From Malacoraja senta (Eukaryota): a DNA stretch of 64,000 nucleotides. This document shows, one piece after another, positions 1 through 64,000 of the stretch. The stretch's first letter is position 1, and each line of letters opens with the position of its first letter. The notes under the pieces are model-generated. The model had not been told where the DNA came from, did no database searches, and saw only the letters and a list, made by a program, of their open reading frames with translations. The stretch covers positions 17,238,001-17,302,000 of the forward strand of contig CM075987.1 in assembly GCA_038087875.1 (NCBI GenBank). The letters are read 5' to 3'. The position numbers and the translations under genes are program-made.

Positions 1-1140
1 CCATTAGCTTTCTTCACTGCCTGCTGTACCTGCATGCTTATTTTCAGTGACTGATGAACAAGGACCCCCAGATCTCATTGCACCTCCCCTTTTCCTAATC
101 TGACATCATTCAGATAATAATCAGCCTTCCTGTCCTTGCCACCAAAGTGGATAACCTCACATTTATCCACATTTTCTGCATCTGCCATGCATCTACCCAC
201 TCACCCAACCTATCCAAGTCACCCTGCAGCCTCATAGCATCCTCATCGCAGCTCACACTGCCACCCAGCTTTGTGTCATCTGCAAACATGGAGATGTTAC
301 ATTTAATTCCCTCGTTTAAATTGTTAATATATATTGTAAATAACTCAGGTCCCAGCACCGAGCCTTGCGGTACCCCACTAGTCACTGCCTGCCATTCTGA
401 AAAGGACCCGTTAATCCCTACTCTTTGCTTCCTGTCTGCCAGTTCTCTATCCATGTCAATACCCTGCCCCCAATACCATGTGCTCTAATTTTGTACACTA
501 ATCTCTTGTGTGGGACTTGTCAAAGGCTTTTTGAAAGTCCAGATACACCACATCCACTGACTCTCCCTTATCCATTCTACTTGTTACATCCTCAAAAAAT
601 TCCAGAAGATCAGTCAAGCATGATTTCCCCTTCATAAATCCATGCTGACTTTGACCGATCCTGTCACTGCTTTCCAAATGCGCTGCTATAAAATCTTTAA
701 CAATCAACTCAAGCATCTTCCCCACTACCGATGTAAGGCTAACTGGTCTGTAATTCCCCATTTTCTCTCTCTCTCTCTCTCTCTCCTTTCTTAAAAAGTG
801 GAGTTACATTGGCTACCCTCCAGTCCACAGGAACTGATCCAGAGTCGAGAGAACATTGGAAAATGATGACCAATGCATCCACGATTTCCAGGGCAGCCTC
901 CTTGAGTACTCTGGGATGCAGACCATCAGGCCCTGAGGATTTATCTGCCTTCAGTCCCAACAGTTTACCTAACACCATTTCCTGACTAATGTGGATTCCC
1001 TTCAGTTCCTCCCTCCCACTAGATCCTCGGTCCCCTAGTATTTCTGGGAGATTGTTTGTGTCTTCCTTAGTGATGGCAGAACCAAAGTACTTGTTTAACT
1101 GTTCTACCATTTCCTTGTTTCCCCATTATAAATTCACCTG
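1..1140 (-). mobile_element. CR1 ORF2 fragment (RT region), frameshifted
   Basis: ORFs 110-454, 498-761 and 739-1110 are consecutive CR1 RT pieces. Confidence 0.9.
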
Positions 1141-1904
1141 TCTCTGTTATAACGGAACAAATGTCCCTGTCACAGTAAACATACTGTACAAGAAAAAATG
1201 TCTCAATGATATTTAATTGAGCTCTTAGCTCCAAAGGGAAGACTTCTTAATATATATATATGGATCTATTGATGAATAAATGTGCAGATTTCTGGAAAGT
1301 TGGTGTTGTAGTTGTTAGTGAGACCTTAGACTGCTGGCTGCTGTTGATGAGTTGGGAAGATGGGCAGAGCAATGGTAGGTGGAATGTAACTGACAACTGG
1401 AAGCTGCTGCCTTACAAGGACAGGGAAAACAATGAAGAGAGTGTAGTCGCCCCTGCCTATGTCTGGCCCACATCCCTCTCAACCTTTTCCGTCCACATAC
1501 ATGCCCAAATGTCTTTGAATTGTTATAGCATCCGCCTCAACTACCTCCTCTGGCAGTTCGTACCTGCGTGTGTAAAGGAGCTTGAAGAAGGGAAATATGT
1601 TGACACAAGGAAATTGTAGATTGGTTACTCCACACTAACTAATGTAGTGCTTTAGTATGAGAAGCTGCGCCTACTACACTGTCATATTATCCTAACCCTG
1701 CGTGTGCTGTTAGTCAGCTTGCGGCTACACAGCTGAAGCAACATGTGTACTGGAAGTGTCTTTTAATAAATTCTGTTGTACCATGTTTGTGAGAATGACT
1801 GGACATCGAAGAACATCAAAGAGGAGGATGACTGAACTTTGGGCTTTCCCTCACAGTGGTTGATTCTGCTGTGCAGGGGATGTTTATCAAAATGATAACA
1901 GGCA

Positions 1905-2665
1905 GCCTTGGAAGCCTTACCCCACTACTCAAACCTCACGTCAAAAACCTTGGCGTGATATTTGACTCAGCACTGAAATTTGACAAGTCAATGCCGTGGT
2001 AAAAGCTAGCTTCTTTCAGCTTCGGACGATAGCTAAAATAAAACAATTCCTCCACTTTGATGACTTCGAAAAGATCATCCACACATTTATCTCCTCCCGC
2101 CTAGATTACTGCAACTCCCTTTACACTGGCATCAGCCAATCTTCCCTGTCCCGCCTGCAACTGGTCCAAAACGCCGCAGCGAGACTCCTGACGGGCACCC
2201 GAAAAAGGGACCACATCACCCCGATCCTGGCCTCTCTCCACTGGCTCCCTGTGCGGTTCCGTATACATTTCAAGATCCTCCTCTATGTCTACAAAGCCCT
2301 CAATGGGCTTGCCCCCACCTACATTAAAAGTCTTCTCACCCACCACTCCACCTCCAGGTCCCTCAGATCGGCCGACTTGGGGTTGCTGAATATCCCGCGG
2401 TCTAGGCATAAGCTCAGGGGCGACCGCGCCTTTGCGGTTGCAGCCCCTAGACTGTGGAACAGCATCCCCCTTCCCATCAGAACTGCCCCCTCCATCGACT
2501 CCTTTAAGTCAAGACTAAAAACGTATCTATACTCCCAAGCCTTTCTTGACGTCCTCTGAGCGAGGGCTATATGTATATATGTATGTAGTTTGTTTGTTTA
2601 TATTATTCTTATAACAAATGTAAAGCACTTTGGCTATATAAATAAATGTGACTTGACTTGACTTT
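1905..2665 (+). mobile_element. L2-clade LINE 3' fragment
   Basis: ORF 1996-2559 has SRLDYCNSL, LQLVQNAAARLL and HITPILASLHWLPV, an L2 ORF2 C-terminal signature. Ends with AATAAA and a (GACTT)n tail. Confidence 0.9.
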
Positions 2666-2879
2666 ATGTTCAAATACTATTGTGTTTTGTTCTTTTTTTA
2701 TTGGTATGGTGACCCCAAATGTCACTGTACCAATTGGTGCATGTGACAATAAATGTCTCTTGAATCTTGAATCATTTACAGAAGTGTAGATGCACAATCA
2801 GTGTCAGGCAAAATGTGTGGAGGGAAAGACCATGTTTCAGGTTGGGCCCTTCTTCACACTGATGAAAGGCTGCTCTGGA

Positions 2880-3600
2880 AGGCTAGATACCATGGGATTC
2901 AAGGAACGCTAGCCGACTGAAGAGAGTTGGCTTCATGGAAGGGAGCAGAGGGTGATGGTGGGAGGTTGCTTCTCGGACAGGAGGCCTGTAGCTGGTGGTG
3001 TGCCTCAGAGTTCGGTGCTGGGCTGATTGCTGTTTATCATCTAAATAAATGATTTGGATGAGAACATGCAAGGCAAAATTAGCAAGTTTAAAGATGACAT
3101 AAAAGTGGGTGGTTTTGCAGATAGTGAAGATGGTTGTGAACGATTGCAGCAGGATCTGGATCGATTGGCCAGGTGGGCGGAGGATGGAATTTAATACAGA
3201 GAAGTGTGAGGTGTTGCATTTTGGGACGTCTAACAAGGGCAGGACCTACACAGTAAATGGTAGGCCTCTGGGTAGTGTTGTAGAGCAGAGGGATCTAGGA
3301 GCACAAGTGCATGGTTCCTTGAAGGTCGAGTTGCAGGTAGATAAGGTGGTCAAAAAGGCATTTGTCACATTTAATATTGAGTATAGAAGTTGGGAAGTCA
3401 TGCTGCAGTTGTATAAGACGTTGGTGAGACCGCATTTAGAATATTGTGTTCAGTTCTGGGCACCATGTTAAGGGAAAGATATTGTCAAGCTTGAAAGGGT
3501 ACAGAGAAGGTTGATGAGGGTGTTGCCGGAACTCGAGGGCCTGAGTTATAGGGAGAGATTGAGTAAGCTGGGACTCTATTCCTTGGAGCGCAGGAGCATG
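2880..3600 (+). mobile_element. CR1 RT fragment
   Basis: Peptides KCEVLHFG and [11 protein letters not shown]. Confidence 0.85.
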
Positions 3601-3654
3601 TATGTATGGTCACAGAATCACACTCTGTATGATTCTGTGACCAGCCGACTGTTT

Positions 3655-4050
3655 CACTGAACACTTGCACTCGGTCCACCAAGGCCTACTTGATCTCTAG
3701 GTTGCTACCATTTTAACTCCCCTTCACAGTCCCAAAATGACCTATCTGTCTTGGGCCACCTCCATTGCCAGAGTACTGTAACACAGAAACTCGAGGAACA
3801 CCACATATATGATTGGGCAGTTTACAACCCAACAGTATGAACATTAAATTCTCCATCGAGTCACTTTCTTACTTCATCCCCCAGTATAGTGTGCCCACGT
3901 TTCTCCCACCACCCCCATCACCCTGCTCCCTTCTCCTCTACCTTCCACTCCTTTCCCACCCCTCCTATCCCCATCCCATATTTCCCTCCCTCCCGCTCAC
4001 CTACTTTCATCCATATCCGGCCCTCCAGCTTTACATTTTCCTCCATCTCC
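3655..4050 (+). mobile_element. Penelope-like element fragment (GIY-YIG C-terminus and pyrimidine-rich 3' region)
   Basis: Degenerate translation resembling HFNSPSQS..DLSVLG.LHCQS....KLEEHH...GSLQPNSMNIKFS, typical of vertebrate Penelope ORF ends. Confidence 0.75.
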
Positions 4051-5382
4051 AGGACTAGGCCTGAGTAGGCTGGGGCTGGGGCTGGGGCTGGGAGAGTAGG
4101 AGGATGAGGGGTGATCTTGTGGAGGTGTATAAAATCATGAGAGCAATAGATAAGGTAGATGCACAGTCTCTTGCCCAGAGTAGGGGAATCGAGGACCAGA
4201 GGACATAGGTTTAAAGTGACGGGGACAAGACAATAGGAATCTGAGGGGTAGCTTTTTCACACAAAGGGTGGTGGGTGTATGGAACAAGCTGCCAGAGGAG
4301 GTAGTTGAGGCTGGGACTATCCCAACATTTAAGAAACGGTTAGCTAGGTACATAGATAGGAGAGGTTTGGAGGGATATGGGCCAAACGCGGGCAGGTGGG
4401 ACTAGTGTAGCTGGGACATGTTGGCCGGTGCGGGCAAGTTGGAGTCCATGCTGTATCACTCTATGATTACTTTCCATGACTTTATGAACTCCCTTTTAGT
4501 TTAGTTCAGAGATACAATGGGGAAACAGGCCATTCGGCCTACCAAGTTCCGTACTGACCAGAAATCACCCAGACACTAGTTCTATCCTACACATTGGGGA
4601 CAATTACAGAAGGCAATTAACCTACAAACCTGCACATCTTTGTAATATGGGAGGAAACCAGAGCACCCGGAGGAAACCCACAGGGAGAACGTGCAAACTC
4701 CGTACAGACAGCACCCGCAGTCAGGATGAAACCGGTTTATAATAGCTTTATGTTATTTCACTTTCTCATCCACTCCCTACACACAAAAGGAGCAATGTAC
4801 AGATGGCTAATGAACCTCCAAACTCACAAGTCTGTGATGTGGGAAGAAAGTGTACTCAGAGGAAACCTGCGTGGTCACAAGGAGAAGTGCAACTCAGCAT
4901 TGTGCTTCCATGTCCACTAATGGCCACAAACAACATCACCTGCTCCCTAAGCTGGGGGAAATGCAGAGACGTTTGACAAGGATGTTGCCAGGACCCCAGG
5001 GTCTGAGCTATAGGGACAGGTTGAGCAGGACTTTCTTCCTTGGAGTGTGGGAGGCAGAGGGATGATTATATACAGGTGTATAAAATGATGAGGGGGATCA
5101 CCTGGAGTATTATGTGCAGTTCTGGTCCCCTAATTTGAGGAAGGACATTCTTGCTATTGAGGGAGTGCAGCGTAGGTTTACAAGGTTAAATCCCGGGATG
5201 GCGGGACTGTCATATGCTGAGAGTATGCAGCGGCTGGACTTGTACATTCTGGAGTTTAGAAGGATGAGAGGTGATCTCATTGAAACACATAAGATTGTTA
5301 AGGGTTTGTACACGCTAGATGCAGGAAACATGTTCCTGATGTTGGGGGAGTCCAGAACCAGGAGCCACAGTTTAAGAATAAA
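4050..5382. mobile_element. Cluster of CR1 3' fragments (+) and V-SINE fragments (-, ~4500-4900)
   Basis: Recognisable CR1 3' coding and UTR sequence, plus the reverse-complement V-domain GGGAGGAAACCAGAGCACCCGGAGGAAACCCAC. Confidence 0.75.
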
Positions 5383-5782
5383 GAGACACGGGTTCCATCC
5401 TGACCACGGCTACTGTCTTTGTGCAGTTTGCATGTTCTCCCCGTGACTGCGTGGGCTTTCTCCGGCTGCTCCAATTCCTCCCACGCCCCAAAGACGTGGC
5501 GGTTTGAAGGATAATTGGCTTCTGCAAATTGCCACTAGTGTGTAGGATGCTCGATAGTTTAGTTTATTGTCATGAGAACTGAGTGCAGTGAAAAGCATTA
5601 GATGCGTTGATGTTTTCCAGTCAGCAGAAAGACAATACCTGCCAAAGTGGGATAACATAGAACTCAAATTCTATTTTCAATTCTAGCTCCAATCTCCCCA
5701 CTCCCCTCCCCCCCCCACCCACCCCTCCCCATCCCACTCCCCACTCTCCTCCCCCTCCACCGAAACACTCTAAATATAATTA

Positions 5783-6102
5783 AGGTGGCACGGTTGAGCA
5801 GCGGTAGAGTTGCTGCCTTACAACGCTTGCAGCGCCAGAGACCCAGGTTCGATCCAGACTACGGGTGCTGTCTGTACGAAGTTTGTACGTTGTCACCGTG
5901 ACTCCGTGGATTTTCTCCGAGATCTTCGGTTTCCTCGCACAATCCAAAGACGTGCAGGTTTGCAGGTTAATTGGCTTGGTATAAGTGTAAATTGTCCCTA
6001 GTGTGTGTGTAGGATAGTGTTAATGCGCAGGGATCGCTGGTCGGTGCAGACTCGATGGGCCGAAAGACCTGTTTTCAAGTCATATCTTTAAACTAAACTA
6101 AA
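5783..6102 (+). mobile_element. HE1-like V-SINE, near full length
   Basis: tRNA-derived head with A-box-like TGGCACGGTTGAG and B-box GGTTCGATCC, a V-domain, a CR1-like 3' end and a (TAAAC)n tail. A partial copy lies at ~5385-5570. Confidence 0.85.
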
Positions 6103-6120
6103 GGTCTGAAGAAGGGTCTC

Positions 6121-6547
6121 AATAGACAATAGGTGCAGGAGTAGGCCATTCGGCCCTTTGAGCCAGCACCGCCATTCAATGTGATCATGGCCGATCATCC
6201 CCAATCAATACCCCGTTCCTGCCTTCTCCCCATATCCCCTGACTCCGCTATTTTTAAGAGCCCTATCTAGCTCTCTCTTGAAAGCATCCAGAGAACCGGC
6301 CTCCACTGCCCTCTGAGGCAGAGAATTCCACAGACTCACCACTCTCTGTGAGAAAAAGTGTTTCCTCGTCTCCGTTCTAAATGGCTTACCCCTTATTCTT
6401 AAACTGTGGCCCTTGGTTCTGGACTCCCCCAACATCGGGAACATGTTTCCTGCCTCTAGCGTGTCCAAACCCTTAATAATCTTATATGTTTCAATAAGAT
6501 CCTCTCTCATCCTTCTAAACTCCAGAGTATACAAGCCCAGTATACAA
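6121..6547 (-). mobile_element. CR1 3' fragment inserted into a Penelope-type hammerhead repeat
   Basis: ORF 6205-6567. GTCTC is present on both flanks (6116-6120 and 6548-6552). Confidence 0.85.
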
Positions 6548-6651
6548 GTCTCGACCTGAAACGTCACCTATTCCTTTTCTCCAGAGATGCTGAGTTACTC
6601 CAATTTTTTGTGTCCATCTTGGTGTTAAACTAAAGATCACGATGTACTCAC

Positions 6652-6804
6652 CGATAGGTGACTGCCTGGAGGGCACGGCAGTAGCAGCTGGCCAGCCACA
6701 GGGAACGGTCTGTCAGTATGTTGGGGCAGTGGGAAACTTTCAAAATCAGCAGATTGCTGCCCGCAGCCTTCAGCAAGGATTCCAGCCCAGTCTCCAGACA
6801 GCCA
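6652..6804 (-). CDS. FBXO41: FBXO41 coding exon (GCLETGLESLLKAAGSNLLILKVSHCPNILTDRSLWLASCYCRALQAVTY+CG), LRR-like region
   Basis: Acceptor gttgtgctag|T and donor TATCG|gtgagt. 153 nt, phase 2 to 2. Near-identical to the recalled FBXO41 segment. Translated by hand (not in the ORF track). Later exons are outside the window. Confidence 0.96.
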
Positions 6805-7396
6805 CTAGCACAACACAAGAAAACACATGCATCAGCATTGATTCAACATAGAACAGTGCAGCACAGAAACAGGCCCTTCGGCCCACCATGTCCATGTTGA
6901 ACATGTTGGCCAGTTAAACTCATCTTCGCTGCCAGCATGTGATCCAAACCCTCCTATCCCTGCATATCCTGGTGCCCATCTAAAACCCTTGTAGACAACA
7001 TTATTGATCCAATCTCCCCCCAAACACTCCCCCCCCAACAAACACCCCCCCCCCCCACAAACACTCCCCCCCACATTTCCCCCCCACAAACACTCCCCAA
7101 CTGGTTCATAAATACATATCATAGGAGCAGAATGAGGCCATCCAGCTCATCGAATCCGCCATTCAATTGTGGCTGATCTCTGTGGCAGGCCGGTGTGGGG
7201 AGGGGTGCTGTCACAGGGCTGGTGTGGGCTGCAGCGGGAGGGAGAGGTGCTGTCATGTGCGGGGGCAGGCAGTGGATAGGACTGTTTGGTACTTTTGTGA
7301 CTTTGACAGTGCCAACATCTGGTCACACCTATGTACTGCCTGGGCTGTATACAAAGCTCTACCTCAGCACCCTGGGCACATGACAAGAAAGTGTCA

Positions 7397-7626
7397 TTCA
7401 TTGACCTTCTCATGGAGTGGCCTCTCGTGAGGCTGCTGGCGAGTCACCAGTGTGACAGGTTGGTATGGCAGAAAGCCATCGTGGGTGGTGAAGATGTTGG
7501 GATTGGCCTTGTTGAGGTGAAGTTATGGCACCTTCACACCCACGATGGTTTTGCATACAACCTGTCACCACTGGTGACTCGCCAGCAGCCTCACGAGAAG
7601 GTCCAGCCCATGAGAAGGTCCATGAA
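7397..7626. repeat. Long imperfect inverted repeat (foldback hairpin)
   Basis: 7397-7496 is the approximate reverse complement of 7529-7626, with a 32-nt loop. Confidence 0.9.
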
Positions 7627-7914
7627 GAGCTCAATAACAATTCCAAGGTCAGATGCACTAATTGGCCCGTACCTGCACACGGGTTATGATTGGTGAGAAT
7701 GTAGGTAAAAGGTGCTTCTGGAATAAAGGTGACACAAGGTGTCTGGCTCAGCTAGGTGTTGTATGTTCTTTGCTTTATGTAGATTCAGTAGATCCTACAA
7801 CTGGTGACCTCGTTGCTACACACAACCTTCCACTTACTCACAAAATGTATGATGATAAGTGACACGGTGTCAGTCAACGAAGTGAAACTCGACATGCCAA
7901 CTCTTTTTGTCCCC

Positions 7915-10330
7915 AATCAATAACCCGTGCCTGCCTTCTCCCCATATCCCTTGACTCCACTAGCCCCTAGAGCTCTATCTAACTCTCTCTTAAATCCATC
8001 CAGTGACTTGGCCTCCACTGCCCTCTGTGGCAGGGAATTCCATAAATTCACAACTCTCAGCGTGAAAAAGTCTTTTCTCACCTCAGTCTTTTTTTAAAAA
8101 AAATTTAAAAAAAAAATTATTAGAAGTACGTACAATACAGTGGTACCTTTTTACAGGTTCCCAAAATTATGTTAACATAATACATTCTCTGTACAACTTC
8201 CTTTTTTTCCCTTTTTTTTTAAGGGAGAGATAAGAAAGAAAGAGATAGTAAAGGATAGAGGAAAGTCTAGTGTGTGTGAAAAAAAATGAAAAAAAAGGGA
8301 GAGAAAAAGAGCTAGTAAAGAAAAGAAATAAGTAGGAAAGTGAAGCAGGAGGGAGATTATCCACTCGCCACAAGGAGATGCTTTTTAATATTCTTGATCA
8401 TCTTTCACCCATACCTGAAACTTTTAATTTTTACGATAATGTTGCACCACATGAATCCACAAGGTCAATAAATGGAGACCAACTCGTTAAGAATTGGTCT
8501 TGTTTGTCCAGGTGGGCTGTGTCCAACATATTACTGGTCCACATTTTAAATGTTGGTATAGTAGCATTTTTCCAAAATTTAAGTATAAGTTTTTTTGCTG
8601 TTATTAAACCATAATTAAAAAAATGAATTTTGGGGTATATTTAATTTGTTCCCGTCTCCCATTACTCCAAATATAATCATTTTAGTATTAGGTTCCAATT
8701 TAATCTTAAATAGACTAGTGAATATATCAAATATATCACACCAAAATTTATGAAGTTTTGTGCAAGAAACAAAAGAGTGTGTGATATTGGCATTTTGAGA
8801 AAGACATTTGTCACAGATGGGAGAAATATTTGAATAGAATTTATTCAACCTAGTTTTTGAATAATATAATCTGTGTAATATTTTAAATTGAATTAAATTG
8901 TGTCTAGCATTAATCGAACATTTATGTATATATATCAAATACTTTTCCCATGTTTCTTTGGAATTTTTTATCATTAATTATTTTTCCCAGTCTTCTCTAA
9001 TTGCCTCTGTTGATGGCGATTCTCTGTTAAGAATACTATTATATAGATATGATATTATTTTTTGTGAGTCCGCCTTAATATTCATTGCTTCTTCCAGTGG
9101 ATCTATCATTATGCTCTGAAATCTTGGTATATATTTCTTCATAAAGTCACATATCTGTAAATATTTAAAGTATTGGTTGTTATTCAGTTTAAATTTTGAT
9201 TTTAATTGTTGAAATGATAATAAATTTCCCATTTCATACATGTCCCCCACCTTTTTAATTCCCAATCTTTCCCATTTGTCTATATGTTTTATCAATAAGA
9301 GATGGTTTAAATACCGGGTTATTCACTATTGGTGTTAGTGCTGATAGGTTTCTTAATTTTAAAGTTAATTTTATTTGTTTCCAAATTCGTATTATATTAT
9401 GTATAATTGGATTCTTCTTATATAATGTATTGTTCAATTTTATCGGGGAGAAGAGGATCGCTCCTAAATCGTACGAAGAACAATCCTCTTTCTCCATTCT
9501 TATCCATTCCATCTGTTGAGAAGGACTATCCAACCAATAAATTATATTCTTAATATGCACTGCCCAATAATAATATAAAAAATTAGGCAGTGCAAGTCCC
9601 CCTACCTCTTTGGGTTTGCACAAGTGGTTTCTTTTAATTCTATGTGCTTTATAGTCCCAGATAAAATTGGTAATAATAGTCTAATTTAAAAAATATATAT
9701 TTTGGTATATATATTGGTATGGGTGAAAACGTTTTTTCTCACCTCAGTCTTAAATGACCACCACTTTATTCTAAGACTGTTGCCCCTGGTTCTGGACTCG
9801 CCCAACATTGGGAACATTTTTCCTGCATCTAGCTTGTCCAGTCCTTTTATAATTTTATATGTTTCTATAAGATATCCCCTCATCCTTCTAAACTCCAGTG
9901 AATACAAGCCTAGTCTTTTCAATCTTTCCTCATATGATAGTCCCGCCATCCCAGGGATCAATCTCGTGAACCTACACTGCACTGCCTGAATCACAAGGAT
10001 GTCCTTCCTCAAATTCGGAGACCAAAACTGTACACAATACTCCAGATGTGGTGTCACCAGAGCCCTATATAACTGCAGAAGAACCTCTTTACTCCTATAC
10101 TGAAATCCTCTTGTTATGAAGGCCAACATTCCATTAGCTTTCTTCACTGCCTGCTGCACCTGTAAGCCAACTTTCAGTGACCGGTGTACAAGGACACCCA
10201 GGTCTCGCTGTACCTCCCCCTTACCTAACCTAACCTAACCCCATTGAGATAATAATCTGCCCCCTTGTTTTTGCCGCCAAAGTGGATAACCTCACATTTA
10301 TCTATATTATACTGCATCTGCCACGCATCC
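7915..10330 (-). mobile_element. CR1 3' fragment (host of the L1 insertion)
   Basis: ORF 9686-10159. The sequence is continuous across the L1 from 8090 to 9752. Confidence 0.88.
8091..9722 (-). mobile_element. L1-clade LINE 3' fragment inserted into a CR1
   Basis: AT-rich. Peptides GGLALPNFLYYYWA and LIQFKILHRLYYSKTRL..CDKC...HSFVSC (L1 ORF2 C-terminus with CCHC). T-rich tail at left and a 29-bp duplicated flank. Confidence 0.9.
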
Positions 10331-10789
10331 ACGTACTTGGATAGGAAAGGTTTAGAGGGGTATGGGGCAAATGCGGATAGGAGGGATTAGCATTGATGAG
10401 GCATCTTGGTCGACATGGGCAAGTTGGGCCAAAGGGCCTGTTTTCATGCTTTACTACAAGACTTTACTACAAGAGAAGCTGGAAGAATGAGATCAATGGA
10501 TCCAGTTGAATTCATTCCCCAAAGTGTGAGCATTGTAAATGCTTCAGACGTGCAAAGGAGCAGGAAGAAATCGATGAGGAAGAAACGCTGAATCCATTTC
10601 CATAAATCCATGCTGACTGTGCTCAATCCTATTTTTAGAGTCGAGAGTGTTGAACTTAAATATGTACAAAAACAGAACACTAAAATTCTTACTTGCAGTA
10701 GCATAACATGTCTGTAAATACAGTACTCATGGATAATATAATTTATAAAGCTTTAATAAGTAAACCTCAATAAGCAAATACAATAAGGC

Positions 10790-13380
10790 TCAGACAGAGT
10801 GGATGGAGAGTGGGAATCCAAGCCGTCAACTCTGTGTGGCCTCAATGAGTATTTCTCCTCTGTTTTTTTACTGTAGAGAAAGACAGGAGGATGGAGGAAC
10901 TTGGGGCAGTCACTGGAGTGGAACACTGGAGTGCTTTCAGAGTAGTCAGTGTTACAGTCGAGGAAATCCTGATGCGTATGAAGGTAGACAAATCTCCTGG
11001 GTCTGAACAGATATATCCGAGGACACTGTGGGAAGCTAGAGGAGAATTTGCAGGAGCCATCACACAGATTTATGAGTCGTCCTTAAATACAGGAGAGGTG
11101 CCGGAAGACTGGAGGGTGGCAAATGTTGTGCCTCTATTCAGGGAAAATGCTGGCAACTGCAGGCCGGTGAACTTAACATCTGTAGTTGGAGTGCCAGAGA
11201 GTATTCTGAGGGATAGGATATACAGGCATTTAGATGGACAGGGGCTGATTAGGGATAGTCAGCATTGTTCTGTATGTGGGAGGTCGTGTCTCACGAATCT
11301 GATTGAGATTTTTGATGATGTGTCAAAAAGATTGATGAAGGTAGAGCTGTAGATAATAGACAATAGGTGCAGGAGTAGGCCATTCGACCCTTCGAGCCAG
11401 CACCGCCATTCATTGTGATCATGGCTGATCATCCACAATCAGTACCCCGTTCCTGCCTTCTCCCCATATCTCTTAATTCCGCTATCCCTAAGAGCTCTAT
11501 CTAACTCTCTCTTCAAAGCATCCAGAGAACCTGCCTCCACCACCCTCTGAGGCAGAGAATTCCACAGACTCACCACTCTCTGTGTGAAAAAGTGGTTTCC
11601 TCATCTCCGTTCTAAATGGCTTGCCCCTTATTCTTAAATTATGGCCCCTGGTTCAGGACTCCCCTAACATCGGGAAAATGTCTCCTGCCTCATGTTGTAC
11701 ATGTGGATTTCAGCAAGGCATTCGGCAAGGCTCTGCATAGTAGGGTGCTCTGGAAGGTTGTAGAGTCATATAGTGATACAGTGTGGAAACAGGCCCTTTA
11801 GCCCCACTTGCCCACACTAGCCAACAATGTCCCAGCTACACTAGTCATAGAGTGATACAGTGTGGAAACAGGCCCTTCAGCCCAACTTGCCCACACCAGC
11901 TAACATGTCCCAGCTACACTAGTCATAGTGATACAGTGTGGAAACAGGCCCTTCAGCCTAACTTGCCCACACCAGCCAACATGTCTCAGCTACACTAGTC
12001 CCACCTGCCTGCGTTTGGCCCATATCCCTCTAAACCTACCTCCTCTGGCAGCTTGTTCCATACACCCACCATCCTTTGAGTGAAAAGTTACCCATCAGAT
12101 TCCTATTAAATCTTTTCCCGTTCACCTTAAACCTCTGGTCCTCGATTCCCCTACTCTGGGCAGGAGACTCTGTGTGTCTACCCGATCTATTCCTCTCATG
12201 ATTGTGTACACCTCAATAAGATCATCCCTCATCCTCCAGCGCTCCAATTTCACCAGCATAGGGATTTGGGAGTGCAGGTACAGTTCCTTGAAAGTGGCGT
12301 CAAAAGGCTTTTGGCACATTAGCCTTCATCAGTCAGAGTATTGAGTATAGAAGTTGGGAGGTCATGTTGCAGTTGTATAAGACTTTGGTGAGGGCACAAT
12401 TTAGAGTATTGTGTTCAGTTCCGAGCACCAGGTTTTTGGAAAGATATTGTCAAGCTGGAAAGGGTGCAGAGAAGATTTACGATGTTGCCAGAACTAGAGG
12501 GCCTGAGCTACAGGGAGAGGTTGAGCAGGCCTTGGTGTGCTGGAGGATGAGGGATGATCTTATAGAGGAATACAAAATCATGAGAGGAATAGATTTTGTA
12601 GTCTCTTACCCAGAGTAGGCGAATCGAGGACATAAGTTTAAGGTGAGGGGGGAAAGATTGAATAGGAACCTGAGAGGTAACTTTTTGACACAGAAGGTGG
12701 TGGGTGTATGGAACGAACTGCCAGAGGAGGTAGCTGACACAAGTACTATTGTCATGATCAAGAAACATTTAGACAGGGACCTGGATACAATAGACAATAG
12801 GTGCAGGAGTAGGCCAAACATCAAAATTAGAGAGATATGGCCCAAATGCAGGCAGGTGCGATGTACAGATGGGACATGTTGGTTGGTGTGGGCACCCTGA
12901 ATAATCAACAATCAACTCTGCTTCAAAAATACCCAAAGACTTGGCAGCCTCCACTGTCGTTTGTGGCAATGACTACCACAGTTTCACCACCCTGGCTAAA
13001 GAAATTCCTCCTCATTTCTATTCTAAAGGTATGTCCGTTTAGTCTGAGGCTGTGGTCTCTGGTTCTAGACCCCCACTATCTCGTAGAGTAATACAGTGTG
13101 GAAGCAGGCGCTGGAATGGAGGATGAGAGATTATGTTTCCGATAGTGGGAGTCTAGAACCAGAGACCACAGCCTCAGGCTAAAAGGACATACCTTTAGAA
13201 TGGAAATGAGGAGTTTTTTTTGAAGCAGAGATTGATGGGTTCTTGACTATTCAGGGTGTCAAAGGTTATGGAGAGAAGGTGGGAGAATGGGATTGAGAGG
13301 GGAAAAATGGATTAGCCACGATGGAATGGCAGAGCAGACTCGGCGGGCCGCATGGCCTGATTCTTCTTGTACGTCATGAT
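10790..13380. mobile_element. Mosaic of nested CR1 fragments in both orientations
   Basis: ORF 10891-11352 (RT N-part), antisense 3' ends at 11352-11690 and 11765-12250, and sense 3' pieces at 12255-12900. Confidence 0.8.
11764..12000. repeat. Tandem triplication (~75-bp unit) of a CR1 3' UTR
   Basis: AGTCATA(GA)GTGATACAGTGTGGAAACAGGCCCTT...CAGCTACACT occurs three times. Confidence 0.85.
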
Positions 13381-13474
13381 CTTATGAATATAAGTACTGT
13401 ATCACACACTAGGTGTGTTGGTCAACTAATAGACAATGCAGCAAATACTTGGTAAAGTAGGAGATAATGCTCAC

Positions 13475-13590
13475 TGCATGCTTTTGAGATATTCCTCCTT
13501 GCTCTCCTTCTTCCCCTTTGGCCGGGGCTTGATGCTTTGCAGAGTGAGCGAGTGGGTCTGGGTACACCACTGGGAAAGGGTCACCATGAA
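13475..13590 (-). CDS. FBXO41: FBXO41 coding exon (FMVTLSQWCTQTHSLTLQSIKPRPKGKKESKEEYLKSM+CA)
   Basis: Acceptor gtgtttcag|T and donor ATGCA|gtgagc. 116 nt, phase 0 to 2. Matches FBXO41 QWCTQAHSLTLQNLKPRQRGKKESKEEY. Confidence 0.96.
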
Positions 13591-14589
13591 CTGAAACACA
13601 CAATATCCTGCCGTCAACACGATGGAAATACAAACACCTTTCACCAGTATACATGAAGAAAGGGTTGCAAGACTTACCCAGGCATACTCCAAATCAAGTA
13701 CTGAGAATATCCAAGTTAATAATAAATTCTAGTGTAACATATTTTATTAAGTAAAAGATTGGCTGGATTTTTTTGGGTTGTGAATAAACTGTAATAAGTT
13801 TTATAATTCGGTACTGTAGAGGAGCTGTGGTAATAGGAAGCCTGTATGCCAAGCTGTTCTGATAGTGCTTTCTGTTATGCCCAAGTAAAAGACCATTAAC
13901 AATAGTGGGAGAGGATGTGTTTCCTGGGGACTTGGTAGTTTCTGTAAACAGAAATCTTCTGGCTGCTACTGATATTGATACTTACATTGTTAAGACTGAA
14001 TTGCAAATGTTGGGCTTTTGACTAAGTTCCTGTTGTATCGAAGTTTGTGATCAACAGTTTGTGATCGATAGGACCATAGATGACAAGTATTGTTATATTA
14101 GTGCAAGTATACTTTGAATGGGTTCAGCCTGTGATGGGTGTGTGTTAAAGGTCATTGCTGCAACTCTGTATAAACATGTGACTACGTTTCCAAGATACTA
14201 TAAAATATGCTGTATGTCTTCATTCATTAGAGTGGTGGCTCAGGGAGAGCTAAGTGTCTGTTGCATACTTGACTCTGTATCCCTGACACTCTCACCGGCT
14301 GATGATCAGTAAAGCTTGTGTTGGTTTACCTAACCTATTGTGAATTGTCTGTCTTTAAGAAATGAACCTTAACAGTACAACTTTCAAACCCTTCCTTTGT
14401 CAGTTATTGCCAACTCCCATGGCTTGACCTTTCTTCATGGTATCTGAGGCAGTTCCTATTTCTCTGCAGCTTCACATATAACCTGTGACTGGCTTGTGGG
14501 CTTGGAGTGTAGATTGGATAGGCAGGGATTGTTTATGGAGCCTAGGAGACTGAGGGGTGACCTTATAGAGATGATGAGTCACAGAGTCG

Positions 14590-15320
14590 AGCCTATACTA
14601 TCCATGTACCTGTCTAAATGTTTCTTAAACATTGTGATAGTACCTGCTTCAACTACCACCTCTGGCAGCTCATTCCATACACCCACCATCCTCTGTGTAA
14701 AAAAAAAGGTGCCCCTCAGGTTCCTACTAAATCTTTCCCCCTCATCTTAATCTTATGGTTCTTGATTCCCGATCAATTCCTCTCATGATTTTGTATACCT
14801 CTATAAGATCACCTCTCATCCACCTGCACTCCAAGAAATAAAGTTCTAGCCTGCTCAAACTCTCCTTCTAGCTCAGGCCCTCTAGTCTTGGCAACATCCT
14901 TGTAAAATTTCTCTCCACTCTTTCCAACTTGACAACATCTTTTCTATAATATGGTGCCCAGAGCTGAACACAAAACTCTACGGGTGCCCTCGCCAATGTT
15001 GTGTACAACTGTAACATGACCTCCCAACTTCTACACTCAATATTCTGACTGATGAAGGTCAATGTGCCAAAAGCCTTTTTGCTCACACTATCTACCTGAA
15101 ACACCACTTTCAAGGAACTATGCACCTGCCAGATCCCTCTGTCAGAGCCCAACCATTCACCGTGTAGGTCTGCCTTGTTAGACTTCCCAAAATAAAACGC
15201 TTCATATTTCTCTGTATTATATTCCATCAACCATTCTTCTGGCCAACCGATCAAGATCCTGCAGAACTTTTTGATAACCATCTTCACCATCTACAATGTC
15301 ACCCATTTTAGTGTCAATGA
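14590..15320 (-). mobile_element. CR1 3' fragment
   Basis: ORF 14868-15290. Confidence 0.8.
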
Positions 15321-15859
15321 CGGCAATGAGAGGCATGAATAAGGTCAACTTACAAGCATATGCCCTAACCACTTTTACATTTGGACTAATACGTATATGG
15401 ATAGGAATGTTTTACACAGCTATTGACCAAATGGACCCTTATGCCAACATGGTCAGTATGGACAAGATGGGCTGAAGGGCCTGATTTCATGATGTAGTTT
15501 GGTGTAGAGATACAGACTGGAAACAGGCCCTTCACCCACCAAGTCGCCGCTGACCATTGATCACTCGTGCATTAGTTGTATGTTATCCCAGTTTTACATC
15601 CTGTACACTAGGGACAATCTGCAGAAGCCATAGAACCTACCAAGCTGTGCGGTCACCGAGTATTACTGATTATTCATTCATTGTATTATTGATTCGGGCA
15701 TTTGTGTTATTGCATTCATGGTCCTGTAGAACTGTAGCAAGCAAGAAATTAATTGTTCTCTTTCTGGTATATCTGATAATTAAAATCTTTGACTCTTAAC
15801 TCTCTTGACAATTTTGCTTTTTCCACAAATTCTGTATTATTCAAACTGAATGAAGAAAA

Positions 15860-16325
15860 GTCTTGCAGCAAATTGTGGATGCAGCCCAGACCATCACACA
15901 CACCAACCTATTGACTCCATTTATACCTCACACTACCTCGGCAAGGCCAGCAGCATAATCAAGGACAAGTCACACCCTGGCCACTCCCTCTTCTCCCCGC
16001 TCCTATCGGGCAAAAGGAATAGAAATGTGAAAACGCACACCTCCAGATTCAGGGACAGTTTCTTCCCAGCTGATATCAGGCAACTGAATCATCCTACCAC
16101 AACCAGAGAGCAGTCCTGAACTACTATCTACCTCATTGGTGACCCTCGGTCTATCCTTGATTGGACTTTGCAGGCTTTACCTTGCGCTAAACGTTATTTC
16201 CATATCAAGTATCTATACACTGTAAATAGCTTGGTTGTAATCATGTATTGTCTTTCCGCTGACTGGACAGCAAGCAACAAAAGCTTTTCACTCTACCTCG
16301 GTACACGTGACAATAAACTCAACTG
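15860..16325 (+). mobile_element. Rex1/Babar-clade LINE 3' fragment
   Basis: Peptide SIIKDKSHPGHSLFSPLLSGKR...TSRFRDSFFP, and a 3' UTR ending GACAATAAACTCAACT. Confidence 0.82.
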
Positions 16326-16326
16326 A

Positions 16327-17165
16327 GGCTGAAATGTGTGGAGTACTTCTAGCTGAGCTAATTCCCGCTCAGCCGGAAGTACTCGTTGGACCCTCACCCC
16401 GGAATTCTTCTCGGGAGCCGTTCCCACACAACCTGAGCTGCCTTTCCTCCACACCTTTCATCTCCCTCCGAGACGCAGGGAGGCTCTCCTGTACAGGCTC
16501 CTCCTCCACACCCTGCACTTCCATCGCCCTGGTCCACCTGCCCTGAAACAAAATGGCGGTAGGAGTTCTCTTTTGGCCACGATTGCCCCCCCCCCCCCCA
16601 GTGGGGGTCTCTCTACGCAGGGCTTCTCCCCCTCTACATCGAGGACCTAGGTTGGAAGGTACTGCACTGAGGAGTCCCATGGAGCCAATTTGTGAGCAGG
16701 TTTAGACTGGCCAGCCCCCACCTGCCACTTCTGTGGGCTGGAAGAGTCTGTGTTCCACGTCTACATGGAGTGAGTGAGGTTGCAGCCCCTGTTTGAATAT
16801 TTGAAGGGGCTGCTCCTTCCGCTCCGACTCCACTTCAGTCCCACCAGCCTCACCGTTGGCCACCCAAAGCACAGGAGAGTGGGTAGAACAGAAGATGTTC
16901 TGCTTGATTTGCTCCTGCTCGAGCTGGCCAAGCTGGCCAGGCGGAAGCCCACTGCGTACCCCTTTTGCGGGGTTACAGCCGTGTCCGGGTGTCCGTTGAG
17001 AAAGGACACGTGCTGTCCACGGGCACTGCGGGGATCAACTCTATCCTGGATCAGGATTGTAACATCCTCAGTTGATATTTAGTCAGAAGAATATTTGGTG
17101 ATTTTGTGTGATGGTGGTGGGTGTTGATATCGTTTGTTTTGTAATTTAGTTTTGATGATAAAACC
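16327..17165 (+). mobile_element. Tx1-clade (L1 superfamily) ORF2 C-terminal remnant
   Basis: Degenerate translation WGSLYAGLLPLYIEDLGWKVLH*...CHFCGLEESVFHVYME*VRLQPLFEYLKGLL (Tx1-type CCHC domain). Ends about 45 bp from the F-box exon donor. Confidence 0.8.
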
Positions 17166-17211
17166 CACGTATCGAGGACGTACGCAGGATACAAGTTGAC
17201 ACGTGTCATAC

Positions 17212-17453
17212 CTTAGAGGACACTCTGGCATTCTCCAACAGAACTCGGGTCCAGACGGCCGGATGTCTGGCCACGTACTTCCAATCCCGACACACCTCAG
17301 CCGTTTGCAACAACGTCTTCGTGTCCAGGTAGGTAAAGATACAGAAGAGTGCGGCTCGCATCTTCAACACCTCAGGACTAATGACTTCGTTGGACAGTGA
17401 GGGGCTGCCTTTATGATGCTTGGCCGTTTTGTAACTAACTGCTTTGGCATTAC
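17212..17453 (-). CDS. FBXO41: FBXO41 F-box exon (SNEVISPEVLKMRAALFCIFTYLDTKTLLQTAEVCRDWKYVARHPAVWTRVLLENARVSSK)
   Basis: Acceptor tttgtccgtag|GT and donor AAG|gtatga. 242 nt, phase 1 to 0. F-box motif IFxYL...VCRxW...P..W. Confidence 0.97.
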
Positions 17454-17959
17454 CTACGGACAAATCAAAGAATACTAATCATAGATACGTCAATAACTTT
17501 CAAAGTTCATAGAAATTAAGTCAATCTATCAAGCAATGTCATAGACAATAGACAATAGGTGCAGGAGTCTGCCCTTCGAGCCAGCACCGCCATTTAATGT
17601 GATCATAGCTGATCATCCCCAATCAGTACCCCGTTCCTGCCTTCTCCCCATATCCCCTGACCCCGCTATCTTTAAGAGCCCGATCTAGCTCTCTCTTGAA
17701 AGCATCCAGAGAACCTGCCTCCACCACCCTCTGAGGCAATAATCCCTTCTAATTTAGCAGCATCATTTCAGTTCAGCTCAGTTTAGATTATTGTCACGTG
17801 TACCAAGGTAGAGCGATAAGTTTAGGGAAGGAAATTGTATACATTGAAGATAGAAAAGTACAGCACAGGAAGAGACCATTCAGCCCACTATGTCAAGACT
17901 ATCTCATCTCCCTGCACATAATCCATATCCCTCCTTTCCCTGCCTTCTTAACGTTTTAA

Positions 17960-20900
17960 CACTGAGCGGCAGACTGGCTTGCGATGCGAATAGGGCTGTT
18001 GAGCCAAAAACAAAAAGGCCAAATTCAGGCAACGCCATTGTAGTGGGAGACTCCATTGTGAGAGGTACGGACAGGGGTTTCTGCGGCAACAGATGGGATT
18101 CGAGGATGGTGTGCTGCCTTCCTGGTGCCAGGATCCAGGATGTCACGGACAGAGTGCAGAAAATCCTCAAGGGCGAAGGTGAACAGCCGGAAGTGGTAGT
18201 GCATGTCGGCACAAACGATGTCGGAAAAAAGGGGACGAATATTCTGCAGCGTGACTTTAGAGAGCTCGGAAAAATGCTGAAAAGCAGGACCTCCAGGGTT
18301 GTTATCTCCAGTTTGCTTCCAGTTCCTCGTGCTGGCGAGAGCAGGAACAGGGAGATACGGGACCTGAATGTGTAGCTGAGGAACTGGTGCATGGGGCAGG
18401 GATTTAGATTCTTAGATCACTGGGATCTGTTTTGGAGTAAAAGGGAACTGTACAAAAGGGACGGATTGCATCTTAACAGGTGGGGGACCAGCATTCTGAC
18501 AGGCAGGTTTGCCACTGCTACACGGGTGGTTTTAAACTGAATAAGGGGGATGGGGTGTCGAATGGGATAGTTGAGGATGGAGTTAAAGGGAAAGGGTTTC
18601 TTAAATGTGTGAGCGTAGAGACAGAGGGGTGTAAAATGAGGGTAGAAGCAATAGGTAGCAAGGTGAAAAGTAAAAGTGGCTGCCAGACAAATCCAGGGCA
18701 AAAATCAAAAAGGGCCACTTTTCAACATAATTGTATAAGGGGTAAGAGTGTTGTAAAAACAAGCCTGAAGGCTTTGTGTCTCAATGCAAGGATCATTCGT
18801 AATAAGGTGGATGAGTTGAATGTGCAGATAGCTATTAATGACTATGATATAGTTGGGAGCACGGAGACATGGCTCCAGGGTAACCAAGGCTGGGAGCTGA
18901 ACATCCAGGGATATTCAATATTAAGGAGGGATAGACAGAAAGGGAAAGGAGGTGGGGTAGCGTTGCTGGTTAGAGAGCAGATTAACGCAATAGAAAGGAA
19001 GGACATTAGCTTGGAGGATGTGGAATCGATATGGGTAGAGCTGCGAAACACTAAGGGGCAGAAAACGCTAGTGGGAGTTGTGTACAGGCCACCTAACAGT
19101 AGTAGTGGAGTTGGGGATGGCATCAAACAGGAAATTAGAAATGCGTGCAACAAAGGCAAAACAGTTATAATGGGTGACTTCAATCTATATAAAAGAGAAA
19201 ATAGATTATGAAAGAAAACTGGCAGGGAACATAAAAACTGACTGCAAAAGCTTTTATAGATATGTGAAGAGAAAAAGATTAGTTAAAACAAAGGTAGGTC
19301 CCTTGCAGTCAGAAACAGGTGAATAGATCATGGGGAACAAGGACATGGCAGACCAATTGAATAACTACTTTGGTTCTGTCTTCACTAAGGAAGACATAAA
19401 TAATCTGCCGGAAATAGCAGGGGACCGGGAGTCAAATGAGATGGAGGAACTGAATGAAATCCAGGTTAGCCGGGAAGTGGTGTTAGGTAATTTGAATGGA
19501 TTAAAGGCCGATAAATCCCCAGGGCCAGATAGGCTGCATCCCAGAGTACTTAAGGAAGTAGCCCCAGAAATAGTGGATGCATTAGTGATAATTTATCAAA
19601 ACTCTTTAGATTCTGGAGTAGTTCCTGAGGATTGGAGGGTAGCTAACGTAACCCCACTTTTTAAAGTGGGAGGCAGAGAGAAAACGGGGAATTACAGACC
19701 CGTTAGTCTAACGTCGGTAGTGGGGAAACTGCTAGAGTCAGTTACTAAAGATGAGATAGCAGCACATTTGGAAAGTGGTGAAATCATTGGACAAAGTCAG
19801 CATGGATTTACGAAAGGTAAATCGTGTCTGACGAATCTTATAGAATTTTTTGAGGATGTAACTAGTAGAGTGGATAGGGGAGAACCAGTGGATGTGTTAT
19901 ATCTGGACTTTCAGAAGGCTTTCGACAAGGTCCAACATAAGAGATTAGTATACAAACTTAAAGCACACGGTATTGGGGGTTCAGTATTGATGTGGATAGA
20001 GAACTGGCTGGCAGACAGGAAGCAAAGAGTAGGAGTAAACGGGTCCTTTTCACAATGGCAGGCAGTGACTAGTGGGGTACCGCAAGGCTCAGTGCTGGGA
20101 CCCCAGCTATTTACGATATATATTAATGATTTGGACGAGGGAATTGAATGCAACATCTCCAAGTTTGCGGATGACACGAAGCTGGGGGGCAGTGTTAGCT
20201 GTGAGCAGGATGCTCGGAGGCTGCACGGTGACTTGGATAGGCTGGGTGAGTGGGCAAATGCATGGCAGATGCAGTATAATGTGGATAAATGTGAGGTTAT
20301 CCACTTTGGTGGCAAAAACAGGAAAGTAGACTATTATATGAATGGTGGCCGATTAGGAAAAGGGGAGATGCAACGAGACCTGGGTGTCATGGTACACCAG
20401 TCATTAAAAGTAGGCATGCAGGTGCAGCAGGCAGTGAAGAAGGCGAATGGTATGTCAGCATTCATAGCAAAAGGATTTGAGGATAGGAGCAGGGAGGTTC
20501 TACTGCAGTTGTACAGGGTCTTGGTGAGACCACACCTGGAGTATTGCTTACAGTTTTGGTCTCCTAATCTGAGGAAAGACATTCTTGCCATAGAGGGAGT
20601 ACAGAGAAGGTTCACTAGACTGATTCCTGGGATGTCAGGACTTTCATATGAAGAAAGACTGGATAGACTCTGTTTGTACTCGCTAGAATTTAGAAGATTG
20701 AGGGGGGATCTTATAGAAACGTACAAAATTCTTAAGGGGTTGGACAGGCTAGATGCAGGAAGATTGTTCCCGATAACCATATAACCATATAACCATTACA
20801 GCACGGAAACAGGCCATCTCGGCCCTTCAAGTCCGTGCCGAACATTTTAAATTTTTTTTTAATTTTTTCTTTTAAAAAAATTAAATAAATACTTCCCCCT

Positions 20901-22230
20901 AGTCCCATCTACCTGCACTCAGACCATAACCCTCCATTCCTTTCCCGTCCATATACCCATCCAATCTATTTTTAAAGGATAAAATCGAACCTGCCACCAC
21001 CACTTCCACTGGAAGCTCATTCCACACAGCTACCACTCTAAGTAAAGAAGTTCCCCCTAATGTTACCCCTAAACTTCTGTCCCTTAATTCTCAAGTCATG
21101 TCCCCTTGTTTGAATCTTCCCTACTCTCAATGGAAAAAGCTTATCCACGTCAACACTGTCTAACCCGCTCATAATTTTAAAGACCTCTATCAAGTCCCCT
21201 CTTAACCTTCTGCGCTCCAAAGAATAAAGACCTAACTTGTTCAACCTTTCTCTGTAACTTAGTTGATGAAACCCAGGCAACATTCTAGTAAATCTCCTCT
21301 GTACTCTTATCTATTTTGTTGACATCCTTCCTATAATTAGGCGACCAAAATTGTACTCCATACTCCAGAATTGGCCTCACCAATGCCTTGTACAATTTTA
21401 ACATTACATCCCAACTTCTATATTCAATGCTCTGATTTATAAAGGCCAGCACACCAAAAGCTTTCTTTACCACCCTATCTACATGAGATTCCACCTTCAG
21501 GGAACTATGTACAGTTATTCCTAGATCCCTCTGTTCAACTGCATTCCTCAATTCTCTACCATTTACCATGTACGTCTTATTTTGATTTGTCCTGCCGAGA
21601 TGTAGTACCTCACATTTATCAGCATTAAACTCCATCTGCCATCTTTCAGCCCACTCTTCCAAATGGCCTAAATCTCTCTGTAGACTTTGAAAATCTACTT
21701 CATTATCCACCGCACCACCTATCTTAGTATCATCTGCATACTTACTAATCCAATTTTCCACACCATCATCCAGATCATTGATGTACATGACAAACAACAG
21801 TGGACCCAACACAGACTCCTGAGGCACCCCACTAGTCACCGGCCTCCAACCTGACAAACAGCCATCCACCATTGCTCTCTGGCATCTCCCATTCAGCCAC
21901 TGTTGAATCCATCTTGCTACTCCACCATTGTTGGGGAAGTCCAGAACAAGGGGTCACAGTTTAAGGATAAGGGGGAAATCTTTTAGGACCGAGATGAGAC
22001 AGAGAGTGGTGAATCTCTGGAATTCTCTGCCACAGAAGGTAGTTGAGGCCAGTTCATTGGCTATATTTAAGAGGGAGTTAGATGTGGCCCTTGTGGCTAA
22101 AGGGATCAGGGGGTATGGAGAGAAAGCAGGTACAGGATATTGAGTTGGATGATCAGCCATGATCATATTGAATGGCGGTGCAGGCTCGAAGGGCCGAATG
22201 GCCTACTCCTGCACCTATTTTCTATGTTTC
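17960..22230 (+). mobile_element. CR1 with partial ORF1, internally deleted ORF2 and a nested antisense CR1 insert
   Basis: Esterase ORF1 remnant at 17960-18540, endonuclease from ~18775, a deletion at ~19190, RT ORF at 19330-20784, and the 3' end resuming at 21928. Confidence 0.92.
20774..21927 (-). mobile_element. Nested CR1 3' fragment of a different subfamily with an (ATATGGTT)n tail
   Basis: RT C-terminal ORF at 21285-21872 with YADD. Interrupts the host at TTCCCGAT|GTTGGGG. Confidence 0.9.
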
Positions 22231-22712
22231 TTCTGCTTGTCGAGTCCACACATAAGATTAGAAGTTGTTCATACAGAGCTGAATACACTTCTCGGCATCT
22301 GCATACAATGGTGTCTGTCTTGTCGCTTCTTGTGCGTGGTGGTGGAAACAGGGCCGTGACGTGAACGCTCTTTCCTTGACCCCCTTTCCCTGCCTATTCA
22401 GAAGCATGTTAAATGGCACTATCATATCAGTGGGTCAGGCAGCATCTGTGAAGGGAATAGACAGACGATGAATGATCAGACTGAAGTACTGTCCCAATCT
22501 GAAACATCATCTTCTACTTCCTCCACAGAAGCTGCCTGACCAGCTGAGTTCCTCCAGTGCTTTGTTTTCCTCTAAATATGTCAGCATCCCTTCCCCCCTA
22601 AAGGAATGCAATACTGAATACTGTCCAAGAGCAGGAGCATCCCGGCGAGCCACAGCCATATCCCATATCTGGGCTTGCTTGGCTGGCACTGACCCGGAAT
22701 ACCCGCTGGGTC

Positions 22713-23605
22713 ACGCGGTGGGACACAGACAGACACGGTGGGACACAGACAGACACGGTGGGACACAGACAGACACGGTGGGACACAGACAGACACGGTG
22801 GGACACACAGCTAGACGCAGAGAGACACGGTGGGACACAGACAGACACGATGACACAGACAGACACGGTGGGCCATGCAGTGGGACACAGACAGACATGG
22901 TGGGACAGACACGGTGGGACACAGACAGACACGGTGGGACACAGACAGACACGGTGGGACAGACAGACACAGTGACACAGACAGACACGGTGGGACACAG
23001 ACAGTCACGATGACACAGACAGACACGATGACACAGACAGACACGATGACACAGACAGACACGGTGACACAGACAGACACGGTGGGACACAGACACGATG
23101 ACAGACAGACACGATGACACAGACAGACACGGTGACACAGACACGGTGGGACACAGACAGACACGGTGACACAGACAGACACGGTGACACAGACAGACAC
23201 GGTGACACAGACAGACACGGTGACACAGACAGACACGGTGACACAGACAGACACGGTGGGACACAGACAGTCACGGTGACACAGACAGACACGGTGAGAC
23301 AGACAGACACGGTGAGACAGACAGACGCGGTGGGACACAGACAGTCACGGTGAGACAGACAGTCACAGTGAGACAGACAGTCACGGTGAGACAGACAGAC
23401 ACGGTGGGACACAGACAGACACGGTGGGACACAGACAGACACGGTGGGACACACAGCTAGACGCAGAGACATGGTGGGACACAGACAGTCACGGTGAGAC
23501 AGAGACACGGTGGGACACAGACAGACACGGTGGGACATGGACAGACGCGGTGGGCCATGCGGCTAGACTCAGACAGACAGGGTGGGACACAGACAGACGC
23601 GGTGG
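22713..23605. repeat. Minisatellite (GACACAGACAGACACGGT[GG], 18-20 bp units)
   Basis: About 45 visible tandem units with variant blocks. Confidence 0.95.
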
Positions 23606-24012
23606 GCCTGGGCCTGTGGAGGGGAAGCCCCCGAGCCTGACCCCTATTTGACCCTGTAGACTGGAGTACGGAAGTGGAGGGAGCTGGTGATGACGCTCGT
23701 GAGGAACACGTTGGGAGGAGAGGGAGCTGGGCTCTTACGCCCGTGCCCTCAAGGTTGGCTGCGGGAGGCACCCCCCCTCCCCCCCCCCCCCCCCCGGAGG
23801 CACAACGATGGTCACTGAACGATCCGGGGGCTCGCTCTTTAACACCAAGTGCCTGGGCTTGGAAATGGCCCCAAATCTGGAGATTGGAACAGAAGCTGGC
23901 TGTGTCTTGCACATGTGGCAATGAAGCCCGATTGAATGACTGACTCACTCAACATGGAGAGCAGTGATCAAAGACGGTGGATCATTACCTTTCCAAGGAC
24001 ACTGAACACTAA

Positions 24013-24214
24013 TGGGCCTGTCCCACTTAGGCCAGTTTTTGAGCGACTACAGGCGACTGCCACAAAATTCTCAACATGTTGAAAAATGTTCGGTGACAGT
24101 GACAACTTTTGCTGTCATAGGCTGTCGTAGGTTGTCGCCAGGTGTCATAGGGGAATTCCATTAAAATTAGTCAGTGGCAGTCACCTAAAGAGTGGCCTAA
24201 GTGGGACAGGCCCA
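24013..24214. mobile_element. PIF/Harbinger-type MITE
   Basis: TIRs TGGGCCTGTCCCACTTAGGCCA / TGGCCTAAGTGGGACAGGCCCA, with TAA on both flanks. Confidence 0.9.
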
Positions 24215-24259
24215 TAAGTGGTGGCCACACACCAGCGATGAGTGAGGTGCAACACTTAC

Positions 24260-24621
24260 TTGTACTGAGGCGATACGCCCTGCCACAGTTGGATCCAAAC
24301 TTGTGTGGCTCGCTTGAACATTTACTCTCTTGCTCCCACACATCCACCTCGGATTCAGTTGTCCTGGATCCTGCATCAGACACATCCCCTTCTTCTCCCT
24401 CAGTGCTGTTGCGATACGGCCTGCGATGCCAGTTTTCCACCGCCTGCCTGCGTAGCACTGAGTTGCGTGACATGGGGTCCCTGCTGCACTTGCTCTCTGC
24501 ATTACGCATCTGTTTGTATTGATAGTTGTGCTCTGGACTCTGCTCCAGGCACTGCACGTCAACAGATGGCATGAAGCTGTCACTGTCGTAGCATCGTGAC
24601 GCGTGGCCAGGGGGCTTGGGT
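24260..24621 (-). CDS. FBXO41: FBXO41 coding exon (RPKPPGHASRCYDSDS...LRRQAVENWHRRPYRNSTEGEEGDVSDAGSRTTESE...RLST)
   Basis: Acceptor gttgtgtctag|A and donor ACAA|gtaagt. 362 nt, phase 2 to 1. Contains the FBXO41 motifs CYDSDS and STEGEEGDVSDxGSRTTESE. Confidence 0.95.
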
Positions 24622-24714
24622 CTAGACACAACACACATGGAAAAAAACACAAGCTTCACAAATCTCCCTGGCTCAGGAGAAGTTTCATATTTTAATTATA
24701 TCCCGACTGCTATT

Positions 24715-26140
24715 TAGACATAGAAACATAGAAAAAATGATGCAGGAGCAGGCCATTCGGCCCTTCGAGCCATTCAATATGATCATGGCTGATCACTACC
24801 CTGTTACTGCTTTCTCCCCACATCTCTTGATTCCTTTAGCCCTAAGAGCTAAATCTAACTCTCTCTTGAAAACATCCAGTGAATTGGCCTCCACTGCCTT
24901 CTGAGGGAGAGATTTCAACAAAATCACAACTCTCTGGTTGAAATTTTTTGTCCTCATCTCAGTCCTAAATGGCCTACCCCTTATTCTTAAACTGTGACCC
25001 CTGGCTCTGGACTTCCCCAACATCGGGAACATTTTTCCTGCATCTAGCCTGTCCAGTCCTTTAAGAATTTTATATGTTTCTATAAGAAATCCTCTCATCC
25101 TTCTAAATTCCAGTGAATATATGCCCAGTCGACCCATTCTTTCATCATATGAGTCCCGCCATCCCAGGAATTAACCTGGTGAACCTACGCTGCACTGCCT
25201 CAATAGCAATAATATCCTTCCTCAAATTAGGAGACCAAACGCACACAATACTCCAGGTGTGGTCCCACCAGGGCCCTGTACAACTTTGAAACATAGAAAC
25301 ATGGAAAATAGGTGCAGGAGAAGGCCATTCAGCCCTTCGAGCCAGCACCACCATTCATTGTGATCATGGTTGATCACCCACAATCAGTAACCCGTGCCTG
25401 CCTTCTCCCCATATCCCTTGATTCCGCTAGCCCCCAGAACTCTAACTCTCTTTTAAATTCATCCAGTGAATTGGCCTCCACTGCCTTCTGTGGCAGGGAA
25501 TTCCACAAATTCACAACTCTCTGGGTGAAAAAGGTTTTTTACATCTCAGTTTTAAATGGCCTCCTCTTTATTCTTAGACTGTGGCCTCTGGTTCTGGACT
25601 CCCCCAACATTGGGAACATTTTTCCTGCATCTAGATTGTCCAGTCCTTGTGCACTCCCTCAATAGCAAGGATGTCCTTCCTCAAATTAGGAGACCAAAAC
25701 TGCACACATACTCCAGATGTGGTCTCACTAGAGCCCTGTACAACGGCAGAAGGACCTCTTCACTCCTAAACTCAAATCCTCTCGTTATGAAGGCCAACAT
25801 GCCATTAGCTTTCTTCACAGTCTGCTATACCTGCATGTTTACTTTCAGTGACTGGTGTACAAGAACACCCAGGTCTCGTTGCACTTCCCTTTTTCCTAAT
25901 CTGACACCATTGTGAATAATCTGCCTCCTTGTTCTTGCCGCCAAAGTGGATAACCTCTCATTTATCTACATTATACTGCATCTGCCATGCATCTGCCCAC
26001 TCACTCAACCTGTCCAAGTCACCCTGCAACCTCCTAGCATCCTCTTCACTGCCACCCAGCTTTGTATCATCTGAAAATTTGCTAGTGTTACTTTTAGTTC
26101 CATCATATAAATCATTAATATATATTGTAAATAGTTGTAG
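24715..26140 (-). mobile_element. Tandem CR1 3' fragments
   Basis: ORFs 24796-25137 and 25958-26251, with two CR1 tails. Confidence 0.85.
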
Positions 26141-26244
26141 AGCAGAGGGATCTAGGAGTGCAGGTAAAAAGATATCACATGGAAATAGGGTAGTCAATAA
26201 GGTCTTTGGTACATTGGCCTTCACCCACCATTGATTATTAAAGG

Positions 26245-26505
26245 TACACAAAAATGCTGGAGAAACTCAGCGGGTGCAGCAGCATCTATGGAGCGAAGGA
26301 AATAGGCATCGTTTCGGGCCGAAACCCTTCTTCAGACTGATTGTTAAAGATATTGATTATTAAAGATGGGAGAATGTGTAGGAAGGAACTGCAGATGCTA
26401 GTTTATACCGAAGATAGATACAAAGTGCTGAAGCAACAGCTAGTCAGGCAGCACCTCTAGAGAAAAAGGATGGGTGACATTTTGGGTCAGAACCTTTCTT
26501 CAGCT
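26245..26505 (-). mobile_element. Penelope-type terminal repeats with hammerhead-like motifs
   Basis: The minus strand reads CTGAAGAAGGGTTTCGGCCCGAAACG at ~26310-26335. A degenerate second copy lies at ~26470-26505. Confidence 0.75.
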
Positions 26506-26878
26506 GCAGCCTGGGGCTCCATTAGATCGGGTGGTGCTGCAAGAATCCAAGCTCACTGGTCGAATGAGGCTTCGAGAGGTATAGAGTGGTGGAGGAGGAT
26601 GTCCACAACATTGACCCAGTGTCACGGCCAGGACAACGGGGCATTCATGGCCAAGTGAAGACTCAACGCTTTTAACAACTTTGAAACATTTACATTTACA
26701 AAATACAGATACAGGATAAGGAATAACGTTTAGTGCAAGGTAAAACCAGCAAAGTCCCATCAAGGATAGTCCGAGGGTCATCTAAGATACATAGATACAT
26801 AGAAAATAGGTGCAGGAGTAGGCCATTCAATAGGATCATGGCTGATCATCCAACTCAGTATCCCGTACCTGCCTTCTC

Positions 26879-29653
26879 TCAATACCCTCTGATCCCTTTA
26901 GCCACAAGGGCCACATCTAACTCCCTCTTAAATATAGCCAATGAACTGGCCTCAACTACCCTCTGTAGCAGAGAGTTCCAGAGATTCACCACTCTCTGTG
27001 TGAAAACGTTTTTCCTCATCTCGGTCTTAAAGGATTTCCCCCTTATCCTTAAGCTGTGACCCCTTGTCCTGGACTTCCCCAACATCGGGAACAATCTTCC
27101 TGCATCTAGCCTGTCCAATCCCATAAGAATTTTGTACGTTTCTATAAGGTCCCCTCTCAATCTCCTAAATTCTAGCGAGTATAAGCCAAGTCTATCCAGT
27201 CTTTCTTCATATGAAAGTCCTGACATCCCAGGAATCAATCTGGTGAACCTTCTCTGCACTCCGTCTATGGCTATAATGTCCTTCCTCAGATTTGGAGACC
27301 AAAACTGTACGCAATACTCCAGGTGTGGTCTCACCAAGACCCTGTAAAACTGCAGTAGAACCTCCCTGCTCCTATACTCAAATCCTCTTGCTATGAAAGC
27401 CAACATACCATTCGCTTTCTTCACTGCCTGCTGCACCTGCATGCCTACTTTCAATGACTGGTATACCATGACACCCAGGTCTCGCTGCATCTCCCCATTT
27501 CCTAATCGGCCACCATTTAGATAATAGTCTGCCTTCCCGTTTTTGCCACCAAAGTGGATAACCTCACATTTATCCACATTATACTGCATCTGCCAAACAT
27601 TTGCCCACTCCCCCAGCCTATCCAAGTCACCTTGCAGTCTCCTAGCATCCTCCTCACAGCTAACACTGCCCCCCAGCTTAGTGTCATCCGCAAACTTGGA
27701 GATGTTGCTTTCAATTCCCTCGTCCAGATCATTAATATAAATTGTAAATAGCTGGGGTCCCAGCACTGAGCCTTGCGGTACCCCACTAGTCACTGCCTGC
27801 CATTGTGAAAAGGTCCCGTTTACTCCTACTCTTTGCTTCCTGTTTGCCAGCCAGTTCTCTATCCACATCAATACTGAACCCCCAATACCGTATGATTTAA
27901 GTTTGTAACCTATTCTCTTATGTGGTACCTTGTCGAAAGCCTTCTGAAAGTCCAGATACAACACATCCACTGGTTCTCCCCTATCCACTCTACTAGTTAC
28001 ATCCTCGGAAAATTCTATAAGATTCGTCAGACACGATTTACCTTTCGTAAATCCATGCTGACTTTGTCCAATCATTTCACCACTTTCCAAATGTGCTGCT
28101 GTCCCATCTTTAATAACTGACTCTAGCAGTTTCCCCACTACCGATGTTAGACTAACTGGTCTGTAATTCCCCGTTTTCTCTCTCCCTCCATTCTTAAAAA
28201 GTGGGGTTACGTTTGCTACCCTCCAATCCTCAGGAACTACTCCAGAATCTAAAGAGTTTTGAAAAATTATCACTAATGCATCCACTATTTCTGGAGCTAC
28301 TTCCTTAAGTACTCTGGGATGCAGCCTATCTGGCCCTGGTGATTTATCGGCCTTTAATCCATTCAATTTACCCAACACCACTTCCCGACTAACCTGGATT
28401 TCACTCAGTTCCTCCATCTCCTTTGACCCGCGGTCCCCTGCTATTTCCGGCATATTATTTATGTCTTCCTTAGTCAAGACGGAACCAAAGTAGTTATTCA
28501 ATTGGTCCGCCATATCCTTGTTCCCCATGATCAATTCAACTGTTTCTGACTGCAAGGGACCTACATTTGTTTGAACTAATCTCTTTCTCTTCACATATCT
28601 ATAAAAACTTTTGCAGTCAGTTTTTATGTTCCCTGCCAGTTTTCTTTCATAATCTATTTTCCCTTTCCTAATTAAGCCCTTTGTCCTCCTCTGCTGGTCT
28701 CTGAATTTCTCCCAGTCCTCTGGTATGCTGCTTTTTCTGGCTAATTTGTACGCATCATCTTTTGCTTTGATACTATCCCTGATTTCCCTTGTTATCCACG
28801 GATGCACTACCTTCCCTGATTTATTCTTTTGCCAAACTGGGATGAACAATTTTTGTAGTTCATCCATGCAGTCTTTAAATGCCTTCCATTGCATATCCAC
28901 CGTCAACCCTTTTAGAACTAATTGCCAGTCAATCTTGGCCAATTCACATCTCATACCCTCAAAGTTACCTTTCTTTAAGTTCAGAACCGTTGTTTCTGAA
29001 TTAACAATGTCACTCTCCATCCTAATGAAGAACTCAACCATATTATGGTCACACTTGCCCAAGGGGGCACACACAACAAGACTGCTAACTAACCATTCCT
29101 CATTACTCAATACCCAGTCTAGAATAGCCTGCTCTCTCGTTGGTTCCTCTACATGTTGGTTTAGATAACTATCCCGCATACATTCCAAGAAATCCTCTTC
29201 CTCAGCACCACTGCCAATTTGATTCACCCAATCTATATGTAGATTGAAGTCACCCATTATAACTGTTTTGCCTTTGTTGCACGCATTTCTAATTTCCCGT
29301 TTGATGCCATCCCCAACTTCACTACTACTGCTAGGTGGCCTGTACACAACACCCACCAGCGTTTTCTGCCCCTTAGTGTTTCGCAGCTCTACCCATACCG
29401 ATTCCACATCCTCCAAGCTAATGTCCTTCCTTTCCACTGCGTTAATCTCCTCTCTAACCAGCAACGCTACCCCACCTCCTTTTCCTTTCTCTCTATCCCT
29501 CCTGAATATTGAATATCCCTGGATGTTCAGCTCCCAGCCTTGGTCACCCTGGAGCCATGTCTCCGTGATCCCAACTATATCATAATCATTAATAGCTATC
29601 TGCACGTTCAACTCATCCACCTTATTACGAATGCTCCTTGCATTGAGACACAA
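26879..29653 (-). CDS. CR1 ORF2 (APE endonuclease plus reverse transcriptase), 924 aa, about 8 aa short at the C-terminus
   Basis: Endonuclease motifs NARS, ITETW, GDFN and DH. RT motifs [28 protein letters not shown] and FADD. A premature TGA replaces GGA near the end relative to the 51.4 kb copy. Confidence 0.93.
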   Translation of the reverse strand: MCLNARSIRNKVDELNVQIAINDYDIVGITETWLQGDQGWELNIQGYSIFRRDREKGKGGGVALLVREEINAVERKDISLEDVESVWVELRNTKGQKTLVGVVYRPPSSSSEVGDGIKREIRNACNKGKTVIMGDFNLHIDWVNQIGSGAEEEDFLECMRDSYLNQHVEEPTREQAILDWVLSNEEWLVSSLVVCAPLGKCDHNMVEFFIRMESDIVNSETTVLNLKKGNFEGMRCELAKIDWQLVLKGLTVDMQWKAFKDCMDELQKLFIPVWQKNKSGKVVHPWITREIRDSIKAKDDAYKLARKSSIPEDWEKFRDQQRRTKGLIRKGKIDYERKLAGNIKTDCKSFYRYVKRKRLVQTNVGPLQSETVELIMGNKDMADQLNNYFGSVLTKEDINNMPEIAGDRGSKEMEELSEIQVSREVVLGKLNGLKADKSPGPDRLHPRVLKEVAPEIVDALVIIFQNSLDSGVVPEDWRVANVTPLFKNGGREKTGNYRPVSLTSVVGKLLESVIKDGTAAHLESGEMIGQSQHGFTKGKSCLTNLIEFSEDVTSRVDRGEPVDVLYLDFQKAFDKVPHKRIGYKLKSYGIGGSVLMWIENWLANRKQRVGVNGTFSQWQAVTSGVPQGSVLGPQLFTIYINDLDEGIESNISKFADDTKLGGSVSCEEDARRLQGDLDRLGEWANVWQMQYNVDKCEVIHFGGKNGKADYYLNGGRLGNGEMQRDLGVMVYQSLKVGMQVQQAVKKANGMLAFIARGFEYRSREVLLQFYRVLVRPHLEYCVQFWSPNLRKDIIAIDGVQRRFTRLIPGMSGLSYEERLDRLGLYSLEFRRLRGDLIETYKILMGLDRLDAGRLFPMLGKSRTRGHSLRIRGKSFKTEMRKNVFTQRVVNLWNSLLQRVVEASSLAIFKRELDVALVAKGIRGY

Positions 29654-29967
29654 AGCCTTCAGGCTTGTTTTTACAACGATCTTACCCCTTATACAATCAT
29701 GTTGAAAAGTGGCCCTTTTTGATTTTTGCCCTGGATTTGTCTGCCTGCCTTTTACTTTGCACCTTGCTACCTATTGTTTCCACCCGCATTTTACACCCCT
29801 CTGTTTCTCTGCTCACCCATTTAAGAACCCCACCACCTCTTATTCTCTGTTTATTATTGTTTTCTTCTTTCCCCCTACATGTTGGGTCTGAGTGCTTTCC
29901 TTCTCTGCCTCCTGCCTCACACACTGTCTAATAGCTTTCTCTATTTGAGTCCCTCCCCCCAACCATT

Positions 29968-30930
29968 CTAGTTTAAAGTCTCCCCAGTAGCCTTTGCAGA
30001 TCTCCCCGCCAGGATATCGGTCCCCCTCAGGTTCAAGTGCAACCCATCCTTTTTGTACAGGTCGAACCTTCCACAAAAGAGGTCCCAATGATCCAGAAAT
30101 TTGAATCCCTGCCTCCTGCACCAGTCCTTCAGCCACGCATTTATCCTCCACCTCGCTCCATTCCTACTCTCACTGTCCCGTGGCCCAGGCAGTAATCCCG
30201 AGATTGTTACCTTTGCTGTCCTTCTCTTTAACTCCCCTCCTAACTCCCTAAATTCTCCTTTCAGGACCTCTTCTCTTTTTTTACCTATGTCATTGGTACC
30301 TATATGTATCACAACCTCGGGCTCCTCTCCCTGCCCTTTCAGGATATCTTGGACACGTTGAGACACATCACAGACCCTGGCACCAGGGAGGCAAACTACC
30401 ATCCGGGTCTCCCGACTGCATCCACAGAATCGCCTGTCTGACCCCCTAACTATAGAGTCCCCTATTAGTATTGCCCTCCTCTTCTTTTCCTTACCCTTCT
30501 GAGCAACAGGGTTGGTCTCTATACCGGAGGCCCGGCCGCTGTCGCTACCCCCAGGTAGGCTGTCCCCCCCAACAGTGCTCAAACAGGAGTACTTATTGTC
30601 ATGGTGTACAGCCACCGGGGTACTCTGTAGTCCCTGCCTGTGCCCCTTGCCTCTCCCAACCGTGATCCACTTGCCTGCCTCCTGTGGTCTTGGAGTGACC
30701 ACCTCCCTGTAACTCCTCTCAATGACTTCCTCGCTCTCCCTGACCAGACGGAGGTCATCGAGCTGCTGCTCCAGGTTCCTAATACAGTCCATTAGTAGCC
30801 CCATCTCGATACACCTGGCGCAGATGTGGACGTCTGGAGAGCTATCAGACTCCATGACTTTCCACATCTGACATCCAGAACAGTAAACTGCCCTGGCCCT
30901 CATACTCCCCTTACCTAGGATACAATACAA
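29968..30930 (-). CDS. CR1 ORF1 (Cys-rich Zn finger, coiled coil, SGNH/GDSL esterase)
   Basis: CxxC...CxxC at the N-terminus. The motifs GDSIVRG, GTND and DGLHLN are typical of the CR1 ORF1 esterase. Confidence 0.9.
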   Translation of the reverse strand: MYCILGKGSMRARAVYCSGCQMWKVMESDSSPDVHICARCIEMGLLMDCIRNLEQQLDDLRLVRESEEVIERSYREVVTPRPQEAGKWITVGRGKGHRQGLQSTPVAVHHDNKYSCLSTVGGDSLPGGSDSGRASGIETNPVAQKGKEKKRRAILIGDSIVRGSDRRFCGCSRETRMVVCLPGARVCDVSQRVQDILKGQGEEPEVVIHIGTNDIGKKREEVLKGEFRELGGELKRRTAKVTISGLLPGPRDSESRNGARWRINAWLKDWCRRQGFKFLDHWDLFCGRFDLYKKDGLHLNLRGTDILAGRSAKATGETLN

Positions 30931-31035
30931 AACAAACTGCTACAATACAAATCAAACTGCTACAATACAAAACAAACTGCTACAATACAAAACAAACTGC
31001 TACAATACAAAACAAACTGCTACAATACAGTACAA
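30920..31035. repeat. 20-bp tandem repeat (TACAATACAAAACAAACTGC) x~5.5 in the CR1 5' region
   Basis: Directly visible tandem units. Confidence 0.9.
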
Positions 31036-31268
31036 TCAGCAGGGATCTGACTCCCAATCAGCTGGGATCTGACTCCCAATCTGCTGCTCCCTCTTGTCTG
31101 CTTCCACCAATCAGCGGCTTCCTTAAGCCCACTTGTTTTTGAAGTGCGAGTGGAACTTGGAACGTTACAGATTCAGGCCTCTGTAAGAAGCAAGCCCCGC
31201 GCTCCACTTTAACTCCTAACGCTCGGGTGTAGCTCCTCCCTCTGCGACCGACCTCTCCAACGGCTCTT

Positions 31269-31700
31269 ACAGTAGATAGTAGTTCAGGACTACTCTCTGG
31301 TTGTTGTGGGATGGTTCAGTTGCCTGATAACAGCTTGGAAGAAACTGTCCCTGAATCTGGAGGTGTGCGTTTTCACACTTCTGTACCTTTTGCCTGATGG
31401 GAGAGGGGAGAAGAGGGAGTGACCAGGGTGAGACGAGTCCCATGTTTATGCTGCTGGCCTTACTGAGGCAGCGTGAGGTGTAGATGGAGTCAATGGAAGG
31501 GAGGTTGGTTTGTGTGATGGTCTGGGCTGCGTCCACAATTCTCTGCAATTTCTTGCGGTCTTGGATGGAGCTGTTCCCAAAGCAAGCTGTGATGCATCCT
31601 GATAAAATGCTTTCTACGGTGCATCTGTAAAAGTTGCTGAGAGTTGTATGGGACATGCCAAATTTCCTGAGCCTTCTAAGGAAGTAGAGGTGTTGATGAC
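31269..31700 (-). mobile_element. Rex1/Babar-clade fragment (its 3' part is at ~26685-26785, across the CR1)
   Basis: Peptide LYFLRRLRKFGMS..NFYRCTVESILSGCITA (DUF1891-like). Confidence 0.85.
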
Positions 31701-31812
31701 GACAAACAGGCTTTGTCATGAGAAGTCAAGTGTACTTCTCACTCCCCAGTTGCTACTACACCTGCTTGGCTTGTTTAGTTGAATTTAGAAGACATTTCTC
31801 GGTTTGTCATAC

Positions 31813-31892
31813 CTGATATTTGGCAATGACTGCTGCTCAGACACAGACACATTGCCTCGAGAGATTCCACTTGGGGACGCATACCTTTCTCC
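31813..31892 (-). CDS. FBXO41: FBXO41 short coding exon (GERYASPSGISRGNVSVSEQQSLPNI+AG)
   Basis: Acceptor ttttttttgttatctag|G and donor ATCAG|gtatga. 80 nt, open frame. Phase 0 to 2 exactly bridges the flanking exons. Not in the ORF track and poorly conserved in sequence. Confidence 0.8.
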
Positions 31893-31959
31893 CTAGATAA
31901 CAAAAAAAATGGAATTCAAAATTAGGAACAATCTAAACCAGTCACAGGCAAACATTTAG

Positions 31960-33500
31960 GAGCATAGAAAATAGGTGCAGGAGTAACTAATTTGTACTGA
32001 CCAATAGCACCATTCAATGTGATCATGGCTGATCATCCAAAATCAGCACCTCGTTCCTGCCTTCTCCCCATATCCCTTGAATCCGTTAGCCCTCAGAGCT
32101 ATATCTAACTTTCTCTTGAAAACATCCAGTGAATTGGGCTCCACTGCGTTCTGTGGCAGAGAATTCCACAGATTCACAACTCTCGGGGGGGGGGGGGGGG
32201 GGGGGGGGGAGTTTTTCCTCATCTCAGTCCTAAATGGCCTACCGCTTAAACTTAAACTGTGACCCCTGGTTCTGGACTCCTCTGACATCAGGAATATTTT
32301 TCCTACATCTAGCCTGTACAAACCCCCAAGAATTTTACATTTCTATAAGATCTTCTCTCATCCTTCAAAGTTCCAGTGAATACAAGCCCAGTCGACCCAT
32401 TCTTTCATCATATGTCAGTCCCGCCATCCCGGGATTTAACCTGGTGAACTTACGCTGCACTCCCTCAATAGCAATAATGTCCTTCCTCAAATTAGGAGAC
32501 CAAAATCGCATACAATACTCCAGGTGTGGTCCCACCAGGGCCCTGCAGTAGGACCTCCTTGCTCCTAAACTCAAATCCTCTCGCAATGAAGGCCAACATG
32601 CCATTAGCTTTCTTCACTGCCTGTTGTACCTGCATGCTTACTTTCAGTGACTGATGTACAAGGACACCCAGGTCTCGTTACACCTCCCCTTTTCCTAATC
32701 TGACACCATTCAGATAATAATCTGCCTTCTTGTTCTTGCCACCAAAGTGGATAACCTCACATTTGTCCACATTTAACTGCATCTGCCCACTCACCCAATC
32801 TATCCATGTCAGCCTGCGGTCTCATAGCATCTTCCTCGCAGCTCACACTGCCACCTAGCTTTGTGTCATCCACAAATTTGGAGATGTTAAATTGTTCATA
32901 TATATTGTAAACAACTGCGGTCCCAGCACCAAGCCTTGCGGCACCCCATTAGTCACTGCCTGTCATTCTGAAAAGGACCCGTTAATTCCAACTCTTTGTT
33001 TCCTGTCTGCAACCAATTCTCTATCCATGTCGATACCCTACCCCCAGTACCACGTGCTCTAATTTTGCACACTAATCTCCTATGTGGGACCTTATCAAAG
33101 ATTTCTGAAAGTCCAAATACACTACATCCACTGGCTCCCCTTGTCCATTTTACTTGTCACATCCTCAAAGAATTCCAGAAGATTAGTCAAGCAGGATTTC
33201 CCCTTCATAAATCCATGCAGACTTGGACCAATCCTTTCACTGCTATCCAAATGTGCCCTTTAATAATTGACTCCAGCATCTTCCCCACCACTGATGTCAG
33301 GCCAACTGGTCTATAATTCCCTGTTTTCTCTCTCACTCCTTCCTTGAAAAGTGGGATAACATTAGCTACCCTCCAATCCATAAGAACTGATCCCGAATCT
33401 ATTGAACAGTGGAGGATGATCACCATTGCATCCACGATTTCTAGAGCCACCTCCTTGAGTACCCTGGAATGCAGACCATCAGGCCCTGGGGATTTATCTG
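31960..33500 (-). mobile_element. Degenerate CR1 RT fragment
   Basis: ORFs 32043-32321, 32365-32604 and 33205-33450. Confidence 0.85.
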
Positions 33501-34334
33501 CGGATTGTGGATTTATGTGGATTGATTTTATCTTTTCAGAATTTGATCATCACGGTAAAAGCCAACTTATCATAGAACCTAGAACAGTTCATAAAGAACA
33601 TAAGGCACAGGACCTTCAGCCCACAATGTCCATGGCGAACATGATGCCAAGACCATCTCTTAGCTGCCTGCCTGGAATCCACATGCCCCATGTGCCCATC
33701 CAAAGGTCTGTTAATGCCGTTGCCATGTCGACCACCTTGACCACCCAAAAGCTCCTTCCAGCCTCTCATCAACCTCTGTGTAAACAGAGTTGCCCCGCAC
33801 ATCTTTTTCAACCTTCGCCCTCTCACCCAACAGCTGTCCTCCAAGATACTTCTACCCAGGAAAAACTGGTCAGACTATTAACCCTATCAATATCCTCTCA
33901 CAATTGTATTTGCTCCCTCAACATCCAGTGTTGCAGCAGTCCAAGTCTGCCCACTGCCTGTAGTTGATGCCCACGAATCTGTGGAATTCTCTGTCTCTCT
34001 GGATGCTTTCAAGAGAGAGCTAGATAGAGCTCTTAAAAATAGCAGAGTCAGGGGATATGGGGAGAAGGCAGGAACGGGGTACTGATTGGGGATGATCAGC
34101 CATGATCATATTGAATGGCGGTGCTGGCTCGAAGGGCCGAATGGTCTCCTCCTGCACCTATTGTCTAATCCAGGCAACATTCTGGGAAACCTCCTCTGCA
34201 CCCTTTCCAGAGTCTTCACATCCTTCCTGTAAAGGGGTGACCAGAGCTGCACATAATACTCCAAACACAGCCTGACCAAAGTCCTGTAGAGCTGCATCAT
34301 GACTTATAGAAACAAGCAACTGCAGATGGTTTCA

Positions 34335-36835
34335 GTGGAGTTTATTGTCACGTGTACCAAGGTACAGTGAAAGGCTTTTGTGGCGTGCTATAAAGATAAT
34401 GCATGATTACAGTCGAGCCATTTACAGTGTACAGATACAGGATAAAGAGAATAACATTTAATGCAAGGTAAAGCCAGTAACTTCCAAGTAAAGATTGGTC
34501 ATCAATGAGGTAGTTAGTAGTTCAGGACTGCTCTCTAGTTGTGGTAGGATGGTTCAGTTGCCTAATAACAGCCGGGAAGAAACTGTCCCTGAATCTGGAG
34601 GTGTGCGTTTTCACACTTCTGTACCTTTTTCCTGATGGGAGAGGAGAGAAGAAGGAGCGACTTGTATTCGATGCTGCTGCTGCTGGCCTTGCCGAGGCAG
34701 CGCGAGGTATAAATAGAGTCAATGGAAGTGAGGTTGGTTTGTGTGATGGTCTGGGCTGCGTCCACAATTTGCTGCAATATCTTGCGGTCTTGGATGGAGA
34801 TTGGACCAAGCAGTACTGCATCTTGATAAAAGCTTTCTGTGGCGCAACTATAGACATTGGTGAGAGTTGTAGGAGACATGCCTAAGCCTAAGGAGGTAGA
34901 GGCGTTGGTGTGCTTTTGTGGTCGTTGCTTCAATATGGGTGGTCCAGGTGAAAATATTGACTCCTACGTAGGTGCCAATACAAACTGGGGTCACTTGCTG
35001 AGGTCCATCACTATCTCCTGTGTCTTTCTGACATTGAAAGGTTGTTGTCACGACACCAGGTTCTCGATCTCCTTCCTGCACTCCGTCTCATCATCATTTG
35101 GTGCAGGATTCCCAGAAGGTTAATCAGCAAGTCAAATCAGTAGTAAGGAAAGCAAACTCAATGCTAGATTATTTCAAGATGGCTTGTATACAAAAACAGG
35201 AATATAAAACCGGGGCTCGAAAAGGCACTGGTCAGGCCGCATTTGGAATTTCATGAGCAATTTTGGGCCCCATATCTGAGGAAGGATGTGCTGGCTCTGA
35301 AGAGGGTCAAGATTCAAGATTCAAGAGAGTTTATTGTCATGTGTCCCAGATAGGACAATGAAATTCTTGCTTTGCTTCAGCACAACAGAATATAGCATAA
35401 ATAGATGCAGAACAGATCAGTGTGACCATATACTATTGAATATATATATACACACACATAAATAATCAGATAAAGTGCTATGGGCTATTAATGTTCAGAG
35501 TTTTGTTTGAGTTGAGTTTAATAGCCTGATGGCTGTGGGGAAGTAGCTATTCCTGAACCTGGATGTTGCAGATTTCAGGCTCCTGTACCTTCTACCTGAA
35601 GGTAGCGGGGAGATGAGTGTGTGGCCAGGATGGTGTGGGTCCTTGATGATGTTGGCAGCCTTTTTGAGGCAGCGACTGTGGTAAATCCCCTCGATGGAAG
35701 GGAGGTCAGAGCCGATGATGGACTGGGCAGTGTTTACTACTTTTTGTAGTCTTTTCCGCTCCTGGGCGCTCAAGTTGCCGAACCAAGCCACGATGCAACC
35801 GGTCAGCATGCTCTCTACTGTGCACCTGTAGAAGTTAGAGAGAGTCCTCCTTGACAAACCGACTCTCCGTAATCTTCTCAGGAAGTAGAGGCGCTGATGT
35901 GCTTTCTTTATAATTGCATCAGTGTTCTCGGACCAGGAGAGATCTTCAGAGATGCGCACGCCCAGGAATTTGAAGGTCCAGAGGTTTACAATAATTATCC
36001 CAGGAATTAGTAGGTTAACCTATGAACCTAACCTAAAGAAATTTCTTTAGTCAGAGGGTGGTGAATCTGTGGAATTCTTTGCCACAGAAAGCTGTGGAAG
36101 CCAAGTCAGTGGATATTTTTAAGGCAGAGATAGATTCCTGATTAGTACGGGTGTCAGAGGTTATTGGGAGAAGGCAGGAGAATGGGGTTAGGAGATAGAT
36201 CAGCCATGATTGAATGGTGGAGTAGACTTGATGGCCTAATTCTATAAATGGCCTAATTCTATTATCATTTATGACCTTTTATACGGCCCACAATGGTGGT
36301 ATCATCTGTGAATTTGTAAATTGAATTAGATGTGTACATGGCTACACAGTCGTGGGTGTACAAGGAGTAAAGAAGGGGGCTGAGAACCTAGCCTTGCGGA
36401 GCACCAGTGTTGAGGATCATCGTAGAGGATGATTTGTTCCCTATCCTCACTGACTGGGGTCTGTTGGTCTGGAAGTCGAGGATCCAGTTATAGTGATGAG
36501 TGCTGACTCCAAGTCAGGTTGGTGATGAGCTGAATTCCCTGGGCAGGTCGTAGGGACGACACTTCAGTCAGATATTGCAGTTCCGGGCAACATGAACTCG
36601 TCAGGACTGCCATGTCTGAGCACCACGAGGTATTAATTAGAAAGCAGACACCACCGCCTCTAACCTTGCCTGAAGATGCTGTACAGTCCATCTGGTGAAG
36701 GAAGAAGCCATCGGGCTGTATGTCAGGGGTGAGCCACGTCTCTGTGAAACAGAGCAGTCTCTCACTTCTTTCAGTCAAGTCATTCCAGCTCCAAGTTCAC
36801 CCAGCTTATTTCCCATGGATTCCATGTTAGCCAGT
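34335..36835 (-). mobile_element. Rex1/Babar-clade fragments (34335-35100, 35310-35975, 36290-36835) interleaved with CR1 pieces
   Basis: ORF 35495-35959 has KKAHQRLYFLRRL. ORF 36488-36778 has LCFTETWL...RGGGVC (APE endonuclease). Confidence 0.82.
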
Positions 36836-37674
36836 GGCATGCTAGGTTCATCTGGGTTAATTCCCGGGACGGCGGGACTGACATATGATGAGAGAATGGA
36901 TCGACTGGGCTTGTATTCTCTGGAATTTAGAAGGATGCGAGGGGATCTTATAGAAACATAACATTCTTAAGGGATTGGACAGGCCAGATGCAGGAAACAT
37001 GTTCCCGATGTAAGGGGGGGGGTCCAGAACCAGGGGTCACAGTTTAAGAATAAGTGAGAGGCTATTTAAGACTGAGATGAGGAAAAACGTTTTCACCTAG
37101 AGAGTTGTGAATCTGTGGAATTCTATAAAAGGCAGTGGAGGCCAATTCACTGGATGTTTTCAAGAGGAAGTTAGATTTACCATATAGGGTAAGGGAATCA
37201 AGGGATATGGGGAAAAAGCAGAAACGGGGTACTGATGTTGGATGATCAGCCATGATCATATTGAATGGCGGTGCAGGCTCCAAGGGCCGAATTGCTTACT
37301 CCTGCACCTATTTTCTATGTTTCTATGCAGGGGGGTGGGATTTAAATCCCTGTTGTTTTAGTCTGACTTGCAGCCCGGCGAGCTTACCCCGTTTCCCCAG
37401 GAGGTGGCAGCACTTGGCCCTGGTGAGCCTGTTCCCTGGGCTGGAGTCAGCGCTGGAGGCCATAGAGGTTTATAGCGCTGGAGTAACCCAGCGGGTCAAG
37501 CAGCATCTCTGGAGAACACACAGAGAGTTGTGAATCTGTGGAGTTCTCTGCCTCAGAAGGCAGTGGAGGCCAATTCACTGGATGCATTCAAAAGAGAGTT
37601 AGATAGAGCTCTAATGGCCAGCGGAATCAAGGGATGTGAGAGGCAGGAACGGGGTACTAATTGTGGATGATTGC

Positions 37675-40560
37675 GGGGTACAGGAGCTTCAGGCGAGACA
37701 GGGTGAGGGAAAAAGAGGAAGGGGGGTTGCATTGTTGGTTAAGGAGGATGTCACGGCTGTGTTCAGAGGTGACATTACAGACGGTTCGTCTAGTGAGGCT
37801 ATATGGGTGGAGCTGAGGAACAAGAAAGGGATGATCACCTTGTTGAGGGTGTACTACAGCTCCTCAAATAGTCAACGGGAATTAGAAGAACAAATGTGCC
37901 GGGAGATTGCAGGCAGCTGCAGGTCAAATAAGGTTGTTGTAGAAGGGGATTTCAACTTTCCAAAATATAGAAAATCATAGCGTGAAGGGTTCAGATGGGG
38001 TGCAATTCCTCAAAAGTGTTCATGAGAGTTTTCTTAAACAGTATGTGGAGGCCCCCACACATGAGAGGGCAACGCTGGATCTAGTATTGGGAAATTGGGA
38101 AGGGCAAGTTAATGAAGTGTGTGTGGAGGAGCCTTTTGGGACCAGTGATCACAGTTCGATTCGGTTTAAGATAGTTAAGGATCAGGACGGGGAGGGTCCA
38201 TGTGTTAAAATGCTCAACTGGGGTAAGCCCAACTTTGAGGGTATGAGAGAAGGTCAAGTTGACTGGAGCAGGCTATTCGAGGGGAAAGGAACATTGGCCA
38301 AGTGGGATGTTTTTAAAACTGTGCTGACGAAAGCTTAGGATATGTACGTCCAATCCCTTAATAAATATAGATGTTTCTATAAGATCCCCTCTCATCTTTC
38401 TCAATTCCAATGAATACAAGCCCAGCCGCTCCATTCTCTCAGCATATGACAGTCCTGGGAATTAACCTTGTGAACACTCGCTGCACTCCCTCAATAGCAA
38501 GAATTTCCCTCATCAGGCAAACATAAGGAAGCTTGGCTGATGAGGGAAATTGAGACGTTAGTCAAAAATAAGAAGGATGCATGGGACAGGTATAGGCAGC
38601 TGGGATCGTGCATCCCTGAAGGAGTTTCGGGAGCTCAGGAGTAAACTAAAAAAGGAAATCAGAAGGGCAAAAATGGAGATAGCTCTGGTGGGTAGTATTA
38701 AGGACAATCCCAAAAGATTTTATGAATACATAAGGGGGGAAAGGGTAACTAGAGAGAGAGTGGGACCTCTCAGGGATCAAAGCGGTCACCTCTGTGTGGA
38801 GTCACAGGAGATGGGCAAGGTCCTCAATGAGTATTTCTCCTCTGTATTTACCGAGGAGAAAGACAGTAGGACGGAGGAAATTGGAGCAGTTACTGGAAGT
38901 GTCTTGAGAGCAGTCAGGGTTACCGTCGAGGAAGTACTGAAGGTACTGTCGTGTTTGAAGGCTTTTGAACATCAAGGGCCTGATCATATATATCCGAGGA
39001 CATTGCGGGAAACTAGAGAGGAAATTGCGTAAGCCTTGGTTGAAATTTATGAGGTCCTTAAATACAGGAGAGGTGCCGGAAGACTGGAGGGTGGCAAATG
39101 TTGTGCCTCATTTCAAGAAGGGCTGCAGGGTAAATGCTGGGAACTATAGGCCGGTGAGCTTAACATCTGTAGTTGGTAAGTTACTGGAGAGTATTATTAG
39201 GAGTATAGACATAGACATAGAAAATAGGTGCAGGAGGAGGCCATTCGGCCCTTTGAGCCAGCACCGCCATTCATTGTGATCATGGCTGATTGTCCCCAAT
39301 ATGCAGGCATTTGGATGGGCAAGGGATGATTAGGGACAGTCAGCATAGTTTTGTACGCGGGAGATGGTGTCTCACAAATCTGATTGAGTTTTTTGAAGAC
39401 GTGACCAAAAAGGTTGATGAAGGCAGAGCTGTAGATGTTGTGTACATGGACTTCAGTAAGGCGTTCGACAATGTGCCGCATGATAGGCTGCTCTGGAAGG
39501 TTAGATCGCATGGGATCCAAGGAGAAAGCTGAATGGATAGCAAATTGGCTCCATGGAAGGAAGCAGAGGGTGTTGCTGGGCCCGTTACTGTTTGTCATCT
39601 ACATCAACGATTTGGATGAGAACATACAGGGCAAGATTAGCAAGTTTACTGATGATACAAAAGTGAGTGGTTTTGCAGATAGTGAAGATGGTTGTGAACG
39701 ATTGCAGCAGGATCAGGATCGATTGGCCAGGTGGGCGGAGGAATGGTTGATGGAATATAATTCAGAGAAGTGTGAGGTGTTGCATTTTGGGATGTCAAAC
39801 AAGGGCAGGACATACACAGTGAATGGTAGGCCTCTGGGTAGTGTTGTAGAGCAGAGGGATGTAGGAGTACAGGTGCATGGTTCCTTGAAGGCCGAGTAGC
39901 AGGTAGATAAGGTGGTCAAAAAGGCTTTTGGCACTGGCCTTCATCAGTCAGAGTATTGAGTATAGAGGTTGGGAGGTCATGTTGTAGTTGTATATGACGT
40001 TGGTGAGACCGCATTTAGAATATTATGTTCAGTTCTGGGCACCATGTTATAGGAAAGATATTGTCAAGCTTGAAAGGGTTCAGAAAAGATTTACGAGGAT
40101 GTTGCCCGGACTAGAGGGTGAGCGCTATAGGGAGAAGTTGAGTAGGCTGGGTCTCTATTCCATGGAGCGCAGGAGGATGAAGGGAGATCTTATAGAGGTG
40201 TATAAAATCATGAGAGGAATGGATCGGGTAGATGCACAGAGTCTTTTGCCCAGAGTAGGGGAATCGAGAACCAGAGGACATAGGTTCAAGGTGAAGGGGA
40301 AAAGATCTAAATAGGAATCCGAGGAGTAACTTTTTCACACAAAGGGTGGTGGGTGTATAGAACAAGCTGCCAGAGGAGGTAGTTGAGGCTGTGACTATTC
40401 CCTCATTTATGAAACAGTTAGACAGGTACATGGATAGGACAGGTTAGGAGGAATATGGACCAAGCGCAGGCAAGTGGGACTAGTGCAGCTGGGACATTGT
40501 TGGCCGGTGTGGGCGAGTTGGGCTGAAGGGCCTGTTTCCACACTGTATTAATCTATGACC
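37675..40560 (+). mobile_element. Degenerate CR1 (second subfamily) ORF2, endonuclease to 3' tail, with nested inserts
   Basis: Fragmented ORFs with GDFNF, SDH, NYRPVSLTS and FTDD motifs. Confidence 0.88.
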
Positions 40561-41184
40561 CTATGATCACATTGAATGGCAATCCTGGCTCGAAGGGTCA
40601 AATGGCCTACTCCTGCACCTGTTTTCTATGTATCTATGGAAAGGTGACGTTTCAGAGTGCTGGAGTAACTCAGCGGGTCAGGCAGCATCTGTGGAGAACA
40701 TGGATAGGTGACGTTTCACAGAGTGCTGGAGTAACTCAGTGGGTCAGGCAGCATCTGTGGAGAACATGGATAGGTGACGTTTTGTGTCAGCACCCCTCTT
40801 TAGCCTGATTGTGGGGGGCTGGAGGTTGGAGGGAGACCGGATTGAAGCATATACAATTATGGAGGCATTGACAGGGTAGGCAGTCAGAATCATGAATTTG
40901 TCAGACTAGAGAACATAGTTTTAAGGTGAGGGGGCCAACGTTTAAATGAAAAGTTTTCTTACACAGTGGAACGGGATGCCACGGCTGGAGGTGGAGAGAT
41001 ACGATAGTGGCACTGAAGAGACTTATTTGAATACACTTAAGAGACTATGTACAGTTAGGGATTGGGGAATGATGGATTATGCGCTGGTGAGAAGAGTTGG
41101 TCTTGGTATGATGTTCGGTACACACATTGTGGGCTGAAGGGCCTGTACTGTTCTATACTATCTATGAATACTCTACTTACTGCT

Positions 41185-41582
41185 GTGCTACTTCTCCGTG
41201 GATTGTCACCTTGTCGTGGTGGAGAAGCTTGTGTGGTCCTGAGATCCTGAGAGCGATGCCGTCTGGAGCTATGCTCCTGGTAGGGCTACCCATGGCTGTA
41301 AGGTCGAGGGGGAGGTCCCCGACAAAGAGCAATCCAACCAAGACCTCAACGGTGGAACAGGTGGAAGACGATGGGTGACCTTAGTGGAGCGGCACAACGG
41401 CTGGGAAGGCGGATGAAGGCTGCAGCAGAAAAGGGTCTCCGGTCGTCTTGGACTCCATGCCACTGGATCCTGACCCAGATCTGTCAAGGACCGTGTGGTG
41501 GCTGTCTGTGCACCAGTCTCCCCATGTTAAACAAAGTCACGCACAGGTGTCCTCCAGGGAATACCACCCTGGAGACACCCAT
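41185..41582 (+). mobile_element. RTE-clade 5' UTR-like sequence
   Basis: GTCACCTTGTCGTGGTGGAGAAGCTTG...CTGGTAGGGCTACCCATGGC resembles RTE (Expander/BovB-type) 5' ends from memory. No ORF follows. Confidence 0.55.
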
Positions 41583-43131
41583 TTCAGCAATGACTGAAGG
41601 GGGCGTAAGAAACTGCTGCTAGTAAGATTTTCATTGTTCCATGCATTTGGCAATTAAACATTCTTGACTCATTGACTGGGGTGGGAGATTGCAACGTCCA
41701 CCCTGTTTCGACTAATGCAATCAACCCGACGTGCACAAATAGATCAAATAGAACAAGTTGACCCACAACTTTAGGCTGTGCACGCCATACGCAAGAAGAC
41801 GACTCGTGGACTCTTCAGACAAAGCCCAGAATTGTGAACACTTCACCAACCACATTGTGAATCTAAGTGCACACTAATTGCCAGATCCCGTTGCTCCTGT
41901 TATTCTGCATTGCCTCTCCTTATTCCTCCTACCAAACTGCATCATGGCTGTCCATTCCACCAGTCTGTTTAGATCATTATTGAGTGTAAAGGTTGGACGT
42001 GTAGTTGGTGAGACCACACTTGAAGCACTGTGTTTCGTTCTGGTCGCCCAGCTACAGGGAAGGATGTCAGAAAGTTGGAAAGGGTGCAGAAGAGATTCAC
42101 CAGGATGTTACCTGGGCTTGCAGACATGATTTATAGGGAGAGGTCTATTAGGCGAGGTCTTTTGGCCTTGAAGCGTAAGAGGCCAAGGTGTTCATTGAGA
42201 TGCACAAGATCATGAGGGGCATGTGGATTCCCCAGGGTAGAGACTTCTAAAACTAGAGTGCATTTGCTTAAGGTGAGAGAGGAGAGATTTTAAGGAGGAC
42301 TTTGGGGACAACATTTTTACCCAGACAGTTGACCTTATCTGGTACGAGCTGCCAGAGGAAGCTATAGAATTGGATTCATTGACAACTTTCAAAAGACATT
42401 TGGAAAGATATATGGATAGGATGGTTTTCAGAAGGCTACGAGCCAAATGCAGGCAAATTAGACGAGGCTGTTGTGCCAACATGTTGGCATGGACAAGATG
42501 GGTTAAAAGTCTCTGTGCCGTATAGCTCTATGACTGTAAACACGGCCTCTGTAACATATATAACTGCAACGTAACATCGCAACTCTACACTAAGTGCCTT
42601 AATTGATGAAGGAAAGCATGCCAAAGGCAATTTACCTGTGATGCCACTTTCAGGGAACTATTACTAGTACCCCAGATCCCCATTCTACAACACTCCCCAG
42701 GATGTGTCCATTCACTGGTTCCATTTCCCAAACTTCCACTTATCTGCATTCAACTCCATTTGCCATTCCTCAGCCCACCTGCCCATCTGATCTAGATCCC
42801 ACTGTAAATCTTGATAATGATCTTCAATGTCTACGATGCCACCCAAATTAGCGCCATCTGCAAACTCAATAATCATTCAAATCATTGAAATTTGTGGTAA
42901 GCTTTGTCCCACGGCCCCAGGTAAAACAGTAGTTTACAACTCTCCAATTACAGGCAAGTCCATCTCTCTCCTTCTGTCCACCGCTACCACCCCACCAAAC
43001 ACTCAGCCATTCATTGTCCTCCCCCAAATGCTCTCATCTGCCCTTCATCTCTCCCTTTATCGGGTGCTACCTAACACTGTACAGATTTGCAGCATCTCAT
43101 CGCCACATCCCCTTCTAACCCCAGTCTCTAA

Positions 43132-43707
43132 AGGGCCTGTCCCACTTGCGCCTCATTTACGCGACAGGCCAGCAGTGACTGATGCGCGACTGTTGCGCGG
43201 AAATCGTCTAGCAGTCCGACAGTCGCGCGCCAAGTAGCGCCAGTCTCCGTGGCAAGGATTTTCCCTGTGAAAATATTTCAAAATTCGGAGTGCTTTATAC
43301 CCGGGTGATCACATGGTGCAGCGCAAATGACATGCAAATGGCGCGCCGATAGCGTAAGGGCGGCACGCGGCGATGCATGGTTAAAGACGTTGACGCACGG
43401 TGACGCATCATTAATTAGCATAGGCAATGTTCGTGCGTCACCATGCGTCACCACGTGCTACATGTACGCCATTAGTACGTCAGCGTATGCCATAAGTACA
43501 TCAGCGTGCGCAAGGGATACGTCACACAGGTGGCGTGCGAGGATTTTGAACATTCCAAAATCCTGGGGCAATAGGGAAGCACCGCGTGTTACCGAGCGTC
43601 AATGCATACGCCACCACGCCTCATTATGCGCGCCACACGACGCGCCAACCAATTTTTAGTATGTTGCGTAAATGATGCGCAAATGACGCCCAAGTGGGAC
43701 AAGCCCT
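43132..43707. mobile_element. PIF/Harbinger-type MITE (CpG-rich)
   Basis: TIRs AGGGCCTGTCCCACTTG / CAAGTGGGACAAGCCCT, TAA on both flanks, and subterminal inverted motifs CATTTACGC / GCGTAAATG. Confidence 0.9.
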
Positions 43708-44669
43708 TAACTCCTCTCTCTCCACCCTTGGCTCAATCTACGACTTTTTAAAAATCCTTTTTCCTTATGCGTCTCTACCTATCACCCACCGTCTCCCGAG
43801 TCCTCTCCTCCACCACCCAGCTGTATTTGCCCATGATCTCCCTCCTCACCTGATCCCACCCGGCATAGAGCTGTACACATGGAAACAACCCCAGCCCACC
43901 TTGTCCACGATAACAACATCAGCATACTGGGCATGGAGCTGTACACAGGGCAACCCCAGCCCACCTTGTCCACGCCAACAACATCAGCAGGTCCCATGTG
44001 CCTGCATTTGCCCCTCCCCATCATATATCGGTCCAAAAGCCTTTGAAAAATCATATATGGATCCACGTCGAAAACTTCTTCTGACAGCGCATTCCACACA
44101 CCGATTACCTTCTGAATGAGTTTGAGTTTAGTTTATTGTCATGTGTACGTGCTAACCAGTCAACAGAAAGACAATATATGATTACAATTGAGCCGTTCAC
44201 AGTGTACAGATACATGATGACGGGAATAACCTGAATAATGTTTCATGATAAAGTCAGTAATTAAAGAGGTTGGTTTGTGTGATGGTCTGGGCTGCGTCCA
44301 CAATTCTTGTGGTCTTGGATGGAGCTGTTTCCAAACCATGCTGTGATGCTTTCTACATGCATCTGTGGAAGTTGGTGAGAGTTTATGAGAGAATGAATGT
44401 GTTATCCTAGAAGTACCTCTTCAATCTCTTCCCTCTCACCTTCATCCTCCTCCTAGTTTTACAATATACTATGCTGAGAAAACGACTGTGAGCATTCACT
44501 TCATTCATCGTACAGCTAAATTAGGCCACCCATCAGCCTCCTACACTCCACAGAAAAATTCACAGCCTACACAACCTCTCTCTCTCTCTATATAACTTAA
44601 TCCCACGTCCAGGTAGTCTCATTCAACCTCTTCTGCACCCGTTCCAACTTAATGACATTTTCCTATGGA

Positions 44670-45925
44670 AACTGAGAAAAATAGGTGCAGGTGTAGGGCC
44701 CTTCGAGCCAGCGCCGCCATTCAATATGATCATGACTGATCATCCACAATCAGTATCCCGTTCCTGCCTTCTCCCCATATGCCTTGATTCCTTTAGCCCT
44801 AAGAGCTAAGTCTAACTCTCTTGAAAACATCCAGTGAATTGGCCTCCACTGCCTTCTGTGGCAGAGAATTCCACAGATTCACAACTCTCTGGGTGAAGAA
44901 GTTTTTCCTCATCTCAGTCCTAAATGGTCTACCCGTTATTCTTAAACTGTGACCCCTAGTTCTGGACTCCCCCAACATCAGGAGCATTTTTCTGCATCTA
45001 GCCTGTCCAATCCTTTAAGAATTTTACATGTTTCTATAAGTTCCCCTCTCATCCTAAATTCCAGTGAATACAAGCCCAGTCGACCGACCCATTCTTTCAT
45101 CATGTCAGTCCCGCCATCCCGGGAATTAACCTGGTGAATTTACGCTGCACTCCCTCAATAGCAAGTATATCCTTCCTCAAATTAGAAGACCAGAATTACA
45201 ACAATACTCCAAGTGTGGTCTCACCAGGGCCCTGTACAACTGCAGTAGGACCTCCTTGCTCCTAAACTCAAATCCTCTCGCAGTGAAGGCAACATGCCAT
45301 TAGCTTTCTTCACTGCCTGCTGTACCTACATGCTTACTTTCAGTGACTGATGTACAAGCACACCCAGGTCTCGTTGCACCTCCCCTTTTCCTAATCTGAC
45401 ACCATTCTGATAATAATCTGAACCCTTTCAAGCTTGACAATATCTTTCCTGTAACATGGTGCCCAGAACTGAACACAATATTCTAAATGTGGTCTCACCA
45501 ACGTCTGTCTTATACAACTGCAACATGAACTTCCAACTTCCACACAATTCCCTCATCTAAATCGTTAATGTATATTGTAAATAACTGGGGTCCCAGCTCT
45601 GAGCCTTGCGGTACCCCACTAGTCACTGCCTGCCATTCTGAAAAGGACCCGTTAATACTTACTCTTTGTTTCCTGTCTGCCAACCAGTTCTCTATCCATG
45701 TCAGTACCCTACCCCCAATACCATGTGCTCTAATTTCGCACACTAATCTCTTGTGTGGGACCTTGTCAAAGGCTTTTTGAAAGTCCAGATACACCACATT
45801 CACTGACTCTCCCTGATCGATTCTACTTGTTAGATCCTTAAAAACTTCCAGGAGATTAGTCAAGCATGATTTCCCCTTTATAAATCCGTGCTGACTTTGA
45901 CTGTTCCTGTCACTGCTTTCCAACT
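44670..45925 (-). mobile_element. CR1 fragments
   Basis: ORFs 44799-44987 and 45510-45923. Confidence 0.85.
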
Positions 45926-46634
45926 GCGTGACCAGAACTGTACACTGTATCCAAGTGTGCTCTCACCAATGATTTGATTCTCACCAAGTCAAGAAAAGCT
46001 ATAATATTTTCAGGTAGCTTTGTTCTTTAATTTCATGTCAGATGAGATTTTGGTGACACAAGAGACTGCAGACACTGCTATCTTGAGCAAGATACAACGT
46101 GCTGGAGAAACTCAGCGGGTCATAGCTTTAAGGTGAGTGGCAAAGTTTAAAGGAGATGTTTCTTTTACACAGAGGATGGGCAGTGCTGGGAATGTGCTGT
46201 CAGGGTGGTGGTAGAGGCAGCATTTAAGTGAGTGTTGAATAGGCACATGGATATGCAGGGAATTGAGGCATATGCAGCCAGATAAGAGATGGCCTTGGCA
46301 TGAAAAAGTGTGGTGAACTGTGGAATTCATTGTCACAGACAGCTGTGGAGGCCGTCAATGGATATTTTAAACGTGGAGATTGGCAGGTTCTTGATTAGTA
46401 CGGGTGTCAGGGTTATGGGCGAAGACAGGAGAATGGGGTTGAGAGGGAAAGATAGATCAGCCATGATTGAATGGCAGAGTTCACTTGATGGGCTGAATGG
46501 CCTTATTCTGCTCCTAGAACTTATGAACTTATGTTGGGCACAGACATTGTGTGCCAAAGGGCCTGTTCCTGTGCTGTACTCTTCTATGTTCAGATTAGAT
46601 TTTGATTTCATTATTAATCGAACCCACATACCTG

Positions 46635-47112
46635 TTAGATACAAAATGCTGGAGTAATTCAGCGGGACAGACAGCATCTCTGGATAGAAGGAATGGGTGA
46701 CGTTTCAGGTCGAGACCCTTCTTCAGACTGAGTCAGGGGAGAGGGAGACAGAGATAAAGAAGGGCAAAGTGTACAGATGAGGCATCACAGGAGATGGTGA
46801 TCAAGGAAAATGTAAAATAGATCATTGGTAGCTAGGAGAAGTTGACGACGAAGCACAAGGAGATAAAATGTAATCATGGGGACAGTCAGACTGGTCGGAG
46901 AACTAGGAAGTGGGAGGGATGGAGAGGAAAAGCAAGGGTTACTCTCTACCTCCCCCCCCCACTTCTCCTTTGATGTCTCATTTTCACACCTTACCCTTCC
47001 TTACCTCTGTGTCTCCCTCTTGTGACTCTCAGTGTGAAGAAGGATCTCAACCTGAAACATCACCATTCCTTCTCTCCAGAGATGCTGCCTGTCCCGCTGA
47101 GTTACTCCAGTT
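46635..47112. mobile_element. Inverted pair of Penelope-type terminal repeats
   Basis: ~46640-46780 (-) is approximately the reverse complement of ~46975-47110 (+). Confidence 0.8.
46695..46730 (-). ncRNA. Minimal type-I hammerhead ribozyme motif (Penelope-associated)
   Basis: Minus strand CAGU-CUGAAGA-A-GGGUC-UC-GACCU-GAAA-C-GUC/ACCC: conserved core, stem II, palindromic minimal stem III and a GUC cleavage triplet. Activity is untested. Confidence 0.65.
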
Positions 47113-47131
47113 GGGTGTTCCCCCCACATAC

Positions 47132-47342
47132 CTGTTGTCTGCCAGCTTCCTTTGGCCCGAGATTGCTGCATCGGCCCAGGCTGCCGTTTGGTGTTGACCC
47201 ACAGCTGCTGATGACCATCAGCTGCTTCTCCGCCCTGTCCGCTCGGTCCAGAAGCTCCTCGATGAACTGCTGCAGGCGGACCTTTGCGTTAGCTTCTCGT
47301 GCCGCCGTGTCTTGTAAAAACTGATCGATCTGTAACACCTCC
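47132..47342 (-). CDS. FBXO41: FBXO41 internal coding exon (coiled-coil end; EVLQIDQFLQDTAAREANAKVRLQQFIEELLDRADRAEKQL...GRQQ)
   Basis: Acceptor tttgcag|G and donor CAG|gtatgt. 211 nt, phase 2 to 0. The peptide closely matches the vertebrate FBXO41 segment QIDQFLKETAAREASAKLRLQQFIEELLERADRAE (recalled). Confidence 0.95.
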
Positions 47343-48164
47343 CTGCAAAAACCAAGACCAAAACAAAAAGCTGACAATTCAACTGGCTTACATTATCACA
47401 CCATCAGCAATGTATAGATTAAAATATATATATTTTATAGACCTAACTAAACTTTTAAATTCATAGTCATTCAGCACAGAACAGGCCCTTCAGCCCAACT
47501 CATCCATGCCGATCAAGATCTCCCATCTAAACTAGTGCCATTTCCCATGTTGGGCCCATATCATTCTAAACCGTTCCTATCCATGTACCTGTCCAAATGT
47601 TTTTAAAATGTTGTTATTGTACCTCATTTAAAGGAGATGTGCAGGCTTTTGTTTTTACACAGTCAAGTCAAGAGAGTTTATTGTCCAGTGTCCCAGATAG
47701 GACAATGAAATTCTTGCTTTGTAAACAAAGCAAGAATATGTAAACAAAAATACAGAACAGTTCAGTTCAATATACACATAAATAAGCAGAGTGGTGGGGG
47801 CCTAGAAGGTGCGGCCAGGGGTGGTGGAGGAGGCAGATACGTACGTGGCATTTAATAAGGGTTTAAACAGGCACGTGGATATGCAAGGAATGGAGGGACA
47901 TGGATCACGTGAGTGCAAATGGCACTAGTTTATCTTGGTAAGATGTTTGGTAGACTTGTGAACGGAAGGGCCTGTTGCTATGCTGCAGTTGTACTTTCTA
48001 TGATGTACTTCTGGTTCCAAATACCCACCACACACACTGCATGAAACATTGCCCCTCACGTTCCTATTAAATCTTTCACCTTAAACCTATGGTGTCTGGT
48101 TCTTGATTCCCCTACTCTGCACAAAAGACTCAATCAATTGCTCTCGTCATTTTATACATGTTCT

Positions 48165-48655
48165 GTATGAACCCAAGACAGCAAGAAATTGCAGCGAATT
48201 GTGGATGCAGCCCAGACCATCACACAAATCAACCTCCCTTCCATTGACTCCATCTACACCTCACGCTGCCTCGGCAAGGCCAGCAGCATAATCAAGGACC
48301 AGTCTCACCCTGGCCACTCCCTCTTCCTCCCTCTCCCATCAGGCAAAAGGTACAGAAGTGTGAAAACGCACACCTCCAGATTCAGGGACAGTTTCTTCCC
48401 AGCTGTTATCAGGCAAGTGAACCATCCTACCACAACCAGAGAGTAGTGCTGAACTATTATCTACCTCATTGGAGACCATCCTTGATCGGACTTTGCTGGC
48501 TTTACCTTGCACTAAACGCTATTCCCTTATCATATATCTATACACTGTAAATGGATCGATTGTAATCATGTATTGTCTTTCTACTGACTGGCTAGCATGC
48601 AACAAAAGCTTTTCACTGTACCTCACAACACATGACAATAAACTAAAGTGAAACT
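48165..48655 (+). mobile_element. Rex1/Babar-clade 3' fragment
   Basis: ORF 48189-48446, same family as 15860-16325. Confidence 0.85.
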
Positions 48656-51324
48656 GGTCACACTATTGCAGGAAGGATTTGGTAGCTTTGGAAAGGGTGC
48701 AGAGGTGGTGACCAGAATGCTGCCTGGATTACAGGGAGAGGTTGGAGACTCTGGAACACCAGAGGTTGCGGGCAGATCTGATAGAAGTGTATAAAGTTAT
48801 GAGAGAGGCTAATTTTAAGGAGATGTGTGGGGTAACTTTTTCTCACACCAGAGGGTGGTGGTTGTGACAAAATAGAGACTTTTGGATAGGCTGGATTATT
48901 GGATAGAATGGATAGTGTGCAGATAGATAAGAGATGATCTTGGTATTGTGGACTAAAGGGCCTGTTCTTCTGTCGTGCTGTTCTAGGTTTCACACCTCTG
49001 TAAGATCACCTACATCCTCCTGCCCTCCAAGGAAACGATGCAATTAAAAGAGGGGTTTGATCACATGATCAGAACATACTGAAGCACTCAGGAGGTCAGG
49101 CAGCATATATGGAAAGAGAGACACATTTCATATATGTTTGGAGTGCAAAGTTATGTGGCCCCTCGGCAACCAGTGCCAGCAAGCCCTTTTATAAAACATT
49201 TATCCCACTACAGATCAGGCTATGGGAATGGTCATGTGATAGAAGCAGAATTAGGCCATTCGGCCCATCAAGTCTACTCCGCCATTCAATCATGGAATGA
49301 TTTATGTACAGGAGTCTTCCTCTTTTGCTAAAATTGGATCCAATATTGGTCTACTAATAGGAGTCAGTGAACGAACAAGCTGTGAGCTCTGAACTACAAA
49401 ATACTATATTATTTTTTGTTATTTGCACTATATTTGTTATTTAGTGAACTTTTTCTTTTTTCTTCCCTTAATGTACAATGTTTCCATATTCACATATTCT
49501 GTTGTGCTGCAGCAAATAAGAATTTCATTGTCCCATCCGGGACATACGACAATAAAACTCTCTTGACTTGACTTGTTGGTAGAGGATAGTTTTTGTGATT
49601 GGAAGCCTGTGAATATTGTGTACCAAATAGGTGCCAAGATCCTCACGGTTTAGCATCAGAGAGTAAAACAGATTGGGAACAGGCCCTGCAGTCCAACTGC
49701 TGCCTGCCCATCTGGACACCCATCTCAGTATATTGGTAGACACAAAAAGCTGGAGTAACTCAGCGGGTCAGACACCATCTCTGGAGAAAAGGAATAGGTG
49801 ATGTTTTGTGTCAAGACCCTTCTTCAAAGGATTAATGTGGGCAGGTATTTGATAAAGATTTGGAATGGACAGTGGAGAGCCAAAGGGTCTGTTTTTATGC
49901 TCTACTGTACAAACAGCCTTTGGCCTCTTTCTTCATAGCTCAGATTTCCACTCATAAAACATAGAATAGAACAGCACATGAACGGCCCTAGGGCCCATGT
50001 CTGTGCCGAACATGATGCCAAGACCAACTCTTATCTGCTTACACGTGGCCCATGTCCCTCCATATCCTTATGCCTATCGAAATGTTTCACAAACACCACA
50101 ACTGTATCTGCCTCAACCACAGTGAACAAGTTGAGGTGATGCGAGGTTCATTTGGACAAGCAGAAAGCACTTAGCATCCACGAGTGACTACTCATTAGCT
50201 GGTGCACCAAAGGAAGGTAGATGCTGGAGGATCAACCGTGTGAAGGCAGGGCGCCCTGTTGAGGCTAGGTGTGAGGCTTTGGTTCAAGAGGCTTCTGTGT
50301 AGATGCAGCACAGTGATGCACCAGAGTGGTTTGCTCAAAGCGCCAGCGTAGGTTCACCAGGTTAATTCCCGGGATGGCGGGACTGACATATGATGAAAGA
50401 ATGGGTCTACTGGGCTTGTATTCACTGGAATTTAGGAGGAGAGGGGATCTTATAGAAACATATACAATTCTTGGGTAGATGCAGGAAAAATGTTCCCGAT
50501 GTTGGGGGCGTCCAGAACCAGAGGTCACTGAGATGAGGAAAAACATTTTCATCCACAGAGTTGTGAATCAGTGGAATTCTCTGCCACAGAAGGCACTGGA
50601 GGCCAATTCACTGGATATTTTCAAGAGAGAGTTAGATTTAGCTCTTAGGGCTAAAGGAATCAAGGGATTTGGGGAAACAGCAGGAACGAGGTACTGATTT
50701 TGGATGATCAGCCATGATCATATTGAATGGCGGTGCTGACTCGAAGGGCCGAATGGTCTACTCCTACACCTATTTCCTATGTTTCATCTTATAGGAGAAG
50801 AATTATGCCATTCTGCCCATCAAGTCTACAGCACCATTTAATCATGACTGATCTGTTTCTCTCTGAATCTCATTCTCCCGCCTTCTCCCGATAACCCCTG
50901 ATACCCGCACTAATCAAGAATCTATCTCTCTGGTGTAAAAATACCCAATGACTTGACCTCCACATACGTCTGTGGCAATGAATTCAGTTTCACCACCCTC
51001 TGACTGAAGAAATTCCTCCTCGTCTACTTTCTAAAGGTACATCCTTTTATTCTGAGGCAATGGCCTCTGGTCCTAGACTCTTGCACTAGTACATAAAACA
51101 TCCACTCTATCCAGGCCTTCCACTATTCAGTAAGTTTCAATGATGTCCCTCCTCATCCTTCTAAACTCCAGCAAGTAGAGGTCCAGTGTCGTCAGAGGTT
51201 CATCCTATGTTAACCCAATCATTCCTGGGATCATTCTTGTAAACCTCCCGTGAATGCTCTCCAATGATAGCACATCCTTCCTTACATGAATAAGTTTATT
51301 GGCCAAGTATTTACATATAAGGTA

Positions 51325-54300
51325 AATAGATACATAGATACATAGAAAATAGGTGCAGGAGTAGGCCATTCGGCCCTTCGAGCCTGCACCGCCATTCAAT
51401 ACGATCATGGCTGATCATCCAACTCAGTATCCCGTACCTGCCTTCTCTCCATACCCCCTGATCCCTTTAGCCACAAGGGCCACATCTAATTCCCTCTTAA
51501 ATATAGCCAATGAACTGGCCTCAACTACCCTCTGTGGCAGAGAGTTCCAGAGATTCATCACTCTCTGTGTGAAAAAGTTTTTCCTCATCTCGGTCTTAAA
51601 GGATTTCCCCCTTATCCTTAAGCTGTGACCCCTTGTCCTGGACTTCCCCAACATCGGGAACAATCTTCCTGCATCTAGCCTGTCCAACCCCATAAGAATT
51701 TTGTACGTTTCTATAAGATCCCCTCTCAATCTCCTAAATTCTAGCGAGTATAAGCCAAGTCTATCCAGTCTTTCTTCATATGAAAGTCCTGACATCCCAG
51801 GAATCAGTCTGGTGAACCTTCTCTGCACTCCCTCTATGGCTATAATGTCCTTCCTCAGATTTGGAGACCAAAACTGTACGCAATACTCCAGGTGTGGTCT
51901 CACCAAGACCCTGTACAACTGCAGTAGAACCTCCCTGCTCCTATACTCAAATCCTCTTGCTATGAAGGCCAACATACCATTCGCTTTCTTCACTGCCTGC
52001 TGCACCTGCATGCCTACTTTCAATGACTGGTGTACCATGACACCCAGGTCTCGCTGCATCTCCCCATTTCCTAATCGGCCACCATTTAGATAATAGTCTG
52101 CCTTCCCGTTTTTGCTACCAAAGTGGATAACCTCACATTTATCCACATTATACTGCATCTGCCAAACATTTGCCCACTCACCCAGCCTATCCAAGTCACC
52201 TTGCAGTCTCCTAGCATCCTCCTCACAGCTAACACTGCCCCCCAGCTTAGTGTCATCCGCAAACTTGGAGATGTTGCTTTCAATTCCCTCGTCCAGATCA
52301 TTAATATAAATTGTAAATAGCTGGGGTCCCAGCACTGAGCCTTGCGGTACCCCACTAGTCACTGCCTGCCATTGTGAAAAGGACCCGTTTACTCCTACTC
52401 TTTGCTTCCTGTTTGCCAGCCAGTTCTCTATCCACATCAATACTGAACCCCCAATACCGTGTGATTTAAGTTTGTATCCTAAACTCTTATGTGGTACCTT
52501 GTCGAAAGCCTTCTGAAAGTCCAGATACAACACATCCACTGGTTCTCCCCTATCCACTCTACTAGTTACATCCTCGAAAAATTCTATAAGATTCGTCAGA
52601 CACGATTTACCTTTCGTAAATCCATGCTGACTTTGTCCAATGATTTCACCACTTTCCAAATGTGCTGCTATCCCATCTTTAATAACTGACTCTAGCAGTT
52701 TCCCCACTACCGATGTTAGACTAACTGGTCTGTAATTCCCCGTTTTCTCTCTCCCTCCCTTCTTAAAAAGTGGGGTTACGTTTGCTACCCTCCAATCCTC
52801 AGGAACTACTCCAGAATCTAAAGAGTTTTGAAAAATTATCACATGCATCCACTATTTCTGGAGCTACTTCCTTAAGTACTCTGGGATGCAGCCTATCTGG
52901 CCCTGGTGATTTATCGGCCTTTAATCCATTCAATTTACCCAACACCACTTCCCGACTAACCTGGATTTCACTCAGTTCCTCCATCTCCTTTGACCCGCGG
53001 CCCCCTGCTATTTCCGGCAGATTATTTATGTCTTCCTTAGTGAAGACGGAACCAAAGTAGTTATTCAATTGGTCTGCCATATCCTTGTTCCCCATGATCA
53101 ATTCACCTGTTTCTGACTGCAAGGGACCTACATTTGATTTAACTAATCTCTTTCTCTTCACATATCTATAAAAACTTTTGCAGTCAGTTTTTATGTTCCC
53201 TGCCAGTTTCCTTTCATAATCTATTTTCCCTTTCCTAATTAAGCCCTTTGTCCTCCTCTGCTGGTCTCTGAATTTCTCCCAGTCCTCTGGTATGCTGCTT
53301 TTTCTGGCTAATTTGTACGCATCATCTTTTGCTTTGATACTATCCCTGATTTCCCTTGTTATCCACGGATGCACTACCTTCCTTGATTTATTCTTTTGCC
53401 AAACTGGGATGAACAATTTTTGTAGTTCATCCATGCAGTCTTTAAATGCCTTCCATTGCATATCCACCGTCAACCCTTTTAGAACTAATTGCCAGTCAAT
53501 CTTGGCCAATTCACGTCTCATACCCTCAAAGTTACCTTTCTTTAAGTTCAGAACCGTTGTTTCTGAATTAACAATGTCACTCTCCATCCTAATGAAGAAC
53601 TCAACCATATTATGATCACTCTTGCCCAAGGGGGCACGCACAACAAGTCTGCTAACTAACCCTTCCTCATTACTCAATACCCAGTCTAGAATAGCCTGCT
53701 CTCTCGTTGGTTCCTCTACATGTTGGTTTAGATAACTATCCCTCATACATTCCAAGAAATCCTCTTCCTCAGCACCCCTGCCAATTTGATTCACCCAATC
53801 TATATGTAGATTGAAGTCACCCATTATAACTGTTTTGCCTTTGTTGCACGCATTTCTAATTTCCTGTTTGATGCCATCCCCAACTTCACTACTACTGCAA
53901 GGTGGCCTGTACACAACACCCACCAGCGTTTTCTGCCCCTTAGTGTTTCGCAGCTCTACCCATACCGATTCCACATCCTCCAAGCTAATGTCCTTCCTTT
54001 CCACTGCGTTAATCTCCTCTCTAACCAGCAACGCTACCCCACCTCCTTTTCCTTTCTCTCTATCCCTCCTGAATATTGAATATCCCTGGATGTTCAGCTC
54101 CCAGCCTTGGTCACCTTGGAGCCATGTCTCCGTGATCCCAACTATATCATAATCATTAATTGCTATCTGCACGTTCAACTCATCCACCTTATTACGAATG
54201 CTCCTTGCATTGAGACACAAAGCCTTCAGGCTTGTTTTTACAACGATCTTACCCCTTATACAATTATGTTGAAAAGTGGCTCTTTTTGATTTTTGCCCTG

Positions 54301-54525
54301 GATTTGTCTGCCTGCCACTTTTGCCTTTCACCTTGCTACCTATTGCTTCCGCCCGCATTTTACACCCCTCTGTTTCTCTGCTCACCCATTTAAGAACCCC
54401 ACCACCTCTTATTCTCTGTTTATTATTGTTTTCTTCTTTCCCCCCTACATGTTGGGTCTGAGTGCTTTCCTTCTCTGCCTCCTGCCTCACACACTGTCTA
54501 ATAGCATTCTCTATTTGAGTCCCTC
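51325..54525 (-). mobile_element. 5'-truncated CR1, same subfamily as the 26.8-31.3 kb copy; ORF2 frameshifted near 52845
   Basis: ORFs 52799-54490 and 51424-52848 together give ORF2. The nucleotide sequence is nearly identical by eye to 26.8-29.95 kb. Confidence 0.95.
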
Positions 54526-55280
54526 AATGCGCTTAAGACAGTGGAATTGATTGTAGACTTTAGGAGAGCTCCCCCTCCCCTCACCCCACTCACCATCAAC
54601 AAAACCACAGTCACATCTGTGGAGTCTTTTAAGTTCCTGGGAACCATCATCTCCAAGGACCTTAAGTGGGGGGCTACCATTGACTCCACAGTCAAAAAGG
54701 CACAACATAGGATGTACTTCCTGCGGCAGCTGAGGAAGCACAATCTGCCACAGGCAATGATGGTCCAATTCTACATGGCCATCGTAGAGTCTGTTCTCAC
54801 CTTCTCCATCATGGTCTGGTTTGGCTCAGCCACCAAGCACGACACCTGGAGGCTGCAGCGAATCGTCCGATCAGCTGAGAATGTTATTGGCTGCAACCTT
54901 CCCTCCATTGACGAACTGTACACTGCAAGGGCCAGGAAGCGAGTGGGTAAGATCATCTCTGACCCCTCTCACCCTGGCCACAAACTCTTTGAATCACTTC
55001 CCTCTGGAAGGCGACTCCGGACTGTCAAAGCTGCCACAGCCAGACATAAAAACAGCTTTTTTCCCCACGAGTAGTAGCTCTACTCAATAAACAAAAATCT
55101 GTAGCCTCCTTTTGCTCTGGTATTTTATTTAATTTACATGTTTAATCAATAATGTTCTATAATTAATTTTTATGTATCATTCTTAACTGTCACTGTATGT
55201 CATGTTGTTACTTGTGGGCGGAGCACCAAGGCAAATTCCTTGTATGTGAATACTTGGCCAATAAGCTTATTCATTCATTA
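54526..55280 (+). mobile_element. Rex1/Babar-clade 3' fragment with a (CATT)n tail
   Basis: ORF 54541-55074 has ELIVDFRR...KKAQHRMYFLRQL...DPSHPGH. Confidence 0.88.
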
Positions 55281-56364
55281 GATATGGGGCAACTGTTCAC
55301 AATTCCAGTTGAACACAGATTTTCCTGCACCCTCCAGAGCCTTTGTAGATGATCAATTTTTCTGGAACAACAGAGGTCATGTGATAATTATACGACAATC
55401 CAACTCTGGCCTACTATTGCCATCCCTCCTGTGTCTCTAAAGCTGCCATAAACTTCAATAAAACTAACATAAAATGTATAGGAAGGAATTGCAGATGCTG
55501 GTTTAAACCGAAGAGAGACACAAATGGCTGCAGTAACTCAGAGGGACAGGCAGCATCTGTGGAGAGAAGGAATGGGTGACGTTTTAGGTCGAGACCCTTC
55601 TTCATCGTGCGCCGCAACAACAGCCTTGTCACCGGAACGTGCGGTGGGTGAAGAAGGGCTCGCTGGTTCACTTTTCCAGTTGGGAGTGGGAAGGGTCTCG
55701 ATCCAAAACATCACCCATTCCCTCTCTCCAGAGATGCTCCCTGTCCCACTGAGTTACTCCAGCTTTTTGTGTCTATCTTAATATAAAATGTACACTGAAT
55801 GTGAATGGAATGAGCTGCTGACCCAACCCCCGGCTGGCACAGTCTCCAGCTTCCATTCCCGCTCCCCAGACTGGCAAAGTACATCAGCGAGCCCGTCTTC
55901 ACCCACAGCACGTTCCGGTGACACGGCTGTTGTTGCCGCTCACAATTAGCCCCTGGGGTCAGAACGCTGGGCACCAAGCAGTGGGGATACAGTAGAACCA
56001 GGATGGGTCGGCAGGTCCATCCGCTATATCCGAACGGAAACGTCACCTATTCCTTCGCTCCATAGATGCTGCCTCACCCGCTGAGTTTCTCCAGCACTTT
56101 TGTCTACCTTCGATTTTTCCAGCATCTGCAGTCCTTTCTTAAACATCTTTTATAAGGTGGTCGTTAAAAGGAGGGTTTACCGTATTGTCTTTGGAAACAG
56201 TTAGGAGAGAAGATTGAGAGGGTAGTTCATTATTTTGCGACACGACCGGAGAGAGAGGTCACCACTCGCAACGCCATCTGTGGCCGCTCAGGGAATTTCA
56301 ATTGACTGTTCGTCCAGTTATGGGGTGGGCGGACCTTCATTTGCCGGAGAATCAGTGTTCAACC

Positions 56365-57290
56365 TGTATTCCAAATGCGGTCTGACCAGCGTCTTATGAA
56401 GCATCAGCGTTACATCACAGCGTTTATATTCTAGTCCTCACAAAATAAATGCCAGCATTGCATTTGCCTTCCTTGCTCCTGATTCGGCTTCCCTCGGCAG
56501 GAACCTTTTGGGAATCCTGCACCAACACTCCCAAATTTGCGAATCCTCACCCCATTTAGAAAATAGTTTACGTCTTTATTCCTACTTTGCTACACTATAT
56601 TCCATCTGCCACTTCTCTGCCCACTCTCCCAACCTGTCCATCCTTCTGCAGAGTCCCTGCTTTCTCTACACTACCTGCCCCTCCACCTCTCTTCGTATCA
56701 TCTGCAAACTTGGCCACAAAGCCTTCAATCCCCTCGTCCAAATCATTAATATACAACGTGAAGAGTAGCGGCCCCAGCACCGACCCCTGCGGAACTCCAC
56801 TAGTCACTGGCAGCCAACCTGAAAAATCCCCCTTTATTGCCACTCTTTGTCTTCTGCCATCCAGCCAACCTGCTATCCATGCTAGTATCTGCCCTTTGAT
56901 ACCGTGGGCTCTCATCTTCCTTAGCAGCCTCACGTGTGGCACCTTATCAAAGGCCTTCCGACAATCCAGGTAAACAACATCCACTGACTCTCCTTTGTCT
57001 GTCCTGCCATTTACTTCCTCAAAGAATTCCACAAAGTTCATCAGACAAGATCTCCCTATTTTATCATGTGTTTCTAAGTACCCAGAAACCTCATCTTTGA
57101 TAATGGACTGTAAAATCTTACCAACCACTGAAGCTATAGTTTCCACTCTTCAGCTTTGCTCCCTTCTTGAACAGCAGAGTAATATTAGCATTTTTCAAAT
57201 CACCTGGAACCATTCCCGACTCTAGTGATTCTTGAAAGATCACTACTAATGCCTGCACAATCTCTAAAGCCACTTCTTTTAGAACCTTTA
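56365..57290 (-). mobile_element. CR1 RT fragment (another subfamily)
   Basis: ORF 56595-57146 has GVPQGSVLGP and FADD. Confidence 0.85.
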
Positions 57291-57583
57291 CCAAACCCGT
57301 ATGTCTTTGGCATCCGGAGGGAACGCAATCACAGAGAGAACATGCAAACTCCACACAGACAACAGCTGAGGTGAGGATGGAAGCTAGTTTCTCTGGCACT
57401 GAGGTGGCGATTCTACCAGCTGCCCCATCATGATTCAACAGACAATAGGTGCAGGAGTAGGCCATTCGGCCCTTCGAGCCAGCACCACCATTCAATGTGA
57501 TCATGGCTGATCATCCCCAATCAGTACCCCGTTCCTGCCGTTTCCCCATATCCCTTGACTCCGCTATCTTTAAGAGCCCTATC

Positions 57584-57783
57584 NNNNNNNNNNNNNNNNN
57601 NNNNNNNNNNNNNNNNNNNNNNNNNNNNNNNNNNNNNNNNNNNNNNNNNNNNNNNNNNNNNNNNNNNNNNNNNNNNNNNNNNNNNNNNNNNNNNNNNNNN
57701 NNNNNNNNNNNNNNNNNNNNNNNNNNNNNNNNNNNNNNNNNNNNNNNNNNNNNNNNNNNNNNNNNNNNNNNNNNNNNNNNNNN
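57584..57783. other. Assembly gap (200 N)
   Basis: Run of exactly 200 N. The left edge ends inside a CR1 3' fragment and the right edge begins in a Penelope-type repeat. Confidence 1.
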
Positions 57784-57961
57784 CCGAGTTACTCCAGCAC
57801 ATTTTGAGTGCAGAAGGGTACTTGATCAGCATTGTCACGGGGTGAAGGGCCTGTTTTTTTTCTGTATGAGTTCCTGACTCTTTAATATAAGAGAGCAGGT
57901 TATGGTACAATTGAATAAAACATTAACGTCATTCACAGTAGAGTTTGATAAATTTCTTTAC

Positions 57962-58065
57962 CTGTTTTAAATTATCCATGTTCCACATCTGTCCTCCTGA
58001 CATGATAAATGGGTAGATGACTCTGTAATGATGCAGTTCTTGAAGCTTTTCTTTCAGGAAATCAT
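57962..58065 (-). CDS. Second coding exon of the same gene (D-DFLKEKLQELHHYRVIYPFIMSGGQMWNMDNLKQ), ADAM prodomain N-terminus-like (ADAM33/12/19-like, tentative)
   Basis: Acceptor atatcag|AT (weak pyrimidine tract) and donor CAG|gtaaag. 104 nt, open frame, phase 1 matches exon 1. YxVIYP resembles the Y(E/x)V(V/I)xP start of ADAM prodomains. Lies in non-repetitive sequence. Confidence 0.6.
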
Positions 58066-58669
58066 CTGATATTTCATTGTCAGAAAAATGACCGAATTAT
58101 CCCAATGTGCTGTTCATTAAATTAATAAACTATACATCTCTTACCAAAGCATTTTATATAAAAATTAAAAATAAGAGACAGGTAGAAAAAGTTTAGAGGG
58201 ATATGTGCCAATAGCGGGTAAATAGGATTCGTGTAGATGGGGCATGTTCGTCAGCATAGGCAAGTTGTATCACAGGTTTGTTTCTATTCAGTATCACTCT
58301 AAGAGGATAGCTGGAGAGATGGTAGGACCATTAAGAACAAATTCATGAATTTATTTATGACTTAAGCTTGATAAAGTGGACGAGGAACTAAATGAGTCCA
58401 CTTCAACATTTACCAAGGAAAAGGAGGAAAGTTAGATCAGCGTGAGGTATGCTGATATTCTTGGGCAAGTTGATTTCAAGGAGGAGGAAGTGTTGGCTGT
58501 CATGAAGAACAATAAAGTGGATAAATCTTAGGACTGATGGTATCAACCCCTGGCTATGAGACAAGAAGATTGCAGGAGGCTTGAAGAAGATTGGAGAGGA
58601 TTTCAGGATAGGATTTACATTTGGAAGAGAATTGGAAACAGCATGGCTTTGAATGCAACAGGTCATGAC

Positions 58670-60160
58670 ATACATAGAAACTAGGTGCAGGAGTAGGCCA
58701 TTCGGCCCTTCGAGCCAGAACCGCCGCCATTCAATATGATCATGGCCGATCATCTAAATTAAGTACCCCGTTCCTGCTTTTTCCCCATATCCCTTGATTC
58801 TGCTAGACCCAAGAGCTAAATCTAAAGGGCCTGTACCACTGTCCGAGCTAATTCAAGAGTTCTCCCGAGTTTCCCCTGAATTATGGTAATAGCCGCTTGC
58901 AGATACTCAGGGCTCTCGTGGACATTTTTGAACATGTTGAAAAATCTTCACGAGTCTTCACGAGCTTCCTGTGTTTCCCGAGTGCCTGCTGTTAGCGTTA
59001 CAAGCCGCTAAGAGACGTCCCGAGCTCCGACGTACCCGCTACGTACATTCTACATGCTTGATTTTTTTTTTTAACTTGGGAGAGCTCTTGAATTACCTCG
59101 TACAGTGGGACAGGCCCTTAACTCTCTCTTGGAAACATCCAATGAATTGGACTCCACTGCCTTCTGTGGCAGAGAATTCCACAGATCCACAAGTATCTGG
59201 GTGAAAAAGTTTTTCCTCATCTCAGTTCAAAATGGCCTACCCCTTATTCTTAAACTGTGACCCCTGCTTTAGGACTCACCCAACATCAGGAACATTTTTC
59301 CTGCATCTAGCCTGTCCAATCCCTCAAGAATGTTATATGTTTCTATAAGATCTCCTCTCATCCTTCCAAACTCCAGTGAACACAAGCCCAAAACTGCACA
59401 CAATACTCCAGGTGCGGTCTCACCAGGGCCCTCCTTGCTCCTAAACTCAAATCCTCTCGCAATGAAATCCAACATGCCATTAGCCTTTTTCACTGCCTGT
59501 TGTACCTGCATGCTTACTTTCTTTGACTGATATACAAGGACACGCAGGTCTTGTTGCACTTCCCCTTTTCCTAATCTGACACCATTCAGATAATAATTTG
59601 CCCTCCTGTTCTTGCCACCAAAGTGGATAACCTCATATTTATCCACATTATACTACATCTGCCACGCATCTACCCAATCACTCAATCTATCCAAGTCACC
59701 CTGCAGCCTCATAGCATCATCCTCGCAGCTCACTGCCACCCAGCACGTGTCATCCGCAAACTTGGAGATGTTACATTTAATTCCCTCATCTAAATCATTT
59801 ATATTGTACATAACTGGGGTCCCAGTCACTGCTGCCATTCTGAAAAGGACCCGTTAATTCCTACTCTTTGCTTCCTGTCTGCCAACCAGTTCTCTAGAAG
59901 GGTCTCGACCTGAAACATCACCGATTCCTTCTCTTCAGAGATGCTGCCTGTCAGTGATTTACTCAGCTTTTTGTGTCTATCTTCAGTTCTCTATCCATGT
60001 CAATACCCTACCCCCAATAACATGTGCTCTAATTTTGAACACTAATCTCTTGTATCGGACCTTGTCAAAGGCTTTTTGAATGTCGATACACATCCACTGG
60101 CTCTCCCTTATCCATTCTACTTGTTACATTCTCAAAAATTTCCAGAAGATTAGTCAAGCA
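58670..60160 (-). mobile_element. Degenerate CR1 3' half
   Basis: ORFs 59269-59646 and 59653-59838. Confidence 0.85.
58826..59118. mobile_element. PIF/Harbinger-type MITE inserted in a CR1
   Basis: TIRs AGGGCCTGTACCACTGT / ACAGTGGGACAGGCCCT. TAA is duplicated, and removing the insert restores the CR1 sequence GCTAAATCTAACTCTCTCTTG. Confidence 0.92.
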
Positions 60161-60438
60161 TACTAATGTGATTGAGTTTTTTGACAAAGTGAAGAAGGTG
60201 ATCGGTGAGGGTAAGGCGGTGGATGTTGTTGTACATGGATTTTAGTACGGCATTCGACAACGTCCCCCATGCTAGGCTATTTGCAGTAGATTAAGATGGA
60301 TGGGATCTACAGTGACTTGGTGGTATGGATTCAGAACTGGCTTACTGATAGAAGAAAGAGGGTTGTGTTGGAAGGACAATATTCAGACAGGAGGTCCATG
60401 ACCAGTGGAGTTCTGCTGGGACCTGTGCCGTTTGTATA

Positions 60439-60500
60439 CAGTAAACCCTTGTTTTAATGGGCCCCTTTATAATGGATGTTGGTTATATCAGGTGGACCTG
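60439..60500. mobile_element. Tc1/pogo-like terminal inverted repeat remnant
   Basis: TA|CAGTAAACCCTTGTTTTAATGG... A similar end in the opposite orientation lies at ~56148-56183. Confidence 0.4.
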
Positions 60501-61119
60501 CCCATACCACAATGCCTTCACTGCCGGTTGACGTGGCTATTGTTGAAGATCACATTTCAGCCCTGGGGACTGTGCTTTCTTCAGGCCGCTGCTGCTGGTA
60601 GGACGTGCTTGCTCACCATGGGGCTCCCTCCCTCTCACCAGCTGCCATTTCTTCATGTTGGCTGTTGCTTTGTGTGCTCCCCAATTGACCGCCACCGCCT
60701 CCTCCGGACACTTTGCCCATTCAGCCTCTCACCCCGCCTTCTCGCCTGGAGTTGCTGGCATATACCTCCTTGGAAGATGTCGGCGACTGCAGGGGAGGAG
60801 GAGGAGGCAGTGGAGGTGGAGCAGACAAAGCGACGGCCGACATGAAGAAGCGGCAGCTGGTTAGAGGGGATGGAACCCCATGGTGACGAAGCACGTCGTC
60901 ATTGGCAGTGGCCTGAAGAAAGAGCTAATGGCCAGGTGTCCCTAGTGTGTGTGTAAGATGGTGTCAGTGTGCAGGGATCGCTGGTCGGTGCGGACTCGGC
61001 GGGCAGAAGGGCCTGTTTCCGTGATGTATCTCTAATACCAAAACTAAAAACAGCGGTGCCAACCGAAGATGATGGGATAGAGGACGGTGTGGAAGGGATG
61101 AACAGATGGATGTCTCGAG

Positions 61120-61750
61120 GATGGGGCAAGGCAGTGATGGAGGGGGGTGGTGGTGATGAGTGAGGGGAAGATGATGGAGGGGGGGGAGGAGACAGTGATG
61201 AGGGGGCAGTGATGGAGGGAGCGATGATGGGGGGGGAGGGGGAATTGATGGAGGGGAGGGGCAATGATGGAGGGGGAGGGGGCAATGATGGAGAGGGCAG
61301 TGATGGAGGGAGCGATGATGGAGGGGGGAGGGGAAATGATGAAGGGGGAGGGGTGACGATGAAGGGGGCGATGATGGATGGGTGATGGTGGATGGAGGGG
61401 CGATGATGGGGGGAGGGGGTGATGGTGGGGGAGGGGTGATGGTGGGGGTAGGGGCAATGATGGAGGGGGGCGATGATGGAGGGGGTGGGGGCGATGATGG
61501 AGTGGGGTGGGGGCGATGATGGAGGGGGTGGGGGCGATGATGGAGGGGGTGGGGGCGATGATGGAGGGGGTGGGGGAGATGGTGGAGGGGGTGGGGGCGA
61601 TGATGGAGGGGGTGGGGGCGATGATGGAGGCGGTGGGGGTGATGGTGGAGGGGGTGGGGGCGATGGTGGAGGGGGTGGGGGTGATGGTAGAGGGGGTGGG
61701 GGTGATGATGGAGGGGGTGGGGGCGATGATGGTGGGGGCTGGGGGCGATG
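61120..61750. repeat. G-rich minisatellite (GATGGAGGGGGTGGGGGCGAT, ~21 bp)
   Basis: Visible tandem units. Confidence 0.95.
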
Positions 61751-61784
61751 GAGGGCCAGTAATCGAGTGGGGAGGGACAGTGCT

Positions 61785-62405
61785 GGTCTGGTCTGGGAGG
61801 GGGTGTCTGGACCTGGGGGGTGTCTGGTCTGGGTGTGTCTGGTCTGGGGGAGGGGGGTGTATGGTCTAGGGGGTGTCCGGTCTGGGGGGGGAGTGGTGTC
61901 TGGTCTGAGGGGTGTCTGGTCTGCGGGGAGGGGGGTGTCTGGTCTGGGGGTAGTCTGGTCTGGGGGAGGGGGGGTGTCTGGTCTGGGGAGGGGGGGTGTC
62001 TGGTCTGGGGTAGGGGGTGTCTGGTCTGGGGGGGGTCTGGTCTGGGGGAGGGGGGGTGTCTGGTCGGGGGAGGGGGGTGTCTGGTCTGGGGTAGGGGGGT
62101 GTCTGGTCTGGGGGGGGTCTGGTCTGGGGGAGGGGGGGTGTCTGGTCTGGGGAGGGGGGGGTGTCTGGTCTGGGGTAGGGGGTGTCTGGTCTGGGGTAGG
62201 GGGTGTCTGGTCTGGGGTAGGGGGTGTCTGGTCTGGGGGAGGGGTTTGTCTGGTCTGGGGAGGGGGGTGTCTGGTCTGGGGGAGGGGGGTGTCTGGTCTG
62301 GGGGGGGTGTCTGGTCTGAGGGAGGGTGTCTGGTCTGGGGGAGGGGGGGTGTCTGGTCTGGGGGAGGGGGGTGTCTGGTCTGGGGGGGTGTCTGGGGGGG
62401 GGGGG
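61785..62405. repeat. G-rich minisatellite (GTCTGGTCTGGGGGAGGGGGT, ~17-23 bp)
   Basis: Visible tandem units directly inside intron 1 of the ADAM-like gene. Confidence 0.95.
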
Positions 62406-62780
62406 GCGCGTCTGGTGGTCGCCCAACCCAGGCGACGCCTCACCTGCCGGCAGGCGGTGTCCGGGCCCGGAGAGACACTGCGCTCCGCCCCGAGGGTCGG
62501 GAGCGGCCGCCATCAGCGCAGTGAGGAGGCAGCCGCCGATGGCGATGATGAGCCGGGCGCCGGGAGCGTCCATGGCGGCGCCGGGTGGGGGTGGGGGTGG
62601 GGGGGGGAGGGGGCGCGCGCCCAACCGCCAGCGCGATTCAAACGGCGGCTGCGCGGCCTCGCGCTCCCCCTCCCGCCGCGCGCACGCGCAGTGGTCCCCG
62701 CCCGCCGCCGCGCGCACGCGCAGTAGTCGCCGCCCGCGGGAGCGCGCCCCTGCGCCAGCATTTTTGCGTCCATCTTCGGT
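62400..62780 (-). promoter_or_regulatory. CpG island / promoter and 5' UTR of the ADAM-like gene
   Basis: Very GC- and CpG-rich, with CGCGCGCACGCGCAGT repeated and GC-box-like runs, in an otherwise largely CpG-depleted window. Overlaps the Kozak ATG. Confidence 0.8.
62444..62573 (-). CDS. First coding exon of a secreted or type-I membrane protein (MDAPGARLIIAIGGCLLTALMAAAPDPRGGAQCLSGPGHRLPA), probably ADAM family
   Basis: Perfect Kozak gccgccATGG in a CpG island. Hydrophobic signal-peptide-like stretch LIIAIGGCLLTALMAAA. Strong phase-1 donor GCAG|gtgagg. Confidence 0.8.
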
Positions 62781-62985
62781 GTACAAAAGGGACAGGTTGC
62801 AGGGGGGGGGGGGGTCTGCATTCTGGCGGGCAGCTTTGCCACTGCTTCACGGGTGGATTTAAACTAAATAGTGGGGTGGGAAACATTGGAAATAGAAGGA
62901 TGGAGTTAAAGGGAAAGAGAATTTAGAAAAAGTTAAGAAAGATACCAGAAATAACGGGGCAGTATATATGAATTCACGAAGTTAA
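62780..62985 (+). mobile_element. CR1 ORF1/ORF2 junction remnant
   Basis: GTACAAAAGGGAC...ATTCTGGCGGGCAGCTTTGCCACTGC...TTTAAACTAA aligns to 18450-18590. Confidence 0.8.
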
Positions 62986-62986
62986 T

Positions 62987-63201
62987 TGTAGATTGGTTAT
63001 GCATGTGATGTCAACCAATCATATATATGTTAGCATCACTAACCCCACCCCACTGTAACGTTTATACTAACATTTCCGGCACTGCTCAGTTCGAGCAGCA
63101 GTTAGGATGTTCTGACAACTAACCATCCTCTATGCTGTTAAAGTTACTATGCTGATTAAAGATGACTTTGGATCATATAGTGTGTGTCACCCATATCTAC
63201 A
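62987..63201 (+). mobile_element. 5' LTR of a Gypsy-type retrotransposon
   Basis: TGTAGAT...ATCTACA terminal inverted ends, TATATA and ATTAAA motifs, immediately followed by a PBS. Confidence 0.85.
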
Positions 63202-63219
63202 TGGTCTCAGAAGTGGGAT
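63202..63219 (+). promoter_or_regulatory. Primer-binding site (tRNA-Leu)
   Basis: TGGTCTCAGAAGTGGGAT matches the complement of the tRNA-Leu(CAA) 3' end, TGGTGTCAGAAGTGGGAT, at 17 of 18 positions (recalled). Confidence 0.8.
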
Positions 63220-63280
63220 GACCCACTTCCTCCTGTATATCGTTTTTTATTTTCTTTTGTGAGTTTTCTTTTGTTTTATG

Positions 63281-64000
63281 ATGGCTTCCTCTTGTCGAAA
63301 GCCTGCTCCGCTTGTCTTTGACGCAGACATCGGTGAACGTTGGGCAACGTTTGAAATTGATTACTGACACTACATGAACATCGCACACCGAAATGAAATA
63401 GACGCTGTCAAAGCCTCCCTTCTACTTAACCTCGCGGGTCCAGATGCCCTTCGACGACCCAGAACATTCCGCTATGCTCCGCTGTCCTCGATGCCAACAA
63501 CCTGGTAATAACCCCAGCTGAATCTGCTGACGACCCCAATGTTTTGCTACGTAAACTTAGCCAGATCTGTGACCTGCCCTCCAATCACATTTTAGACAGG
63601 GCAAGGTTCTTCTCTCGTCAACAGCTCCCTGGCGAACGAGTAGAGTTGTTTATCTCAGATTTGATGTATATGGCCCAGCGCTGCCGATTCGAGAATATGA
63701 CTGACCAGTTAACGAGGGACATTTTAGTGACTGGTATGAGCGACCAAAAGCTCAGATCTGAACTTCTGCATAAGCCAGATTTAACCCTTGACGAAGCTGC
63801 TCATGCTTGCCGAACAGCAGAATTTATTGAACCACTAGACAGTCCACACGGAACCCAAACCAAATCCATTAATCAGACAGGCCTCACCAGGCAGCGAGCA
63901 AAGACAGATAACAGGCGATTTATGACCCAAGCAAGCCAGGCAGTTTACAGCGAGCCTCCTAAAAAGTGTTCCAATTGCAATTACTTGCACCAGAGGCAAT
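63281..64000 (+). pseudogene. Disrupted Gypsy (Mag-like) gag, running off the window
   Basis: MASSCRKPAPLVFDADIGERW..., TGA at 63365, a frameshift near 63480, then FFSRQQLPGERVELFISDL...LRSELLHKPDLTLDEA and the start of a CxxC knuckle. Confidence 0.85.

What the first reader, a model, noticed from the sequence alone, without database searches (positions are those of the whole stretch)
46635..47131. Hammerhead-ribozyme motif in sense orientation within the FBXO41 pre-mRNA, inside an inverted repeat ~20 nt from a splice donor
Seen: on the transcribed (minus) strand, 46730-46695 reads CUGAAGA-A-GGGUC-UC-GACCU-GAAA-CGUC/ACCC. This is a complete hammerhead core with an extra A before stem II and a palindromic ACGU minimal stem III. 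Its host repeat has an inverted partner at ~46975-47110 that starts about 20 nt into the intron from the donor at 47131. Established: Penelope-like elements carry minimal hammerheads that generally cleave as dimers. Inference: the nascent intron could either fold into a ~140-bp duplex that masks the ribozyme and crowds the 5' splice site, or form the ribozyme, giving a possible structural switch. Stem I is very short, so it may simply be an inactive relic.
Basis: partly seen in the sequence, partly recalled or inferred. Interest (0 to 1): 0.7.

Follow-up and report, generated by a model that had tools for sequence, protein, structure and literature searches.

The report
Decayed Penelope retrotransposon fragment beside splice donor
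The hammerhead-like motif is real, but it is the standard minimal hammerhead carried by a hugely abundant Penelope-like retrotransposon, and this copy is an old, decaying insertion in an FBXO41 intron, most likely with no ribozyme role.

Summary
The minus strand 46726-46699 reads CUGAAGA-A-GGGUCUCGACCU-GAAA-CG-UC. It lies in a repeat whose inverted partner (46964-47110) starts 20 nt past the FBXO41 splice donor.

It is not a gene-specific device. It is one Penelope-like element (PLE) insertion with three parts:
- a 5'-truncated ~310-bp copy of the element's 3'UTR/pLTR;
- an adjacent inverted, shorter copy;
- one exact 14-bp target-site duplication around both.

This is the published architecture of PLE insertions. 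Elsewhere in the genome the same 3'UTR follows a reverse transcriptase plus GIY-YIG endonuclease ORF. Tail fragments occur about once per 4 kb.

The motif matches the published PLE minimal-hammerhead consensus: extra base after A9, GAAA, palindromic CG, UC, and a 2-bp helix I. No Rfam hammerhead model detects it.

This copy has the conserved G10.1-C11.1 pair decayed to G-U. It has no sense partner nearby for dimer cleavage. In the predicted fold it is buried in a ~150-bp duplex.

The one notable detail is that the target-site duplication copied the splice donor, leaving an identical second donor 500 nt downstream.

Verdict: a known kind of element and a probable inactive relic. Low interest.

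The parts
47132..47341 (-). FBXO41 coding exon (residues 240-309 of skate FBXO41), ending in ...GRQQ at 47132
   Evidence: 96% identity to Rhinoraja longicauda FBXO41; the tblastn block is 47341-47132. The next coding block lies at about 31892, so the intron is about 15.2 kb.
47123..47136 (-). Upstream copy of the 14-bp target-site duplication. On the minus strand it reads AACAG|GTATGTGGG, that is exon -5 to intron +9, and it contains the splice donor at the exon boundary defined by protein alignment.
   Evidence: D2, exact 14/14 repeat, spacing 500.
47111..47122 (+). 12 nt between the duplication and the inverted arm. Probably the diverged 3' terminus or short tail of the inverted copy.
   Evidence: the right-hand duplication lies 12 nt from the end of the copy.
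46964..47110 (+). Inverted, 5'-truncated copy of the PLE 3'UTR/pLTR, with its 3' end facing outward. It is antisense in the FBXO41 pre-mRNA. Its hammerhead remnant at 47033-47060 is broken (C3 to G; CG to CA at 15.2/16.2).
   Evidence: It differs from the family majority at 28 of 173 positions.
46944..46963 (-). About 20 nt of G-rich filler at the head-to-head junction, with no significant match to the element
   Evidence: the best local alignment of the junction is only the continuation of the inverted arm.
46637..46943 (-). Direct copy of the PLE 3'UTR/pLTR. It is 5'-truncated exactly at the element's stop codon and sense to FBXO41.
   Evidence: 39 scored places elsewhere in the genome cover query 193-211 to 494-510 at 83-86% identity; in other copies an ORF ending ...GMNIDFSNFK* runs into this point. 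It differs from the family majority at 16 of 172 positions.
46699..46726 (-). Minimal hammerhead motif: CUGAAGA, extra A, helix II GGGU/ACCU with a CUCG loop, GAAA, CG, UC. Predicted cleavage lies after C at 46699. Helix I is 2 bp (46728-46727 with 46698-46697).
   Evidence: It fits the consensus in supplement Fig. S3 of PMC4209133.
46623..46636 (-). Downstream copy of the target-site duplication. It carries a second, identical AACAG|GTATGTGGG donor sequence with its G at 46631.
   Evidence: D2.

Best explanation
This is a fossil insertion of a Penelope-like retrotransposon (PLE), and the hammerhead motif is the element's own cis motif carried along as a passenger.

How it arose (inferred). 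The PLE reverse transcriptase/GIY-YIG endonuclease made staggered cuts 14 bp apart, one 5 nt inside the FBXO41 exon and one at intron position +9. Reverse transcription was then primed from the 3' end of PLE RNA on both DNA strands. This left a ~310-bp copy of the 3'UTR/pLTR and a head-to-head inverted copy of about 150-160 bp. Both have their 3' ends facing outward, and one 14-bp target-site duplication encloses them. The duplication copied the donor sequence, so the exon kept an intact 5' splice site.

What it does now (inferred). In the pre-mRNA the two arms most likely pair into a ~150-bp imperfect hairpin that is removed with the 15-kb intron. The hammerhead does not act, for four reasons:
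- minimal PLE hammerheads need a second sense copy to build helix III;
- they are poor cleavers even then;
- this copy has lost the G10.1-C11.1 pair;
- the motif is sequestered by the arm that is transcribed before it.

Shown: the anatomy, the family membership, the abundance, the decay and the predicted folds.
Inferred: the insertion mechanism and the lack of activity.
For: Family and element type
- The 310-bp unit recurs across the genome: 8,548 first-look candidates, and all 40 places scored match.
- In other copies an ORF ending ...GSLHPSGMNIDFSNFK* runs straight into the unit.
- A 541-aa open frame (L043) carries RVT_1 (E 2.3e-5) followed by GIY-YIG (E 3.5e-4).
- The nearest Atlas clusters carry RVT_1, GIY-YIG and HTH_animal, with score 0.97.
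- The endonuclease part has 98,049 first-look candidates.

Architecture
- Craig et al. [quoted passage not shown] They also describe a 30-40-bp tail at one end and hammerheads in the pLTRs.
- In my sample, 13 of 24 neighbouring pairs of tail copies have their 3' ends outward, against 3 in the opposite order.
- 6 of 13 such pairs are flanked by direct repeats of 9-14 nt. In four of the five pairs at other loci a 27-45-nt tail lies on one side only.
- The Anolis PLE protein cleaves and extends both DNA strands in vitro (PMC11167929, passages).

Motif
- It fits the published consensus 'CUGANGAH G...C GAAA N-palindrome-N U H' (PMC4209133, text and supplement Fig. S3).
- The same CUGAAGAA ... GAAA-CG-UC boxes occur in the Takifugu, Xenopus and snake entries of that figure.

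Decay
- This copy differs from the family majority 28-mer at C11.1, now T, a CpG site.
- Of 53 other copies, 28 keep the invariant core, 17 also keep G-C at 10.1/11.1, and 9 keep every feature.
- The direct arm is 9.3% and the inverted arm 16% from the family majority. The family mean is 7.2%.

Folding
- The 521-nt region has a minimum free energy of -281.4 kcal/mol, z = -15.1, with the motif inside the long stem.
- The duplex between the arms scores -226.9 kcal/mol. The hammerhead-like fold scores -2.0, against -10.5 for a competing local hairpin.
Against: - Both Pfam hits are below their curated cut-offs: RVT_1 24.6 bits against 29.6, and GIY-YIG 21.3 against 22.6. The protein assignment therefore rests on domain order, the Atlas leads and the ORF's motifs. 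The PLE clade was not determined.
- No Rfam hammerhead model matches at E<=10. This holds for this copy within 6 kb and within 91 nt and for a majority-type copy. 'Hammerhead' here rests on a descriptor-level fit only.
- All invariant core bases of the direct copy are intact, and a G-U pair at 10.1/11.1 still pairs, so residual activity cannot be excluded by sequence alone.
- I obtained no locus-specific expression, splicing, editing or cleavage data. The read layout was swamped by paralogous copies.
- No orthologous empty site could be examined, so the single-event reading rests on the one duplication and on recurrence of the architecture.
Confidence: 0.85

Rival explanations
1. The long intronic hairpin has a passive RNA-level effect. 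It could be an A-to-I editing substrate, or it could influence the choice between the two identical donor sequences that it brings together at its base. The ribozyme would play no part.
For: - The predicted stem is about 150 bp, with minimum free energy -281.4 kcal/mol and z = -15.1.
- Two identical 14-nt donor sequences flank it.
- From recalled general knowledge, long inverted-repeat duplexes in introns are typical ADAR substrates.
Against: - No editing or junction data could be obtained.
- Use of the downstream donor would add 500 nt and meet a stop codon 9 codons in, at 47102-47104. The annotated skate protein continues directly from ...GRQQ into the next exon.
- Such hairpins are common in this genome: 13 of the 24 neighbouring tail-copy pairs sampled are head to head. 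This one is therefore unlikely to be under special selection.
Confidence: 0.12
2. One reading: the motif is an active self-cleaving ribozyme, and competition between it and the duplex acts as a switch on FBXO41 splicing or transcript stability.
For: - The core bases CUGAxGA, GAAA and UC are intact and sense to the transcript.
- The motif lies about 405-432 nt downstream of the donor.
Against: - The motif is inherited from a mass-copy family.
- It has G-U at 10.1/11.1.
- No other copy in the window passes the descriptor on either strand, so there is no intact sense partner for dimer formation.
- The competing structures are far more stable.
- Published minimal PLE hammerheads show no detectable activity as monomers and low activity as dimers (PMC4209133). 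In the Anolis PLE, cleavage was not needed for insertion, and no RNA-seq reads began or ended at the cut site (PMC11167929).
- Only 1 of 77 truncated family copies begins at the predicted cleavage product end.
Confidence: 0.03
3. The structure is not a single retrotransposition. It is either two independent insertions or a DNA transposon / MITE with ~150-bp terminal inverted repeats.
For: Terminal inverted repeats plus a flanking direct repeat look superficially like a MITE.
Against: - The arms are unequal, 5'-truncated copies of the 3'UTR of an RT/endonuclease element.
- Most family members are single-orientation copies with a constant 3' end and variable 5' ends.
- One duplication encloses both arms, and no second duplication flanks either arm.
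- The same arrangement recurs at other loci, each with its own 9-13-nt duplication.
Confidence: 0.03

Closest known systems
Minimal hammerhead motifs (min-HHR) of metazoan Penelope-like elements (Cervera & de la Pena 2014, PMC4209133)
   Same: - CUGANGA box.
- One unpaired base between A9 and G10.1.
- Helix II opening with G...C in the family majority.
- GAAA, palindromic 15.2/16.2 (C-G) with no loop 3, then U-C.
- A short helix I, and a location in the pLTR downstream of the RT-EN ORF.
- The boxes CUGAAGAA ... GAAA-CG-UC are letter-for-letter those of the Takifugu, Xenopus (1) and Trimeresurus entries.
   Different: - Helix II is only 4 bp plus a tetraloop. Many published families have 5-8 bp, though Nematostella (2) and Acropora also have 4.
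- Helix I is 2 bp, at the low end of the published range, as in D. virilis, Culex and Oikopleura.
- This particular copy has G-U at 10.1/11.1.
- No cartilaginous fish appears in the published alignment that I read.
Complex tandem/inverted insertion structure of PLEs (Craig et al. 2021, PMC8557442; Evgen'ev & Arkhipova 2005 as cited there)
   Same: - 5' truncation.
- An inverted 5'-truncated copy directly adjacent at the 5' end.
- Inverted repeats framing the unit.
- A short extension at one end, and the hammerhead in the pLTR.
   Different: - No ORF and no tandem pLTR remain at this locus.
- The tail is only about 12 nt here. At other loci of this genome it is 27-45 nt.
Non-LTR retrozymes (tandem hammerhead repeats that give circular RNAs; PMC7229834 seen as a listing and abstract, bioRxiv 10.64898/2026.07.22.740005 read as abstract and passages)
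   Same: A type I hammerhead of PLE origin. The preprint reports such elements in the one chondrichthyan it sampled.
   Different: There is no tandem array of sense copies here. A single sense motif plus an antisense arm cannot give a unit-length circle.
Inverted SINE pairs in introns and L1 'twin-priming' inversions
   Same: Head-to-head retroelement copies within one target-site duplication, forming a long intronic RNA duplex.
   Different: In L1 twin priming the inverted piece comes from a more 5' part of the RNA. Here both arms end at the element's 3' terminus, as expected if both DNA strands prime at the RNA's 3' end.

Membership tests
PLE minimal hammerhead (min-HHR, PMC4209133) | Catalytic boxes CUGANGA and GAAA, and U16.1-H17 | tested here: met
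   CUGAAGA, GAAA and UC are all intact in the direct copy.
PLE minimal hammerhead (min-HHR, PMC4209133) | One unpaired nucleotide (H) between positions 9 and 10.1 | tested here: met
   An A at 46719. The consensus 'CUGANGAH' is in supplement Fig. S3.
PLE minimal hammerhead (min-HHR, PMC4209133) | Highly conserved G10.1-C11.1 pair closing helix II | tested here: not met
   This copy has G-U, through a C to T change at a CpG site. The family majority, and 17 of 53 other copies with an intact core, have G-C. The family qualifies. This copy is a decayed member.
PLE minimal hammerhead (min-HHR, PMC4209133) | Palindromic 15.2/16.2 with no or minimal loop 3 (helix III forms only in a dimer) | tested here: met
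   A-CG-U. However, no other copy in the window passes the descriptor on either strand, so no intact sense partner is available in the intron.
PLE minimal hammerhead (min-HHR, PMC4209133) | Helix I of a few base pairs flanking the core | tested here: inconclusive
   Only 2 bp (U-A, G-C) here, and 2 bp in 15 of the 17 motif hits in other loci. Two-bp helices I are published for D. virilis, Culex and Oikopleura.
PLE minimal hammerhead (min-HHR, PMC4209133) | Located in the pLTR of an element encoding RT + GIY-YIG | tested here: met
   the motif lies about 110-210 nt downstream of the ORF stop in the copies examined.
PLE minimal hammerhead (min-HHR, PMC4209133) | Self-cleavage after H17 | not testable with these tools
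Indirect evidence: 1 of 77 truncated genomic copies starts at the expected product end.
Rfam hammerhead families (types I, II, III, HH9, HH10) | Covariance-model score at or above the gathering threshold | tested here: not met
   No hammerhead hit even at E<=10 in 6 kb, in 91 nt, or in a majority-type copy.
Penelope-like element insertion | Single ORF with a reverse transcriptase followed by a C-terminal GIY-YIG endonuclease | tested here: inconclusive
   RVT_1 at 24.6 bits (cut-off 29.6) and GIY-YIG at 21.3 bits (cut-off 22.6), in the right order on one 541-aa frame. Atlas neighbours carry RVT_1 and GIY-YIG. The evidence is consistent but falls below Pfam's own thresholds.
Penelope-like element insertion | 5' truncation, an adjacent inverted 5'-truncated copy, and a one-sided short tail | tested here: met
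   compared with the description in PMC8557442.
Penelope-like element insertion | Target-site duplication flanking the whole unit | tested here: met
   An exact 14-nt duplication. Duplications of 9-13 nt flank other pairs, and of 10-13 nt flank single copies.
Non-LTR retrozyme | Two or more sense hammerheads in tandem delimiting a unit | tested here: not met
   There is one sense motif only, and the second arm is inverted.

The most novel reading that the evidence does not exclude
This reading concerns the family, not the locus. The ~93-nt module of hammerhead plus tail may be a unit in its own right, whose RNA begins only 0-5 nt upstream of the CUGA box.

Such RNAs could be solo-pLTR transcripts or a SINE-like mini-element mobilised by the PLE enzyme, present at perhaps 10^5 copies. 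Helix I could then never exceed the observed 2 bp. The 'hammerhead' would serve mainly as a 5'-terminal structure of the template RNA rather than as a self-cleaver.

Support:
- 22 of 77 truncated copies start at family positions 232-236, and 33 of 77 at positions 226-240.
- Target-site duplications abut these ends directly in four cases.
- Only 1 of 77 truncated copies starts at the predicted cleavage product end.
Probability: 0.2. Interest if true: 0.4.

Novelty: new member of a known kind. Interest (0 to 1): 0.15.

Why it matters
For FBXO41 it probably does not matter. The insertion is one of a very large number of decaying copies of the same element.

Its value is as a clean textbook example, in a cartilaginous fish, of several things:
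- The PLE insertion anatomy: an inverted 5'-truncated copy, a one-sided tail, and one target-site duplication.
- A minimal hammerhead family that was not in the 2014 survey I read.
- A retroelement landing 9 nt inside an intron without destroying the splice site, because the duplication regenerates the donor.

It is also a caution for genome scans. In genomes rich in PLEs, hammerhead cores in sense orientation inside introns are expected by the thousand. They need family-level analysis before any locus-specific reading.

Tried and rejected
- Rfam covariance models: no hammerhead match at E<=10 in three searches. The only hits near the site were weak microRNA-like matches to the hairpin tip at 46896-46972.
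- My early idea that the repeat is a tRNA-derived SINE read on the other strand (A-box and B-box look-alikes). Rejected because the constant end is the CATTTTGT end, the 5' ends vary, an ORF runs into the other end, and duplications fit the ribozyme-sense orientation.
- MITE reading: rejected (see rivals).
- Snap-back or hairpin origin of the junction. The G-rich filler has no significant DNA-level match to the start of the direct copy. The best alignment is only the continuation of the inverted arm.
- RNA evidence. The look-up of sequencing runs listed no RNA holder for the stretch. I laid three contig sets of related organisms and one poly-A RNA run on 31000-48500. The output was dominated by paralogous repeat copies. 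No joint for the 47131 donor and no piece spanning the insertion junctions appeared among the rows shown. Nothing can be concluded about splicing, editing, cleavage ends or orthologous presence.
- Earlier findings of the scan: three look-ups returned nothing.
A 60-kb sample was used instead.
- Lunse, Weinberg & Breaker (RNA Biol, PMC5785218) is not held. I saw it only as a reference and in the summary given in PMC6765202.
- A search for Penelope + transposable elements + skate + shark listed 3 papers, none read. I found no description in print of this skate family or of its hammerhead. The searches behind that statement were made, and the find over supplement file 2 of PMC4209133 (file 1 was not searched).
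- Supplements of the bioRxiv preprint are closed and may list chondrichthyan families.

Full report
**Observation**

The minus strand of the window reads CAGU (46730-46727), then CUGAAGA-A-GGGUC-UC-GACCU-GAAA-CG-UC (46726-46699), then ACCC.

The repeat finder gives inverted arms 46649-46696 / 47063-47110 (94% complementary) and 46696-46732 / 47028-47064 (89%). BLAST of the region against the window joins them into 148-nt arms, 46649-46794 and 46964-47110, at 83% identity.

The exon upstream is FBXO41. Its 70-residue translation finds 444 proteins at E<=0.001, named F-box only protein 41 in the rows listed, with 96% identity to the Rhinoraja longicauda protein. tblastn of that protein places residues 240-309 on 47341-47132 and the next block near 31892. 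The donor G is therefore at 47131, the inverted arm begins 20 nt into the intron, and the intron is about 15.2 kb.

An exact 14-nt direct repeat, CCCACATACCTGTT, sits at 46623-46636 and at 47123-47136, spaced 500 nt apart (D2). On the transcribed strand it reads AACAG|GTATGTGGG, which is the last five exon bases plus the first nine intron bases. It brackets the whole inverted-repeat structure, as a target-site duplication would.

**The repeat family**

The window holds about a dozen further copies of the ~90-nt arm. A search of the window's own 1.94-Gb genome gave 8,548 first-look candidates. Of the 40 places scored:
- one is the window's own locus (100% identical);
- 38 cover positions 193-211 to 494-510 of the minus-oriented query at 83-86% identity, which defines a unit of about 310 bp, window 46943 down to 46637;
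- one (L002) also covers the inverted arm, at 77%.

In these copies the sequence upstream of the unit is conserved too and is coding. An open frame ending ...LEEQHLIFRLGSLHPSGMNIDFSNFK* stops at the first bases of the unit. The endonuclease-like end of that frame has 98,049 first-look candidates in the genome.

A 541-residue open frame at L043 carries Pfam RVT_1 (residues 64-201, E 2.3e-5, 24.6 bits) followed by GIY-YIG (residues 445-479, E 3.5e-4, 21.3 bits). Both are below Pfam's curated cut-offs, but they are in the order that defines canonical Penelope-like elements. The nearest named clusters in the protein atlas (score 0.97) carry RVT_1, GIY-YIG and HTH_animal in animals. A CX4CX2C motif precedes the GIY-YIG part. 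I did not determine the clade.

The 310-bp unit is therefore the 3'UTR/pLTR of a PLE.

**Architecture**

Craig et al. 2021 (PMC8557442, passages read) describe PLE insertions as follows:
- highly 5'-truncated;
- often with a 30-40-bp tail at only one end;
- with hammerhead motifs in the pLTRs.

The window locus has all of these in order:
- the duplication;
- 12 nt;
- the inverted copy with its 3' end outward (47110 to 46964);
- about 20 nt of G-rich filler;
- the direct copy, truncated exactly at the element's stop codon (46943 to 46637);
- the duplication again.

The arrangement recurs. Among 24 neighbouring pairs of tail copies within 500 bp in the window and fetched loci, 13 have their 3' ends outward, 3 have the opposite order, and 8 are direct. 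One of the 13 is this locus. One more (L002) was favoured by my query.

Six of the 13 head-to-head pairs are flanked by direct repeats of 9-14 nt. In four of the five pairs at other loci a 27-45-nt tail lies on one side only. One such pair is in the window at 55516-55775. Four of 20 single short copies have 10-13-nt duplications that abut both ends. Of 500 random pairs of similar length, 6 share 9 or more letters and 2 share 10 or more.

The Anolis PLE protein cleaves and extends both DNA strands in vitro, unlike R2 or L1 (PMC11167929, passages). This gives a mechanism for two copies primed from the RNA's 3' end on opposite strands. That this mechanism produced the FBXO41 insertion is an inference.

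**The motif**

I read Cervera & de la Pena 2014 (PMC4209133): parts 1-2 of 4 of the main text, and supplement file 2, parts 1-2. They define minimal hammerheads in the PLTRs of metazoan PLEs. Their listed non-trivial features are:
- the G10.1-C11.1 pair;
- palindromic 15.2-16.2.

Their 80% consensus is 'NNN CUGANGAH G...C GAAA N-palindrome-N U H NNN'.

The skate family majority, CUGAAGAA-GGGU-CUCG-ACCC-GAAA-CG-UC, fits this consensus. It uses the same CUGAAGAA and GAAA-CG-UC boxes as the Takifugu, Xenopus (1) and Trimeresurus entries. Helix I is only 2 bp here and in 15 of the 17 motif hits in other loci. Two-bp helices I are published for D. virilis, Culex and Oikopleura.

My own descriptor, built from that description, finds one site in the window and none in 200 shuffles, so the motif is not a chance match.

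Against this, no Rfam hammerhead model matches at E<=10, either for this copy or for a majority-type copy. The 99-nt tail of a majority-type copy is no more structured than shuffles (z = 0.21) and its best fold is not a hammerhead.

**State of this copy**

It differs from the majority 28-mer at one position, C11.1 to T, a CpG transition that turns the conserved G-C pair into G-U.

Among 53 other copies that span the motif:
- 28 keep the invariant core;
- 17 of those also keep G10.1-C11.1;
- 9 keep all features;
- 4 are identical to the majority.

The commonest losses are at the three CpG sites, including G12 to A.

The inverted arm's motif has C3 to G and a broken 15.2/16.2 pair. In any case it is antisense in the pre-mRNA.

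The direct arm differs from the family majority at 16 of 172 positions and the inverted arm at 28 of 173. The family mean is 7.2%. The insertion is therefore about as old as, or older than, typical copies.

No other copy in the window passes the descriptor on either strand, so no intact sense partner for dimer formation lies in the same intron.

**Folding**

The 521-nt stretch from the donor to the second donor folds at -281.4 kcal/mol (shuffles -163 +/- 7.8, z = -15.1). The motif lies inside the long stem.

| Structure | Energy (kcal/mol) |
|---|---|
| Duplex between the two arms | -226.9 |
| 37-nt motif segment paired with the inverted arm | -62.5 |
| 56-nt motif region alone, best fold (GAAGAAGGGU with ACCCAUUCCUUC) | -10.5 |
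| Hammerhead-like pairing (helix I 2 bp + helix II 4 bp) | -2.0 |

The inverted arm lies 5' of the motif in the transcript, so it is available before the motif is made.

The literature I read adds the following. The minimal motifs show no detectable self-cleavage as monomers and low activity as dimers (PMC4209133). In the Anolis element, cleavage was not needed for insertion, and no RNA-seq reads began or ended at the cut site (PMC11167929).

**Abundance**

In the window plus six arbitrarily chosen 10-kb stretches (124 kb in all) there are 32 tail hits, about one per 4 kb. Scaled to 1.94 Gb this is of the order of 5 x 10^5 fragments, a rough extrapolation. Two descriptor-compliant motifs occur in those 124 kb. 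Sense-strand hammerhead cores in introns must therefore be commonplace in this genome.

**Explanation and verdict**

The finding is a fossil PLE insertion. The hammerhead is the element's own motif, a decayed member of a known kind, and it most likely does nothing for FBXO41.

The locus-specific point of interest is that the duplication regenerated the splice donor and left an identical decoy 500 nt downstream (G at 46631). Use of the decoy would add 500 nt and meet a stop after nine codons.

Whether the hairpin is edited or affects donor choice remains open, because I could not obtain locus-specific RNA data. No RNA holder was listed, and the read layout was swamped by paralogues.

**A family-level oddity**

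Of 107 copies that reach the 3' end in about 202 kb of window and fetched loci, 77 are truncated within the tested span. Of those 77, 22 begin at family positions 232-236, which is 0-3 nt upstream of or at the CUGA box, and 33 begin at positions 226-240. Only one begins at the end expected for a hammerhead cleavage product. Duplications abut these 5' ends directly in four cases. This suggests a discrete ~93-nt template RNA that starts at the hammerhead's 5' edge. I could not explain it further.

Noticed in passing
window 46623-46636 and 47123-47136: The 14-bp target-site duplication spans exon -5 to intron +9. The insertion therefore regenerated the splice donor and left an identical second donor sequence (G at 46631) 500 nt downstream. 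Using the second donor would add 500 nt and meet a stop after 9 codons (47102-47104).
   Followed up: partly
family positions 232-240 of the unit, equal to window 46729-46721; examples at window 49734-49826, 55516-55604, 59896-59979 and L003:2291-2383: Many independent ~90-93-nt copies begin within a few bases of the hammerhead's CUGA box: 22 of 77 truncated copies at positions 232-236. Target-site duplications abut these ends directly. Only 1 of 77 begins at the predicted cleavage product end.
   Followed up: partly
window 55516-55775: A second head-to-head PLE tail pair. It is flanked by a 10-nt duplication (ATAAAATGTA), with a ~38-nt tail extension on the left side only.
   Followed up: yes
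whole genome (G000): The family is extremely abundant. The endonuclease part has 98,049 first-look candidates. Tail fragments occur about once per 4 kb in 124 kb of window plus arbitrary stretches, which extrapolates to roughly 5 x 10^5 fragments.
   Followed up: partly
window 46685-46740 (minus); L027:1712-1810: The purine run of the hammerhead core (GAAGAAGGGU) pairs with the pyrimidine run just after the cleavage site (ACCCAUUCCUUC). This gives a local hairpin more stable than the hammerhead fold, -10.5 against -2.0 kcal/mol. A second tail subtype keeps it through G-U-compatible changes, judged by eye.
   Followed up: partly
downstream of many copies, for example L005, L011, L014, L029 and window 26340-26380: A ~40-nt sequence of the type TCTTCGGTTTAAACCAGCATCTGCAGTTCCTTCCTACA follows the element's usual end in some copies only. 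This fits the published one-sided PLE tail. It is itself a very common sequence in the window and loci.
   Followed up: partly
window 46944-46963: A run of nine G followed by AGGTAGAGAG forms the junction between the two arms. It has no significant DNA match to the element. In RNA it pairs with the C/U-rich start of the direct copy, which produced the weak microRNA-like Rfam hits at 46896-46972.
   Followed up: partly
L043:425-565 and L044:376-515 compared with window 46699-46943: Copies attached to long RT-EN frames have only about 107 nt between the ORF stop and the hammerhead. The window's subtype has about 213 nt. The stop-proximal ~20 nt and the hammerhead-plus-tail module are shared, and the middle differs by an indel of about 100 nt.
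   Followed up: partly
window 57584-57783: A run of 200 N, an assembly gap.
   Followed up: no
window 46731 and 47110 (loose ends): Poly-A RNA reads of a related organism (772 and 1,397 reads) match the tail and run on into other sequences, including the tail extension. PLE tails are therefore present in many transcripts there, but the reads cannot be assigned to this locus.
   Followed up: no
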